DNA of 63,364 nucleotides, filler included. It is 4 parts of 4 records of this genome, joined end to end, with 100 filler letters (N's around TTAATTAATTAA, not from the genome) between each part and the next. Parts side by side here need not be neighbours in the genome. Positions count along the whole stretch, not along the records: positions 13,367 to 34,939 come from SRR20825019_1411; 3 more parts are not named here. One strand, given 5' to 3'. The notes under the pieces were generated by a model. The model saw only the letters and a list, made by a program, of their open reading frames with translations, was not told the DNA's origin and did no database searches. Made by a program: the position numbers and the translations under genes. This document shows positions 1-63,364 of this stretch, one piece after another (position 1 is the first letter of the stretch; every line of letters begins with the position of its first letter).

Positions 1-200
1 AAATTAGCCTTTTGAAAAATAACATCTAAATTCAACTCAAGCTTTTTGATGATTGTAGCAAGCTCATCATAACTTAAATCAATTGTTGAATCTTTATCAC
101 TTAGAATTTTATCAAGATAACTTAATGCATTATAATTATCTTTTAAATTTACTATATTTGTAGAAATATATTCTGAGATTTTTTGGAAATTTAAAGCCAT
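1..200 (-). CDS. 5' part of a third paralogue of the ankyrin-repeat family (runs off the window edge)
   Basis: My translation from ATG at 200: MALNFQKISEYISTNIVNLKDNYNALSYLDKILSDKDSTIDLSYDELATIIKKLELNLDVIFQKAN, open to position 1. It resembles the N-termini of the two neighbours (ILEYISSN...IKNIVKKLDL; LNFDELNNILKYI). Not in the ORF track. Confidence 0.7.
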   Translation of the reverse strand, partial: MALNFQKISEYISTNIVNLKDNYNALSYLDKILSDKDSTIDLSYDELATIIKKLELNLDVIFQKAN

Positions 201-439
201 ATCACATAACCTTCCAAGCTTAATAATTAAATATTCAAGATAAAAGACTCAATAATTTTTGTCAATATTCTTATTAAAGGTTGAATCAGTTAATAACATA
301 TTAGACTGAATAAGAATGACAATTTAGTTCGTTAATATACTTTCGTTGGTGTTCGAAAGTTTGTAGCTTGATGAGGCCAGTAAATAATATATTTTCTAAT
401 GTCTTTTTTAGTTCAAAACTCATTTATCAAATAGAATCA

Positions 440-700
440 GCAGAATGTTCAACTTATTTAATATCTTTCCTACAGAACTCTTACATAAATGTACTTTATA
501 AATCCTTTTATTACCGATATCCTAGCTTTTCCATATGTAGGATTCTTTCCACTTATTCTCTTTATCTATTCTCTAGTTTCATTAGGTATATTACTATTTT
601 TATAATTTTAAGGACTTTATGATCAAATAATTATTCCCTTAATAACTATCTTCTTCTCAAGGTACCTATATCTTTAGCTATACTCCTTATTTCAAATACT
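440..700 (-). pseudogene. Decayed IS481-family-like transposase remnant (HTH region)
   Basis: The minus strand reads IPNETRE*IKRISGKNPTYGKARISVI, then after a frameshift KRIYKVHLCKSSVGKILNKL. This matches the NPTYGK.KI.VIL.RD...S.VGRIL..L segment I recall from rickettsial IS481-type transposases. It has an in-frame stop and a frameshift; boundaries are approximate. Confidence 0.55.
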
Positions 701-996
701 ATTCTCTTTATTTTAAATAAAGCATATTTTCTTATACATAAGGGTTTAGAGTTCTTCAATTTCTCACTTAGAACTCAAAATTCAGTATGAACTTTCATTT
801 CGTAATATATATAATTTAATATCGCTTTTGTGCTCAAACATATTCCTTTTAATTTTAAATCTAAAATTTTAATTAACTCGCTAGATCATGCTTTTAATTA
901 TGCAGTTTTAGTCCAACATTGTTTACACTTATACAAATTTTTTGAAATTTTATAGTAATTATTCATTAGAATTAAATCAATTAAAATATCTATGTT

Positions 997-2820
997 TCAA
1001 ATATTATCTCCAATTATATCTTCTAAATACTTCTCATAACGTACAGTAAATCCTTTAAATCCACCACTATAATTTTCTGTATCATACGTATAAGCTTTAA
1101 TAGCTGCATAAAGTTTGTTTTCTTGATTTGTATTAACTCCTGCTACTTTTTGTAAAATTTTAAATATCAAATCAATGGGTAAATCGACCATACTAGGTTT
1201 ATCTTCTTCTTCAGGTTTAGCAATTTTGGATGCAGACAATAAATTTTTGGAGCATATAGATATATTTCTTAGTGATAAAATATCTATTTTTTTGTAATAT
1301 CCAATGGTTTTTGCCAATTTTTTGTAGATTTTAGGGTTATAGCCATTCCAATATAATTTAGGCCATTTATAAAATGGATCTAACATACAGATATATTTTG
1401 TTTCTATCTTACTTCTTGCTCCAGAATGTAAAAAAAGCACATCATTTGCTCCATGAATCATTTGATACATAGTATTTGTTTCAGAAAATAACTTTAGAAA
1501 ATATTTTTTATTCTCAAAGTTAGTTAAACTATGTTTGAAAGGTATATTTATTATATCAACACTTCTTTTTAGCATTTTTGTTCTAACTTCTAAATTCGGC
1601 GTTAAGTCAACTAAATACTTTATGTTATCAATATTATTAGAACCTACGGCAGACCTAAATGATTGATCATGTTGTGCATGAATCATTTTATGTTTAGTTT
1701 TATCATCGATAGTATTTTCAAGCAAAAAATTTCTAATAGAAATAGATCGAGTTGAGCAAAATGGGTCGTCGTTACATGCATGAATCATTTTATTTCTAGC
1801 ATCAATGTCAGGTGTAACGCTGAATAAAAATTTCAACATATCCAAATTATTGTTATATGAAGATTTACAAAATATTCTATCATCATCTTTATGTATTAAT
1901 TCATTTCTTAATTCATCAGAATTACATAAATCTAAAATATACTTTAAAATCCTTATATGACCCTTATCTGCTGTTGGATAAAAAGTTGAATGATATGAAA
2001 CCTTTAATAATTCTATTATATCGTATGAGTCTTGAATTAGTAAAGTGTAACTTTTTAGAAATTCTAGCTTATCACTTGTAGAAGCTGCAGAAAATGTTTG
2101 TTTAGCCGTTATATTTATTAAGTTTTTCTTTTCACATAAGTTAGGGGACAAATCTAGAATAAAATTCAACGTATTTAAATCACCATTATAACCAGCTGCT
2201 ATTATAAATTTCATAGCAGAATCTAATATATGATGTTTAATTATGTTGGGGTTAGATGAACTTTCTATCAAAAATTCTAAAATCAAATAATTTCCATGAT
2301 AATGAAGGTATTCTGATCCATTTGTGAATAAATTACTTATAATATTATCTTTTATGGAAGTATTATTGATTAAGTCAAAAATATATTTGATTATATTTGG
2401 ATGCATACAAATATATACAACATTATAAAACTTACTATCTGTTTGACATATAATATTCTGTATTATTTCATCTTCTACTATACCAACTAAGTATTTTAAA
2501 TTCTCTAAAGAACCTGATTGAGCAGCTTTACAAAATATTTTCGAGATTGTATCATTAGATACTATATGGGTATTATTACTTATGTAGCCAGATAAATTAA
2601 ATAAATATCCTAAAAAACTTGAATCTTTTTCAGCTCCTGATCTAATAATACAATCACTAAAATCAATTTTAATGTATTTTAGTATATTATTTAATTCATC
2701 AAAGTTTAATTCTAGCAATGATTCCTTATAGAATAAATCTTTTATATATTTATATTTATTCCAATCATCCTTTAATAATTGTTTATTACGATCTATCTCA
2801 ATCTTGACTGAATTTAGCAT
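997..2820 (-). CDS. Ankyrin-repeat protein (607 aa) with F-box-like C-terminal module; candidate host-directed effector
   Basis: Repeated A..G.L..LKYL...MIHA..D..F units; C-terminal DLPIDLIFKILQKV. Confidence 0.8.
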   Translation of the reverse strand: MLNSVKIEIDRNKQLLKDDWNKYKYIKDLFYKESLLELNFDELNNILKYIKIDFSDCIIRSGAEKDSSFLGYLFNLSGYISNNTHIVSNDTISKIFCKAAQSGSLENLKYLVGIVEDEIIQNIICQTDSKFYNVVYICMHPNIIKYIFDLINNTSIKDNIISNLFTNGSEYLHYHGNYLILEFLIESSSNPNIIKHHILDSAMKFIIAAGYNGDLNTLNFILDLSPNLCEKKNLINITAKQTFSAASTSDKLEFLKSYTLLIQDSYDIIELLKVSYHSTFYPTADKGHIRILKYILDLCNSDELRNELIHKDDDRIFCKSSYNNNLDMLKFLFSVTPDIDARNKMIHACNDDPFCSTRSISIRNFLLENTIDDKTKHKMIHAQHDQSFRSAVGSNNIDNIKYLVDLTPNLEVRTKMLKRSVDIINIPFKHSLTNFENKKYFLKLFSETNTMYQMIHGANDVLFLHSGARSKIETKYICMLDPFYKWPKLYWNGYNPKIYKKLAKTIGYYKKIDILSLRNISICSKNLLSASKIAKPEEEDKPSMVDLPIDLIFKILQKVAGVNTNQENKLYAAIKAYTYDTENYSGGFKGFTVRYEKYLEDIIGDNI

Positions 2821-2899
2821 ATTTTTTTTTGATTAAGTGTATCAATTAGATAAAACAATCTATAATATGAATAAATTAAAGGCAAGTTAAATAAGATTT

Positions 2900-3345
2900 G
2901 TAGATATGAATTTTTTTAGAAGTTGTATGTGATTTTTAGAAAATATACATGGTGAATACTTAAGAATATGGATTAAAGGAACTAGATAAATTAAGTAAGA
3001 ATTGGGATAAAAAATCTCCTGTGAATCACATATTTGTAAGAGTAAATATACTGATTTAGAGCAGTTTTTATGGTTTGCCTGATTAGATTCTAGGGGTTTA
3101 GAATACCTAAATATAATATAATCTGTAAATAGGCTAATAAGGAAAATTATAAATGGTAAAGGAGTATTTTCTTTAGATAAAACTATTTCATAGATATATA
3201 TTTATTGATCAGGAATTATGAGAAAAGTTGACAATACCCATAAAAGTTGACATATAGCTGTTAACCAGTTAGAAATTTTATTTAAAAAATTTTAATGAAT
3301 TATTGTTTTAAATTTTACGATTTACACAGTATATATTAATGACTC
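2900..3345 (+). pseudogene. Decayed IS256-family transposase 3' end with possible right terminal repeat
   Basis: Plus-strand fragments GLKELDKLSKNWDKK (~2970), SVNRLIRKIINGKGVF (3122) and YLLIRNYEKS*..TIPIKS*HIAVNQLEILF match the IS256 C-terminus (ESVN..LRKIIK.KGVFP...KKWTMPI..W..ALNQF.ILF), with stops and frameshifts. TTTACACAG...GACTC at 3321-3345 resembles IS256 ends. Confidence 0.7.
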
Positions 3346-3722
3346 AATATGTTAAAATAAATAAGCTTAATATAATATATTTCAATCTTGTTTGAATCAA
3401 ACAATATATATTATTTCTTTCTATAATAAATCTTGCTTAATTAGCAAGTTTATCTTTAACCTAGTAATATCCTTGCTCTCTTACTATAGTGTACACAACT
3501 AAATCATACTGGATATTTGTTGTTAAGAAGTTTTCATAGAAATTTTTTAAAATCTTAACTTGTGTATATATAAAATATAAAAATATTTTCATTAATTATA
3601 AAAGTTATAACTTGCAAGACCAGTTTCTAATAGTGTTTTCGTCTGATATTATATTGTGAGTGTTCTTAATGATATAAATAAACTTTATATTGATTATGCG
3701 AACTAATTATTAAAAGACTAAT

Positions 3723-5414
3723 TTATAAATCTTCAACTACTAACTCTCCAGAAAGCTTATAAAGAGCTTGTTCATATCGCTCAACAAACCCTTCAAAACC
3801 ATTTGTATAATTTTCAGAATTAAAAGTAAATGCTTCAATCGCTGATTTTACTAAAAAATCATTATCAGCCATTACGCCAGCAACATGACCAACGATTAAG
3901 TATAGTAAATCTATAGGTAAATCTTCTATATATAAATTACAATCCTCTTTCTTAGATATTGAATTATAATTTTCAGAAAATAAACTTTTTGAACAGGTTG
4001 CTATATTTTTAATAGACATAATATCAATATTTTTATAATTTTTAAGAAGAGTATTATTATCATTATTCCAAACATAAAATGGATCTAATAAATAGAAATA
4101 TTTAAGTGCTATAATATAATTACTATATAACGCTTTCTTAATAAATGCATCATTATCACTATGTAAAAATTCTTTTCTAGTCTTTTGATCATCTATAACT
4201 TCTAAAATTAAATATTCTATAACGTTAAATTTTTGCTTTGTTAAAGCTTCTTTAAGGCTAGTTAGTAATGTAGTTTTTAACAAAAGCTTTTGATCATAAA
4301 ACTCTTTTTTATTAGATATAATTAGTTTTAAAATATCCATATTGCCTTGTGAAATAGCTTCAGAAATAATTCTCTTTGAGCAATTAGAGTATGCTAGTGA
4401 TTGATAGTTATTATAAAGTTTAAATACGAACTCAAATAATATAAAATCTCCTCTTCTAGCAGCAATTAGTAATGATATACCTCCACCGTACTCAATTAAT
4501 AAAGTTTGAAAAAAATAAGGTATGTAATTAAGTATGAGCTCTAATATTTCAATATTTCCATGTTCAATAATATTAAAAAATAACGCCCCGTTATTTTTAT
4601 TTATTAAGTAAAATATTTCATTGTTACTCATTAATTCAATTAAATATTCTAATGCTTTTTGTTTGTTGTTTAGAATTGATACTACAAATGCTCTATTGAA
4701 CTGCGCTTTAATCATTTGAAGTACTTTTTCTTTAGTAGGTTCTAATTCAACTAAATATTTCATAACATCTAAATGACCTTGTTGTGCAGCTTTGATGAAT
4801 GGAAGGTCATATTTTGCATGAATCATTTTATCTAATATTATTGGATCAGGTGTCAGCTCTATCAAGTATTTTATACATTCAATATGTCCATTACTAGCTG
4901 CATTTATAAATGGCAAATCATCATTAGTATGAATCATTTTTTGTAGATTAACTTTATTTGTATTTAATTTGACTAAATACTCCAAGACTTCCAATTTGCC
5001 ATATTTTGAAGCTTTAGAAAAAACAAGATAATCAAAACTAGCAATCATTTCTTGAATTACAAGTTTATTCGGAAGCTTATTAAATATATATTCAATGGCT
5101 TCTAAATTATTTTTTGATAAAAGTAATTCTAAAGCATAATCATCTTGAGCCCTAATCACTTTTTCTAATTCCACCGGATCTTTTTCAAACTCAACTATAT
5201 ACTTCATCATATCTAAATAATTCTCTTCCAAAGAACAAATAAATAAATCTCCTGTTTCAAGATCGAGTTTTTTGACAATATTTTTTATATCTTCTTTATT
5301 TAATTTATTAAGTGTATCATTTTTAAATAAACTATAGAAATATCTATATGCTTTTTCACTTTCTTTAATAACTTCTCGATTAGAAGAAATATATTCTAGT
5401 ATACTATCTATCAT
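3723..5414 (-). CDS. Ankyrin-repeat protein (563 aa) with F-box-like C-terminal module; paralogue of 997..2820
   Basis: Clear repeats (DLPFINAASNGHIECIKYLIEL; DLPFIKAAQQGHLDVMKYLVEL). Shares the C-terminal pattern LDPFY.W, ID..S..NI..CSK.L.S, DLPIDL, AI.A.T...ENY..GF.GF..RYE. Confidence 0.85.
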   Translation of the reverse strand: MIDSILEYISSNREVIKESEKAYRYFYSLFKNDTLNKLNKEDIKNIVKKLDLETGDLFICSLEENYLDMMKYIVEFEKDPVELEKVIRAQDDYALELLLSKNNLEAIEYIFNKLPNKLVIQEMIASFDYLVFSKASKYGKLEVLEYLVKLNTNKVNLQKMIHTNDDLPFINAASNGHIECIKYLIELTPDPIILDKMIHAKYDLPFIKAAQQGHLDVMKYLVELEPTKEKVLQMIKAQFNRAFVVSILNNKQKALEYLIELMSNNEIFYLINKNNGALFFNIIEHGNIEILELILNYIPYFFQTLLIEYGGGISLLIAARRGDFILFEFVFKLYNNYQSLAYSNCSKRIISEAISQGNMDILKLIISNKKEFYDQKLLLKTTLLTSLKEALTKQKFNVIEYLILEVIDDQKTRKEFLHSDNDAFIKKALYSNYIIALKYFYLLDPFYVWNNDNNTLLKNYKNIDIMSIKNIATCSKSLFSENYNSISKKEDCNLYIEDLPIDLLYLIVGHVAGVMADNDFLVKSAIEAFTFNSENYTNGFEGFVERYEQALYKLSGELVVEDL

Positions 5415-5566
5415 AATTAACCATTTAAAAGATTATAATAAGTAATAAACTTTGAGGCATTATAATATAAATTATATTCTGTCAATAAGTATAATAATCA
5501 TATATAAAAACTTAATCAAATATAAATTGATACCTTAGTAAGTTTGAATTGATTAAATATTTTAAT

Positions 5567-6304
5567 TTAAATTATAATTGAGCCATTATTAACATTAAAT
5601 AATTTATTATTATTTTCAAGTATTAGCTCCCCTTTACTATTAATACCTTTATAATTTCCAGTCAAAATTTTACCTTGTGATTTTATGTTAATTATTTCAT
5701 TAATTTTATATGTATGTTTATTCCAATAATTTTTTATATCATTTAAGTTATTAGAATTAATATCATTAAAATAATTCAAAAAATTATTAATTACAGTATA
5801 AACTATTTTATCAAAATTAATATTTTCAAGATTAAATATCTCATTTAATGATATAGAATTAATGTTTGATGCTTTAGGGTTATTATAAATATTTAAACCA
5901 ATTCCTATTATAAAGTGATTATTATCATTAAATGATATATTTTCTATTAAACTACCAGCTAGTTTTTTATCATTATATATCAAATCATTAGGCCATTTTA
6001 GTTTTAAATGATTTAAAATATCAAAATCTGAATATAATTTAGTTAAAGCTTTCCTTAGTGAAATTACAGTTGCATATACTATATATTTGGGATCAATATT
6101 TTTAATATTAGTATTTTTAGTAAATGAAAAATATAAATTTCCTTTAGGTGAATTCCATACCGAGCCTTTTGTTCCGTAACCCTTTGTTTGCAGATGAGAA
6201 ATTATTATGAATTCTTTATTAGGGCTTTTTTTAATTTGTCTTTTCGCTTCAGTATTGGTGCTATCTATTTCATCAAATTTAATTAAATTATAGTTAAGCA
6301 GCAT
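5567..6304 (-). CDS. birA: Biotin--[acetyl-CoA-carboxylase] ligase (no HTH)
   Basis: DSTN, QTKGYG...W.SPKGNLYFS, KWPND, KKLAG motifs; follows nuoN as in other Alphaproteobacteria. Confidence 0.92.
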   Translation of the reverse strand: MLLNYNLIKFDEIDSTNTEAKRQIKKSPNKEFIIISHLQTKGYGTKGSVWNSPKGNLYFSFTKNTNIKNIDPKYIVYATVISLRKALTKLYSDFDILNHLKLKWPNDLIYNDKKLAGSLIENISFNDNNHFIIGIGLNIYNNPKASNINSISLNEIFNLENINFDKIVYTVINNFLNYFNDINSNNLNDIKNYWNKHTYKINEIINIKSQGKILTGNYKGINSKGELILENNNKLFNVNNGSIII

Positions 6305-6311
6305 AAAATTA

Positions 6312-7802
6312 TTAATTAGCAGTTTTTATTATATCAATATAATTATAGTCAAGTAGCATTCCTATTGGATAAAATGGCATAAATATTAAAAATAATACAA
6401 GCAACAAAGCTAAAATTACATTTTTATTTTCTATATGAATTTTATTAATTTTAGAAGGTTTTACAAAATATATCATTTTAATTATTTTGATATAATAATA
6501 AGAAGATATTACTGATGTTATTATAGCAGATGAAAATAAATAATATTTTTTATATTTTAATAATTTTAATAAAATAGAAAATTTTACAAAAAATCCTCCA
6601 AGAGGAGGTATACCTATTAATGAAGATAATATTAGAATAATTGCAAAAGATGTAATTCTGTTTGTTTTAGCAATTCCCTGGATATCATAGATAGTGATAT
6701 TTTCTGAATAATCTCCTAAAATAATTCTAAATAAAGTAAGTAAAGCTATAATAGAAAAAGAATATACTATATGATAAATTACAGCAGCATTAGTAAGCTC
6801 GAGTCCAGATAACAAACATGCAAATATTAGTCCTGAATTTAGGATAGTACTATATGCTATTATTCTTTTTATAGAAGTTTGAAATATTCCTCCAGCTGCA
6901 CCTATAAACATAGATCCAACAGCAATTATTTTAAAGAAAATCATATAAAATTCACTTATATTATTATAAACAAGTTGAATTAAGTTAATAATAACTAGTA
7001 AAATAGTAGTTTTAACAATTGAAGAAAATACCCCTAAAGAAACGGAGGGTGAACCTTGATATACGTCTGGCGTCCATATATGAAGAGGTAGTAGAGAAAA
7101 TTTAAAACAAATACCTCCCCAAATTAAACTACTTCCTGTAATATAAATAATGTTATTTTGATATTGTAAAAATTTAGAAATCACTTCATAATCTAAACTT
7201 GAAGTCATTCCATATATTAAAGAAATTCCAAAAAGCATAATTGCGCTTGATAGACCTCCTAAAATAGCATATTTAATACCTGCTTCAGAAGAGTTAGTCT
7301 TTATTGAAAAAGTTGAGTTATTTTGATCGATCGATTGGGTTGAATGGTATGCTGCTAAAATATAGCTAGGTATAGAAATAAGTTCAAAACTAATATATAG
7401 AAGCATGAAATTTCTACATGAAATAGCTACAAAACAACCAAGAGTAATAAATAATAAAAGTATATAAAATTCTATTTTATATTTTATAGTTTCTTTATAT
7501 TTGTTAATTTTTGTTTTTAACGGAATTTGTAATAATATACCAATAAACATCAGTAAAATAATAAATTTAAAAATATATCCTCTTTTATCTAAAATATATG
7601 TTGAGTTAAAAATTAATATTTCATCATTAAAAATGCTATAGAAACAAATATAAGCAACTAAAGTAATAATAGTTAAACATAAATAGTTAAAGAAGGATAC
7701 TAATCTATTATTAAATGAAGCTATTAATATTCCAATAATTGCAGTAAATAGAATGATAATCTCAGGAAGTAAGTATTTACAAATATTTTCAAGACTAGGC
7801 AT
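6312..7802 (-). CDS. nuoN: NADH-quinone oxidoreductase subunit N
   Basis: Multi-TM protein; EAGIKY, FK...PLHIWTPDVYQGSP, GIPPLGGFFVK; operon position. Confidence 0.93.
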   Translation of the reverse strand: MPSLENICKYLLPEIIILFTAIIGILIASFNNRLVSFFNYLCLTIITLVAYICFYSIFNDEILIFNSTYILDKRGYIFKFIILLMFIGILLQIPLKTKINKYKETIKYKIEFYILLLFITLGCFVAISCRNFMLLYISFELISIPSYILAAYHSTQSIDQNNSTFSIKTNSSEAGIKYAILGGLSSAIMLFGISLIYGMTSSLDYEVISKFLQYQNNIIYITGSSLIWGGICFKFSLLPLHIWTPDVYQGSPSVSLGVFSSIVKTTILLVIINLIQLVYNNISEFYMIFFKIIAVGSMFIGAAGGIFQTSIKRIIAYSTILNSGLIFACLLSGLELTNAAVIYHIVYSFSIIALLTLFRIILGDYSENITIYDIQGIAKTNRITSFAIILILSSLIGIPPLGGFFVKFSILLKLLKYKKYYLFSSAIITSVISSYYYIKIIKMIYFVKPSKINKIHIENKNVILALLLVLFLIFMPFYPIGMLLDYNYIDIIKTAN

Positions 7803-9309
7803 TATATGATAAGATATGATTAAAAATATGAATAGTATTTGCGTTTATATATTGAAAAATATAATTTGGACGTAAACCCATATAAATTATTATAAAAACA
7901 ATTATAAAAAGAGTAATTATCTGATTATTATTTAAATCAGAAATATTATTATAATTTTCATTTATCTCACCAAGCATAGATTTTTTATAAAGCCTTAGCA
8001 TATATACAGCTCCTAAAAATATACTTGTTCCACATATAAAAGCAAAACTTAATCCTTTATGAAATACACCTTGTAGAGAAAGTATTTCTCCTATAAATCC
8101 TGAAGTACCTGGAAGTCCTATTGAAGCTAGTAAAATAATTAGCATAAAAGTTGAGAGTTTAGGCATCATAACTGCAAGTCCTCCCATTTTAGAAAGTTCT
8201 TTAGTATGAATATTTGAATATATTACTCCTATGCACATAAATAAACCAGGAGATATTATTCCATGACTTAACATTTGAAATTGAGCTCCATTAAATCCTA
8301 TGTGAGTAAAACTAAATAAACCAGCTACCCCAATACCCATATGAGCAATTGATGAAAAAGCAATTACTCTTTTTATATCAGTTTGTTTAACTGCAGCTAC
8401 AGAAGAATATATTATTCCAATTGCACATAATAAAATTATAATATTAGAATAACTTTCAAGTAAATAAGGATATAATGGTATTAAAAATTTAACGAAACCA
8501 TATCCCCCAATTTTAAGAAGTATACCTGAAAGGATAGCAGACACACCAGTGGATGCTTGAACATGAGCATCAGGAAGCCAAGTATGAAGTGGCCAAATTG
8601 GTGTTTTAATTGCAAGAGCAATAAAAATAAATAAACAACTAATTCTTGTTGATAAAGAATAACTTAATGGAATTTTATTAAGAAGTAAGTTTAAATTAAA
8701 AGTTTGATATTCATTAAAAATTAAAAGTAAAGATGTTAAAAATAAAATAGAGCCAAAAAAAGTAAATAAAAAGAATTTAATTGCAGATCGTATTTTTTGA
8801 TTACTTCCCCAAATACCAATTAATAAGTAAACTGGGATAATAGTTGCTTCAAAAAATAAATAAAAAATTAGTATGTTTTGAGAAGCAAATGTTGAAATAC
8901 TAAGTGACTCTAATATTAACAAACAGACAAGATATTCATTAACATTTTTTAATATATCTTTACTTGTAAATAAAATTACTAGAAAAGATAATATACTTGT
9001 AAGCAAAATAAGTAATGAAGAAAAACCATCTACACCTAATTCAATATTCAAATAGGGTAAAGTAATCCAGTTATAGCTTTCTAATAGCTGAATATTTTGT
9101 CCATCAGCTTTATATAAAAAAATAATAACAAAACTTGATATTAAAGTTAAAAATGAACCAAGTAATGCAACAGGTTTTGAATTTGAATCTTTGTATAAAC
9201 TATTTTTAGTTATAGCAAATAATATAATAAATATTGCTGTAAAAATAGGTATTAAAATAGTTATAGATATAATTGGTAATTTTTCAATTGAGGCTATACT
9301 ATGATTCAT
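7795..9309 (-). CDS. nuoM: NADH-quinone oxidoreductase subunit M
   Basis: KTPIWPLHTWLPDAHVQA, LLKIGGYG, QMLSHG, GLPGTSGFIGE. Confidence 0.95.
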   Translation of the reverse strand: MNHSIASIEKLPIISITILIPIFTAIFIILFAITKNSLYKDSNSKPVALLGSFLTLISSFVIIFLYKADGQNIQLLESYNWITLPYLNIELGVDGFSSLLILLTSILSFLVILFTSKDILKNVNEYLVCLLILESLSISTFASQNILIFYLFFEATIIPVYLLIGIWGSNQKIRSAIKFFLFTFFGSILFLTSLLLIFNEYQTFNLNLLLNKIPLSYSLSTRISCLFIFIALAIKTPIWPLHTWLPDAHVQASTGVSAILSGILLKIGGYGFVKFLIPLYPYLLESYSNIIILLCAIGIIYSSVAAVKQTDIKRVIAFSSIAHMGIGVAGLFSFTHIGFNGAQFQMLSHGIISPGLFMCIGVIYSNIHTKELSKMGGLAVMMPKLSTFMLIILLASIGLPGTSGFIGEILSLQGVFHKGLSFAFICGTSIFLGAVYMLRLYKKSMLGEINENYNNISDLNNNQIITLFIIVFIIIYMGLRPNYIFQYINANTIHIFNHILSYNA

Positions 9310-9321
9310 AATAATTTTATT

Positions 9322-11244
9322 TTAATATTTAAATGTAAGTATTAAACTAAAAATAATAGAAATAAATATGGCAGGATATAAAGTATAAATATATATACTT
9401 CCTTGCTGACTTTTTGATATAATCATCCCACCAATAGAAACAATTTTTCTAAGTAAATTTGAACTAAAATTTTCAATGATATTTTTTTCAAAAAAAGGAT
9501 ATAAAATCCTTGAGAAAAAATTTAAACTAGATTTAAAAATAAAATTATATATTTCATCAAAATATAACATATTTTTAAATGATAATTTAATTAATCTAGG
9601 TACTAATTTAGAGATTATTTCTATATTAAATTTATATATTAAAATAGAAATAAATACCCCAAAAAATGATGCAAATATAGGTATATAACCAATCAATAAG
9701 TTATAATGATGATAATTAGCATGATTTATATTTATTTTGTTACTTTCAATATCTAAATTTAATAAATTAAAATTCATATATTTTATTCCTATATAACCGC
9801 TTATAATACTAAGCATGCTTAAAATAACTAAAGGAATAGACATTCCTAAATTAACTTCCTTAATTTTGTTAAAAATATTATCATTTATAGCAGTTTTTCC
9901 TAAAAATATTTTTATTAACATTTTAAAAGAATAAATGGCAGTAAAAAAAACACCTAAATTACACATTATAAATGCCAAATTTTTAAAATAATTATTACTT
10001 TCATATAAAAGCTCAATAATTAAATCTTTTGAGTAATATCCTGCAAAAGGATAGATTCCAGATAATGCTAGAATTCCAATTAAAAATATAATAAAACTAA
10101 ATTTCATTTTATTTCTTAAACCTCCTATACTATCTATATTTTGTATATGAGTTCTATATATGATGTTTCCTGCTGCTAAAAATAATAACGATTTAAAAAA
10201 TGCATGTGTAAAAAGATGGAATAAAGCTAATTGATGTTTCATAATAGAGCATGCAATAAACATATATCCAAGTTGGCTAGTTGTTGAAAATGCAATAATT
10301 TTTTTAATATCTTTAACAGTACATGCAATTAATGACATTAGTAAAATAGTAATTGAAGAAATAATCATGATAATATTTTGAGTAATAGGTGCATTATCAA
10401 ATAAAAAACTGCATCTTATAATTAAAAATACTCCAGCTGTAACCATAGTAGCTGCATGAATTAAAGCTGAAACCGGAGTAGGTCCCTGCATAGCATCAGG
10501 AAGCCATATATGAAGTCCTAATTGAGCGGATTTTCCAGCGCATCCAATAAATAACAAAATACAAATTATCTCCAAAAGATTAATTTCAAATAATTTAAAT
10601 ATTAGAAATTTAATGGATAATAAATACTGAATTGAGTATTTAACAGATAGAAAATCAGTTGATTTACAGTAACATAATATAATTGTTATTGCCATGATAA
10701 AAGAATAGTCAGCTATCCTATTTACAATAAAAGCTTTATTTGCAGCATTTGCTGAATTATTTTTAGTATACCAAAAACCAATAAGTAAATAAGAGCATAA
10801 CCCGACTCCTTCCCACCCAAAAAACATTTGAAGAAAATTGTCAGAACATACTAAAGAAAGCATAAAAAAGCTAAAAAAAAGCAAATATGCATAGTAAATA
10901 TTAATATTTTTATCATCCCTCATATAATAATAAGAATAATAATACACACAGAAAGAAACAGAACTAACTATTAAAAACATAATAGATACAAGCTTATCTA
11001 TATAGATAGACCAATATATTTTTAATTCTCTTAGATCTATCCAATTATATTTAGTATAATCTTTAAATGATTGTCCGTTATCAAGCATTTGATAAACTAA
11101 AATTGAACAAACTAAGGAAAGAAATATTGATGATATCGATATAAAAGATGATATCTTAATATTTAAATTATTCTTAAATAGCCATACAAAAACTCCTGCC
11201 AATAAGGGGGCAAATAAAATTATTGATGGTAATATATTGTGCAT
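9322..11244 (-). CDS. nuoL: NADH-quinone oxidoreductase subunit L
   Basis: GWEGVGLCSYLLIGFW, GKSAQLGLHIWLPDAMQGPTPVSALIHAATMVTAG. Confidence 0.96.
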   Translation of the reverse strand: MHNILPSIILFAPLLAGVFVWLFKNNLNIKISSFISISSIFLSLVCSILVYQMLDNGQSFKDYTKYNWIDLRELKIYWSIYIDKLVSIMFLIVSSVSFCVYYYSYYYMRDDKNINIYYAYLLFFSFFMLSLVCSDNFLQMFFGWEGVGLCSYLLIGFWYTKNNSANAANKAFIVNRIADYSFIMAITIILCYCKSTDFLSVKYSIQYLLSIKFLIFKLFEINLLEIICILLFIGCAGKSAQLGLHIWLPDAMQGPTPVSALIHAATMVTAGVFLIIRCSFLFDNAPITQNIIMIISSITILLMSLIACTVKDIKKIIAFSTTSQLGYMFIACSIMKHQLALFHLFTHAFFKSLLFLAAGNIIYRTHIQNIDSIGGLRNKMKFSFIIFLIGILALSGIYPFAGYYSKDLIIELLYESNNYFKNLAFIMCNLGVFFTAIYSFKMLIKIFLGKTAINDNIFNKIKEVNLGMSIPLVILSMLSIISGYIGIKYMNFNLLNLDIESNKININHANYHHYNLLIGYIPIFASFFGVFISILIYKFNIEIISKLVPRLIKLSFKNMLYFDEIYNFIFKSSLNFFSRILYPFFEKNIIENFSSNLLRKIVSIGGMIISKSQQGSIYIYTLYPAIFISIIFSLILTFKY

Positions 11245-11256
11245 TTAATCTTATTA

Positions 11257-11580
11257 TTAACCTTTTAAATTTTTTATCTCAGTAATTTCTATAGTTTTTA
11301 AATTTCTATAACAAACAACAAAAATAGCTAGCGCAACAGCAGCTTCAGCTGCTGCAATTGCAATATTAAAAATAGTAAATATCCTACCTTGATTATCATT
11401 TAAAAAATGAGAGAAAGAAACAAAATTAATATTTGTTGATAGCAACATTAACTCAAGAGACATAAGGGTTACTATTAGATTTTTTCTATTAATAAGAACT
11501 CCAAGAAATCCGATACAAAATATAATACAAGATAAAAATACAAAATGTATAAGCTTAATTTCTCCTGAAAAATCAAACAT
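11257..11580 (-). CDS. nuoK: NADH-quinone oxidoreductase subunit K
   Basis: NRKNLI..LMSLELML, AAAEAAVALAI. Confidence 0.95.
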   Translation of the reverse strand: MFDFSGEIKLIHFVFLSCIIFCIGFLGVLINRKNLIVTLMSLELMLLSTNINFVSFSHFLNDNQGRIFTIFNIAIAAAEAAVALAIFVVCYRNLKTIEITEIKNLKG

Positions 11581-12172
11581 CTACTCCCTCATTAAAGTTT
11601 ACTTTCTTTATTTCGAGGGTAGAATCAATTTTTTTATAATTTTGATTCATAATTACCTGTTTTTTTACTCCAGTTCTTTTTCTACTAGTGATTAATATAC
11701 TTCCTATCATAGATGAAAGTAATATTATTCCGACTATTTGAAATGGAAGAAAAAAATCTGTAAAAAGTATATTTCCTATTGATTTAACAATCTCTCTTTG
11801 GTTTTCTATAGGATATGAAGGAGCGTGAATTAAAAATTTCCTAAAACCTATTCTTAGAATAAAAAACATATTCATAATAATAGAAAATATAACAATACAT
11901 GATAAAGAAACTAATTTTCTATCATATTTATAACTATTCTTGTTTTTAGAGACCATCATAACTACAAATAAGAATAATACTGAAATTGCTCCAACATAAA
12001 CTATTAGCATAAGCATCGCCATATATTCCTCTTCAAGAAATAAAAATAATATAGAACATATAACAAAGGTAAAAATTAGCCATAATACTGAGTAAACTGG
12101 GTTTTTTGAGATTACTACATTTACTGATCCAATAATCATTAAAAGTGATATAAAATAAAATATATATTCCAT
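11573..12172 (-). CDS. nuoJ: NADH-quinone oxidoreductase subunit J
   Basis: KNPVYSVLWLI, IVYVGAISVLFLFVVMM. Confidence 0.95.
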   Translation of the reverse strand: MEYIFYFISLLMIIGSVNVVISKNPVYSVLWLIFTFVICSILFLFLEEEYMAMLMLIVYVGAISVLFLFVVMMVSKNKNSYKYDRKLVSLSCIVIFSIIMNMFFILRIGFRKFLIHAPSYPIENQREIVKSIGNILFTDFFLPFQIVGIILLSSMIGSILITSRKRTGVKKQVIMNQNYKKIDSTLEIKKVNFNEGVDV

Positions 12173-12173
12173 G

Positions 12174-12656
12174 TTATTTATATTTGTAATCTAATTTTAA
12201 TTTACTATCTATTTGTTGTTCCCAAATATCACCATTTTTTAAAAGTTTTTCTTTGTTATATAGTAATTCTTGATGAGTATATGTTGCAAATTCAAGATTT
12301 GGACCTTCAACTATTGCATCAACTGGACATGCTTCTTGGCACAAACCACAATAAATGCATTTAGTCATGTCTATATCATATTTAGTAGTTTTTCTTGCTC
12401 CATTTTCATTTTCTTCTGATTCTATATATATTGCTTGAGCTGGACATACAGCCTCGCATAACTTACAAGCTATACATCTCTCTTCACCGCTTGGATATCT
12501 TCTAAGAGCATGTTCACCTTTAAATCTAGGATTAATTTTACTTTTAACATAAGGATAATTAATAGTAACTTTAGGTTTAAAAAAATATTTTAAAGTCAGT
12601 AGCATTCCTTTTAATATTTCATATAAGGTAAATGATTTGATAAAATTAAAAATCAT
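12174..12656 (-). CDS. nuoI: NADH-quinone oxidoreductase subunit I
   Basis: Two 4Fe-4S motifs: [12 protein letters not shown] and [12 protein letters not shown]. Confidence 0.97.
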
Positions 12657-12662
12657 ATTTTT

Positions 12663-13266
12663 CTATGTAATTATATTAGTCTTTAAAAATAAATATGAAA
12701 TAATAACAACCCAAAGCAAAGTAAAAGGCAAGAATATCTTCCATCCGAGCCTCATTAGTTGATCATATCTAAATCTAGGTGTTGTAGCTCTTATCCATAA
12801 AAAACAGAATAATATCATATATATCTTAGATATAAACCAAAATATTGGAGGCATAAAATCTAAACAGTCTAAATTAAATGGAGGTAAATATCCACCTAAA
12901 AAAAATATGGTTGTTATTGCTGAAACTAGTATCATATTTGCATATTCTGCCAAGAAAAATAATGCAAAACTCATTGAAGAATATTCAACATTATATCCAG
13001 CAACTAGTTCTGCTTCAGCTTCAGGGAGATCAAATGGATGACGGTTAGTTTCTGCTAGAACCGATATAAAAAATACTATGCCAAGTGGAATTAACATTAT
13101 TTCTAGCCATAAAGGTCTATATTTTGATGATTCAACAATTTCTGATAGATTTAAACTTCCAGATATTAATAAAATACATATAACTATAATACCCATAGAA
13201 ATTTCATAAGAAATCATTTGTGCTGAAGATCTTATAGCTCCTAAAAATGCATATTTAGAATTACTT
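12663..13266 (-). CDS. nuoH: NADH-quinone oxidoreductase subunit H, 5'-truncated at contig edge
   Basis: [21 protein letters not shown]...[21 protein letters not shown]...PRFRYDQLM; the frame is open to the gap. Confidence 0.95.
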
Positions 13267-13366
13267 NNNNNNNNNNNNNNNNNNNNNNNNNNNNNNNNNN
13301 NNNNNNNNNNTTAATTAATTAANNNNNNNNNNNNNNNNNNNNNNNNNNNNNNNNNNNNNNNNNNNN
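13267..13366. other. Artificial contig spacer (N44-TTAATTAATTAA-N44)
   Basis: Six-frame-stop linker inside N runs; base composition changes abruptly across it. Confidence 0.98.
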
Positions 13367-13420
13367 TCCGCCATCCATGGCTCCGCACAGTTTCGGAAAA
13401 GCCTTCCCATTTACCCCTTC
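13367..13420. repeat. Possible fragment of a Marinobacter-type intergenic REP/MITE-like repeat at the contig edge
   Basis: TCCGCCATCCATGGCTCCGCACAGTTTCGGAAAAGCC resembles a dispersed repeat I recall from Marinobacter genomes. A contig break inside it fits a multicopy element, but only one copy is visible here. Confidence 0.4.
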
Positions 13421-13438
13421 GAACTTTGGTGATGCTTC

Positions 13439-14071
13439 ATGAATGTTTTAAGTGGTGGAAAACTGAAGCTGATTCAGGCGGCGCTCAGGTTGATTACCCA
13501 GAGCCGCAGCCTGACATCTCTCGGTCTCCGGGAACTGGCCCGTGAGGCCGGACTGAATCCCAATACTTTTTATCGGCACTTCAAGAATCTGGACGAGTTC
13601 GGTCTGCAGGTACTTGGGTACATTGCCGAAGACATGAAAGCCGGCGTGCGGGAGTTGCGGCGGATGGCGGAGTCGTCGGAGCAGGCGTCCCACGATACGG
13701 TGACGTTTGTTTACCACTACTTCCTGGCCAACCCGGCAGCGACGACCGTGGCGGTGCGGGAGCTTCACGGGCCGTCGGCTTTGTTGCGCAGGGCGCTTGA
13801 GGCGCAGTTGGATGCCAGCGCGCGCGAGATGGCGGAGGATATTATCGAGCGGCGGCTGGTCAGTGCTGTGCCGACGGAGACGATTCATGAGATTTCCCGC
13901 ATGACCATTCGCTATATCCTTTTCAGGGCAATGGATTACATCGAGAAACCGGCGCAGCGGGCAATGATCCAACATGAAACCGAGCGGTTTATCAACCGCC
14001 AGTTTCGGGGGGCAATGCTGGATGGGCTGGCCGAAAGTGAGGTACAGGCACTGTTAGAGAAGGACCTCTAA
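13439..14071 (+). CDS. TetR-family transcriptional regulator (FabR/DesT-like)
   Basis: N-terminal HTH SLGLRELAREAGLNPNTFYRHFKNLDE. Confidence 0.88.
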   Translation: MNVLSGGKLKLIQAALRLITQSRSLTSLGLRELAREAGLNPNTFYRHFKNLDEFGLQVLGYIAEDMKAGVRELRRMAESSEQASHDTVTFVYHYFLANPAATTVAVRELHGPSALLRRALEAQLDASAREMAEDIIERRLVSAVPTETIHEISRMTIRYILFRAMDYIEKPAQRAMIQHETERFINRQFRGAMLDGLAESEVQALLEKDL

Positions 14072-14215
14072 CGGGCTTATTATTTTTTTCGTTTTACCTT
14101 TCCGTTTTTTCGCTTTGTTCGTTTTTAGGAAAACCTTTGTAAATCTGTTAGCGTCTACTTATAAGTAAAAACCGAGATTTTCAGTGAATCGGTCATTCCG
14201 GAGGACGTACTTACA

Positions 14216-15793
14216 ATGAAGATCGGTATCCCCAGGGAGATTTTCGAGGATGAACGACGGGTAGCGGCAACGCCGCCCTCGGTGCATAAGCTGATAGGCC
14301 TTGGCTATGAGGTGATGGTCGAAGCCGGTGCGGGTGAGGCCGCGAATTACACGGACGACGCCTACGAAAAAGTGGGCGCTAACATTGCGGCGGACACCAA
14401 ATCGCTTTGGCAGGACGCAGATTTTATCCTCAAGGTTCGCGCGCCGATGAAAAACCCTTCGCTCAAGAAACACGAAGTGGATCTGATGAAGGAAGGGGCG
14501 TTCCTGGTCAGCTACCTGTGGCCAGCGCAGAATCCCGAGCTGCTGGAGAAACTGGCGGCCAAAAAGATTACTTCCTTCGCCATCGATAGCCTGCCCCGCA
14601 TCAGTCGTGCCCAGAAGATGGACGCCTTGAGCGCCATGGCCAATATTGCCGGCTACCGCGCGGTGATTGAGGCGGCCAATAACTTCGGGCGGTTCTTTAC
14701 CGGCCAGGTGACGGCGGCTGGCAAGGTACCACCGGCGAAGATCATGGTGATCGGGGCCGGCGTCGCTGGCCTCGCTGCAATCGGCGCCGCAAACAGCATG
14801 GGCGCCATTGTGCGGGCGTTTGATACCCGTCTGGAAGTGAAAGAACAGGTTGAAAGCATGGGCGCCGAGTTCCTGGTGCTGGATTTCGACGACGAGGACG
14901 GCAGCGGTGGCGGCGGCTACGCCAAGCAGATGAGCGACGAGTTCATCAAGGCGGAGATGGCGCTGTTCGCGGAACAGGCCGAAGAGGTGGATATCATCAT
15001 CACCACTGCCCTGATTCCCGGCAAGCCTGCGCCCAAGCTGATCACCGCCGATATGGTGAAATCCATGAAACCCGGCAGTGTGATTGTCGATCTGGCGTCG
15101 GAACGCGGGGGCAACTGCGAGCTGACGGAGCCCGGCAAGGTCGCTCACCATCATGGCGTAACGCTGATTGGCTACACCGATCTGCCCAGCCGTATGGCCA
15201 AGGTGGCCAGCGATCTCTATGCCACTAACCTGGTACACCTGATCACTGAACTGACACCAGAGAAAGACGGCCAGCCCCAGGTCAACATGGAAGACGATGT
15301 GATCCGTGGCCTGACGGTGGTGCGGGAGAACGACGTTACCTGGCCACCACCTCAACCGGAAGCGCCGGTCAGCCCCAAGCCGGCGCCCGGCACTGAAGAA
15401 CCCACGGCTGCCGACAAGGAGGCCGCGAGGCAAGACGCCAAACGCCGCAGCCAGTTTGGCAAGGGCGCGCTGCTGCTGGTCACGGCCCTGGCGCTCTACG
15501 GGGTTGGTGCCCATGCGCCGGAAAGCTTCCTGCAGCACTTCACGGTGTTTGTCCTGTCCTGCTTTATCGGCTGGCAGGTTATCTGGAACGTGACGCCGTC
15601 CCTGCATACGCCTCTGATGAGCGTGACCAACGCCATCAGCGGCATCATTGTGATCGGTGCCATTCTCCACCTGGCCCAGGCGGAGAATCTGGCCGTTGGC
15701 ATCATGGCCTTTTTCGCGGTGCTGATTGCCAGCATCAACGTGGGGGGCGGCTTCCGGGTCACCCATCGCATGCTCAAAATGTTTCGCAAGTAG
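14216..15793 (+). CDS. pntA: NAD(P) transhydrogenase subunit alpha
   Basis: [51 protein letters not shown]. Confidence 0.97.
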
Positions 15794-15805
15794 GAGGCGC
15801 CCGAT

Positions 15806-17197
15806 ATGAGCACAGGATTGGTGAGCGTGGCCTACGTGGTCGCAAGTATCTGTTTTATCCTCAGCCTGGGTGGCCTTAGCCATCAGGAATCCGCCCGGCG
15901 CGGGAACCTTTATGGTGTCGCCGGCATCATCATCGCTGTTGGCGCCACCCTGGCCAGCGTGGACGGTGGTGTTATCGCGATCGTGATTGCGGTGCTGCTG
16001 GGCGCCGGTATTGGTATCCCCATCGCCAACAAGGTGGAAATGACCCAGATGCCGCAACTGGTTGCCTTGCTGCACAGTTTTGTGGGCCTGGCGGCGGTAT
16101 TGGTCGGTTTCTCAGGCTATATCGAGCCCCTGGTAGCCACCATGGGTGCCGAACACACCATCAAGCTGGTGGAAGTGTTTGTCGGTATCTTTATCGGCGC
16201 CGTGACCTTCACCGGGTCGCTGGTGGCCTGCGGCAAACTGGATGGCCGCATCGACAGCAAAGCCCTGACCCTGCCGGGCCGACACCTGATGAACCTGGTG
16301 GCCATCATTGCCTGCGTATTGCTGGGTGCCTGGTTCCTCGGTACCGACAGCATGGCGCTGGGGCTGATTTCCCTTGTCATCATGACGGTCATCGCCTCGG
16401 TGCTCGGCATTCACCTGATCATGGCCATCGGTGGTGCCGACATGCCGGTGGTGGTGTCCATGCTCAACAGCTACTCCGGTTGGGCGGCGGCCTCTATCGG
16501 GTTCATGCTGGGTAATGACCTGCTGATTGTGGTGGGTGCCCTGGTAGGCAGCAGCGGTGCCATCCTCAGCTACATCATGTGCAAGGCTATGAACCGGTCG
16601 TTTATCAGCGTCATCCTGGGCGGCTTCGGCCAGACCAGCAGCAGCTCAAGCGCGGCCGATACTGACCAGTCTGTCTATGAGTCCTCCGCGGATGATGTGT
16701 GCGAGGAACTGCGCAATGCCGATTCAGTGATTATCGTGCCGGGTTACGGAATGGCTGTGGCGCAGGCCCAGAACGGCGTCAGCGAAATGACGAAAATCCT
16801 GCGGGACCGTGGCGTCAACGTGCGTTTCGGCATTCACCCTGTGGCGGGTCGCCTGCCCGGACACATGAACGTGTTGCTCGCCGAGGCCCATGTGCCCTAT
16901 GACATCGTGCTGGAAATGGACGAAATCAACGACGATTTCCCAAGCACCGATGTGGTGCTGGTTATCGGTGCCAACGACACCGTAAACCCGGCCGCCGCCG
17001 AAGACCCGGGCAGCCCGATTGCCGGTATGCCGGTGCTTGAGGTGTGGAAAGCGCGCCAGGTGGTTGTCCTCAAGCGGGGCATGGCCACGGGTTATTCAGG
17101 CGTGGAAAACCCGCTGTTCTTCAAAGACAACACCCGCATGCTGTTTGGCGATGCCAAGGAAAGCATCGACAAGCTGGTTGGTGGGTTAAGGGGCTGA
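15806..17197 (+). CDS. pntB: NAD(P) transhydrogenase subunit beta
   Basis: [45 protein letters not shown]. Confidence 0.97.
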
Positions 17198-18337
17198 TTC
17201 TTCAGCCCCGGATTCCTTCTCAAAAAACCGCTCAATCTGCCGGGACTGGCTCTGGCCGTCCCGGTAGCCCAGCTCAATCAAATCGCGACAGAAGCGTTTG
17301 TCGAACAGCAGGAAGCTGGCGAGATTGGCGCTGGAAAAAGGCGCGTTGTCCGAAGCACCGGTCAACCGTCGCAACACCAGCGGCATGGCGTCAATGTATT
17401 TCATGGCGATTTCGTTGATGGGCTCGGAAGGGGAAATTTCCAGAATATCCACCGGGTTCAGGTCCAGCCCCGACTCCTTCAGTTTTTTCTCGGGGATCAG
17501 TTCCAGCAACTGGTTGATCAGCCGTGAGCGATCGATGTCGTAATCCAGCGTATCCAGGAACATGCCGTTGAACACGTGGGCCAGTACCTGGGTCAGCGTT
17601 GGCATACCGGGTTTTTCCGGGCGCCTGGACGGGCACATCGCGTTGGCACTAACCCCGATCACCAGCACCTTGCGTGCACCCAGTCGCAATGCCGGACTGA
17701 TGTGGGCCATCTGGCGGGTCACGCCATCACCAAAGTACTCGCGGTTGATCTTCACCGGCGCAAACAGAGTGGGAATAGCCGCAGACGCCATGATGTGGTC
17801 CACTGCCAACTCTGTGCGGGTGCCACCACGCTGTCCGATCGACCAGCCTTGCAGCCCTTCAGCCCCTTCAAAGAAACACACATTCTGGCCAGTCGCGTAA
17901 CCGCAGGCATTCAGGCCCACAGCGTCGATGTGGCCCTCCTGAATGGTTTGCCGAATGCTCTGCAGGTCGATCTCCCGCTCCAGCAATTCCCGCAGTGGCG
18001 AATTATCCAGAAAGGAAACCGGCCCGCTCTCAATGGGGCGACTGATCATCTTGCGGGCGATGGCGCTGAAGCTGCGCATCAGGCTAAAGGTATCCGCCCG
18101 GAATACCCGGTCCATGGTCAGTTCCGACCAGACTTTATCGAGATGATCAATACTGTGGCGAAACAGCCCCCGGTTACCGGCAAGGGCCATGGCATTGATC
18201 GCCCCGGCCGAGGTACCGATAATGACATTGAACGGGTGGTTCCAGTCCGGATACATGTCAGCGATAGCGCGAAGCACGCCGACCTGATACGCCGCCCGCG
18301 CGCCACCGCCGGTGAGAATGACACCGTTCTTTGTCAT
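17186..18337 (-). CDS. Patatin-like phospholipase
   Basis: [16 protein letters not shown] nucleophile, ASAAIP..F, DG motif. Start reassigned to MTKNGVIL at 18337; 3' end overlaps pntB by 12 nt. Confidence 0.9.
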
Positions 18338-18368
18338 GAAACCATTCCGTTTTGAACAGTGCCTCGCA

Positions 18369-18911
18369 TCAGGCCTGTTTGATCTTATGCCGACGCCGGC
18401 CGGCAAACGGATTGTTAATGCTGGAATCCTTGCCCTGCAACTTGGCCTCGGGGTGGTTCTTCGCCATCAGTTCCTTGACCTTGGGAATGTGGTCCTTCGG
18501 GGCATCCACCATGATCAGGTACTTCCCTGCCTCAATATCATGATGGAACGGCTCGATACGGTAGTTTTCACTCTGGATACCACCAAAGCCACCAACCCAG
18601 GCGCCCGCTACCACCACAAAGATAAACAGGGCGATCCAGGCGGCCGCCGGCATGTTCAGAACTTCCAGCAAGGCCAACGGTACAAGGAAGGCCAGCGCCA
18701 GCACAAAGCCGGCTATGGCGCCGCGCTCCACGTACCTGGGCAGATCCGTTCGGTCCAGGATGGACGCGGTGTGTAACTGGTGAGTGTAGAGGCCGGCCTC
18801 GTCCTTGCTGACAATGTGGAAGCGCCAGTCAGTGACGTCGTGCTCGTGAAGGTCGTCGGAGATTTCTTTTGCACTGTCAATCGAAGATACCAGATAGAAT
18901 AAACGTATCAT
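18369..18911 (-). CDS. Hypothetical membrane protein with two TM helices
   Basis: Start MIRLFYLV preceded by AGGAG; central hydrophobic hairpin; C-terminal IEAGKYLIMVD. Confidence 0.7.
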   Translation of the reverse strand: MIRLFYLVSSIDSAKEISDDLHEHDVTDWRFHIVSKDEAGLYTHQLHTASILDRTDLPRYVERGAIAGFVLALAFLVPLALLEVLNMPAAAWIALFIFVVVAGAWVGGFGGIQSENYRIEPFHHDIEAGKYLIMVDAPKDHIPKVKELMAKNHPEAKLQGKDSSINNPFAGRRRHKIKQA

Positions 18912-18999
18912 GGTGTTTCTCCTCTTTCGCCTGTGAATGAGGCGTTCTTCTACTGACAATTTAGTTCATAACCCCCGACTTTACGTAATCTGGCCTTAT

Positions 19000-19593
19000 T
19001 CAGCTGCCGATGGTTCGCACCAACATCACCGGCCCCGCCAGCGAAACACCCCAGGCAAGCACGGCAAGGAGACCATCTTTCGAGATCATCGCAAGGCCGA
19101 ATGTCATCAGCGCCACGCCAGCAATACTGGCACTGAATGGCACGAGCTCCGTCGCCGGCATCACGATCGCAATCACCATGCACGCAAGCGCCATGGCGTA
19201 GAGGCCAGGACCCTTGACGAGGAAAGTGAATCTCGGGCGTATCAGGCGGTCGATCCGCCGTGCGGCCGGGCGCAGTAAATGGAGCCCCTTTACAAGCTTC
19301 TGGCGGGGAACCTGACGCCGGAGCAACAAGCTGGGCAGCCAGAACTGGGTCCGACCCAACAGAACCTGCCCCAACGTCAGCAGTGTGAGCAGGCCCAACA
19401 GGGTCGGCATTCCCGGCACGCCACTGAGGGGCGTCACCAGAATAAGGCCAACCAGAAGCACCAGCGGCCCAAAGGTCCGGCGCCCGACTGCATCCATCAT
19501 TTCACCGATGGAAACGTGAGAACGACCAGCGGCCCCTGCTTCTATCCGGTCCAGTAACTGTTCGATATCCGCCGGATCACCCTGGTCATCCAT
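19000..19593 (-). CDS. ExoD-family exopolysaccharide biosynthesis membrane protein
   Basis: GRRTFGPLVLLVGLI..TPLSG.PG, ELVPF, KDGL motifs. Confidence 0.85.
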   Translation of the reverse strand: MDDQGDPADIEQLLDRIEAGAAGRSHVSIGEMMDAVGRRTFGPLVLLVGLILVTPLSGVPGMPTLLGLLTLLTLGQVLLGRTQFWLPSLLLRRQVPRQKLVKGLHLLRPAARRIDRLIRPRFTFLVKGPGLYAMALACMVIAIVMPATELVPFSASIAGVALMTFGLAMISKDGLLAVLAWGVSLAGPVMLVRTIGS

Positions 19594-19618
19594 TCACCAG
19601 CCTCCGGAAATCTGATCG

Positions 19619-19930
19619 TTACTTGGTCGTGTTGTAGACGTAGGAAGACACTGTGCCATCTTCGTTGAATCGCACCACCAGGTCCGTTGTCTCGGCGTCA
19701 CCGAAAGCAGACCAGCGATACTTGCCGTAGGTCCAGGTGCGCTTGCCATCCTCGATACCGGTGCGCCAGGGCTCACCAAACATCTCCTGGATATCGGCCC
19801 GGGTGGTATCGCCGATCTCGATCTGGTCAACGTTATGGGTGGCAAAGTCCTGGCCGACCGTGGCGCAGCCGGCCATAACCAGAGTCAACGCAAGCAGGAC
19901 AATGGCTGAAAGAGAAGTTACAGACTTCAT
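19619..19930 (-). CDS. Small lipoprotein with SmpA/OmlA (BamE-like) domain
   Basis: Lipobox MAGC; IEIGDTTRADIQEMFGEP...WTY...LVVRFNEDGTV. Confidence 0.8.
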   Translation of the reverse strand: MKSVTSLSAIVLLALTLVMAGCATVGQDFATHNVDQIEIGDTTRADIQEMFGEPWRTGIEDGKRTWTYGKYRWSAFGDAETTDLVVRFNEDGTVSSYVYNTTK

Positions 19931-20010
19931 GGTGTATCCCTTTAGTTGAAAACAAGAGCATTAATCATACGGGTTTCGGCAACAGGTTAAATTACAGCCC
20001 GGACAGACAC

Positions 20011-20038
20011 AAAAAAGCCCCGGTGTCTCGCCGGGGCC
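20011..20038 (-). terminator. Rho-independent terminator after the OYE gene
   Basis: GCCCCGG/CCGGGGC stem followed by a U-run on the minus strand. Confidence 0.75.
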
Positions 20039-20059
20039 TATCGTCAACGCCTTCTCTGA

Positions 20060-21172
20060 TCAGTAGAGCTTTGCCAGCGACTTTTTCGCGAAGGGCTCCA
20101 CCTCGCCAATGCGGCCATCCTTCACTTTCACCAGCCACTCCGGGTCCTGCAGCAATGCACGGCCAACGGCGATCAATTCGAATTCGCTGTTGTTCATGCG
20201 CTCAACCAGCTCGTCGATACCAGATTGCTCCACCGCTTCCTTCTTACTGGCGAAAGTACCGCTGATGAAGTCCTCCGTCAGGCCCACACTGCCAACCGAC
20301 ATGGTCGGCTTGCCAGACAGTTTCTGGGTCCACCCTGCCAGGTTCAGGTCAGAGCCTTCGAATTCGGGCTCCCAGAAGCGGCGCGTGGAGGCGTGAAAGA
20401 TATCCACACCGGCATCCACCAACGGTTTCAGAAACTGCTCCAGTTCCTCGGGTGTGTTCACCAGCTTCGCCTCATAATCCTGCTGTTTCCACTGGGAAAA
20501 ACGCAGCATGATGGGGAAGTCCGGGCCTACCCGATGGCGGACAGCTTCAACGATCTCAACCACGAAGCGCAGACGGTTCTCCATACTGCCGCCGTATTCG
20601 TCATCACGCTGGTTGGTGCCTTCCCACAGGAACTGATCCAGCAAATAACCGTGGGCGCCGTGAATCTCCACACCGTCAAAGCCCAACGCTTTGGCATCCT
20701 GAGCACCGTCGGCAAACGCCGTGATGACGTCGTCAATGTCGTCCTTGCTCATCGCCTTGCCGTTGGGTTTGCCCGGTGAAAACAGACCGGACGGGCTGTA
20801 ACCGGGTACGGATGGGTCCGGCTCGGTGCCTTCCTTGCGTACGGCACCCACGTGCCACAACTGCGGGAAAATGGCCCCGCCAGCCTCGTGGACCGCATCA
20901 ACCACATCCTTCCAGCCGGCGAGAGCTGTGTCGCCATGAAAGAACGGCACATTCGGATAACCGTTGGCGCCAGGATGATTCACTGTAGTGCCTTCGGTAA
21001 TCAGCAAACCAACACCGCCTTCAGCGCGGCGGCGATAATAGTCCACCACATCCTGGCTCGGGGCGTTGCCCGGCGAGAAATTGCGGGTCATCGGAGCCAT
21101 CGCCACGCGATTGCGCAGGGTCAGGTTGTGGAGTTCAAAGGGTTCAAACAAAGGGCCAAGATTCATGCTCAT
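20060..21172 (-). CDS. NADH:flavin oxidoreductase / Old Yellow Enzyme family
   Basis: LRNRVAMAPMTR, QLWHVG, GFDGVEIHGAHGYLLDQF, R.DEYGGS.ENR.RF. Start reassigned to MSMNLG. Confidence 0.93.
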   Translation of the reverse strand: MSMNLGPLFEPFELHNLTLRNRVAMAPMTRNFSPGNAPSQDVVDYYRRRAEGGVGLLITEGTTVNHPGANGYPNVPFFHGDTALAGWKDVVDAVHEAGGAIFPQLWHVGAVRKEGTEPDPSVPGYSPSGLFSPGKPNGKAMSKDDIDDVITAFADGAQDAKALGFDGVEIHGAHGYLLDQFLWEGTNQRDDEYGGSMENRLRFVVEIVEAVRHRVGPDFPIMLRFSQWKQQDYEAKLVNTPEELEQFLKPLVDAGVDIFHASTRRFWEPEFEGSDLNLAGWTQKLSGKPTMSVGSVGLTEDFISGTFASKKEAVEQSGIDELVERMNNSEFELIAVGRALLQDPEWLVKVKDGRIGEVEPFAKKSLAKLY

Positions 21173-21191
21173 GGTAGATCGCAACCTTACT

Positions 21192-21241
21192 AATCTGGTT
21201 TCTTTAAGCAACCATATTGAATCTGGTTTTAAAATGCAACC
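21192..21241. promoter_or_regulatory. Tandem GGTT-N9-AACC inverted-repeat boxes; putative operators of the HxlR-type regulator
   Basis: AATCTGGTTTctttaaGCAACC (21192-21213) and AATCTGGTTTtaaaatGCAACC (21220-21241) lie in the 90-bp divergent gap. Confidence 0.65.
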
Positions 21242-21262
21242 CTATTAGGTACACTCCGAAAC

Positions 21263-21751
21263 ATGGCCAGAAAACGTTTTGATGACTCCAATTGCTCCGT
21301 CGCCCGCGCCCTTAACGAGGTGGGTGACTGGTGGTCTCTGCTTGTAGTGCTGCACGCGATGTATGGCACCCGCCGCTTTGTGGATTTCCAGCAAGAGCTG
21401 GGTATTGCCCGCAACATTCTCTGCGACCGGTTAGCGAGGCTGGTGGACAACGAGGTATTGAAGAAGGTGGATGTGGGCGAACACGGCTCACGATTCGAGT
21501 ACCGGCTGACCGAAAAAGGCCGGGACCTGTTTCCGATTGTGATCGCCCTTCGCCAGTGGGGCGACAAATGGAATCCGGCGCCAGATCAAACACCGCTGGA
21601 CCTGAGGGACCGCGAAACCGGGCGTGCCATTTTACCGGTTGAAGTTCAGGATGCCGACGGCAAGCCGCTGACCGTACGTGATGTGTTTGTGCCGGAAGGC
21701 GCCGACACCGGCCTCGAGAAAAAGACACCGGACGGCAAAAAGTCAGCCTGA
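21263..21751 (+). CDS. HxlR/DUF24-family winged-helix transcriptional regulator
   Basis: NCSVARALNEVGDWWSLLV, RRF..FQ.ELGIARNIL, EYRLTEKGRDL. Confidence 0.92.
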   Translation: MARKRFDDSNCSVARALNEVGDWWSLLVVLHAMYGTRRFVDFQQELGIARNILCDRLARLVDNEVLKKVDVGEHGSRFEYRLTEKGRDLFPIVIALRQWGDKWNPAPDQTPLDLRDRETGRAILPVEVQDADGKPLTVRDVFVPEGADTGLEKKTPDGKKSA

Positions 21752-21761
21752 TCCAATACCC

Positions 21762-21787
21762 AAAACGGGGCCCTGGGGCCCCGTTTT
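21762..21787. terminator. Bidirectional terminator between the HxlR regulator and rhlE
   Basis: AAAACGGGGCCC..GGGCCCCGTTTT inverted repeat between convergent genes. Confidence 0.85.
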
Positions 21788-21804
21788 CTGTGGAGTAGGC
21801 AGGA

Positions 21805-23130
21805 CTACGCGTTTTCGCGCTGGGGTGAGCGCCTTGCCTGACCACCGTTGCCATTCTGGCTACGGCCGCCACTGCGACCACCCGGCTTGCCGCCAAAACT
21901 ACGGCCATTTCCGCCGGGCTTACCATTGCCACCACCGTTACCGCCGCGACCACGGGCCCGGCTGGGGTCTGCCTTGGCTTTTGGCTTCAATGGCAGGTTG
22001 TTCTGGGGCTCGAAGCCTTCAACAGACTTGCGCGGCAACTGCTTCTTGATCAGCCTCTCAATCCCGGCAAGCATCTTGCCCTCATCGGCGCTAACCAGCG
22101 ACAGTGCATGGCCGCTTTCACCGGCACGACCAGTACGGCCAATGCGGTGAACGTAGTCTTCCGGCACGTTCGGCAATTCGAAGTTCACCACCTGGGGCAG
22201 CTGTTTGATGTCCAGGCCACGGGCTGCGATGTCGGTTGCGACCAGTACACGCACTTCACCCTGTTTGAAATCAGCCAGGGCGCGGGTACGAGCACCCTGT
22301 GACTTGTTGCCATGGATCGCAGCAGCGGTAATACCGTCACGCTCCAGCTTCTGGGTCAGGCGGTTGGCGCCGTGTTTGGTACGGGTGAACACCAGCACCT
22401 GCTCCCAGCCATTGTCTCGCACGAGCTTGCTCAGCAAGGCGGTTTTCTGGCTCTGATCAACCGGATAGACCGACTGCTTGATGCTTTCCGCAGCAGTGTT
22501 TCGGGCTGCCACTTCCACCTGCACCGGGTTATCCAGAAGGCCTTCGGCCAGGGTGCGGATTTCATTGGAGAAGGTGGCGGAGAACAACAGGTTCTGGCGC
22601 TTGGCGGGCAACAGCGCAAGAATCTTGCGGATGTCACGGATAAAGCCCATGTCCAGCATGCGGTCGGCTTCGTCCAGCACCAGGATTTCCACTTCGTTGA
22701 AGCGAACTGCATTCTGCTGATACAGGTCCATCAGACGGCCGGGTGTGGCCACCAGCACGTCCAGGCCCTTACGCAGCTTCATCATCTGCGGATTGATTTT
22801 TACGCCACCAAACACCACGGCGGACTTGGTCGGCATGTATCGGCTGTAAAGGGCCACACTGTCGTGTACCTGGGCCGCCAGCTCGCGGGTAGGAGCCAGG
22901 ATCAGTACACGCGGGCCTTTGCCAGTGCGGGGGGTTTCCGCCAGGCGCTGCAGCAATGGCAGGGTGAACCCTGCGGTTTTACCGGTACCCGTCTGGGCAG
23001 CCGCCATCACGTCCCTGCCGGATAAAACGGCGGGAATGGCCTTGGCCTGGATGGGTGATGGGGTTTCGTAACCCTGGTCGGCAGTGGCACGGACCAGTTG
23101 CTCGGACAAACCGAGTGAAGAAAAACTCAT
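21805..23130 (-). CDS. rhlE: DEAD-box ATP-dependent RNA helicase (RhlE-like)
   Basis: [47 protein letters not shown] typical of RhlE; Gly/Arg-rich tail. Confidence 0.88.
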
Positions 23131-23407
23131 AGTGGATCAACTCTTGATTAGTCTGCCTCCACGAACACCGATCTCGGCGAATGCGGGCAGATGCCATGAA
23201 GATTCATGGAATAAAAGACGACTACGGCCACACACCGTTAACGGGGTGACGTCCTCTGACAGGTCGTATGGATGGTTCGCACGGGCTTGAAGCCTTGAAT
23301 TGCGGAAATCCCTAGAGGCAGGATGCTGGGCACACTAACAGAGTGGTTCGGGAATAGCTATAAGGAACTTTACCGGGCAGGGATCTTTGATGTGGTCCCC
23401 CGTCGGG

Positions 23408-23437
23408 GATAACCCTGCCAGGCCAGGCAGGGTTATC
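23408..23437 (-). terminator. Strong hairpin downstream of the DUF1329 gene
   Basis: GATAACCCTGCC-N6-GGCAGGGTTATC, a perfect 12-bp stem; no clear U-tract. Confidence 0.55.
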
Positions 23438-23453
23438 GGTCCGCCATTAACGA

Positions 23454-24815
23454 TTAACGCACGCCGTCCCGGCGTAACGCAGCCGGCGTGTATTCACGGG
23501 AGCGACGCTCGGTACCATACTGGTAAGGCTCGTCTTCCTCGTTGGTCAGCCCCATCACCAGATAGCGCCCTGACAACAGGTCATACAGGGTTTCAAAGGC
23601 ATAGGCCGGAATGTTGGCATCGTATATCTGCATCGCGTGCGCTTCGGCAACACGCCACAGGTTGCCACGACCATCGTAGTGATCCACCGCTGCAATCTGC
23701 CAGGTATCCTCATCAATGTAGAAGTCCCGTTTGCCGTAGACATGCCGCTCACCATCCTTGAGTGTCGCTGTTACATGCCATACCCGGTGCAGCTCATAAC
23801 GCGTGAGGCCCTGGTCGACATGGCCGGGCTTTATGATGTCGTCATAGCTCAGGCTCTCGTCGGTCAGGCGATAGGAATTGTACGGAATGTACAGCTCTTT
23901 CTTGCCCTTGAGTTCCCAGTTGTAACGGTCTGGCGCGCCATTGTAGAGGTCCAGGTTGTCAGACGTGCGCTGACCATCTGCGGCGGTACCCGGCCCATCG
24001 TAGGCCACATTGGGAGCACGGCGAACACGACGCTGCCCGGAGTTGTACAACCATGCGCGGCGGGGCTCCTTAACCTGGTTGATGGTCTCGTGCACCAGCA
24101 GTACGTTGCCGGCGAGGCGAGACGGAGCGGTGATGGCCTGCTTGAAATAGAACATCACATTGGGATCTTCGCTTGGATCGAAATCCTCCAGCGCCACCCG
24201 CTCGGTAAACGATTCGGTGAACCTGACCGGGCTGAAATCGCCATTTGGCTGCGGTGTTACCTGTGCCACATTGCGGGTAAAGGAACCGCCGCGGTAGCGG
24301 GTGATATGGTTGAAAATCACCTCAAGGCCATTTTGGGGGATCGGAAACGGGGTCGCTGTTTTGTAGTTCTTGAGACCGTTCCCGCTTTCCACCAACTCCA
24401 CTTCGGTGGCATTGGCCTTGGTTTTCTCCAGCACGTCGGCAGGATAGGTCGCCGTTCTCCGGGTCTGGTAGACCGGCATAAAATAATTGTCGTACGTCTT
24501 GATCATCGCAATCTGGCCGGGCGTCAGGTTGTCCGCGTACTGGTCAACGTTGCTCTGATCGATACGAAACAGCTCTTTGTCATTGGGAAACGGATCCACG
24601 TATCGGCCGTCGCCCTGGTAGGCACCCGGTGCCTGAAGCAGCCCCCCGTCCCAGGCAGGAATTTCATCGCCATTACCGGACTTCTCGGCGCCCATCGGCG
24701 TGAGCGTATCTCCCAGTTTGGCGGCCTCCTGGGCCGACACTGCTGCGCCGGCTGATGCGGAATACAGCATCGAGCACGCCAATGCACTGTAAAGCAGGTT
24801 TTTTCGGTTAATCAT
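23454..24815 (-). CDS. DUF1329 family exported protein (LolA-like fold)
   Basis: Signal peptide; LG.TLTPMGAEK.GN..EIPAWDGG, PFPIP.NG.E, RRAWLYNSGQRRVRRAP..AYD, YIDEDTW. Confidence 0.88.
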   Translation of the reverse strand: MINRKNLLYSALACSMLYSASAGAAVSAQEAAKLGDTLTPMGAEKSGNGDEIPAWDGGLLQAPGAYQGDGRYVDPFPNDKELFRIDQSNVDQYADNLTPGQIAMIKTYDNYFMPVYQTRRTATYPADVLEKTKANATEVELVESGNGLKNYKTATPFPIPQNGLEVIFNHITRYRGGSFTRNVAQVTPQPNGDFSPVRFTESFTERVALEDFDPSEDPNVMFYFKQAITAPSRLAGNVLLVHETINQVKEPRRAWLYNSGQRRVRRAPNVAYDGPGTAADGQRTSDNLDLYNGAPDRYNWELKGKKELYIPYNSYRLTDESLSYDDIIKPGHVDQGLTRYELHRVWHVTATLKDGERHVYGKRDFYIDEDTWQIAAVDHYDGRGNLWRVAEAHAMQIYDANIPAYAFETLYDLLSGRYLVMGLTNEEDEPYQYGTERRSREYTPAALRRDGVR

Positions 24816-24844
24816 GGATTACTCCTCGGTTTTCAGACAATGGT

Positions 24845-26734
24845 TCAAAATGAATAGGACACTGAGGCCGACACGAAATCCCGGTCATTGATGACGTTGT
24901 AATCACCCCCGAAATAGTTGGTGTAGCTCAGATTGGCTTTGTAGGCGTTTTGATAGGTGGCTTCGACGGCCAGGCCCAGTGACTTGTTGCCTTCCTGGAA
25001 GTTGCCACCAGGATCTGGTGCGTAGCCCTTCACGTCGTGAGAGAAAAAGAGCCGGGGGCGCAAGTTGACGCCAGCGACGGCATCCGGATAGTCCCAGACA
25101 AACAGCGTGCGATAGCCCCAGGAGAAGGACGTGGTAAACCCACCACCTCCACAGTTGCTGGGGTTGATGTTCAAACGCGGGTCACTGTCTGTGCCCTGGC
25201 TGCAGTAGTCACCGGTAAAGTTGTCACCCTCCAGCGGCACCGGCCCCACACCGTAGATGCCCGATCGCCCGTAGCGGGCTTCCGAGGTGCTGGGCAGATC
25301 GTGGATATAGGTGGCACCAACCTCACCAACAATGATGAAACGGGCGGCGCCCATTACCCGGTCAATGAAGTGAATGAATGTGGCCTGGGCCTGGGAAACG
25401 TTGTAACGGTCGTAGCCATCAACAGCCTTACCGGCATAGTTGAAATTGGGATCCTTCTCACGCTGGCGTTGCTCCAGCTTGCTCACTACCTGTCCATCCG
25501 GACCACGCTGTTGCAAGCCTCCGTAGATCAGCTCAAACGTGTTCCACTGGATGGGAAGGTTTGGCCGGAAGCTGTATTCCGCCCCCAGCGAAGTGCCCGT
25601 TGGAAGGGTGGTGTTGATACTGATGCCATAGAGATCAATGTCTTCCGGATACTCGATGAAATAGCTGGGAAACCTGGAGTTGGGCAGGTTGGGGTCGCTT
25701 TTCTGGTTTGCCGATGGGTCCGAGGGGTTGTTGACCACACCACTGATGTACGGAAGACGGCTGTGATAACGGGTGTAGTAGAACCCCAGCTCGGCCCCCA
25801 GGTCGGTCAGATACCAACGCAACGCGGCACCGAACTGATCCTTGTCCCCGGGCTCGCGATCGCCCAGGCGCGGAGACACGAATCCCTCTTCCAGCGCCTG
25901 GGAGTCAGGCACCTGGCCCGCCAGTAATACCGGGCCACAGCCATCGGCCGCCACGTCGGCGGAGGAAAAATAGGTGCCACAATCGTCGATCCTGAAGCTT
26001 TCCCAGTCGGTCTGAACAAACGCCTCCATGGTGATTTCAGGCGTCAGGCCAACCGACGTATACAACATCTCCACTGGTAACAATACGTCTTTCAGCTCCG
26101 CGCCGGGAGCACGAAACGCGGGAACGTCGATCGGATTGACCGCGTTGATACCGCCCAGGATGAACGTGCTTTCGCCCCAGTTCACCACCTGACGGCCGTA
26201 ACGGATCGACACCGGCGTATCGCCGAAGTACCAGTCCGTAAACACGTAGGCGTCGAGAAGATCCACACCGGAGGCGTTATCTTTGGCCTCATCATTCAAT
26301 TCACGTCGTTGGCCGACCGGGTCCTTGGCGCGACGGTTATCCTTCAGTTCGTGGTCGTAATAGTAAGTGCCTCGCACCAGCGCCCCGACCCGCGTCAGCG
26401 TGTCACTGTCGGGGGTGTAGTCCAGGAACAGTTCACTACGGCCACGCAGGATCTGGGAATATGGCTCGTTCTTTTCAAAGTTCAGGTTGCCGTCGTCGAA
26501 GTTGTTGGACGAGGCGCCCGTGTTACTGAATGCGAATTCCGGGCCCAGGTTGCCCTGGGAGATCAGATCTTTGTCCTGATCTTCCAACCGATAGGCAATC
26601 CCCGCCGTCAGGGTCGTTGAGAGCGAGGCGTCGATCTCGTAGATGTCAAAATCGAATGCCATCGCCGGGGCAGTGGATACGATTGCGCCGATAGCCAGCG
26701 CCAGGCGTTTACGGTCTCGGTTTTTTGTTGTCAT
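24845..26734 (-). CDS. DUF1302 family outer-membrane beta-barrel protein
   Basis: Signal peptide; N.DDGNLNF, LLDAYV, GRQVVNWGESTF..GGIN..NPID....RAPGAELK; terminal DRDFVSASVSYSF. Start reassigned to MTTKNR. Confidence 0.88.
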   Translation of the reverse strand: MTTKNRDRKRLALAIGAIVSTAPAMAFDFDIYEIDASLSTTLTAGIAYRLEDQDKDLISQGNLGPEFAFSNTGASSNNFDDGNLNFEKNEPYSQILRGRSELFLDYTPDSDTLTRVGALVRGTYYYDHELKDNRRAKDPVGQRRELNDEAKDNASGVDLLDAYVFTDWYFGDTPVSIRYGRQVVNWGESTFILGGINAVNPIDVPAFRAPGAELKDVLLPVEMLYTSVGLTPEITMEAFVQTDWESFRIDDCGTYFSSADVAADGCGPVLLAGQVPDSQALEEGFVSPRLGDREPGDKDQFGAALRWYLTDLGAELGFYYTRYHSRLPYISGVVNNPSDPSANQKSDPNLPNSRFPSYFIEYPEDIDLYGISINTTLPTGTSLGAEYSFRPNLPIQWNTFELIYGGLQQRGPDGQVVSKLEQRQREKDPNFNYAGKAVDGYDRYNVSQAQATFIHFIDRVMGAARFIIVGEVGATYIHDLPSTSEARYGRSGIYGVGPVPLEGDNFTGDYCSQGTDSDPRLNINPSNCGGGGFTTSFSWGYRTLFVWDYPDAVAGVNLRPRLFFSHDVKGYAPDPGGNFQEGNKSLGLAVEATYQNAYKANLSYTNYFGGDYNVINDRDFVSASVSYSF

Positions 26735-26864
26735 TGGTCTGTAGCTCCAGTTTTTCAGGCAAAGCTTCCCCATTGATGGAGAGAATCGCCATCGACATAC
26801 ACGTGTTTATCGGGAACGGGCGCTCCGGGATCTCCGAAGCGCTGGTTGTCTGGCCGTTGGGTTT

Positions 26865-29840
26865 CTAGATCAGGCCGCCACCAATCAGGCCACCATCACC
26901 TCCATCACCCCCACCATCTCCGCCGCCGTCCGGCTCACTGCCTGGATCGGTGTTGCCCTCGGCGGAGCAGTCCGTACCTGAGGTATCGGCATCCTCTACG
27001 ACACAGGGGTTGCTGACAGAAACGGTGCCATCACTGAACAGCTCCAGCATCTGCGCGATCATCTCGTCGAAGACCGCACGTGAAGAAAAGGCATCCGCCG
27101 CTTTCTGACCGGCAGACACGGGGTTGCCATGCGACCCTTCCAGATAGCGGGTTATGGCTGGGAGGCCACTTGCCAGCGGCGTTGACTCAGCGCCCATACC
27201 CGCAGCCAGGGGATCCGTACCCGCCAGAGGTGCGCGCTCACTACTGATCACAAATCCGGTTTCCGGAACCGTGGTTTCAAGGGGCCCCATGGCGTAAAGC
27301 TGATCATCCGCGGCATTGGGAATCGTGTCGTCAGTTGGGCGCTCAGGGTCATCATCAACACCAACGATTTCAGTCAGCAACGTGTTGGTGTTCTGATAAA
27401 AGCCGGCATAGGCGACAGGGTCTGCCGAATCCAGCTGCGACTGGAACACATTGAAGTAGATGTTGAGTTCCGTACGTCCCTGCGCCAGCACGCCGTCAGA
27501 GGCGGCGTCCAGCACGGGAAGAAGCTGTGGTGCCAGTGACTGCGAGTTTTCGAACAGACGTGTGAACTGACCGCCGGTGTTCAGCAGATTCGAGGCCAGA
27601 ACCGGGCTGAGATTGGAGTTGCCCGCAGCACTCGCTGCATTGTTAACCGGTGGGAAGGCCGCGCCACCCATACCACTGAGCGAATGGCTCATGAAATAGA
27701 CCCGGCTCGGATCAATGCTCAGGCCCTGGGCACAATCGCCGGCGGCCTGACACGCGTTGATGGCGTCCTCGATCGCCTGCAACGAGGCGTTCACGTTAAG
27801 CAGGTCGAGGGTGCCCTGGCGCATGTTGTCACGGGTGTTGGCGTAGTTAGTGAAATTCAGGTACAGACTTCCCGATTCGGGCTCCTGCAGTTCACCCGCC
27901 GGTACCGGATTAAGATCCGCGTCAGCGGCGAAGCCAAAGTGACGCTCGACGGCGTCCGCCGAAGCACCATCCTGAGTGGTGATGGGATTAAGACCAACCA
28001 CGCCCTCTCCGAAAATACCGTGCAGCGGCTGATCGATACCGATGGTGACGAAGCAGTCAAAGGTATTGCCAGGGTCTGCGCAGGACAACCCAGCGGCTGT
28101 CGCCAGAGGGAGGATCGCCGAACGGTCGGTGGTCACGGCATGCTGATAGATGATCACCGGAAAACCATTTGCCGGGGTCTGCGGGGCAATCAAGGCCTGG
28201 TTGGTGTCGGGCGCGGCAACTACAATGGGAACCGTTGTTTCACTGGACTTTTCAGCAAACGGGAAGCGGTAGGTCACGCGATCCGAGGGCGCCTGATCGA
28301 GTGACTCCTCGGCACTGAAGTCCGCCGGGAGCCAACTGGCCGAGCGCAGGGCTGACCCATCCGTCGCCTCCGGCACGCCCTGAAAATACGGCAGGGTAAT
28401 CTCGCCCTCATAGACATGGATATTAAGAGGGGTGCCCTGAACTTCCTGAGCCAACGCCGGATTTATCTCACCACCGTCGCGCTGGTTGAACATTCTTACT
28501 GTTCGCGGCTTCGGGGCATCAATAAGGTTGTCAGCGGCGGTTGCAAGCGCCTGGGCGTCAGCCTCAGTATCGTGGACTGTATCGACGGCCATTGCTGTTG
28601 CGGCCTGCAAAGCATAGGCGACCCTGCGGTCCGCCTGATCATTGCTGACAAGGTCCTGATATTGAACGACCATGCCAGCGTCCCGGGCATCACTGAGCAG
28701 GCCGGCGAGCTCGGCGTCGTAGAGGCGGAAATTGGTGTCCGTCAGCGTTGTATGGATTTCATCGTTGATGTTCTGCTGTTCCGCCGTCGCGGCCCCCTCC
28801 AGCGGCTGTTGAGTCAGGTTGTAGAATCCGGAGATCAACTGCTGGAGCCCTTCCTGTCGGGCAGCTATACCCAGGCTGTTGCGGAAGAACGTCACCGGGG
28901 CTGTATTTGCCAGCAGCACGTCGTCTACCGCCGTTGTGGTGATCGTTGTGGAAAACACAACGTCATCGAACTTCTTTGAGAATCCAGCGATGGAAAACGC
29001 CTGCTTGAACTCAAAATAGTCGGAAGCGAGTCGGCGGGCAGGTAACAACGCCTCGCGGAATGGCTCGAACGCAACATTGGAAAGCACCGCTTCCGGGTCC
29101 GCCACCGACTGGTAGGTCGGAGCGCCAACGAGCGGGTCGCCGTTGGTGTCTACAATGTCGTCGGTGATGGCCAGGGCGTACCGGGTTTTCTCAGCCAGTG
29201 GCTTGACCGGCAGAATCCGGATCATATTGTTCTGGCCACCATCGATATCCAGCAGCTCAACCCGAAGTCTGTCCTCAACCAGGGCATCGAAAATCGCATC
29301 GGCTTCGGCGGTATTACCGCTTTCCTCAAGCGCCAGTGCCCGCCGGTACTGAATCGCCGATGAAATTCCGGCGACCTCTCCGGAGGTTTGACGGAGGCTA
29401 TCGCCACCGGCATATTCCAGGGGAATCAGGAACACATTCTGATCCGGGTTGGGGACAACTTCGCCCTCCACGGAGATAAAGTCACGTGCATCAAGGGTCT
29501 GCTGGCTGTCCAGGCTGCCACTGATCTTGATATCAATGGGTGCCAGTACTGAATTTCCATCGAGAAATCCAATGCCCGTGGTCACCGGGTTGGCAGGATC
29601 GCTGCCGTTCAGCATGGTGCCGTCGTCAACCTCACTGAGATAGAAAAGGGAATCGCTTGGAATCGGGAATTGGGTGGTCAACGGGTCAAATAATGGGTGA
29701 GTTCCCCGCTCCACGGCCGGATTGGTAATGTCGTAGTCTGGGTCCGCATTCTTTGTAGTCTGGCTGCTGCTTTCAAAACAACCCGTCAGGCTGACCGACA
29801 AAATGACCATCGACATCAGTCGCGTTTGGCGCATGAACAT
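26865..29840 (-). CDS. Large lipoprotein, extracellular lipase-like (Pla-1/cef/VolA type) alpha/beta hydrolase
   Basis: Lipobox LTGC; N-terminal PLFDP...FPIPSD...LDG.S...PI; PVIIYQH.VT, IGIDQPLHG, TRDNMRQ..LDLL, SHSLS elbow, DDTIPN, EGSHG. Confidence 0.78.
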   Translation of the reverse strand: MFMRQTRLMSMVILSVSLTGCFESSSQTTKNADPDYDITNPAVERGTHPLFDPLTTQFPIPSDSLFYLSEVDDGTMLNGSDPANPVTTGIGFLDGNSVLAPIDIKISGSLDSQQTLDARDFISVEGEVVPNPDQNVFLIPLEYAGGDSLRQTSGEVAGISSAIQYRRALALEESGNTAEADAIFDALVEDRLRVELLDIDGGQNNMIRILPVKPLAEKTRYALAITDDIVDTNGDPLVGAPTYQSVADPEAVLSNVAFEPFREALLPARRLASDYFEFKQAFSIAGFSKKFDDVVFSTTITTTAVDDVLLANTAPVTFFRNSLGIAARQEGLQQLISGFYNLTQQPLEGAATAEQQNINDEIHTTLTDTNFRLYDAELAGLLSDARDAGMVVQYQDLVSNDQADRRVAYALQAATAMAVDTVHDTEADAQALATAADNLIDAPKPRTVRMFNQRDGGEINPALAQEVQGTPLNIHVYEGEITLPYFQGVPEATDGSALRSASWLPADFSAEESLDQAPSDRVTYRFPFAEKSSETTVPIVVAAPDTNQALIAPQTPANGFPVIIYQHAVTTDRSAILPLATAAGLSCADPGNTFDCFVTIGIDQPLHGIFGEGVVGLNPITTQDGASADAVERHFGFAADADLNPVPAGELQEPESGSLYLNFTNYANTRDNMRQGTLDLLNVNASLQAIEDAINACQAAGDCAQGLSIDPSRVYFMSHSLSGMGGAAFPPVNNAASAAGNSNLSPVLASNLLNTGGQFTRLFENSQSLAPQLLPVLDAASDGVLAQGRTELNIYFNVFQSQLDSADPVAYAGFYQNTNTLLTEIVGVDDDPERPTDDTIPNAADDQLYAMGPLETTVPETGFVISSERAPLAGTDPLAAGMGAESTPLASGLPAITRYLEGSHGNPVSAGQKAADAFSSRAVFDEMIAQMLELFSDGTVSVSNPCVVEDADTSGTDCSAEGNTDPGSEPDGGGDGGGDGGDGGLIGGGLI

Positions 29841-29898
29841 ACTTGTTTACCTCTGTACGTTTTTTTGTAGTTCGAGACTCGTCCTGTGTCTTTCGGCC

Positions 29899-29927
29899 TA
29901 ACACGGAAGTCTAATTGCGGTGGTTCC
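29899..29927 (-). promoter_or_regulatory. Putative ECF sigma promoter for the lipase arm
   Basis: Minus strand GGAACC-accgcaattagacttc(16)-CGTGTTA, about 60 nt upstream of the lipase start. Confidence 0.7.
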
Positions 29928-30117
29928 AAAAAAATTTTCCCGAATAGACGAGAAATCGCAAAAGGAAGGGCTAACTGGTTCTTGTAGCGAGAAATTTGTC
30001 TCGAACAAAAGGCAATAATGATGGTATGTTCAGAATCTGACATCCGAACACCTACAAGAATGGCCTGAGGACGGGGCACCCGCCAAACCGTGCCAACCAC
30101 AGACCGAGGGAATCAGA

Positions 30118-30702
30118 TTGGCTTTGCTCCCATTTCGTTCGTCGTCGTCAAAGCGATTTGACCGGCTGATTCTGCCTTACATGAAAGGCATGTATATTTT
30201 CGCCTACCGCCTGACTGGCCAGAAACAGGACGCAGAGGATCTGGTGCAGGATGTCGTGGTCAAGATGTACCCCCGGCTGGACGAACTGGAAAACGTGCAG
30301 CAACCCCAGCCATGGCTCAACCGTGTGTTGTACCGGCACTTTGTAGACCTCACCCGAAAACAATCCAGCCAAAGAGAAATCAGCGTCAGTACACTGGTCG
30401 CTGCGGAGAGCCAGACCGCCTTCATAGAATCCCTCGGCGAGGCAAGCCCGGATGCGTCCGCCGGTATCGACCAAACGCGCATTGGCGAAACCGTCAAGCG
30501 GTTACTGAATACCCTGCCACCAGACCAACGAACCCTGTTACTGCTTCACGACGCGGATGGCTGGCGCCAGGAGGACATTGCAACGGTTCTGGATGTGCCT
30601 GTCGGTACGATAAAATCACGCCTGCATCGCAGCAGAGCGTTTATGCGGGAACGGTTGAAAAAACAAATGGAACCTTTCGAAAAGCAACAACGTGAAGGGT
30701 GA
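30118..30702 (+). CDS. ECF-type RNA polymerase sigma factor
   Basis: AYRLTG...DAEDLVQD, WL.RV.YR.FVD, IATVLDVPVGTIKSRLHR; TTG start preceded by GAGG. Confidence 0.93.
   Translation: MALLPFRSSSSKRFDRLILPYMKGMYIFAYRLTGQKQDAEDLVQDVVVKMYPRLDELENVQQPQPWLNRVLYRHFVDLTRKQSSQREISVSTLVAAESQTAFIESLGEASPDASAGIDQTRIGETVKRLLNTLPPDQRTLLLLHDADGWRQEDIATVLDVPVGTIKSRLHRSRAFMRERLKKQMEPFEKQQREG
30669..30696 (+). promoter_or_regulatory. Putative internal ECF promoter for the anti-sigma gene
   Basis: GGAACC-tttcgaaaagcaacaa(16)-CGTGAA within the last codons of the sigma gene, about 20 nt before the anti-sigma ATG. Confidence 0.65.
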
Positions 30703-30715
30703 AGAGGTGAATGCC

Positions 30716-31402
30716 ATGACGTGTCGTCAGTTCCATCAGGAGGTCGACAGCCTGGTTCGCGGCGATCTTCCGCTGCATGAACAGGAAGCCCTCCAAGCTC
30801 ACGCATCGACGTGTGCCAGTTGCTCAGAACTTTGGGAGGATGAACAACGCCTGCAAAAAGGCATCATGGCCCAGACCGTTCCAGAGCCCGACGACGATTT
30901 CGAATCCCGCGTTCGTGCAATGGCACTCGCTGGCGAGACACCTCGGAATTCCACGTTACGCAAAACGTCACTCTGGGCTTCATCAATTGCCGCCGTGCTG
31001 GCACTCGGTATCTTCATCGGTATGCAGGTCGGCCCGGCAGATACGGGATTGCCCGAAGACATCGCAGATGCAGATGCTACCGGGCAGACAGCAACAGAAA
31101 CCGTTGCTGAACCCGAAAGTGGAGCGGAACTGAAAACCGTCAGGCTGGCGTTCAATTCCCGCAAGGCGATGGACAACGTCACCCTGACCCTGGAACTGCC
31201 GCCCAACGCAGAACTGGCACCCTTCCCGGGGCGCCAGACCATCAGCTGGACGGTGGATCTCAAGCAAGGCGATAACGTACTGGCGTTGCCCATCAACGTA
31301 CTGTTCCCTGGTTCCGGCAAACTGGTTGCGCACCTGGACGATGGAACCCGGCGCAAAACGTTCAGCACCGCCATTCCAGGAAACACGGAGCCTTCATCAT
31401 GA
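30716..31402 (+). CDS. Zinc-binding (zf-HC2/ZAS) transmembrane anti-sigma factor
   Basis: MTC...HASTCASC (HxxxCxxC), one TM (WASSIAAVLALGIFIG), beta-rich periplasmic C-domain; GAGG precedes ATG at 30716. Confidence 0.85.
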   Translation: MTCRQFHQEVDSLVRGDLPLHEQEALQAHASTCASCSELWEDEQRLQKGIMAQTVPEPDDDFESRVRAMALAGETPRNSTLRKTSLWASSIAAVLALGIFIGMQVGPADTGLPEDIADADATGQTATETVAEPESGAELKTVRLAFNSRKAMDNVTLTLELPPNAELAPFPGRQTISWTVDLKQGDNVLALPINVLFPGSGKLVAHLDDGTRRKTFSTAIPGNTEPSS

Positions 31403-31863
31403 AAAGACATACCCATATACGCTGGCTTGCTCCGGCCATGCTCGGCCTTCTGCTTGCTACACCGGCTCTGTCCTGGGCTCAGGACGATCTTGATGTGACC
31501 ATGAGAATGGTCGCGGACGATCAGGAGCTGGACGATTCCTTTGTGCAACAACTTGAGCTTCCGGAGTCCGTGGACGCGCCCGCCGGCGCAAACGGGTTCG
31601 GTGATATGCAGACGGATTCCGGCGACTTCGCTTCCGATACCCGGGAAGACATGCTGGATATCGAGAGCACTCTCTCCGAACAGTCACGGGAGTCTCGTGA
31701 CGCGCTCGGCATCGAACTGCCTGGCGAGATCATCCAAGACGAACCAGAACTGGACCTGCCGGGCATCGAAGACCCTGGACTGGACCTGCCAGGCACCGGC
31801 GATACCGATCTGGACCTGTTAAACGACAGTGGCCTGAATCTGGAGGAAACCGGACAGCAGTAG
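31399..31863 (+). CDS. Exported, highly acidic hypothetical protein
   Basis: Signal peptide ending SWA; LDVTMRMV; D/E-rich with LDLPG repeats; ATGA overlap with the anti-sigma gene. Confidence 0.75.
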   Translation: MKRHTHIRWLAPAMLGLLLATPALSWAQDDLDVTMRMVADDQELDDSFVQQLELPESVDAPAGANGFGDMQTDSGDFASDTREDMLDIESTLSEQSRESRDALGIELPGEIIQDEPELDLPGIEDPGLDLPGTGDTDLDLLNDSGLNLEETGQQ

Positions 31864-31921
31864 ATTAGATACAGACGTCACACCTGATTCCTTCAGGACT
31901 GGCGCTCGCCCGTCCAATGGC

Positions 31922-31930
31922 TGTTATACT
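31922..31930 (+). promoter_or_regulatory. Possible extended -10 sigma70 element upstream of the TPR/beta-barrel gene
   Basis: TGtTATACT about 35 nt upstream of the TTG start. Confidence 0.35.
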
Positions 31931-31965
31931 CTGAGTCCGAGTTCAGACTATTCCGGAGAGAGTAT

Positions 31966-33282
31966 TTGCGCCGTCTTCTGACCATCGCACTGGTGTTGTG
32001 TCTCGCGCTGTCAACCGCCCATGCTCAGGAGCATACGACCGAGGCTAAGACGCTCTTCCGTGCGGGTATCCAGGCGTTTAACGCCGGTGACCTGGATGAA
32101 GCTCGCCGCTTACTTGAGTCCGCCGTCTCGAAGGGGTTGAGCTCCCGCTCACTCAATTACAACCTGGGCGTTGTCTATTACAAACTCGGGCTTTACGAGG
32201 AGGCGGAGCAAACCTTCCGGACCCTTATCCCCACCCGTCAGAAAGCGCTTGCCTACTACAACATCGGGTTGACCGCCCTGGCCCGTGAAAATCAGGACGC
32301 CGCAACACAAGCGTTCCAGAACGTGCTTGCGTCCGATCCTGACGACAACCTGATATCGCTCGCCACCCGTCAACTTGAACGCCTCGATCCAACGATGCAT
32401 GCTGCCTCACCCAAAAAACGTTGGGCTGGCCTGGTTTCCATCGGGGGTGGCTATGAAGACAACGTTGCGCTGTTCCCGGATACCGCCCCCAGAAAGCTCG
32501 ACAGCGGCTTTGTGGAAACTCTGGCGGCTGCCTCCTATTACCTCTATGGCGACTCTTCGGCGGGACTGCGTTCGGACATCAAGTTCTATTCGCGTCAGTA
32601 CCCTTCCGAGCACACGTTTGACCTGCAGGTGATTCAGGCGGGTGCAAAATGGGTTCAGAAAACCGCACCGGGAGTGATCAGCGTAGGCCTTGGCGGCGAC
32701 TATATATGGCGGGATCGGCGATCAAGGGAACGTCGCGCTCGCCTGATGGCCGGCATAACCACCCTCGACTGCCCAGGCCCCGGCGCGCGATGCCTGGTTA
32801 GAGCAGAGGCCACCCAGATTTTTCCGTTACCTGGATTCGATGCCTATCGGGGCCAGATGTACCGGCTTGATGCCCATTACCGTCTCCGGCCCGGGAACTG
32901 GACAGCGGAACTCAAATACCGGGCTGACTACAATGACCGGGACAATCTGGATACCGGAGAGGAGTTCTTCAGTGTGTCGCCCGAGCGACATGGCCTTGAT
33001 GCAGGCATTGAGTACGACCTGACTGACCAACTGAGTGTTGAAGCCGGGGCGGGCTTTCGCTTCAGTTACTATCGTACGCCACACCAACTGATTGTTCCCG
33101 AGGGCCGACAAACGATACGTCGTGAAGACAAGCGTCATACACTGTCCGTTGGCACCACGTATCGTTTCTCTCGTCGAACATCTCTCAGTCTGGATCTGGA
33201 CCGTATCGACAACAACAGCAACATCGATCGCTACAGCTACGATCGCCACACCGTCACCGCCAGCCTGGCCGTCGGATTCTGA
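31966..33282 (+). CDS. TPR plus outer-membrane beta-barrel protein (Slam/DUF560-like architecture)
   Basis: Signal peptide; TPRs (YNLGVVYYKLG.YEEA; YYNIGLTAL); GGGYEDNV barrel start; NNSNIDRYSYDR and terminal aromatic (LAVGF). Confidence 0.75.
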   Translation: MRRLLTIALVLCLALSTAHAQEHTTEAKTLFRAGIQAFNAGDLDEARRLLESAVSKGLSSRSLNYNLGVVYYKLGLYEEAEQTFRTLIPTRQKALAYYNIGLTALARENQDAATQAFQNVLASDPDDNLISLATRQLERLDPTMHAASPKKRWAGLVSIGGGYEDNVALFPDTAPRKLDSGFVETLAAASYYLYGDSSAGLRSDIKFYSRQYPSEHTFDLQVIQAGAKWVQKTAPGVISVGLGGDYIWRDRRSRERRARLMAGITTLDCPGPGARCLVRAEATQIFPLPGFDAYRGQMYRLDAHYRLRPGNWTAELKYRADYNDRDNLDTGEEFFSVSPERHGLDAGIEYDLTDQLSVEAGAGFRFSYYRTPHQLIVPEGRQTIRREDKRHTLSVGTTYRFSRRTSLSLDLDRIDNNSNIDRYSYDRHTVTASLAVGF

Positions 33283-33325
33283 TACCAACCCACGTGCACA
33301 CGTGACTGCCGGGCATCAGTAAACG

Positions 33326-33790
33326 TTATTCCGTTGCCGCTTTTGCGAAACCGGCCAGTGCTCCCTCTATCTTTTTGATGACCTGATCACAGCCTTCAAT
33401 GTCGTGACGCTGTTTCAGATACTCCGGGTCGTTATAGCCTAACCAGACCGTTCCCTCACTGTCTTCCCAGATCAGCGCTTTCTGCGGCAAATCAATCGCC
33501 ACACTCTGGGCACATTGCATCAGGGGCGTCCCTACCTTCGGGTTGCCAAAAATCACCACCTCGGTTGGGCGTAGTTCCAGCCCCGCCTTGCTGGCCCCCT
33601 CCGTGTGGTTAATGCGGTTCATCACCGTCATACCCTTGCTTTTAAGGGTCGAGACCAGCTTGTCCGCCGTCATCGCAACGCTGTAATTACTTTGCGTCGT
33701 TACCATTCCATCAGCCCCATCGGCACCGATCGCGGCCAGTGGCAGAATCAGCAAAGCTGCAAGAATCGGGATTCTGGTCCAGACTTTCAT
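33326..33790 (-). CDS. DUF302 family protein
   Basis: INH..GA..AGLELRPT.V.IFGNPKVGTPLMQC.....IDLPQKAL.WED. Start reassigned to MKVWTR. Confidence 0.9.
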   Translation of the reverse strand: MKVWTRIPILAALLILPLAAIGADGADGMVTTQSNYSVAMTADKLVSTLKSKGMTVMNRINHTEGASKAGLELRPTEVVIFGNPKVGTPLMQCAQSVAIDLPQKALIWEDSEGTVWLGYNDPEYLKQRHDIEGCDQVIKKIEGALAGFAKAATE

Positions 33791-33936
33791 TACGCATCTC
33801 CTTGGAATATCGAACCACTCCAGCATAGGCCAGTTAACCCGGGCCTGCACAGGCCGCTCAAAATCAAAGTGATACGTTTCCACACAGAGTACGTAGAAAC
33901 CCTTATAATTTTATAAATCCAAAAAACGAGGTCTTT

Positions 33937-34939
33937 ATGACTCATGCGCTGAAGGGAGCCCTGCTTCCGCTCATTGCCATCATGGCTGGTTGTAGCCAGG
34001 GCGAATCTGAAACCGCATCCATCAGTAAAACGGCCGAACAACTCGCGCCGCCGCAAGAGACCGGCGTACTGGAGGTGGCAACTCGCAACGGCGCCACCAC
34101 CTACTATCTCGACCGCCACCAGAACCCCATTGGCCCAGAGTTCAGCCTGGTGTCACGCTTCGCCGAGAGCAAAGGCTGGACCGTCAACTGGACCATGCAC
34201 GATTCAACCGCCGAGGTCTTGCAGGCGCTGGAGGCTGGCAACACGCATCTGGCGGCCGCCGGGCTGACCCACCTGCCATCACGGACAGAACGGTTCACAC
34301 GCGGGCCCGCGCACACCGAAATCACCGAGCAACTGGTGTGTCATCGCGACATGCGACCCATGCCCAGAAAACCGGAAAGCATGCCTGAGGTCAGCATTGC
34401 GGTCACCGCCGATTCCAGCTACGTGGAAACTCTGAACAAGCTCGCCAGCAAACACGAAGGTATCACGTTCACCGAAGATGACAGCAGAACGACCGAAGTT
34501 CTGCTTTCTGAAGTCGCTGAGCAGGACATCGACTGCACCGTCGCTGACTCCAACATCGTTCAGGTCATGCGCCGCCACTTCCCCCACCTGGAAGTGGCCA
34601 TGAACCTCACCCAGGGCAATAACCTGGGCTGGTACCTACCAGCCGGTTCCGACGATCTGGCGGGAACCACCCGGGAATGGATGAACAGCACTGACGGTGA
34701 CGAAGCCATCGGCTATATCGAGAGCCGCTATTACGCGTACATCGGCGAATTCGATTTCGTCGACCTGCGCGCCCTCAACCGCCGGATAGATGAGCGACTT
34801 CCCAACTTTATTGATCGCTTCGCCGAAGCAGAAACCACAACCGGCATGCCGGCTGACTTGCTGGCGGCGCTGTCCTATCAGGAGTCCCACTGGGACCCGG
34901 CTGCCGTATCACCCACCGGCGTTCGCGGCATCATGATGC
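33937..34939 (+). CDS. mltF: Membrane-bound lytic murein transglycosylase F, 3'-truncated
   Basis: Substrate-binding-type N-domain followed by SLT motif LLAALSYQESHWDP.AVSPTGVRGIMM. Confidence 0.9.
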
Positions 34940-35039
34940 NNNNNNNNNNNNNNNNNNNNNNNNNNNNNNNNNNNNNNNNNNNNTTAATTAATTAANNNNN
35001 NNNNNNNNNNNNNNNNNNNNNNNNNNNNNNNNNNNNNNN
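34940..35039. other. Artificial contig spacer
   Basis: N44-TTAATTAATTAA-N44. Confidence 0.98.
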
Positions 35040-35104
35040 TAATTTATATTATGTAAAATAGAATATTTGAAAACCCACTATCTCTCTTGGTGTTTAATTG
35101 AAAA

Positions 35105-35965
35105 TTAATCTTTTACATTGTATACAAAAGCACGGTATTTAAGCAATGCTACAAACACGGCACCTCCCAATGCGTTACCAATTAGTGCTAAGGCGATAAA
35201 GCTTAGGTAGTCTGTGAAATTAATTTGTGGTGAGCTTATATAGCCGGCAAAGACTTCTACATTACCTACAATACTATGGTGTAATCCTGCAAATGATAAG
35301 ATTGCTGTGATTATAAAAATGATTAGCAATCTGCTTAAGGTATCTTTTGAAGCAGCTACCAGCCATGATAATAACCCCATAAGCCAGCCTGCAAGAATTG
35401 CACTCACAAAAACGGCACTGCCTTCGTGGTCTGTAACGTGTATGGCTATTTTTTCAATGGTTTGGAGGTTAAAGATACCAAGTTTAGGGCCGAACCAAAC
35501 TAATAGAAATGCAATAATATAACCTCCGATTAAATTACCTATTATTACTAAGCCCCAGAGTCTTAAGAGACTTCTTAGGGAGCGTTTTTTATTTAGCACT
35601 GGTAATGTTAGCAATGAGGTTTGTTCGGTAAAAAGAATGGATTGTCCTAGAATAACCATTATAAACCCTATGGGATAGACTATTGAAAGCGCTTTAATGA
35701 TGGTATCTTCAGCCACTTTTCCTGAGAGAAAGAAAAACAACGCGCAGATCATTAAATAGCTAAAGCCAATTTCTAAACCTGCTGTAAGCGAGCTTAGTAG
35801 GATGCTCACTGGTTTTTTATCGTAAGTCTCCTGCCCTTCAATAATCTGTTGTTTAAGGATTTCGCCATGAGATTTTGCTGTTGTAGAATCTGATGGTTTG
35901 GAGTTTTTGAGTTCCCTATCTATGTTTTGTTGTTTCTCCTCTTTAATTTTTTCTTCTTCGTCCAT
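35105..35965 (-). CDS. Formate/nitrite transporter family protein (YfdC-like)
   Basis: YPIGFIMVILGQSILFTEQT, GNLIGG, AILAGWLMGL, LHHSIVG, GNALGG. Confidence 0.88.
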   Translation of the reverse strand: MDEEEKIKEEKQQNIDRELKNSKPSDSTTAKSHGEILKQQIIEGQETYDKKPVSILLSSLTAGLEIGFSYLMICALFFFLSGKVAEDTIIKALSIVYPIGFIMVILGQSILFTEQTSLLTLPVLNKKRSLRSLLRLWGLVIIGNLIGGYIIAFLLVWFGPKLGIFNLQTIEKIAIHVTDHEGSAVFVSAILAGWLMGLLSWLVAASKDTLSRLLIIFIITAILSFAGLHHSIVGNVEVFAGYISSPQINFTDYLSFIALALIGNALGGAVFVALLKYRAFVYNVKD

Positions 35966-35990
35966 TTTTTTGGTGGTTGTGATATAAAAA

Positions 35991-36041
35991 AAGGTTTCGT
36001 TTCAAGAAAAGGGACTGTTATTGGTTTTGAAACGAAACCTT
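35991..36041 (-). terminator. Terminator-like hairpin
   Basis: 15-bp perfect stem AAGGTTTCGTTTCAA/TTGAAACGAAACCTT with a U-run on the minus strand. Confidence 0.65.
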
Positions 36042-36065
36042 ATGTAGTATTTAGAATTAAGGATT

Positions 36066-36695
36066 TTACTTATTTATTAATTCTTCTAGGTGTTTTCTAT
36101 TTGTAGATTTCCCATAGATTTTTTGTTCTGGATCCATGAGGTTGGTTTTTTCCAAACCACCTATATATACTGCATCAAAGCCGATATCTTCAATAAGCTG
36201 TTGGGTTATATTTTTGCTATCCTCATCTTGGGCTGCAAATGGAATTGCCAGTTTATCTGTAGTTTGAAACGCTCTGTCGCGAAGATGATCTGAATAAATT
36301 GTATTGAATGCTTTTGCTGTTTTTGCGGTTCCGAATTTCATAGCGGTATATTCGGAAGCGTTACGGTTGCTATCGCGTACCTCTTGCGCCATTTCGCCAT
36401 CTCTTTCTGGATATGGGTTTGTAGCATCAATGATAACTTTATTACCGTATTCGCCTGCATATAGTTCGGCTAATTTATCGATTGCTTTAAATGGGACAGC
36501 CAACAGATATACGTCTGCATTTGCTTCCCATGCTTCATCTAAGCTTACGGCTTTAGCCTTCCCTCCTGCTTCTTTTGCTAATTGGGTTAGTTGTTCTGGG
36601 TGTCTGGAGGTAAATAATACTTCATGACCTGCTTTAGCCCAATGTGTACCTAAGGCACCACCTATTTTTCCACTTCCTATTACTCCTATTTTCAT
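36066..36695 (-). CDS. NADPH-dependent F420-reductase-like oxidoreductase
   Basis: IGSGKIGG Rossmann motif, IIDATNP, KAFNTI. Confidence 0.85.
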   Translation of the reverse strand: MKIGVIGSGKIGGALGTHWAKAGHEVLFTSRHPEQLTQLAKEAGGKAKAVSLDEAWEANADVYLLAVPFKAIDKLAELYAGEYGNKVIIDATNPYPERDGEMAQEVRDSNRNASEYTAMKFGTAKTAKAFNTIYSDHLRDRAFQTTDKLAIPFAAQDEDSKNITQQLIEDIGFDAVYIGGLEKTNLMDPEQKIYGKSTNRKHLEELINK

Positions 36696-36901
36696 AACTT
36701 TTTGGTTTAATAATTAATTTAAAACTGCACTGTATTAAAACCATTCTGGTTGGTACAGTTACTATTTTTTCTTTTAAAATTAGGATGTTTGATCTGTATT
36801 AAAAAGTTTTTAAAAAAGATTTAACGCTATATCAGAGTATTAACATTTCCATATAGCATTTAATCTAAAATTGCATATATTTTTGTTTAAAACTTAATTA
36901 G

Positions 36902-37861
36902 ATGATTGTTTGGGTAATTTTTATAGCATTTATCATTTTATTCTTAGCGTTAGATTTAGGTGTTTTTAATAGAGAGGCACATATAATTAAAACAAAGGAA
37001 GCTGCAATATGGACAAGTATATGGGTTACTGTAGCGTTAGGATTTTCTGGGGTTATCTATTGGTTGTTTAGTGACGGATTAATTGAAAACCCAACCAATC
37101 TTACACCAGAGCTCGCGGTACTTAAGTACGTTACAGGGTATTTAATAGAGCTTTCATTGAGCATAGACAATGTGTTTGTGATTGCGGTAATATTTTCTTC
37201 TTTTTCAATTCCTAAAAAATATCAGCATGAAGTTTTATTCTGGGGAATTTTGGGGGCGATTGTATTTAGGGCGTTGATGATCTTTTTTGGGGTGGCACTT
37301 ATCAATAAATTTGATTGGATAATTTATGTTTTTGGGGCATTTCTATTAATTACAGCCTTTAGAATGTTGATACATAAGGAAGAAGAGTTTGATCCAAAAA
37401 AGTCTAAGATGTTTCGGTATTTAAAGCGGCTATTCCCTGTAACCTACCGTATGGATGGCGATAAGTTTTTCATAAGAAGAATGGGAGTTAAGGCAGCTAC
37501 TCCCCTTTTTGTGGCACTTATTATTATTGAATTTACAGACATTCTTTTTGCTTTAGACAGTATTCCTGCGATTCTGGCTATTACGGCAGACCCCTTTATT
37601 GTGTTTAGCTCAAATATCTTGGCTATTTTAGGACTTCGTTCCATGTATTTTTTAATCTCACGTATGCTTACTAAGTTTCGGTATATTAATTATAGTTTGG
37701 TAGTTATCCTTGCTTTTGTTGGGGTTAAAATGATACTTTCTCACAATGTTGAAATCCCAGAATGGTTATCGCTTGGTGTAATTGGTGTTTCGCTTGCTGG
37801 AGGGATTATAGCTTCGTTGGTTATACCAGATGAAAACCCTGCTATAGCGGAAGAAGATTAA
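36902..37861 (+). CDS. TerC/Alx family membrane protein
   Basis: GYLIELSLSIDNVFV, YQH.VLFWGILGA, DILFALDSIPA, SNILAILGLRSMYF. Confidence 0.92.
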   Translation: MIVWVIFIAFIILFLALDLGVFNREAHIIKTKEAAIWTSIWVTVALGFSGVIYWLFSDGLIENPTNLTPELAVLKYVTGYLIELSLSIDNVFVIAVIFSSFSIPKKYQHEVLFWGILGAIVFRALMIFFGVALINKFDWIIYVFGAFLLITAFRMLIHKEEEFDPKKSKMFRYLKRLFPVTYRMDGDKFFIRRMGVKAATPLFVALIIIEFTDILFALDSIPAILAITADPFIVFSSNILAILGLRSMYFLISRMLTKFRYINYSLVVILAFVGVKMILSHNVEIPEWLSLGVIGVSLAGGIIASLVIPDENPAIAEED

Positions 37862-37942
37862 TTTCACAAAATCCTACTAAAAGTTTGGAATGCTTTTTTG
37901 GCTATCGTATCTTTAAGATTAGATAATTATAAACCTATATAT

Positions 37943-38245
37943 ATGAATATAAATTTCGAATATCACGAAGTAGCTGCAAGTGCTAGATTAGAGGGCTTAG
38001 TAGCGGAAAAGCTTAATAAACTTGAAAATAAATACGACGCCATTGTTGGTGCAGATGTGTATTTTAAAAAGGAAAACTCTTCTAACCCAGAAAATGGAAA
38101 AATATGTAGTGTTCGTTTAGGAATGCCTGGAACAACAATATTTGCTGAAACAGCTACGGGTTCATTTGAGGCATCTATCGCAAAAGTAATTTCTGAATTA
38201 CGCACGCAGTTACAGAAGCGTAAAGAAAAATTGAACGCACATTAA
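37943..38245 (+). CDS. hpf: Ribosome hibernation factor HPF/RaiA (short form)
   Basis: KL.KLE.KY..IV.ADVYFK.EN, RL..PG..IFAE....SFE..I....L..QL.K.K. Start reassigned to MNINF. Confidence 0.75.
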   Translation: MNINFEYHEVAASARLEGLVAEKLNKLENKYDAIVGADVYFKKENSSNPENGKICSVRLGMPGTTIFAETATGSFEASIAKVISELRTQLQKRKEKLNAH

Positions 38246-38247
38246 TT

Positions 38248-38670
38248 ATGGATACTATGGGAATAATAGCTCGAGACAAAAGACAATTAACCCTGATATA
38301 TAGCAGTAATACGCGTGTTGGAAAGCATACACTTAGTTATTTAACTGGCATTGATGAAAAATATTTGGCTATAGATTTGGTAAATACTAAGGTTTCAGAT
38401 ACCCAATGGGCTGAAATTGCTGAGGCTTTAAATAAAAATATTGGTGACTTAGTTGATACTAGGGAGTTGGATTTAAGTTCAGAAAGCACTGTTACGTTTG
38501 GTCCTGATGATTGGATTAAGATTATACAAAAGAATGATTTTGTAATCTCTCGTCCTATTGCAATTAAAGGAGAACGAACCAAACAGATAAGCAATCCTCC
38601 TGAAATAATGGAGTTTTTTGACACTGATAGTGCCGCAATTGAAGAAAGACCTTCTCTAGATACCGAGTAA
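38248..38670 (+). CDS. ArsC/Spx-like thioredoxin-fold protein lacking Cys
   Basis: W.EIA..L...I.DLV, DWIKIIQKN..VI.RPI.I.G resemble the ArsC family; the protein has no Cys. Confidence 0.6.
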   Translation: MDTMGIIARDKRQLTLIYSSNTRVGKHTLSYLTGIDEKYLAIDLVNTKVSDTQWAEIAEALNKNIGDLVDTRELDLSSESTVTFGPDDWIKIIQKNDFVISRPIAIKGERTKQISNPPEIMEFFDTDSAAIEERPSLDTE

Positions 38671-38693
38671 GCGGATAAGACACTTATTTAAAC

Positions 38694-38728
38694 AAAAAAA
38701 GATGCGTGAGGACGCATCTTTTTTTTTT
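38694..38728 (+). terminator. Rho-independent terminator
   Basis: AAAAAAAGATGCGT-gagg-ACGCATCTTTTTTTT. Confidence 0.85.
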
Positions 38729-38768
38729 GGGATAATTATAAGTAAGTAGTTCGTATTACAAATTTGAT

Positions 38769-38800
38769 AAAAAAAAGCCCGTACAATTGTACGGGCTTTT
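38769..38800 (-). terminator. Rho-independent terminator of the lipocalin-OmpA unit
   Basis: AAAAGCCCGTACAATTGTACGGGCTTTT palindrome with A-run upstream. Confidence 0.85.
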
Positions 38801-38819
38801 AGCTTATTTAAGTTACTGA

Positions 38820-39527
38820 TTACTCACCAGCTTGTTTTTGTGCGTCTTGCTTCATTTTTTCGTTAGGAACGATAGCAAGGTTTACACGTCTGTTTTTTGC
38901 ACGACCTTCAGCAGTAGTATTATCTGCGATTGGTGCTGTTTCACCATACCAGTTTGTGGTAAATCTTCCAGAGCTTAATCCTTTATTCTGAACAAAATAG
39001 TTAGTTACGGCTGTAGCTCTATTTTTTGAAAGCGTCATATTCATTTCATCAGCACCAACACTATCGGTATGGCCAATAACAAGAACATCGGTATCAGGGT
39101 ATTCTTTAAGAACACCAGCAAGTTTATCTAACAAAGCTTGTGAAGCTGTGTTAACGTTGTATTTACCAGTGTCAAAATACACACCACTATTCTCATCGAA
39201 TGTAACAACGATACCGTCGTCTACACGTTCTACTTGAGCACCAGGAATTTCCTGCTCAATTTTTTGAGCTTGCTTATCCATTTTTGAACCAATAAGCACA
39301 CCTGCGCCACCACCTACAACACCACCAATTACAGCACCGAGTTCACCGTTACCACCTTTACCAATATTATTACCTAATATTGCGCCTAAAACGGCTCCAC
39401 CAGCGGCTCCAATTACGGCTCCTTTCTGTTTATTATTTGCATTTTTAGTAGCTTCACAGCTTCCTAGACTAATAAGTAGCGTTAGTGCTAGTGTAGCTAA
39501 TGCGGTTTGTTTTAAGAAATTTTTCAT
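38820..39527 (-). CDS. OmpA-family lipoprotein with glycine zipper
   Basis: Lipobox LGSC; Gly zipper; GHTDS.G....N..LS..RA; EGRAKNRRV. Confidence 0.92.
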   Translation of the reverse strand: MKNFLKQTALATLALTLLISLGSCEATKNANNKQKGAVIGAAGGAVLGAILGNNIGKGGNGELGAVIGGVVGGGAGVLIGSKMDKQAQKIEQEIPGAQVERVDDGIVVTFDENSGVYFDTGKYNVNTASQALLDKLAGVLKEYPDTDVLVIGHTDSVGADEMNMTLSKNRATAVTNYFVQNKGLSSGRFTTNWYGETAPIADNTTAEGRAKNRRVNLAIVPNEKMKQDAQKQAGE

Positions 39528-39532
39528 AATAG

Positions 39533-40012
39533 TTAGTCTTGAATTTTAGAAAAGTTCATATTTATTTTAAAGGGTTTGCCTTCTAAATTTACTGTTTGTT
39601 CCCAGCGCATAGAAGATTCACTAAGTTGTGCCAATTGTAATCTGATACCAACATTGGTTTCAGACTTGCCTTTAGCGTTTGTAGGTTTCAATAGAAAATC
39701 ATAGAGTCCTGTTGCAGGATCGATTTCTTGAATAACGAATACAAAGTCACGCTGACCTGTTGGGCAACTTGCGTTTTCAATTGTATAGTTACCAGTGTTG
39801 TTATTAGGTATAAATCTCCAGTTACTACCTTCGAAGCATTCAGCTGAAGCATCGTTAAAAAGTGTAACATTGTATTTTCCTGGGGCACCATAAGTAATAT
39901 CGTCTAAAGACCAATATCCTTTGATAACTTTACGAGATTCAATCACGGTTTTTGGTGTTCCGCAAGAAAATGCTGTGGCCGCAATAAGGGCCAAAATGAG
40001 GATTTTTTTCAT
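39533..40012 (-). CDS. Lipocalin-like lipoprotein
   Basis: Lipobox AFSC; KGYW motif; beta-rich. Confidence 0.7.
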   Translation of the reverse strand: MKKILILALIAATAFSCGTPKTVIESRKVIKGYWSLDDITYGAPGKYNVTLFNDASAECFEGSNWRFIPNNNTGNYTIENASCPTGQRDFVFVIQEIDPATGLYDFLLKPTNAKGKSETNVGIRLQLAQLSESSMRWEQTVNLEGKPFKINMNFSKIQD

Positions 40013-40049
40013 AAATAAATTAGTTTGATTAATTAGAGGTTAAGTTATT

Positions 40050-40211
40050 TTATCTTCTAAACAGTCTTGAAAGCAAAGACAGTACCAAAAGCACAATAAA
40101 AATGTAAAAAATAATTTGTGCGATATCTGTAGCACCTTCTGCGATTTTTCCAAATCCAAATAATGCTGCAATTAATGCAATTACTAAAAAGGTTATAATC
40201 CAACGTACCAT
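40050..40211 (-). CDS. DUF1328 (UPF0391/YtjA-like) small membrane protein, 53 aa
   Basis: My translation: [53 protein letters not shown]. Below the ORF-track length cutoff. Confidence 0.88.
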
Positions 40212-40309
40212 AATATATTGTTTTTAATGATTAGTATTCCACTAAATTAAATAACAATAATTATGCTTGAAGAATCTTTATCTAAAGTTTAACAGTAAAA
40301 GTTAAAATA

Positions 40310-42316
40310 TTAGTAAGATAGCAATTTTAGCAACAATATTTTAAACTTTTCTTTAGGTAAGTAGGTTTTTTCTAAGTTTGCTGCAAATGGGATTGGGGTT
40401 TCCATGCTTGCAACACGCTGTACAGGAGCGTCTAAATATTCAAAACAATTCTCCATTATCAATGCGGAGATATCAGAAGCGATACCACCAAATAAGGAGT
40501 CTTCTTGAAGAATAATAACTTTTCCTGTTTTCTTAACTGATTGGTATATTGCTTCGGTGTCTAAAGGCACCAAGGTGCGTAAATCAATTAAATCTGCATC
40601 AATTTCAGGATGCCCGTCAAGGGTTTCTAATGCCCAATGTACGCCAGCACCATAGGTTATAATAGTAACGTTTTTTCCTTCTTTAATTAAAGAGGCTTTC
40701 CCAAATGGTAATGTGTAGTAGTCTGTAGGAACATCTTGGCGAATACTTCTATACAATGCTTTATGTTCAAAAAACATAACTGGATTTGGGTCTTCAATAC
40801 TTGTAGCCAAAAGTCCTTTAGCGTCATACGGAAAAGCTGGATACACCACCTTAAGTCCTGGTGTATGCGTAAACCAAGCTTCGTTCGTCTGGCTATGAAA
40901 TGGCCCTGCGCCTACTCCTGCACCACATGGCATACGAACAACTACATCTGCATTTTCATTCCAGCGGTAATGGCTTTTAGCTAGGTAATTAATAATAGGA
41001 TTAAAGCCAGAAGTAACAAAATCAGCAAATTGCATTTCAACAACGGCTTTAAAGCCACTTATGGAAAGTCCCATTGCGGCAGAAACAATTGCAGATTCAC
41101 ATATAGGGGTATTGCGAACGCGTTCTTTTCCAAACTGCGCTACAAACCCTTCGGTTATTTTAAAAACACCTCCATATTCCGCTACATCTTGCCCCATAAT
41201 TACAAGATTATCATGGCGTTCCATTGCTTGTTTTAATCCTTGAGAAATAGCATCTATTAAACGAATGTTTTCTTTTTCTGAATTTACACTAACTTCTTGA
41301 TAATTAAATGATTTATAAACATCATTTAACTCGTTAGTTTCAGAAGATTCTATTTCAGGTTCGGCAAAAGCTATGTCAAGATTTTCATCAATTTCTTGTT
41401 TAAATTCGTCTTTAAACTTCTGGATATCGGTTTCGAAAATAACTTCTTCAGCTAATAAAAAACTTTCAAAATTTAAAAGCGGATCACGCATTCCCCATTC
41501 ATCTATTAAATCTACAGGAACATATTTTGTACCACTAGCCTCTTCATGGCCACGCATTCTAAAGGTTTTAAACTCTATCAAAATAGGTCTTGGATTGTTT
41601 CGCATGCTATCAACCAAACTTTTTAGCTTGGTGTAAACTTCCAGCACATTATTACCTTCAATAATATGTGATTCCATGCCGTAGCCTTTACCACGGTCGG
41701 CTAGATTTTCGCAATTATATTGTTCATTTGTAGGTGTTGAGAGTCCATAACCGTTGTTTTCAATACAGAAAAGAACAGGTAGTTGCCAAACAGAAGCTAC
41801 GTTTAAAGCTTCGTGGATATCACCTTCACTGGAGCCGCCTTCTCCTGTAAAAACTGCACAAACCTTATTGTTTTGTTTTAATTTATTTGCAAGTGCTATA
41901 CCATCCGCAACGCCAAATTGTGGTCCTAAATGCGAAATCATCCCCACAATATTAAATTCTTGCGTACCAAAGTGAAAACTACGGTCTCTACCTTTGGTGA
42001 AGCCGTTTGCTTTTCCTTGCCATTGTGAAAATAACCTATGCAATGGAATTTCACGCATCGTGAAGATTCCAAGATTTCTGTGCATTGGTAAAATGTATTC
42101 GTCTTTATCCAAAACCGCTGCAACACCTATAGATATTGCTTCCTGCCCTATTCCGCTAAACCATTTTGAAACTTTTCCTTGGCGAAGAAGAATGAGCATT
42201 TTCTCTTCTATCATTCGCGGTTTCAACATACCGCGGTATAGGTTTATTAATGTATTGTTATCGATATCCTTTCTATTGTAATCGAAGAAAATATGTGGTT
42301 TTGTTTCAGATTTCAT
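40310..42316 (-). CDS. 2-oxoacid dehydrogenase E1, fused alpha/beta subunits
   Basis: TPP motif GEGGSSEG...ENNGY; RMRGHEE; beta part GGVFKITEG, NTPICE, GPFHSQ. Confidence 0.93.
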   Translation of the reverse strand: MKSETKPHIFFDYNRKDIDNNTLINLYRGMLKPRMIEEKMLILLRQGKVSKWFSGIGQEAISIGVAAVLDKDEYILPMHRNLGIFTMREIPLHRLFSQWQGKANGFTKGRDRSFHFGTQEFNIVGMISHLGPQFGVADGIALANKLKQNNKVCAVFTGEGGSSEGDIHEALNVASVWQLPVLFCIENNGYGLSTPTNEQYNCENLADRGKGYGMESHIIEGNNVLEVYTKLKSLVDSMRNNPRPILIEFKTFRMRGHEEASGTKYVPVDLIDEWGMRDPLLNFESFLLAEEVIFETDIQKFKDEFKQEIDENLDIAFAEPEIESSETNELNDVYKSFNYQEVSVNSEKENIRLIDAISQGLKQAMERHDNLVIMGQDVAEYGGVFKITEGFVAQFGKERVRNTPICESAIVSAAMGLSISGFKAVVEMQFADFVTSGFNPIINYLAKSHYRWNENADVVVRMPCGAGVGAGPFHSQTNEAWFTHTPGLKVVYPAFPYDAKGLLATSIEDPNPVMFFEHKALYRSIRQDVPTDYYTLPFGKASLIKEGKNVTIITYGAGVHWALETLDGHPEIDADLIDLRTLVPLDTEAIYQSVKKTGKVIILQEDSLFGGIASDISALIMENCFEYLDAPVQRVASMETPIPFAANLEKTYLPKEKFKILLLKLLSY

Positions 42317-42398
42317 CTTAAATAATTAACAATATCAAAAGTAGAAAAAAACCCATTGCAACAAGGATTATTAATGCAAATTTTATCTTCGGAAAAAC

Positions 42399-42419
42399 TT
42401 TGGTAAATTGGTATCTTTG
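42399..42419 (+). promoter_or_regulatory. Bacteroidota-type housekeeping promoter (-7 TAnnTTTG)
   Basis: TATCTTTG at 42412-42419, about 20 nt upstream of the dioxygenase ATG. Confidence 0.55.
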
Positions 42420-42440
42420 TACTTTAAAAATATAAATGCT

Positions 42441-43391
42441 ATGAATAATATACCCAGCGTAGATTTAGCCGATTTCCTTTCAGACGACCCGAAAAGGAAA
42501 CAAAAGTTTGTAAATGAAATAGGAAGCGCATACGAAGACATAGGTTTTGTTTCATTAAAAAATCATTTTTTAAGCGATGCCTTGGTAGATAATCTATATA
42601 AAGAAGTTAAAAGTTTTTTTAGTCTTCCAGTTGAAGTAAAGGAATCCTATGAAATTGAAGGACTTGGAGGGCAAAGAGGTTATATTTCCTTTGGGAAAGA
42701 GCATGCAAAAGGTAAAAAAGAAGGAGATTTAAAAGAGTTTTGGCATTTTGGACAAGAGCCAAGTGCAGATGCAAACCTTTCAGAAGACTATCCAGAAAAC
42801 ATACACGTAAAGGAGCTACCTGATTTTAACCGTACTGGTATGGAAGCGTATAGAATGCTTGAAAAAACAGGCATTTATGTTCTACGTGCTTTGTCTTTAT
42901 ATATTGGATTGGATGAGTTTTACTTTGACCATTGGGCAACAAACGGCAATAGTATTTTGCGACCTATACATTACCCGCCAATTAAAGAAGAGCCAAAAGG
43001 TGCTGTACGTGCTGGTGCTCACGGAGATATTAACCTTATTACACTTTTAATGGGTGCTTCTGCTGGAGGATTGCAAGTATTGCGTAAAGATGGTGAATGG
43101 ATAGATGCAATACCAAATGAAGATGAGCTTGTTATTAATGTTGGTGATATGCTAGAGCGCCATACTAACAATAAGCTACGTTCTACAATACATCGTGTTG
43201 TAAACCCACCTAAAGAAGAATGGGGTACGGCACGCTACTCTATTCCATTTTTTATGCATCCACGTAGCGATATGAAATTAAACTGCTTGCCAGAATGTAT
43301 TGATTCGGAACATACAAAAGCGTATGATGATATTACCGCTGGAGAGTTTTTACACCAACGATTGGTGGAGATTGGATTAATTAAAAAGTAA
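42441..43391 (+). CDS. Isopenicillin N synthase-family 2OG-Fe(II) dioxygenase
   Basis: HxD (HGD), distal H (TIHRV), RYS motif. Confidence 0.9.
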   Translation: MNNIPSVDLADFLSDDPKRKQKFVNEIGSAYEDIGFVSLKNHFLSDALVDNLYKEVKSFFSLPVEVKESYEIEGLGGQRGYISFGKEHAKGKKEGDLKEFWHFGQEPSADANLSEDYPENIHVKELPDFNRTGMEAYRMLEKTGIYVLRALSLYIGLDEFYFDHWATNGNSILRPIHYPPIKEEPKGAVRAGAHGDINLITLLMGASAGGLQVLRKDGEWIDAIPNEDELVINVGDMLERHTNNKLRSTIHRVVNPPKEEWGTARYSIPFFMHPRSDMKLNCLPECIDSEHTKAYDDITAGEFLHQRLVEIGLIKK

Positions 43392-43433
43392 GTTGTTAGT
43401 GGCAATTTGCAGATAAACTTGAAAATTTAGACT

Positions 43434-43763
43434 TTGAGATCTTTAGAAGACCAATTAAAAAACCTTTTTCCAGACCATGAGCCCAAAGATATTCCTGAAA
43501 CGCAGGAGGAATCAACACTTTGGATGCAAGATGATCCTTTAATTTGCAAATATGAAAAGCGAAAAGGAAAACCAATTACAATCATTGAAGGATATACAGG
43601 TGCCGATTCAGACTTTAAAATTCTTGCGAAAGAAATAAAGCAGTTATTGAGTGTTGGCGGTAGTTTTAAGAACGAACAAATAATTATTCAAGGGGATTAT
43701 CGCGATAAAATTATGACCTTTTTAAAAGAAAAAGGGTTTAAGGTAAAACGTGTTGGAGGATAA
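43434..43763 (+). CDS. Translation initiation factor SUI1/YciH family
   Basis: KRKGKPITII.G, LAKE.K..L.VGGS.K...IIIQGD.R. Confidence 0.88.
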   Translation: MRSLEDQLKNLFPDHEPKDIPETQEESTLWMQDDPLICKYEKRKGKPITIIEGYTGADSDFKILAKEIKQLLSVGGSFKNEQIIIQGDYRDKIMTFLKEKGFKVKRVGG

Positions 43764-43768
43764 ATAGT

Positions 43769-44641
43769 ATGGTGAAAATTAAAGAATCGGAGCTAATCCT
43801 TAATCCTGATGGAAGTATTTATCATCTCAATTTACTACCCCACCAACTTGCAGATACTATAATTACCGTTGGTGATCCAGACCGTGTAGCTACAGTTTCA
43901 AAATATTTTGACACCATTGAATTTAAAACCCATAAAAGGGAGTTTAAAACACATACCGGAAGCTTTAATGGAAAACGCATAAGTGTGATTTCTACAGGTA
44001 TTGGGACTGATAATATTGATATTGTTTTAAATGAATTAGACGCCTTAAAAAATATTGATTTTGAAACACGCACTATTAAAAATCAACTTACCCCTTTAAA
44101 AATAATCCGCATAGGAACTTCTGGTGCAATTCAGCCAGAAATAGCGATTGATAGTTTTTTGGTTTCAGCAAAAGCAATTGGGTTTGACAATTTGCTTCAT
44201 TTTTATAAAGAAACTTCTTTCCTTGATACTGATTTTTCAGCAGCATTTACCGAACATACTAACTGGAACGCTAAAAAATCTGAACCCTATGTTGTTTCAG
44301 CGGATGATGAATTACTAAAAAAGTTTAGTTCAAAGGAATTTATTAAAGGTATTACCGCCACAAACGTAGGTTTTTATGGGCCACAAGGACGTGTGCTTCG
44401 TCTTTCAACTGAAGATAAAAACATGAATGATAAAATCCAAAAATTCAATTATAAAGGTGCTAAAATTACCAATTTGGAGATGGAAACATCTGGAATCTAT
44501 GGATTGGCAAGATTATTGGGTCATAGTGCAATATCGCTAAATGCTATTTTGGCAAATAGAGCAAATGGAACCTTTAGTCTTAATTCTGAAAAGACTATTG
44601 ATTCTTTAATAAAAACGACATTGAAAATTATTTCTAAATGA
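43769..44641 (+). CDS. Nucleoside (uridine) phosphorylase family
   Basis: VGDPDRV, STGIG, RIGTSG, FYGPQGR, NLEMET. Confidence 0.88.
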   Translation: MVKIKESELILNPDGSIYHLNLLPHQLADTIITVGDPDRVATVSKYFDTIEFKTHKREFKTHTGSFNGKRISVISTGIGTDNIDIVLNELDALKNIDFETRTIKNQLTPLKIIRIGTSGAIQPEIAIDSFLVSAKAIGFDNLLHFYKETSFLDTDFSAAFTEHTNWNAKKSEPYVVSADDELLKKFSSKEFIKGITATNVGFYGPQGRVLRLSTEDKNMNDKIQKFNYKGAKITNLEMETSGIYGLARLLGHSAISLNAILANRANGTFSLNSEKTIDSLIKTTLKIISK

Positions 44642-45486
44642 AAAACTTCCTGATTGGCGGGGTGCCAGAACACTTCAATTTACCTTGGTACATCGCACTT
44701 CGCGATAAGGAATTTCAGAAAAAGAATATTAACCTTCGTTGGAAAGATTATCCAGGAGGAACAGGACAAATGTGTCAAGCTCTTAGAGAAAAAGAGATTG
44801 ATATGGCTGTTATACTCACTGAAGGCGTAGTTCGTGATATTATTAATGGTAATGATTGCAAAATTGTGCAAGTTTTTGTGAAATCACCCTTAATCTGGGG
44901 GATTCATGTTGCTGCAAATTCAGATTACAAAACTGTTTCAGACCTAAAAGGAACGTCGGCGGCTATTAGTAGGTATGGTTCGGGCTCGCATTTAATGGCT
45001 TATGTAAATGCTGAAAACTTAGAATGGAATTTACAAAATGACTTAAAGTTTAAAGTAATTCAAGATCTTGATGGTGCTTTGGAAGGTTTACCAAATGGAA
45101 ACGGTGATTATTTTATGTGGGAAAAATTTATGACCAAACCCTATGTTGATACTGGTGTTTTTAGATTGGTTGGCGAATCCCCTACTCCTTGGCCAAGTTT
45201 TGTGATTGCAGTTAGAAATGATGTTTTAGATAATGATGCTGAGGCAATACAAACTATTCTAGAAATAATAAACGCGACTACTAGAAGTTTCAAGCAATTA
45301 GAAAATATTGACCAAATTATAGCAAAAAGATACGGTCAGAAAATTGAAGATGTTCAAGAATGGCTTTCATTAACAGAATGGAGTGATAGTCAGTTAACGT
45401 TAGCAGAGCTCGAAAACATTCAACAAAAGTTATTAGAATTAGATTTAATTGAAAATAAAATACAGCATACCAGCATTTTAAAATAA
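44638..45486 (+). CDS. Substrate-binding-fold protein (NMT1/THI5-like)
   Basis: GGVPEHFNLPW, GGTG.M, ISR.GSGSHLM, FMWE.F.TKP, TPWPSF. Confidence 0.75.
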   Translation: MKNFLIGGVPEHFNLPWYIALRDKEFQKKNINLRWKDYPGGTGQMCQALREKEIDMAVILTEGVVRDIINGNDCKIVQVFVKSPLIWGIHVAANSDYKTVSDLKGTSAAISRYGSGSHLMAYVNAENLEWNLQNDLKFKVIQDLDGALEGLPNGNGDYFMWEKFMTKPYVDTGVFRLVGESPTPWPSFVIAVRNDVLDNDAEAIQTILEIINATTRSFKQLENIDQIIAKRYGQKIEDVQEWLSLTEWSDSQLTLAELENIQQKLLELDLIENKIQHTSILK

Positions 45487-45558
45487 ATCACAAAAAAATT
45501 TAAATTTTACGCAACCCGAGAAAGCATACTGCATCTTATTTGTATAAAATCAAATATT

Positions 45559-45666
45559 ATGACTACATTTTTAATCGTTTTGGGAGCGTTGTTGGTCACT
45601 AACTTTCTTTTGTTACAGTTTAGCTGTAATGATGCTACCGAACCAGAAGTACCCGAAGAAGAATAG
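45559..45666 (+). CDS. Small single-TM protein, 35 aa
   Basis: My translation: MTTFLIVLGALLVTNFLLLQFSCNDATEPEVPEEE; A-rich leader typical of Bacteroidota. Confidence 0.6.
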   Translation: MTTFLIVLGALLVTNFLLLQFSCNDATEPEVPEEE

Positions 45667-45733
45667 ATTGGTTTCTCCTCAACCTTCTATTCTATTTTTT
45701 TGAAACAACCACTTTTAGTTGTTATTACACAGG

Positions 45734-46411
45734 TTACCAGACTATTGGACTTTTACCTTTTTCTTTTAAAAAACTATTTATTTCACTAAAATTATTTTTA
45801 GTAAACCACTCCTCTTTATTTTTATTGACGCTTAATGGTGATGGGTGAATACTTTTTATCACTAAATGCTTTGTTTCATCAATATTTTTTCCTTTTTGCT
45901 TTGCATAATTTCCCCAGAGAATAAACACCAAATTTTCTTTTTCCGAAGAAAGCTTTTCAATAACAGCATCCGTAAATTTTTCCCAGCCTTTATTTTTATG
46001 ACTACCAGGCTTTTTTTCTCGAACACTTAGTATTGCATTCAATAAAAGCACTCCTTGGCCTGCCCAACGTTCTAAATTACCAGACTCAGGAATCTCAGTT
46101 CCTAAATCCAAACTTATTTTCTTGAATATATTATTTAGTGATGGTGGTTTTTTAATTCCGTCATTTACTGAAAAACAAAGCCCATTGGCCTGCCCTGCTC
46201 CGTGATATGGATCTTGGCCAATTATTACAACTTTTACCTCATTAAAAGGGGTATGCTTGAAGGCTGAAAATAACTGTTCACTTGGCGGAAAACATTTGCT
46301 GACGCTTGAATTATACTCATTTTCAACAAATTCCATTAAATTTTTAAACTCAGGGTTTTCTATTTCTTCCTTTAAAACCTGTTTCCAACTAGGTGGGATT
46401 GTTAGTTGCAT
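45734..46411 (-). CDS. ung: Uracil-DNA glycosylase
   Basis: GQDPYH, GLCFSV, PPSL.NI, LLLN, HPSPLS. Confidence 0.96.
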   Translation of the reverse strand: MQLTIPPSWKQVLKEEIENPEFKNLMEFVENEYNSSVSKCFPPSEQLFSAFKHTPFNEVKVVIIGQDPYHGAGQANGLCFSVNDGIKKPPSLNNIFKKISLDLGTEIPESGNLERWAGQGVLLLNAILSVREKKPGSHKNKGWEKFTDAVIEKLSSEKENLVFILWGNYAKQKGKNIDETKHLVIKSIHPSPLSVNKNKEEWFTKNNFSEINSFLKEKGKSPIVW

Positions 46412-46450
46412 TATTCTTACTTTTGTATGATTGCTGAAAAAGTAAAATTA

Positions 46451-48625
46451 ATGGAAATAAAACGGAAAGCCCGTATAGATACTAAAACTTTAGAAGACCT
46501 TGAATTCCCTTCGGTATTGCGGCAAGTTGCTGACAATTGCGTTACTGAACCTGGAAAAGAAAAAGTGCTTTTAATAAATCCATTTCAGGATTTTACTGAA
46601 ATAGCTCCTGAGTTAAAGCGTGTAAAAGAGTTTACCGCTTCATTTGATGGAGAAAATCGTATTCCAAACCACGGTTTCGACCCTATTTTTAGAGAATTGC
46701 GCTTGCTAGATATTGAAAATAGCACGTTGGAAATCTCTGGATTTAGAAGGATTTTATCTATTTCAGAAACCACACGAATACTTTTAAAATTCTTTAAGAA
46801 ATTTGAAGAATTCTATATTCACTTGAATCGATTTTCGGAAGAAGTAAATTATACTTCAATGATTTCCGAAGAAATACATAAACGTATTGATAAATACGGT
46901 GAAATTAAAGACGAAGCTTCTTCAGAATTAGGAGTAATACGTAGAAGATTGAATGTAGTAAAAGGGAAAATAAATTCATCGTTTACCAAAGCGCTTTCGC
47001 AATATTTGCAGAATGATTATTTGGATGAAATTCGTGAATCTATTGTTGAAAACCGTCGTGTGCTTGCAGTAAAAGCAATGCATCGCAAAAAAGTGAAAGG
47101 CGCTGTTTTAGGAAGCTCCAAAACTGGAAGCATTGTTTTTATTGAACCTCAGGAAACCCTTGAATACGCTAATGAACTCAGTAATTTGTTGTATGAAGAG
47201 GATGAAGAAATAAAAAAAATATTAAAAGCCTTAACTGAATTTATTCGTCCCTATAATACGCTTTTGGCGGCTTACCAAGCGTATTTAACAACCATAGATG
47301 TGCTTTATGCAAAAGCGAAATACGCTATAAAAATAAATGCAGTTTTACCTATACTTACCACAGAAAAAAGAATTTTACTACAAAAGGCTTTTCATCCGTT
47401 ATTGTTAGTTTCAAATAATAAACGAAAAGAAAAAACCTTCCCACAAACTATTGAATTGGTTCCTGATAAGCGGATTATTGTAATTTCTGGTCCCAATGCT
47501 GGAGGAAAAAGTATCACTTTAAAAACTGTTGGGCTATTGCAAGTTATGTTGCAAAGCGGAATGCTTATACCTGTGGAACCACAAAGTGAAGTTTTCTTCT
47601 TCAAACGAATTTTAACGGATATTGGCGACAATCAATCTATTGAAAATCATCTAAGTACGTACAGTTACCGATTAAAAAAAATGAATCAATTTCTTAAGAA
47701 GTGTAATAAAAACACACTTTTTTTAATTGATGAATTTGGAACTGGAAGTGATCCTGAACTTGGTGGTGCTTTGGCTGAAACCTTTTTAGAAGTTTTTTAT
47801 GAACGGGAAGCTTTTGGGATTATAACAACGCATTACACCAATTTAAAGCTATTGGCCAACGAATTGCCAAATGCTATAAATGCCAATATGCAGTTTGACA
47901 ATAAATCGTTAGAACCGCTGTACCACCTTCATTTAGGTGAAGCTGGAAGTAGTTATACGTTTGAAGTTGCTCAGAAAAATGGGATTCCGTATAGTTTAAT
48001 CAATAGGGCGAAAAAGAAAATTGAACGTGGCAAAGTACGTTTTGATAAAACCATAGCTAATTTACAAAAAGAGCGTTCTAACCTTCGGAAGACTTCTGAA
48101 GCACTTAAAAGTGAAGAACAAAAAGCCCGCGTAGAAGGAAAACAATTGGAAGAAATAAATGCTCGGGTTCAAGAAAAACTAGAAAGTTATCAGGAATTAT
48201 TTGATGCCAACCAAAAACTTATTAGTCTTGGTAAAAAAGTAGCTGTGCTTTCAGAAAAATACTTTAACAACAAGCAGAAAAAGCAACTGATTGATCAGTT
48301 AATGAAGCTTGTTATGGTTGAAAATAGCAAACGAAAAAAGCTTGCTCCAAAACAAAAAAAGGCTGTAAAAGTTAAAGAACAAAAGGTAATTCAAGAAGTT
48401 GAAAAAAAGGTCGAGGTTATTCGTGAACGTAAGAAGGTAGAAAAGGAAAAAGCAAAAAAACTTCCACCACCAAAACCGAAAGTTACATTAAAAATTGGCG
48501 ACAGAGTGCGTATGATTGACGGTCGCGCCATTGGAACGATTGATACAATTGAAAAAACCAAAGCGATTGTTAATTACGGTATGTTTACTACAAATGTGAG
48601 TTTAGAAGAACTGGAAAAAGTATAA
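46451..48625 (+). CDS. mutS2: MutS2 family protein (KOW, no Smr domain)
   Basis: SGPNAGGKS, DIGDNQSIEN.LSTYS, DEFGTGSDP, TTHY; ends with a KOW-like LKIGDRVR domain. Confidence 0.88.
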   Translation: MEIKRKARIDTKTLEDLEFPSVLRQVADNCVTEPGKEKVLLINPFQDFTEIAPELKRVKEFTASFDGENRIPNHGFDPIFRELRLLDIENSTLEISGFRRILSISETTRILLKFFKKFEEFYIHLNRFSEEVNYTSMISEEIHKRIDKYGEIKDEASSELGVIRRRLNVVKGKINSSFTKALSQYLQNDYLDEIRESIVENRRVLAVKAMHRKKVKGAVLGSSKTGSIVFIEPQETLEYANELSNLLYEEDEEIKKILKALTEFIRPYNTLLAAYQAYLTTIDVLYAKAKYAIKINAVLPILTTEKRILLQKAFHPLLLVSNNKRKEKTFPQTIELVPDKRIIVISGPNAGGKSITLKTVGLLQVMLQSGMLIPVEPQSEVFFFKRILTDIGDNQSIENHLSTYSYRLKKMNQFLKKCNKNTLFLIDEFGTGSDPELGGALAETFLEVFYEREAFGIITTHYTNLKLLANELPNAINANMQFDNKSLEPLYHLHLGEAGSSYTFEVAQKNGIPYSLINRAKKKIERGKVRFDKTIANLQKERSNLRKTSEALKSEEQKARVEGKQLEEINARVQEKLESYQELFDANQKLISLGKKVAVLSEKYFNNKQKKQLIDQLMKLVMVENSKRKKLAPKQKKAVKVKEQKVIQEVEKKVEVIRERKKVEKEKAKKLPPPKPKVTLKIGDRVRMIDGRAIGTIDTIEKTKAIVNYGMFTTNVSLEELEKV

Positions 48626-49032
48626 TGCAGACTGCAACTGAAAATAAAATTATTCTTTTTGATGGGGTTTGCAACCTTTGCAATAACTCCATCAATTTTG
48701 TGATTAAACACGACCCGAAAAACAACTTCAAATTTGCAGCGTTGCAGAGTGAAATCGGGCAAGAACTACTTTCAAAATTTAATGTAAATACTGCAAAAGT
48801 AGATTCTATTATATTAATTGATGGTGACAAAAAGTATGAAAAATCATCAGCTGCACTTCATATAGCTAAAAACCTAGATGGAGCATACCCCCTATTTTTT
48901 GGGTTTATGATTGTTCCTAAATTCATAAGAAATGCAGTTTATGATTATGTTGCGAAAAACCGATACAAATGGTACGGAAAAAAGGAAAGCTGTATGATTC
49001 CTACACCAGAATTGAAATCTAAATTTTTATAA
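48625..49032 (+). CDS. DCC1-like thiol-disulfide oxidoreductase
   Basis: FDGVCNLC, FAALQS, YD.VA.NRYKWYG...C. Confidence 0.9.
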   Translation: MQTATENKIILFDGVCNLCNNSINFVIKHDPKNNFKFAALQSEIGQELLSKFNVNTAKVDSIILIDGDKKYEKSSAALHIAKNLDGAYPLFFGFMIVPKFIRNAVYDYVAKNRYKWYGKKESCMIPTPELKSKFL

Positions 49033-49058
49033 AGTGTTTAAAATCAATTAATTCTATT

Positions 49059-49847
49059 TTAATTAATTTGTTGTCCCGTATTTAATAAGCCTGGTGATTC
49101 AATTTCTGGAGAACTCCAGATAAAATCGTTATATGAATTTCCTGTTCCTTTAAGCTGTAGTGAATATCCAATTGACGTTGTGCTGGTTGATTCGGAAACC
49201 CCTATGTCTATAGATGTTGTGCCAATTGCGGTATTATTTGTAGCTATAAAACTTCCTTCATAACTTATAAACTGTATTACTTGATTAGTGGAAAGTTTAA
49301 TGAGTGCTATTCCTTCCATATCATTTTGAATAGTAGTCGGGTAAAAACTTATAGCTCCATAATTATTAGATTCCATAGGAAGTATTCCCGATAAAGTAAA
49401 TCCATCATATGTAGCGCCATTTGCTCCATTATAGAGCAATATTCTATAATTACTCAAATCTAAACCAGATGGACCCGCAATTTCAATAAATTCACCAATA
49501 TCACCTCCAATATTATCGTAGTGAAATTCATTAATCCAAGGTTCAATAGGAATTTTATCTAAGCAATAAATATTTTCCCAAGTACTACCATTCCAAATTT
49601 GAAAACATCCAATATTTTCAACAAAAACTAGCAAACCCACATCATTAGAAATTGGATTAATTAAATCGCGCTGTGTCGTACTAGGAACCCTAGGGGGCAT
49701 TAAACCTTTAAAAGTAATACCTCCATCTGAAGTACTACTTATTTCAAGCATTGAAGAATTAGCAGGGTATATTGTTCCAACTCCCACTTGGCTATATCCA
49801 ATTCCCACTGTAAAGCCGCTAATAATAATTAAGGTATGTGTTTTCAT
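49059..49847 (-). CDS. Exported protein: QVG.GT..P domain plus lamin-tail-like domain
   Basis: Signal peptide then QVGVGT..P..SSMLEISS...KG.MPPRV; second half WINEFHYDN.G.D.GEFIEIAG..G.DL..Y.ILLYNG. Confidence 0.6.
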   Translation of the reverse strand: MKTHTLIIISGFTVGIGYSQVGVGTIYPANSSMLEISSTSDGGITFKGLMPPRVPSTTQRDLINPISNDVGLLVFVENIGCFQIWNGSTWENIYCLDKIPIEPWINEFHYDNIGGDIGEFIEIAGPSGLDLSNYRILLYNGANGATYDGFTLSGILPMESNNYGAISFYPTTIQNDMEGIALIKLSTNQVIQFISYEGSFIATNNTAIGTTSIDIGVSESTSTTSIGYSLQLKGTGNSYNDFIWSSPEIESPGLLNTGQQIN

Positions 49848-49982
49848 GACTATGAGTTTTATCATAGCCAAACAGAAAAAATCAATAAATAATAGATTGG
49901 GAAAACCAATCAGGGAGATGAACCTAATTTAGTGATTATAAATTAATTACAATGCAAATATTTGTAAATTTTCAAAACTATT

Positions 49983-51428
49983 TTAAGAATCTAAATCGAA
50001 AGTTTCGGAAGGGTTTTCTTGAGGATTGTAATTTAGCATTTCTTCACCATCCGCAATAATTGTACACACAGTAGCGTCTCCTGTTACATTTACAACAGTT
50101 CGGAACATATCTAAAATTCTATCTACTGGAAAAATAATAGCAATCCACGCAGGGTTTAATCCCACTGATTCTAAAACAATGATTAGCATAACCAAACCAG
50201 CGCTTGGCACTGCTGCGGAACCAATTGAAGCTAAAGTTGCTGTTAAAACAATGGTTAATTGTTGCCCAATTGTTAAATCTATCATGTGTAACTGCGCTAA
50301 AAATACAACCGCTACAGCTTGATATAAACAGGTTCCATCCATATTTACAGTTGCGCCGATAGGTAAAACGAAGCTGGTAATTTTTTTATCTACACCTAAG
50401 TTTTCTTCCACGCATTCCATAGTTACTGGAAGTGTTGCTGCGCTACTTGAAGTAGAAAAAGCTAAGGTTTGTGCTGGAGCCATAGCTTTAAAAAATCCTT
50501 TATATGGAATTTTCTTAACGAAAATCTTCATAAATAGCGGATAGATTATAAAAATCATCATCATAAGTCCTAAAAATACAGTAAGTGAATACCAGCTTAG
50601 GCCTTTAAAAATTTCATATACTTTACCAATATCGTCACCTGCCATCTTGCTTACAACTCCCGCCAATAAAGCAAACACGAAGAAAGGAGCAGCTTGCATA
50701 ACCAAATCGACCATTTTTAGGAAAACTTCCATCATACTATCCATAAAGGATGTAACTGGATGTGATTTTTCATTGGGAATCAATAACAAACAGACACCGA
50801 AAAATATTCCAAAGAAAATTATTTGAAGCATTAAACCGTTATCTGTTAAGGAAAAGAAGAAGTTCTCTGGCACTATATCCACTAATGGTTGTAATGGGGT
50901 AGCTTCTTTGGCTTGTTTCACAGTTTCCACTTTATCTGAAACAGCTGCATTATTTAATTCTCCTTTAGTTAAATCAGTAATTTTCTGGGCACGTTCAAAA
51001 AATTCAGGATCTTGAAGGTAATTTATTCCATCTTTAATTTCATGACCTTCAGATGCTGCCCAAATTTCATAGCTTATGCGGTTATCAATTCTACTTTGTT
51101 CATCAATAAGTTTTCCTGGTTGAATAATATTAACAAGAATTAGCCCCATTGCTACTGCAAAAAGCGTTGTAAACAAATATGCTAATAGCGTTTTCCCTCC
51201 CATTCTACCTAAGCTAGAAGGATCGCCAATATTTGCCACACCACTTATAATTGAAACAAGAACCAATGGTACAGCGATCAACTTTAAAAGATTGATAAAA
51301 ATCTTTCCAAAGGGTGCAATCCAATTAATGGTAAACTCGCTCCATCCTAATTGGCTAGAGAGTAAGGCCCAAATTATACCTAAAACTAATCCGATGATAA
51401 TTTTCCAGTGTAGTGCGAGTTTCTTCAT
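49983..51428 (-). CDS. Dicarboxylate/amino acid:cation symporter (DAACS)
   Basis: AFSTSSSAATLP, GATVNMDGT, DRILDMFRT.VNVTGD. Confidence 0.94.
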   Translation of the reverse strand: MKKLALHWKIIIGLVLGIIWALLSSQLGWSEFTINWIAPFGKIFINLLKLIAVPLVLVSIISGVANIGDPSSLGRMGGKTLLAYLFTTLFAVAMGLILVNIIQPGKLIDEQSRIDNRISYEIWAASEGHEIKDGINYLQDPEFFERAQKITDLTKGELNNAAVSDKVETVKQAKEATPLQPLVDIVPENFFFSLTDNGLMLQIIFFGIFFGVCLLLIPNEKSHPVTSFMDSMMEVFLKMVDLVMQAAPFFVFALLAGVVSKMAGDDIGKVYEIFKGLSWYSLTVFLGLMMMIFIIYPLFMKIFVKKIPYKGFFKAMAPAQTLAFSTSSSAATLPVTMECVEENLGVDKKITSFVLPIGATVNMDGTCLYQAVAVVFLAQLHMIDLTIGQQLTIVLTATLASIGSAAVPSAGLVMLIIVLESVGLNPAWIAIIFPVDRILDMFRTVVNVTGDATVCTIIADGEEMLNYNPQENPSETFDLDS

Positions 51429-51429
51429 T

Positions 51430-52509
51430 TTATTGTTGAATTGTTGAAATTTTTGAAATCTTATTAAGCATATAAAAATCGGCTAAAACCAATGCGGCCA
51501 TAGCTTCAACTATTGGAACAGCACGAGGTACCACACAAGGATCATGACGCCCTTTGCCTTCAGCTACTGCTTTATTTCCTTTGCTATCAATAGTATCTTG
51601 TTTTTGCATAATTGTAGCTACTGGTTTAAAGGCAACTTTAAAATAGATGTCTTCTCCATTACTAATTCCACCTTGAATTCCGCCACTAAAATTTGTTTTT
51701 GTACTTCCATCTTCATTAAAAGCATCGTTATGCTCGCTTCCTTTCATTGCAGTTCCCGCAAAACCACTTCCATATTCAAACCCTTTTACAGCGTTTATAG
51801 AAAGCATTGCTTTACCAAGTTCTGCGTGAAGTTTATCAAAAACGGGTTCACCCAAGCCAATTGGTACATTTTGAATTACACATGAAACGGTTCCTCCAAC
51901 GGTATCACCTTCCTTTCTAATGAGCTTTATATACTCTTCCATTTTTGAAGCCATTTCGGCATCAGGACATCGTACAGGATTTTTTTCTATTTCTGAGAAA
52001 TCGATTTCTGAATATGGTTTTTGCAACGTTAACGTGCCCACAGAAGAAACGTAGGCTGTAATTTTTATAGTAGCGAGTAATTGTTTTGCAATTGCTCCAG
52101 CCACTACTCTACAGGCTGTTTCACGTGCTGAGGAGCGACCCCCACCACGATAATCGCGAATTCCATATTTTTTATCGAATGTGAAATCTGCATGTGAAGG
52201 ACGATAAATGTCCTTTATATGTCCGTAATCCTGACTTTTTTGATTTGTATTTTCAATTAAAAACCCTATTGACGTACCAGTTGTTTTTCCTTCAAATATT
52301 CCGGAAAGAAACTTCACTTCATCTTCTTCTTTACGTTGGGTAACAATAGCAGATTGTCCTGGTTTTCTTCGTTGCATTTCAGCGTTTATTGCATCAAAAT
52401 CTAATGCGATTCCTGCTGGACATCCATCTATAATTCCACCTATGGCTGAACCGTGAGATTCTCCGAAGGTGGTGGTTTTAAAGATTTTTCCGAATGAATT
52501 ACCTGCCAT
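51430..52509 (-). CDS. aroC: Chorismate synthase
   Basis: [32 protein letters not shown]. Start reassigned to MAGNSFG. Confidence 0.97.
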
Positions 52510-52682
52510 AAAGTGGTTTTCAACAAATGTAAACGATACGAATGAATAATGAAAATAAACTGTATTCATAATATTCTGGAAACATTCCAAACACTAAATA
52601 ACCGTAAAAAGAAGCAAACGTAACATTTACGTAAAATACTTAGTTACTTATTTTTAGAAATTTGTTTCATAAAATATACTAC

Positions 52683-53519
52683 TTGAAAAGAAAAGTTGAG
52701 ATTGTTGTTATTTCAGACGTGCATTTAGGAACTTATGGTTGCCATGCCAAAGAACTTCTTAACTATTTAAACTCTATTAAACCGAAGAAAATAATATTAA
52801 ACGGAGATATTATTGATATTTGGCAGTTTAGAAAGCGTTACTTTCCTAAGGCACATCTTCTTATTATAAAAAAAATACTTTCGCTTGCTACAAAAGGAAC
52901 AAAAGTATATTATATAACCGGGAATCACGATGAGCAATTACGCCGTTTTAGCAATACTAAAATGGGTAATATTCAGATTATTGATAAATTAGTGCTGAAT
53001 CTTGACGGTAAAAAAGCTTGGTTTTTTCATGGCGATGTTTTTGATGCTTCCGTACAACACGCCAAATGGATAGCAAAATTGGGAGGTTGGGGTTACGATT
53101 TACTTATTCTTCTAAATAGATTCATTAATTATTTCCTTATAAAAGCTGGAAAGGAAAAATATTCGCTTTCGAAAAAGATAAAAAACGGTGTAAAAGGCGC
53201 AATCAAGTTTATTAATAATTTTGAGGAAACCGCAACCGATCTTGCAATCGATAATAATTTTGATTTTGTAGTTTGTGGACATATCCACCAACCTTGTATG
53301 AAGGAAGTTAAAACGCCTAAAGGAAGCTGTACGTATCTAAATAGTGGCGATTGGATTGAAAATCTTACTGCTCTGGAGTATTCTAATGAAAGATGGACGC
53401 TATACAGTTATCAAGACAGAAAACATCTTTTAGTACCTGAAGAAACAGAAATAGAGAACGAAGAAACTGATTTTGCAACAATGATGGCAGCAATGAAAAC
53501 GTTTAAAGCTTCTTTTTAG
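52683..53519 (+). CDS. Metallophosphoesterase, UDP-2,3-diacylglucosamine diphosphatase-like
   Basis: SDVHLG, GDIID, GNHD, HGD, GHIH, NSGDW; probable TTG start. Confidence 0.85.
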   Translation: MKRKVEIVVISDVHLGTYGCHAKELLNYLNSIKPKKIILNGDIIDIWQFRKRYFPKAHLLIIKKILSLATKGTKVYYITGNHDEQLRRFSNTKMGNIQIIDKLVLNLDGKKAWFFHGDVFDASVQHAKWIAKLGGWGYDLLILLNRFINYFLIKAGKEKYSLSKKIKNGVKGAIKFINNFEETATDLAIDNNFDFVVCGHIHQPCMKEVKTPKGSCTYLNSGDWIENLTALEYSNERWTLYSYQDRKHLLVPEETEIENEETDFATMMAAMKTFKASF

Positions 53520-56458
53520 AACGAATTATCTTTTAACGCATTTTTCAAAATTGTAATAGGATGCAAAGCTTTTCTACCTGTACCGTCATAGATTTGATGC
53601 CTACAACTTGTTCCATTTGCAGAAATTATAGTGTCATCTGGAGATTTCCTTACAGCTGGAAACAGCTTCAACTCCCCTATTTTCATGCTAATATCGTAAT
53701 GTACTTTTTCATAACCAAAACTCCCTGCCATTCCACAACACCCTGAAGTTATAATAGTTGGTTTGTAGTTTTTTGGAAGGTTTAAAATATCGAAGGTTAC
53801 TTTTTGGTTGCTAAGTGATTTTTGATGGCAATGTGAATGGATTTTAATGTTTTTTTCTTCTGAAGTAAATTGTGATTCTGAAATATATCCTTTTTGAATC
53901 TCTGAAGCTAAAAACTCTTCAATCAAAAAAGTGTTTTCCAAAATACTTTTTGCTGAAACAATATCATCTGCCATTCTAAGGTATTCGTCTCGAAAACTAA
54001 GTATTGCTGAAGGTTCAATACCTATCAATGGAATAGACGCTGTTACTTTATCTTTTAAATAAGAAATGTTTTTATTTGCCTCATTTTTAGCTTCCACCAA
54101 AAATCCTTTTGAAATAAGGGCGCGACCACTATCCAAAGTATCAACAATCTCCACTTTGTAGCCTAAACTTGTTAAAAGTAGAAAGGAATCGAGTGCTATT
54201 TCTGCATCTAAATAATTACTAAACTCATCAACAAAAAGTAAAACAGATTTAGTTGTTTTTCCACAATTATAATTTTTATTAAAATTTTGATTTACAGCAG
54301 AATTAGCTATCCTACTAAAACTTTTTGTTGAAATATTTGGAAGTGTACGATTTTGATGTACACCACTACTATTTTTAATAATTCTTGAAGTAAAAGAATT
54401 TGAAAAAACCCAATTTGAAGCCTTTGGAAATCGTGAAGCAATTTTATTGAGTTTCGTGCTTTTTCCAAAGAGTTTATTTGAAAATGAAACCCCATTCACT
54501 TGATTATATTGGTATAAAAATTCAGCTTTTGCGGTACTAATATCTACATTACTTGGGCATTCGCTAGCACACGCTTTACAACTTATACACAGATCAAAAA
54601 CTTCTTTTAGTGCTTTTGAATTAAACTTATTTACCGAATCATTATTTGTTAAAACCTCTCGTAAAGCATTTGCACGAGCGCGTGTGGTATCTTTTTCGTT
54701 TTTTGTAGCTTGATAACTCGGACACATTGCACCAGCTGCATCTGCAGACTTACGGCAATCCCCACTCCCATTACATTTTTCAGCGAGCCGAAGAATTCCT
54801 TCAGAATCACTAAAATCCATTAAAGTTTTAATGTTTGGTTCCTCCCTATCAACTTTATATCGTAGTGATTCATCCATTTTAAAGGCGTTCACAATCTTTC
54901 CAGGATTAAATATATTTTGAGGGTCAAACGCGGTTTTTATCCGTTTTAAAAGTTCATAATTCTTCTGGCCTATCATCAACGGAATAAACTCTGCCCGAAC
55001 TATTCCATCGCCATGTTCCCCAGAAAAAGAGCCTTTATATTTTTTACAAAGAAGCGCAACATCCGTAGTAATTTTTCTAAAATAAGTAATCCCTTCCTGC
55101 TCTTTCAAATTTAGAATTGGGCGTAAATGAAGCTCTCCTGCACCAGCATGCGCATAATAAACTGCTTGTTGGTCGTATTTTTTCATCAAATCTGAAAACT
55201 CCTTAATATAATTTGGCAAATCTTCAAGTGCAACGGCAGTATCCTCAATACAAGCCACAGCTTTTTTATCGCCCACCATATTTCCTAATACTCCTAAGCC
55301 AGCTTTGCGTAATTCGAGTGCCATTTCAATTTCTTCCCCTCTTAAAACTGGGGTGTGATAGCTATAATTCGAACTATTTAACGATTCTAGTAAATGCTTT
55401 ATTTGCAGGTTTAAATCTTCTTCAGTATCGCTTTTCAATTCTAATAATAAAATTGCTTTTGGATCATCTTTTACAAAAAAACGATACGGCACATACGTTT
55501 TGTTTTTTTTGGTGCAATCTAAAATCACATTATCCATCATTTCGCAGGTATGCAATTTATGCTGCATCGCAACCACAACATCGTTTAAGCAAGCCTCTAA
55601 TGTTTTATAATGTGTTGCCACCATTGCAGTAAATTTTGGTGGTAAAGGATCTAATTGAAGTGTGATTTCTGTAGTAAAAGCGAGTGTTCCTTCACTTCCA
55701 CATAGTAAATTACAGAGATTAATTTCTTCATTAGCATCCCCAAAAGCAGAGGAATTCAATAACATATCAACTGCATAACCTGTATTACGTCTATGAATTT
55801 CTGGTTTTGGAAATTGTTCTTTTATTTCTTGCTGAACTTCTTTTGAACTTAATTCGGAATAAAGCGTCCTATATATTTTACCTTCTAAAGAATCTGTTTC
55901 TGCTTTCCTTAAAAATTCTTCCTTGGAAAGCGATTTAAACTCAACTTCTTCACCATTTGAAAGAAGTGTTTTCAATTTTAAAACTTTGTCGCGAGTTACG
56001 CCATATTGGATAGACGTTGTGCCACTACTATTGTTTCCAACCATACCGCCAACCATACAACGGTTGCTCGTTGAAGTATTTGGACCAAAAAAGAGCCCGA
56101 ATTGTTTTAAATATGTATTCAATTCATCTCGAATAACTCCAGGTTGAACAGTAACCGTTTTTTTTACGGTATCAACAGCTAAAATTTTGGTGAAATGCTT
56201 TGAAACGTCTACTATAATTCCATCGCCAACACATTGTCCTGCCAAAGAAGTACCTGCGGTTCTAGGAATAAGCGATGTTTCATTTATTTCAGCAAAAGAG
56301 ATTAGTTGCTTAATTCCACGTTTATTTTTTGGAAAAGCTACAGCTAGTGGAATTTTTCTATAAACTGAAGCATCCGTAGCGTATATTGAGGTATAAAGTG
56401 AATCTGTGAAAAATTCACCATTAAAAATTTTCTGAAAATCGGATAATTGTTTTTTCAT
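53516..56458 (-). CDS. FAD-binding and Fe-S-binding oxidoreductase (YdiJ/GlcDF-like)
   Basis: YATDAS.Y, GTSLAGQ, GSEGTL, GEHGDG, CISCKAC..ECP, CCGMAGSFG. Confidence 0.9.
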   Translation of the reverse strand: MKKQLSDFQKIFNGEFFTDSLYTSIYATDASVYRKIPLAVAFPKNKRGIKQLISFAEINETSLIPRTAGTSLAGQCVGDGIIVDVSKHFTKILAVDTVKKTVTVQPGVIRDELNTYLKQFGLFFGPNTSTSNRCMVGGMVGNNSSGTTSIQYGVTRDKVLKLKTLLSNGEEVEFKSLSKEEFLRKAETDSLEGKIYRTLYSELSSKEVQQEIKEQFPKPEIHRRNTGYAVDMLLNSSAFGDANEEINLCNLLCGSEGTLAFTTEITLQLDPLPPKFTAMVATHYKTLEACLNDVVVAMQHKLHTCEMMDNVILDCTKKNKTYVPYRFFVKDDPKAILLLELKSDTEEDLNLQIKHLLESLNSSNYSYHTPVLRGEEIEMALELRKAGLGVLGNMVGDKKAVACIEDTAVALEDLPNYIKEFSDLMKKYDQQAVYYAHAGAGELHLRPILNLKEQEGITYFRKITTDVALLCKKYKGSFSGEHGDGIVRAEFIPLMIGQKNYELLKRIKTAFDPQNIFNPGKIVNAFKMDESLRYKVDREEPNIKTLMDFSDSEGILRLAEKCNGSGDCRKSADAAGAMCPSYQATKNEKDTTRARANALREVLTNNDSVNKFNSKALKEVFDLCISCKACASECPSNVDISTAKAEFLYQYNQVNGVSFSNKLFGKSTKLNKIASRFPKASNWVFSNSFTSRIIKNSSGVHQNRTLPNISTKSFSRIANSAVNQNFNKNYNCGKTTKSVLLFVDEFSNYLDAEIALDSFLLLTSLGYKVEIVDTLDSGRALISKGFLVEAKNEANKNISYLKDKVTASIPLIGIEPSAILSFRDEYLRMADDIVSAKSILENTFLIEEFLASEIQKGYISESQFTSEEKNIKIHSHCHQKSLSNQKVTFDILNLPKNYKPTIITSGCCGMAGSFGYEKVHYDISMKIGELKLFPAVRKSPDDTIISANGTSCRHQIYDGTGRKALHPITILKNALKDNSF

Positions 56459-56592
56459 TGCTGAGACCGTAAAAGTAACAAACTTCCTTAACAAAATTTT
56501 GTAAAAAATATGATTTAGATTAGCATCGCCTTAACTATCATCGAATACTTTTAAGACTATATTTACGATATTAACAACTTAAAGAAAAAATT

Positions 56593-56856
56593 ATGAAAAA
56601 ATCAATTTTAGTCGTTCTTGCCGTAGTGGCTTTTGGATGGCAAGCTACCGCACAAGAAATATCAGAAAACGCTATTGGACTTAGGTTTGGAGACAATGAT
56701 GGCTTCGGAACTGAAGTTAATTACCAGCGTGGTTTGGGCGACAATAATCGTTTAGAATTAGGACTAGGATGGAATAGTAGCCGCCATTATGACGCTATAA
56801 AATTAACAGGAATTTACCAATGGGTTTGGAATATTGATGGTGGTTTTAACTGGTAT
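56593..56856 (+). CDS. Exported/outer-membrane hypothetical protein, 3'-truncated
   Basis: Signal peptide; NAIGLRFG...G.EVNYQR.LG.NNRLE; open to the gap. Confidence 0.65.
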
Positions 56857-56956
56857 NNNNNNNNNNNNNNNNNNNNNNNNNNNNNNNNNNNNNNNNNNNN
56901 TTAATTAATTAANNNNNNNNNNNNNNNNNNNNNNNNNNNNNNNNNNNNNNNNNNNN
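56857..56956. other. Artificial contig spacer
   Basis: N44-TTAATTAATTAA-N44. Confidence 0.98.
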
Positions 56957-58114
56957 AGACAGCGCCAGATACATCATCGGGCGGATAACGATCTGGCCGT
57001 TGATGGCAACCGGGCGTTCCTGAATCTTGTGCATGCCAAGAATACCAGACTGCGGCGGATTGAGGATCGGGCTGGACATCAGCGAGCCGAAAATGCCGCC
57101 ATTGGAGATCGTGAACGTACCGCCTTGCATATCGTCAACGGTCAGTTTGCCGTCACGCGCTTTGCGGCCATAGTTGGCGATGGAAAGCTCAGTATCCGCG
57201 AAGGACATATCCTGCGCATCCTTGAGCACAGGCACAACAAGGCCGTTCGGGCTTGAGACCGCAACGCCAATATTTGCGAAATTGTGGTAGACGATCTCGT
57301 CGCCATCAATCTGCGCGTTCACCGCTGGGATTTCCCTGAGCGCAAGGCAACAGGCCTTCGTGAAGAAGCTCATGAAGCCGAGCTTGATGTTATGCTTCTT
57401 GGCGAACAGGTCTTTGTATTTATTCCGCGCGGCCATCACCGCAGACATGTCCACCTCGTTATAGGTGGTAAGCATCGCTGCTGTGTTTTGCGCGTCTTTC
57501 AGGCGTTCCGCAATACGCTTGCGCAGCCGGGTCATTTTCACCCGTTCTTCCCGTGGGCCGGACGGCGCAGCTGTCGCCGCAGCAGGCGCAGACAGGGTGC
57601 GTGCACTGCCGCTTTCAATCGCTTTCAGCACGTCCCCTTTGGTGAGGCGGCCATCTTTACCCGTGCCCGTGATAGACGCAGGGTCGAGATTATAGTCTTC
57701 CACCAAGCGGCGCACAGCCGGAGACATAGGCATCAGGTCACCGCCGCCGGATGAGGCCGCTGGCGCTGGCGCAGGTGCAGCTTCCTTGGCAGCTTCTTCC
57801 TTCTTCGCGGCCGGTGCAGGCGTTTCCGCTTTCTCAGCTTTAGGCGCAGGGGCAGGCGTACCGCTTGCCTTGCCTTCAGTGTCGACCTTTGCGATCAGCG
57901 CGCCAATCTCAACGTCTTCGCCTTCTTCAACAACGATCTCGACCAAAACGCCAGCCACAGGGCTTGGCACTTCCATCGCCACCTTGTCGGTTTCAACTTC
58001 TACAATCGGTTCATCCGCAGCGACCGCGTCGCCCACCTTTTTCAGCCATGTGCCGATGGTGCCTTCCGCGACCGATTCACCCATCTGCGGGATTACGATA
58101 TCTTCGATTGCCAT
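56957..58114 (-). CDS. sucB: Dihydrolipoamide succinyltransferase (E2), 3'-truncated
   Basis: Lipoyl ETDKV, E3-binding GTGKDGRLTK, MTRLRKRIAERL, PILNPPQS. Confidence 0.96.
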
Positions 58115-58136
58115 TGGGTGTGCTCCTACCCTTCTT

Positions 58137-61043
58137 CTAAATCGTCAGTGCTTGATTAACGAGCTCTTCCTGCTCAGCTGCATGGCGAGAAGCCAGGCCG
58201 GTAGCTGTAGAAGCGCTCGCGATACGACCGGCATAAGCTGGTCTTGCGCATTTCATTTCCAGGTCAACAAGGACACCTTCAAGCGGCTCATGGATACTGC
58301 TCCATGCGCCCATGTTGCGTGGCTCTTCTTGACACCATACGACGGCTTGGGCGTTTTTGAAGCGCTGAAGCTCGGTCTTGATCGCCCGTTCCGGGAACGG
58401 ATAAAGCTGTTCAACACGCAGGAGATAGGTATCGTCCTGCTCGCGGCGGTCACGCTCATCGAGAAGGTCATAATAAACCTTGCCCGAACAAAGAACGACG
58501 CGCTTGATCTTGTCGTCGCTCTTGAGCTTGATCGAATCTTCGCCCTCTGTCTCAGCCGAATCCCACAACACACGGTGGAACTGTGAGCCTGGGCCAAAGT
58601 CCGCGAGGTTGGATACGCAGCGTTTGTGCCTGAGAAGCGACTTCGGCGTCATGATCACAAGGGGCTTGCGGAAGCTCCGGTGCATCTGGCGTCTGAGAAC
58701 ATGGAAATAGTTCGCAGGTGTTGTGCAGTTCACCACTTGCCAGTTGTCTTCGGCAGAAAGCTGCAGGTAGCGCTCAAGACGCGCCGAAGAGTGTTCAGGC
58801 CCCTGGCCTTCATAACCGTGTGGCAACAACAGCACGAGGCCCGACATGCGAAGCCACTTGGCTTCAGCCGAGCAGATGAACTGGTCAATGATGATCTGTG
58901 CACCGTTGGCAAAGTCACCAAACTGGGCTTCCCATAATGTCAGCGAGTTTGGTTCCGCCATCGAGTAGCCATACTCGAAACCAAGAACCCCAAACTCAGA
59001 CAGGTGGCTGTCCAGCACCGTGAACTGCGCGTCCTGATTAACAGACTGCAGCGGCACATAACGGTCTTCAGTTTTCTGGTCCACAAACACAGCATGGCGT
59101 TGGCTGAACGTGCCGCGGCCACAGTCTTGCCCTGACAAGCGAACGCCGTAGCCTTCACGAAGCAGCGTACCAAACGCCAGCGCCTCAGCGGTTGCCCAGT
59201 CAAAACCCGCACCGTTTTCAAACATCTGGTGTTTGTTCTCAAGCACCCGCTTGAGCGTACGGTGAATATTGAATTTCTCGGGCACCGTGGTGATAATCTC
59301 ACCCACTTCGCGCAGCATGATCTCAGCCACGCCGGTTTCGGCACGGCGTTTCTCATGGTCGGCATCAGCGAGGCCAAGGCCTTCCCACTTGCCTTCAAAC
59401 CAGTCAGCTTTGTTCACGCGGTATTCGCGGGCGGATTCGAACTCATCCTCCAGATAGCTGATGAACTCGTTTTCCATCTGTTCAAACTTCTCAGCGGTGA
59501 GCACACCTTCCGAGATCAACCGGTCAGCATAAATCTTCACCACGCTCGGGTGGTTTTTGATTGCGGCGTACATCAGCGGTTGCGTAAATGCTGGCTCGTC
59601 AGATTCGTTATGGCCGAAGCGGCGATAACAGATCATGTCGATCACCACATCGCGGCGGAAGGTCTGACGAAACTCTGTCGCGATTTTTGCGGCGTAAGTC
59701 ACGGCCTCAGGATCATCGCCGTTCACGTGGAAGATGGGTGCTTGCACCATTTTAGCCACGTCACTTGGGTATGGGCTTGAGCGCGCGAACTGTGGGCTTG
59801 TCGTGAAACCGATCTGGTTGTTTACGATGAAGTGCACAGTACCGCCGGTGTTGTAGCCACGAAGACCCGACATGCCGAAACACTCAGCCACGATTCCCTG
59901 ACCCGCAAACGCTGCGTCACCGTGCAGCAGAAGCGAAAGCGTGGTGTTCCGCTGTGTATCTTTTTTCTGTTCCTGCTTGGCGCGCGTTTTCCCAATCACG
60001 ACCGGGTTAACGGCTTCAAGGTGTGATGGGTTTGCGTTCAGCGACAGGTGCACTTTATTGCCGTCAAACTCACGGTCAGCACTGGTGCCAAGATGATATT
60101 TCACATCACCTGAACCCTGCACATCGTCAGGCTTGAAAGAACCGCCGTGGAATTCGTTGAAGATCGCGCGGTAAGGCTTTTGCATCACGTTCGCGAGCAC
60201 ATTGAGGCGCCCACGGTGCGGCATTCCGATCACGATTTCATCGAGGCCATACTGGCCACCGGTTTTCATCACGGCCTCAAGCGCTGGCACCATGGCTTCA
60301 CCGCCATCAAGACCAAAACGTTTGGTGCCGGTATATTTACGGCCAAGAAAGCGCTCGAACTGAACCGATTCGATCAACTTATTGAGGATCGCGATCTTGC
60401 CACGATCAGTAAACTGGATTTCCTTGTCACGACCTTCGATCTGACGCTGAATCCACGCCTTCTCTTCAGGGTCGTTAATATGCATGAACTCAACGCCAAT
60501 ATTGGCGCAATAAGTCCGCTTCAGGATATCAATGATTTCACGGATGCTTGCGGTCTCTAGGCCCAGCACCCCATCCATGAAAATCTTGCGGTCCATATCA
60601 CCTGAGCTGAAGCCATAGGTCTCTGGTTTCAGTTCCGGGTTTACGGGGCGCTCTTCGAGCCCAAGCGGGTCCAGATTGGCCATCAGGTGGCCACGTACCC
60701 GGAAGGTGCGCACCATCATCAATGCACGGATGCTGTCGATGGTTGCGGCGCGAACATCTGCCTGACTGACGGCAGCACCAGCAGACTTTGCTGGCGCGTC
60801 ACCCTCAATGAACATGTCAGAACCATCAAGGCCTGTTGTCAGATCATCATCGGGGCGAAGCGGCCAGTCTGACCGGGCCCAACTTGGGCCGGACTTGGCA
60901 ACGCCAGCTTCCAGTTCCTCAAAATATTCCGCCCATCCCTGATCAACAGAGCTCGGGTCTTTGGAATATTTGGCATACAGAGTTTCAACAAACTGGGGGC
61001 TAACACCTTCCAGTGCGGCGATGCGGTCCATATCTGCACCCAT
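58137..61043 (-). CDS. sucA: 2-oxoglutarate dehydrogenase E1
   Basis: GMPHRGRLN, GDVKYHLG, HGDAAFAGQG, WEAQFGDFANGAQ, GPEHSSAR. Start reassigned to MGADMD. Confidence 0.96.
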   Translation of the reverse strand: MGADMDRIAALEGVSPQFVETLYAKYSKDPSSVDQGWAEYFEELEAGVAKSGPSWARSDWPLRPDDDLTTGLDGSDMFIEGDAPAKSAGAAVSQADVRAATIDSIRALMMVRTFRVRGHLMANLDPLGLEERPVNPELKPETYGFSSGDMDRKIFMDGVLGLETASIREIIDILKRTYCANIGVEFMHINDPEEKAWIQRQIEGRDKEIQFTDRGKIAILNKLIESVQFERFLGRKYTGTKRFGLDGGEAMVPALEAVMKTGGQYGLDEIVIGMPHRGRLNVLANVMQKPYRAIFNEFHGGSFKPDDVQGSGDVKYHLGTSADREFDGNKVHLSLNANPSHLEAVNPVVIGKTRAKQEQKKDTQRNTTLSLLLHGDAAFAGQGIVAECFGMSGLRGYNTGGTVHFIVNNQIGFTTSPQFARSSPYPSDVAKMVQAPIFHVNGDDPEAVTYAAKIATEFRQTFRRDVVIDMICYRRFGHNESDEPAFTQPLMYAAIKNHPSVVKIYADRLISEGVLTAEKFEQMENEFISYLEDEFESAREYRVNKADWFEGKWEGLGLADADHEKRRAETGVAEIMLREVGEIITTVPEKFNIHRTLKRVLENKHQMFENGAGFDWATAEALAFGTLLREGYGVRLSGQDCGRGTFSQRHAVFVDQKTEDRYVPLQSVNQDAQFTVLDSHLSEFGVLGFEYGYSMAEPNSLTLWEAQFGDFANGAQIIIDQFICSAEAKWLRMSGLVLLLPHGYEGQGPEHSSARLERYLQLSAEDNWQVVNCTTPANYFHVLRRQMHRSFRKPLVIMTPKSLLRHKRCVSNLADFGPGSQFHRVLWDSAETEGEDSIKLKSDDKIKRVVLCSGKVYYDLLDERDRREQDDTYLLRVEQLYPFPERAIKTELQRFKNAQAVVWCQEEPRNMGAWSSIHEPLEGVLVDLEMKCARPAYAGRIASASTATGLASRHAAEQEELVNQALTI

Positions 61044-61089
61044 GGGCAAATCGGCGCGGCGTTTTTCACCGCGCCCCTCTTTTGGCGGA

Positions 61090-61965
61090 TTAACCGTTGA
61101 TTGCTTTAAGAAGCGTTGTACCAAGCGCTGCGGGACTATCTGAAACAATAATACCAGCGGACTTCATCGCTTCGATCTTGTCTTCAGCACCACCCTGACC
61201 ACCGGACACAATAGCACCAGCGTGGCCCATCGTACGGCCTGGAGGGGCTGTACGGCCAGCAATAAAGCCAGCAACAGGCTTTTTAACTTTGCTGTGCTTC
61301 AGAAACTCAGCTGCTTCCTCTTCCGCGGAGCCGCCGATTTCACCAATCATAATGATCGAGTGTGTATCTTCATCCCCTAGGAACATATCCAGACAGTCGA
61401 TAAAATTGGTGCCGTTTACCGGGTCACCACCAATACCGATACAGGTGCTTTGACCAAGGCCTGCTGCCGTTGTTTGAGCAACAGCTTCATAGGTCAATGT
61501 ACCGGACCGTGAAACAATGCCCACGTTGCCTGGCTTGTGAATGTGGCCCGGCATAATGCCGATCTTGCACTGGCCCGGTGTAATCACACCCGGACAGTTT
61601 GGACCAACAAGGCGGGTTTTTGAGTTCTTGAGCGCGCGCTTCACGCGCACCATATCGAGAACCGGAATACCCTCAGTGATACATACTACGAGCTCGATCT
61701 CAGCATCGATCGCTTCAAGAATCGAATCTGCCGCGAACGGAGGCGGCACATAGATCACGGAAGCGTTGCAGCCAGTGCGGTCTTTCGCTTCACCAACCGT
61801 GTTGAAAACCGGCAGGTCAAGGTGCTTCTGCCCGCCTTTACCCGGTGTAACACCACCAACCATTTGCGTGCCGTATGCAATTGCCTGCTCAGAGTGGAAG
61901 GTACCCTGCGCGCCGGTGAAGCCCTGGCAGATAACCTTGGTATTTTTTCCTACGAGAACGGACAT
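61090..61965 (-). CDS. sucD: Succinyl-CoA synthetase subunit alpha
   Basis: [29 protein letters not shown]. Confidence 0.97.
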
Positions 61966-63134
61966 TACGCTGCCTCCTTCACGGCTTTAACAACTTTCTC
62001 AGCCGCGTCATTCAAATCGTCGGCAGTAATGATCGGCAGGCCACTATCAGCCATGATCTGTTTGCCAAGTTCTACGTTCGTACCTTCAAGGCGGACCACA
62101 AGGGGAACGCTGAGCGCAACTTCACGAGCTGCCGCCACAACGCCTTCAGCGATCACATCGCAGCGCATGATCCCGCCGAAGATATTCACAAGAATGCCTT
62201 CAACGTTATCATCTGACAGGATGATCTTGAACGCTTCGGTCACACGCTCCTTTGTAGCACCACCACCCACATCCAAAAAGTTGGCAGGCTCGCCGCCTTT
62301 CAGCTTGATAATGTCCATGGTCGCCATGGCAAGGCCAGCGCCGTTCACCATGCAGCCGATGGAACCGTCGAGGCTGATGTAGTTGAGGTCGTATTTGGAT
62401 GCTTCGATTTCTTTTGGATCTTCTTCGCTTTCGTCGCGCAGCTCACGCACGTCCGCATGGCGGAACAGCGCGTTGCCGTCAAACGACATCTTGGCGTCAA
62501 GCACGATCATCTTGTCGTCTTCAGTCAGCACAAGCGGGTTGATCTCAAGAAGCGCAGCGTCAAGGTCTGTGTATGCCTTGTAAAGCGATGCAACAACCTT
62601 CTGGCACTCTTTCGCGGCCCCGCCTTCAAGGTTAAGGCCAAAGGCCACCTTGCGGCAGTGGTACGGCTGCAGGCCAGTTACCGGGTCAATCGTGATGGTT
62701 ACGATTTTCTCAGGTGTATTTTCTGCCACTTCCTCGATGTCCATGCCGCCTTCTGTAGACGCCATAATCGCAAGCTTGCCGCTTGCGCGGTCGAGCAGCA
62801 TGGAGAGGTAAAATTCGCTTTTAATGCGGCAACCGTCTTCAACGTAAACGCGCTTAACCTCTTTGCCCTCTGGGCCGGTCTGGTGCGTTACGAGCGTTTT
62901 GCCGATAAGCTCTTTTGCAACAGCTTCAACGTCGTCGAGCGATTTAACAACCTTCACGCCGCCCGCTTTACCGCGGCCACCAGCGTGAATTTGCGCTTTT
63001 ACAACCCATACCGGGCCACCCAGCTTTTTCGCTTCGTCAACAGCTTCCGCCGCCGTGTAGGCAACGCCGCCTTCAAGTACTGGCGCGCCGTATTTTTTCA
63101 AAAGGCCCTTCGCCTGATATTCATGGATATTCAT
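61965..63134 (-). CDS. sucC: Succinyl-CoA synthetase subunit beta
   Basis: [44 protein letters not shown]. Confidence 0.97.
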
Positions 63135-63193
63135 CTGCTATCCAACTCCTTGAGTTCCAGATTTGGAAAGTTCCAAGTCCCTTTGCGTGTCGC

Positions 63194-63364
63194 TTACGCG
63201 AGCGACGGATCGATATTGATGCAAGCTTCCATCAGACCCTTCACAGCGCCGACGGAGTGATCGAAACCAGCTTTTTCTTCGCCTTCCAGGTTGATCTCAA
63301 CAACTTTTTCAATGCCGTTTGCGCCAACAATCACCGGTACGCCAACATACATATTATCAAGACC
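63194..63364 (-). CDS. mdh: Malate dehydrogenase, 3' end
   Basis: My translation: [56 protein letters not shown]; fits the canonical mdh-sucCDAB order. Confidence 0.9.

Follow-up and report, generated by a model that had tools for sequence, protein, structure and literature searches.

Several described systems share parts of the arrangement found at the locus analyzed here. In Vibrio cholerae, the lipoprotein lipase VolA (VCA0863) is cotranscribed with a fadL homologue (VCA0862), i.e., a lipase and an outer-membrane channel are encoded in one operon; in E. coli K-12, VolA is exposed at the cell surface with no exporter dedicated to it, and its route to the surface was stated as unknown. In Pseudomonas putida, PP_0765 and PP_0766, which have homologues in Shewanella, Kangiella and Pseudomonas, are adjacent genes for members of the DUF1302 and DUF1329 families and are predicted to yield a barrel-carrier complex. 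In the published sections drawn upon here, the DUF1302 family is characterized as a barrel of 18 strands for which binding to DUF1329 is predicted, mutants of P. putida in the pair did not grow on Tween 20 and butyl stearate, their fitness phenotypes were strong and specific to fatty esters, the esterase step was called missing, and the mechanism of the two proteins was given as not known. Price et al., who observed pleiotropic phenotypes, proposed that DUF1302 and DUF1329 proteins work together with BNR and RND partners to export a cell-wall component rather than to import a substrate. The Slam, or type XI, exporters (Slam1 and Slam2 of Neisseria, NilB of Xenorhabdus) consist of TPRs and a predicted 14-stranded barrel, according to the portion of a review consulted; the C-terminus of their cargo is said to direct targeting, cargo genes often stand just before the exporter gene, and the environmental DUF560-like clusters have no characterized member. 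As for regulation, FecI-FecR-FecA systems encode an ECF sigma factor, a single-pass anti-sigma factor and an outer-membrane barrel together and control uptake, while operons of the rpoE-rseA-rseB type have the order sigma factor, membrane anti-sigma factor, periplasmic protein.

The window, i.e., the whole stretch of 63,364 nucleotides that was analyzed, consists of four segments joined by N-linkers, and the locus lies wholly inside a Marinobacter contig segment (13367-34939). All readings of it are computational, drawing on sequence, profiles, models and published data. Open reading frames were found at exactly the positions that the original prediction had given for seven genes, in two divergent arms separated, as it had also stated, by a gap of 277 bp (29841-30117). 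The left arm, on the minus strand, encodes a lipoprotein lipase distantly related to VolA/Pla-1 (26865..29840, 991 aa), a DUF1302 outer-membrane barrel protein (24845..26773, 642 aa) and, as last gene of the lipase operon, a LolA-like DUF1329 protein with a Sec signal peptide (23454..24815, 453 aa). The right arm, on the plus strand, is a cassette for an ECF sigma factor (30118..30702, 194 aa, with a TTG start behind GAGGGAA), a membrane ZAS anti-sigma factor (30716..31402, with a likely ATG start at 30716 behind GAGGTG in a frame that opens with GTG at 30692), a small exported acidic protein (31399..31863, 154 aa) and a protein with TPRs and a 14-strand outer-membrane barrel (31966..33282, 438 aa). 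A possible inserted island, marked by a drop in GC at ~34,950 and a short MltF, was ruled out, that position being the contig end at an N-linker. The reading that we favor, and consider probable from sequence comparison, is an operon for the scavenging of lipid esters that is placed under a dedicated ECF sigma cassette.

The cassette recalls both regulatory precedents. The sigma factor exceeded the TIGR02937 cut-off (80 bits; cut-off, 42.9) and has regions 2 and 4 alone (Sigma70_r2, r4_2). The anti-sigma factor, encoded at +1 to it, carries the HxxxCxxC motif as HASTCASC (residues 29-36 of the 228-aa form), and has one hydrophobic span and a C-terminal part of ~120 aa; it scored just under the zf-HC2 cut-off (21.6 bits; cut-off, 22.2), and C3, H29, C33 and C36 were invariant in 35 sequences. 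The small protein has a signal peptide and a variable, charged tail, is largely low-complexity and, in its mature part, has 37 D+E vs. 4 K+R (pI ~4.05). It matched no Pfam or NCBIfam family, and searches of the ESM Atlas with it and with the anti-sigma factor returned unnamed clusters only. Its N-terminal motif, DDLDVTMRMV...ELPE, was kept in 32 sequences from both Marinobacter paralogues and other genera, with T34 invariant. Scans with Pfam and NCBIfam profiles found neither a TonB-dependent transducer nor a FecR domain in the seven proteins; unlike FecI-FecR-FecA, the cassette has a ZAS-type anti-sigma factor and an extra small exported protein. By the same family scans its proteins are unrelated to those of rpoE-rseA-rseB operons, from which it also differs in having an outer-membrane barrel as its fourth gene and a predicted promoter inside the sigma 3' end. 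Across the main text and the available part of the supplement of PMC7826278, none of the 16 mentions of "tetratricopeptide" describes an ECF group in which a ZAS anti-sigma factor stands at +1 and a TPR/barrel protein at +3, nor do the first four mentions each of "GGAAC" (of 5), "zinc-finger" (of 37) and "ZAS" (of 11); a matching group may be described elsewhere in that work.

The four-gene cassette is a widespread module and apparently an undescribed one. The order sigma factor, anti-sigma factor, small protein, barrel is kept in many gammaproteobacterial families whatever the neighbors; the barrel family has 893 representatives at E <= 1e-30, and near-full-length matches occurred in 31 of 400 sampled gammaproteobacterial genomes. 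Literature searches pairing DUF560 with a sigma factor returned one unrelated review, those for DUF4382 one unrelated paper, and those combining Marinobacter, ECF, lipase and anti-sigma nothing relevant. Marinobacter has two paralogous cassettes, type A beside the lipase arm and type B beside a gene for a DUF4382 lipoprotein, so that the divergent gene encodes a lipoprotein in both. The cassette stood divergent from the lipase arm in all eight evaluable orthologous loci and in 25 of 38 evaluable lipase loci, the other 13 being without an adjacent cassette; seen from the barrel, the lipase arm was present at 23 of 71 evaluable loci and DUF4382 alongside at 44 more. Because it recurs in this way, the arrangement is far from chance. 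Unrelated divergent neighbors in most genomes, together with a lipase arm that does not respond to the sigma factor, had been named by the original prediction as evidence against itself; this is half borne out for the cassette family as a whole, whose neighbors differ among genera, but not for the orthologous cassette: among type-A-like loci, the lipase arm adjoined in 23 of the 25 that could be evaluated (the exceptions being L144 and L160).

Two promoter-like motifs link the arms. P_lip, GGAACC-N17-CGT of ECF type (29903..29927, minus strand), points at the lipase gene, and a transcription start near 29896 would be expected from it. P_int, a second GGAACC-N17-CGT (30669..30693, plus strand), lies inside the sigma 3' end and points at the genes for the anti-sigma factor, small protein and barrel. 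Both the lipase operon and these three genes thus stand behind GGAAC-N17-CGT, which is the signature of the cassette family. The sigma gene itself may have a housekeeping-type promoter, with TGGTATGTT (30022..30030, plus strand) as a possible extended -10; a TGnTA-type element before sigma is conserved, by eye, in type A and type B loci, and it is on this reading by eye that such a promoter rests, since a consensus sigma-70 scan of the intergenic region found nothing, TGGTATGTT included. All seven genes are covered by RNA contigs from four runs of a single study, with no contig spanning 29952-29968; this is weak evidence, as contigs of this kind show neither the start nor the strand nor the level of a transcript. 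Contig depth was higher over the cassette, and one RNA contig has its end at 29891; both are hints only.

Across loci, the motif pointed towards the divergent gene in 10/10 type A (lipase) and 17/18 type B (DUF4382) loci, P_lip having the same place and strand in all ten of the former, while a single chance match pointed towards sigma. P_int recurred at the 3' end of the sigma gene (27 of 29 loci); its Glu and Arg codons were always GAA and CGT, although in ten local genes GAA makes up only 49% of the codons for Glu and CGT 28% of those for Arg, but since the motif lies in coding sequence, part of this conservation could be protein constraint. Outside the genus, the motif occurred at the sigma end or the sigma/anti-sigma junction in 8/9 loci and just upstream of sigma in 6/9. 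Such a position just upstream of sigma typically indicates an ECF promoter that is autoregulated. The recurrence of one motif at the sigma 3' end, upstream of sigma elsewhere, and before the lipase and DUF4382 genes argues for direct control by the cassette's sigma factor, and the regulatory coupling of the arms that had been predicted is thus borne out at the level of predicted promoters.

Against this, the two arms might be mere neighbors, the motif before the lipase being read by another ECF sigma factor or being no promoter at all. The core motif, a short one, belongs to a common ECF type, and another ECF sigma factor with a similar motif could read P_lip; the core occurred four times in the window, vs. 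0.96 expected. Moreover, lipase operons keep the motif in genomes where no cassette adjoins them (74-89 nt upstream in 10 of 14 such operons, absent in four), and the Marinobacter loci are phylogenetically related, loci within one genus not being independent of each other. However, five genomes with unlinked lipase operons had one cassette each, the extended type A motif occurred once per genome in 5/5 genomes and not at all in reversed controls, and the motif keeps two fixed positions in the cassette across distant genera. In addition, the divergent arrangement persisted across lipase identities of 98% to 51%, Halospina included, and the paralogous cassette repeats the design with a different target. 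We therefore regard mere adjacency as very unlikely and retain direct control of the lipase operon by the cassette.

From sequence, the lipase is a relative of VolA/Pla-1 and no member of that family under NCBI's rule: it matched TIGR03502 (VolA/Pla-1) at E 4.8e-47 in three stretches with 160.6 bits, where the cut-off is 383.9. Its match to PF12262 (Lipase_bact_N) in a Pfam profile search, 29.3 bits, was above the cut-off of 22.3. The lipobox is LTGC followed by F, and orthologues have L(T/S/A)GC followed by L or F, i.e., a residue other than Asp at +2, as in the signal of outer-membrane lipoproteins. The candidate catalytic residues of a serine hydrolase, in HS(L/M)SGMGG and at D845 and H904, were invariant or nearly so across 36 orthologues, with a nucleophile elbow of xHSxS rather than GxSxG. 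A sequence search of the PDB with the lipase gave no match, and its AlphaFold2 model (22 sequences; mean pLDDT, 46.8) was too poor to judge the fold. In contrast to VolA, it is ~200 residues longer, its partner channel is DUF1302 with DUF1329 rather than FadL, an ECF-type promoter is predicted ahead of the operon, and its activity and exposure are predicted only.

The DUF1302 and DUF1329 genes, on the same strand with 29 nt between them, encode full-length members of their families, both above cut-off (PF06980, E 1.7e-169, 565.7 bits; PF07044, E 1.9e-153, 511.6 bits), and the DUF1329 protein also matched LolA_like in Pfam (39.7 bits). DUF1329 came after DUF1302 in 39/39 evaluable lipase loci, and DUF1302 adjoined distant VolA-like lipases in 7 of 19 other genera (1.5-kb flanks). 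Where PP_0765/PP_0766 have a LuxR-type regulator and, in the portions of that account used here, no linked esterase, a lipase heads the operon here, under apparent ECF sigma control. This conserved linkage, together with the published fitness data, supports a lipid-ester role for the three genes; on the same two grounds, uptake of the products through DUF1302 and DUF1329 may be proposed.

The same genes could instead form an envelope-stress or outer-membrane lipid-homeostasis module, in which the sigma factor responds to membrane damage, the lipase trims away lipids that are out of place, and DUF1302/DUF1329 transport a lipid or wall component outward or between the membranes. An ECF sigma factor with a membrane ZAS anti-sigma factor is a typical stress design, the proposal and pleiotropic phenotypes of Price et al. 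would fit, and the type B cassette lies in a conserved envelope neighborhood beside a class A penicillin-binding protein gene. However, the P. putida phenotypes, as far as the consulted sections give them, concern fatty esters specifically, contig segment 13367-34939 has no BNR or RND gene, and the linkage of DUF1302 with VolA-like lipases across genera and the VolA-FadL precedent fit uptake better. Such a role seems unlikely to us, and scavenging of lipid esters remains the preferred reading.

The fourth cassette protein had been called a Slam-like barrel. It did not match PF04575 (DUF560/SlipAM; gathering score, 22 bits) at E <= 0.01, and family scans gave TPR families and weak barrel families; to this extent the name does not hold. 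Yet among 30 representatives of its family (every fifth rank), eight matched PF04575 at E <= 0.01, four of them above cut-off, and hhalign of a 37-sequence family alignment with eight DUF560 proteins (each PF04575 E <= 2.4e-26) gave a probability of 98.8% and E 1.3e-16 over 373 columns, rising to 99.7% and E 8.2e-26 with two weaker members added. The AlphaFold2 model (mean pLDDT, 89.5) has helices at residues 22-140 and 14 long strands at 153-437, plus one short hairpin. Foldseek matches to it in the PDB were generic barrels only (BcsC best, E 3.4e-12; FadL, OmpG, CymA), with no Slam entry among them. The remote homology and the predicted architecture nevertheless support counting the barrel within the Slam/DUF560 (type XI secretion) superfamily, as a divergent representative. 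With the Slam exporters it shares N-terminal periplasmic TPRs, a predicted 14-strand barrel, profile homology over ~370 columns and a lipoprotein gene next door; it differs in falling below the Pfam threshold and in lying within an ECF sigma/anti-sigma operon, with no TonB-dependent receptor or TbpB_B_D cargo nearby. The candidate cargoes are the lipase, the DUF4382 protein or the disordered acidic protein.

The full model of the original prediction had the lipase displayed on the surface with the Slam-like barrel as exporter; applied to both cassettes, it would make the barrel a dedicated translocon for the lipase (type A) or the DUF4382 lipoprotein (type B), as Slam is for TbpB. The barrel's kinship and matching architecture would suit this role, as would the shared motif before the barrel and lipoprotein genes, the divergent lipoprotein gene at both paralogous cassettes, the occurrence, in some other genera, of lipoproteins close to the barrel (MtrC-like and DUF2202 in L254, DUF4382 in L252, a 581-aa lipoprotein in L144) and the unexplained route of VolA. 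Yet a cargo domain common to the lipase and the DUF4382 lipoprotein, sought with hhalign, was rejected (probability 16%), the two being alike in the signal peptide alone. Neither the lipase nor the small acidic protein had a Pfam match of TbpB_B_D type, and the hydrolase core of the lipase extends to about residue 935 of 991, which leaves no room for a C-terminal cargo barrel; in published work, it is this end that is said to target type XI cargo. VolA, furthermore, reaches the surface of E. coli K-12, more than a third of evaluable lipase loci (13/38) do without an adjacent cassette, and many out-of-genus cassettes have no consistent lipoprotein neighbor. We consider dedicated display of the lipoproteins doubtful.

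Somewhat less doubtful, though still tentative, is a signaling device made of the barrel and the small acidic protein, in which the latter would be the barrel's cargo or ligand and the periplasmic domain of the anti-sigma factor would read its level or the state of the barrel, loosely as in RseB/RseA or FecA/FecR. The constancy of the four-gene order amid changing neighbors is consistent with this, and the small protein, with its conserved N-terminal motif, always stands just before the barrel gene, a position often taken by type XI cargo genes; in other genera the cassette also appears self-contained and autoregulated. However, the small protein is mostly low-complexity and has no cargo-like C-terminal barrel, the anti-sigma factor has no FecR-type domain and there is no TonB-dependent transducer, and any contact between the proteins is hypothetical. 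A complex prediction without alignments (barrel 22-438, anti-sigma 120-228, small protein 28-75) gave a score of 0.26 (mark, 0.34), which has no bearing either way.

In the scavenging system that we favor, the sigma factor would be expressed from a housekeeping-type promoter and restrained by the membrane ZAS anti-sigma factor until an envelope or substrate signal frees it. It would then drive the lipase operon from P_lip and, from P_int in its own 3' end, the genes for the anti-sigma factor, small protein and barrel, giving output plus negative feedback. The lipoprotein lipase would hydrolyze esters or lysolipids at the outer membrane, and the DUF1302 barrel and LolA-like DUF1329 protein would bring in the hydrophobic products, the role that FadL has for VolA in Vibrio. 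The barrel may act in the envelope on a co-induced protein, either the neighboring lipoprotein or the small acidic protein, and the two Marinobacter cassettes would serve the lipase operon and the DUF4382 lipoprotein, respectively. Of the trans-envelope module originally envisaged, the coupling of the arms, a Slam-like barrel and the lipid-ester role stand; display of the lipase by the barrel is not supported, given the missing cargo-type domain and the lipase loci that lack an adjacent cassette.

A VolA-like lipase beside DUF1302 and DUF1329 offers a candidate for the esterase step that was called missing, and a promoter inside the 3' end of its own sigma gene would be an unusual design for an ECF operon. 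A Slam-family barrel that is apparently co-regulated with a VolA-like lipase is, moreover, a concrete candidate for the surface route of such lipases. Members of the barrel family are accompanied by a sigma/anti-sigma pair and a clear promoter signature, which makes the regulon readable from sequence and would allow it to be turned on genetically. A broader proposal, on balance improbable, is that the cassette is an ECF-coupled branch of type XI secretion, which would switch on and deliver to the surface lipoproteins without a TbpB-type cargo domain (the VolA-like lipase, DUF4382 proteins, perhaps MtrC-like cytochromes), the small protein coupling the state of secretion to sigma activity. If true, this branch would provide a surface route for VolA-type lipases and a first function for environmental DUF560-like clusters.

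The observations behind the original prediction were confirmed: all seven ORFs were found where they had been placed, and the two divergent arms share a 277-bp gap. On the minus strand, family scans assigned DUF1329 (23454-24815) and DUF1302 (24845-26773) with very high scores, and the lipase-like lipoprotein (26865-29840) showed kinship to VolA/Pla-1 (E 4.8e-47), although its score lay well below the NCBI cut-off. On the plus strand, the scans agreed with an ECF sigma factor (30118-30702) and an anti-sigma factor carrying HxxxCxxC. The next protein (31399-31863) is exported and acidic as proposed, with 37 acidic vs. 4 basic residues in its mature part, and had no family match in the scans; the last (31966-33282) combines TPRs with a barrel-like C-terminal part. 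In two relatives of positions 21800-33300, L034 (the closest genome compared) and L080 (a named M. salarius record), the genes encoding RhlE, the lipase, sigma and the barrel all seem split or shortened while their neighbors are 98-100% identical, a pattern suggestive of assembly indels and not of decay.

Rather than a continuous piece of DNA, the window comprises four segments (1-13266, GC 0.24; 13367-34939, GC 0.58; 35040-56856, GC 0.35; 56957-63364, GC 0.55), which look unrelated to one another and are joined by N44-TTAATTAATTAA-N44 linkers (13267-13366, 34940-35039, and 56857-56956). We rejected biological truncation of the genes at the joints, e.g., a MltF-like ORF ending at 34995, since contig ends cut them. 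Segment 2, which contains the entire locus, was assigned to Marinobacter, its lipase being 98% identical to that of an M. salarius record and 95% to that of M. algicola DG893 (named public records). A patatin-like phospholipase gene (17186-18406, minus strand) lies 5 kb from the locus on the same contig, and this synteny is kept in close relatives. Two minus-strand ORFs matched no Pfam family at E <= 1e-5, one of 638 aa (14159-16075) and one of 607 aa in the GC 0.24 segment (997-2820), the latter adjoined by an ankyrin-repeat protein.

When the barrel protein was used as a query against 41 related genomes, homologs were found in 31, and in all neighborhoods retrieved from them the order sigma, anti-sigma, small exported protein, barrel was constant. 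Marinobacter has two paralogs of this cassette, which is conserved as a unit. The predicted association with the lipase arm stood for type A (barrels 41-99% identical to the window's), which is divergent from lipase-DUF1302-DUF1329 in 8/8 loci with sufficient contig, a ninth contig being too short. It did not extend to type B (barrel 31-37% and sigma 50-56% identical to the window proteins), which is divergent from a DUF4382 gene in 21/22 evaluable loci; a lipobox begins 20/21 of the DUF4382 products. Type B surroundings are fixed, running from class A PBP and small TPR protein genes through DUF4382 and the cassette, sometimes via an alpha/beta hydrolase gene, to an aminotransferase gene. Across a larger set of 80 barrel loci, the lipase arm lay beside 23, DUF4382 beside 44 and neither beside 4, with 9 too short. 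Viewed from the lipase side (42 loci), the lipase gene precedes DUF1302 and DUF1329 in 39/39 evaluable cases, and the cassette adjoins in 25, is missing upstream over 3.2 kb or more in 13 and could not be judged in 4; as the two sets share genomes and the species are related, these counts describe conservation rather than independent trials. A barrel-family profile recovered 893 representatives at E <= 1e-30 among 1.84 billion and, in 400 sampled gammaproteobacterial genomes, near-full-length members in 31 and the TPR part only in 5 more, one of which is marked as unpublished and supports no other result. Twenty loci outside the genus repeat the gene order (rough gene calls gave a sigma factor in 9, an anti-sigma factor in 10 and the small protein in 12), and their neighbors differ. 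The literature searched, including one supplement covered in part, yielded no printed description of this cassette.

Several loci depart from these arrangements. In the Marinobacter loci L092, L094, and L097, cassette and lipase gene are separated by a gene of the penicillin-amidase family (Ntn acylase) that lies on the sigma strand (L097:6202-8916, minus strand), giving a sigma-lipase spacing of ~3 kb with the lipase motif still 78-79 nt upstream. L144 and L160 are type-A-like cassettes without a lipase arm; in L144 a gene for a 581-aa lipoprotein lies downstream of the barrel, and in L160 a thiolase-like gene lies upstream, with a single GGAAC-N16-CGT, possibly a relic, on the opposite strand. 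In another genus (L254:5862-9033, plus strand), two lipoprotein genes lie directly 3' of the barrel homolog, one encoding MtrC/MtrF-like multiheme cytochrome domains and the other DUF2202.

The proposed regulatory coupling of the arms gained computational support from a motif common to the cassette and the lipase gene. Within the shared gap, GGAACC-N17-CGT occupies the lipase strand in 10/10 type A loci, including the window (29903-29927, minus strand, ~60 nt ahead of the lipase start), and the same core is directed at the DUF4382 gene in 17/18 type B loci; toward sigma, the gaps of both types held one chance match only. A second copy (30669-30693, plus strand) falls within the final sigma codons and is directed at the downstream genes. 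Its position is kept in 27/29 loci (both paralogs and one other genus), always with the codons GAA and CGT, which locally provide 49% of Glu and 28% of Arg codons (ten genes); this constancy argues for selection on DNA. Since this copy overlaps the GTG at which the anti-sigma ORF opens, the true start is probably ATG 30716, with GAGGTG upstream. Among nine other-genera loci with a called sigma factor, eight have GGAACCTTTT-N13-CGT where sigma ends or at its junction with the anti-sigma gene, and six have it closely upstream of sigma, two of these six coming from one genus. In ECF classification, a motif recurring before a sigma factor's own operon is the accepted readout of its promoter. On this basis, we take it as the putative cognate promoter of the cassette family. 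Its extended type A form occurs exactly once per genome, at the lipase gene (5 genomes), and never in reversed controls.

Lipase loci without an adjacent cassette carry the motif 74-89 nt upstream in 10/14 cases, and five such genomes have one cassette each, in DUF4382 context. Thus, both targets may be under one cassette in those genomes, type A perhaps having arisen later as a dedicated duplicate. Four of the unlinked lipase operons (L105, L110, L111, and L113) lack an ECF-type motif and have a different AT-rich upstream element in common, TTGGAATAC..TATATTATGCGATA, which suggests that a different regulator has taken over. The sigma gene itself seems, by eye, to have a TGnTA-type extended -10; a consensus scan reported none before it. 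A terminator-like hairpin followed by a T-run (29936-29955, minus strand) lies just upstream of the lipase promoter's -35, and an A/T run beside GGAAC, kept in type A loci, might act as an UP-like element or as a terminator of antisense reads. In four runs of a single study, RNA-library contigs covered all seven genes: one spans 30055 to 32683, sigma through barrel, a lipase-side contig ends at 29891, close to the expected start, and none bridges 29952-29968. As contigs cannot prove transcript starts, strands or levels, this pattern is a weak hint.

The claim of a Slam-like barrel was borne out as distant kinship, although the window protein had no match to DUF560/SlipAM at E <= 0.01. An AlphaFold2 model (37 sequences, mean pLDDT 89.5) predicts TPR helices at 22-140 and 14 long strands, a plan shared with Slam proteins of type XI secretion, which, according to a review, combine TPRs with a predicted 14-stranded barrel. 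Profile-profile comparison against a set of eight DUF560 proteins drawn from sampled genomes (each PF04575 at E <= 2.4e-26) gave 98.8% probability over 373 columns, and 99.7% once two weaker members were added. Of 30 family representatives, PF04575 was detected at E <= 0.01 in 8 and above its cut-off in 4, a related out-of-genus barrel scoring 20 bits against a cut-off of 22. These scores place the family at the edge of DUF560. According to a type XI secretion preprint, DUF560 clusters other than cluster 1 come mostly from water and soil organisms and contain no characterized protein.

Movement of the lipase to the surface by the barrel is at most a candidate role. Lipase and DUF4382 proteins have only signal peptides in common, a family scan detected no TbpB-type cargo domain, and the conserved hydrolase core leaves ~55 C-terminal residues. 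Even in E. coli K-12, VolA is exposed on the cell surface, and many lipase operons (13/38 evaluable loci) have no adjacent cassette. The small exported protein, whose gene always directly precedes the barrel gene and which keeps the short motif DDLDVTMRMV...ELPE in different genera, is just as good a candidate, as the barrel's putative partner or in signaling. Complex prediction with the barrel gave neither support nor exclusion, and the lipase structure model was of unusable quality.

For the left arm, published work ties DUF1302/DUF1329 to growth of P. putida on Tween 20 and butyl stearate, calls the esterase step missing and has a LuxR-type regulator linked; in contrast, the window operon is headed by a lipase gene. 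DUF1302 is described as an 18-strand barrel predicted to bind DUF1329. The arm may instead serve export or lipid homeostasis, as cofitness of DUF1302/DUF1329 with a BNR protein and an RND transporter has been read as export of a wall component. However, among 19 distant VolA-like relatives from other sampled genera (open frames of 670-855 aa, flanks of only 1.5 kb), DUF1302 adjoins the lipase on the same strand in 7, and VolA is cotranscribed with a fadL homolog, much as the window lipase gene shares an operon with DUF1302. The original interpretation is thus partly supported, with regulatory coupling and Slam kinship gaining real, computational support. Given the DUF1302-lipase linkage and VolA-fadL cotranscription, the simplest reading by analogy is that the lipase would hydrolyze its substrates at the outer membrane and the products would then be taken up.
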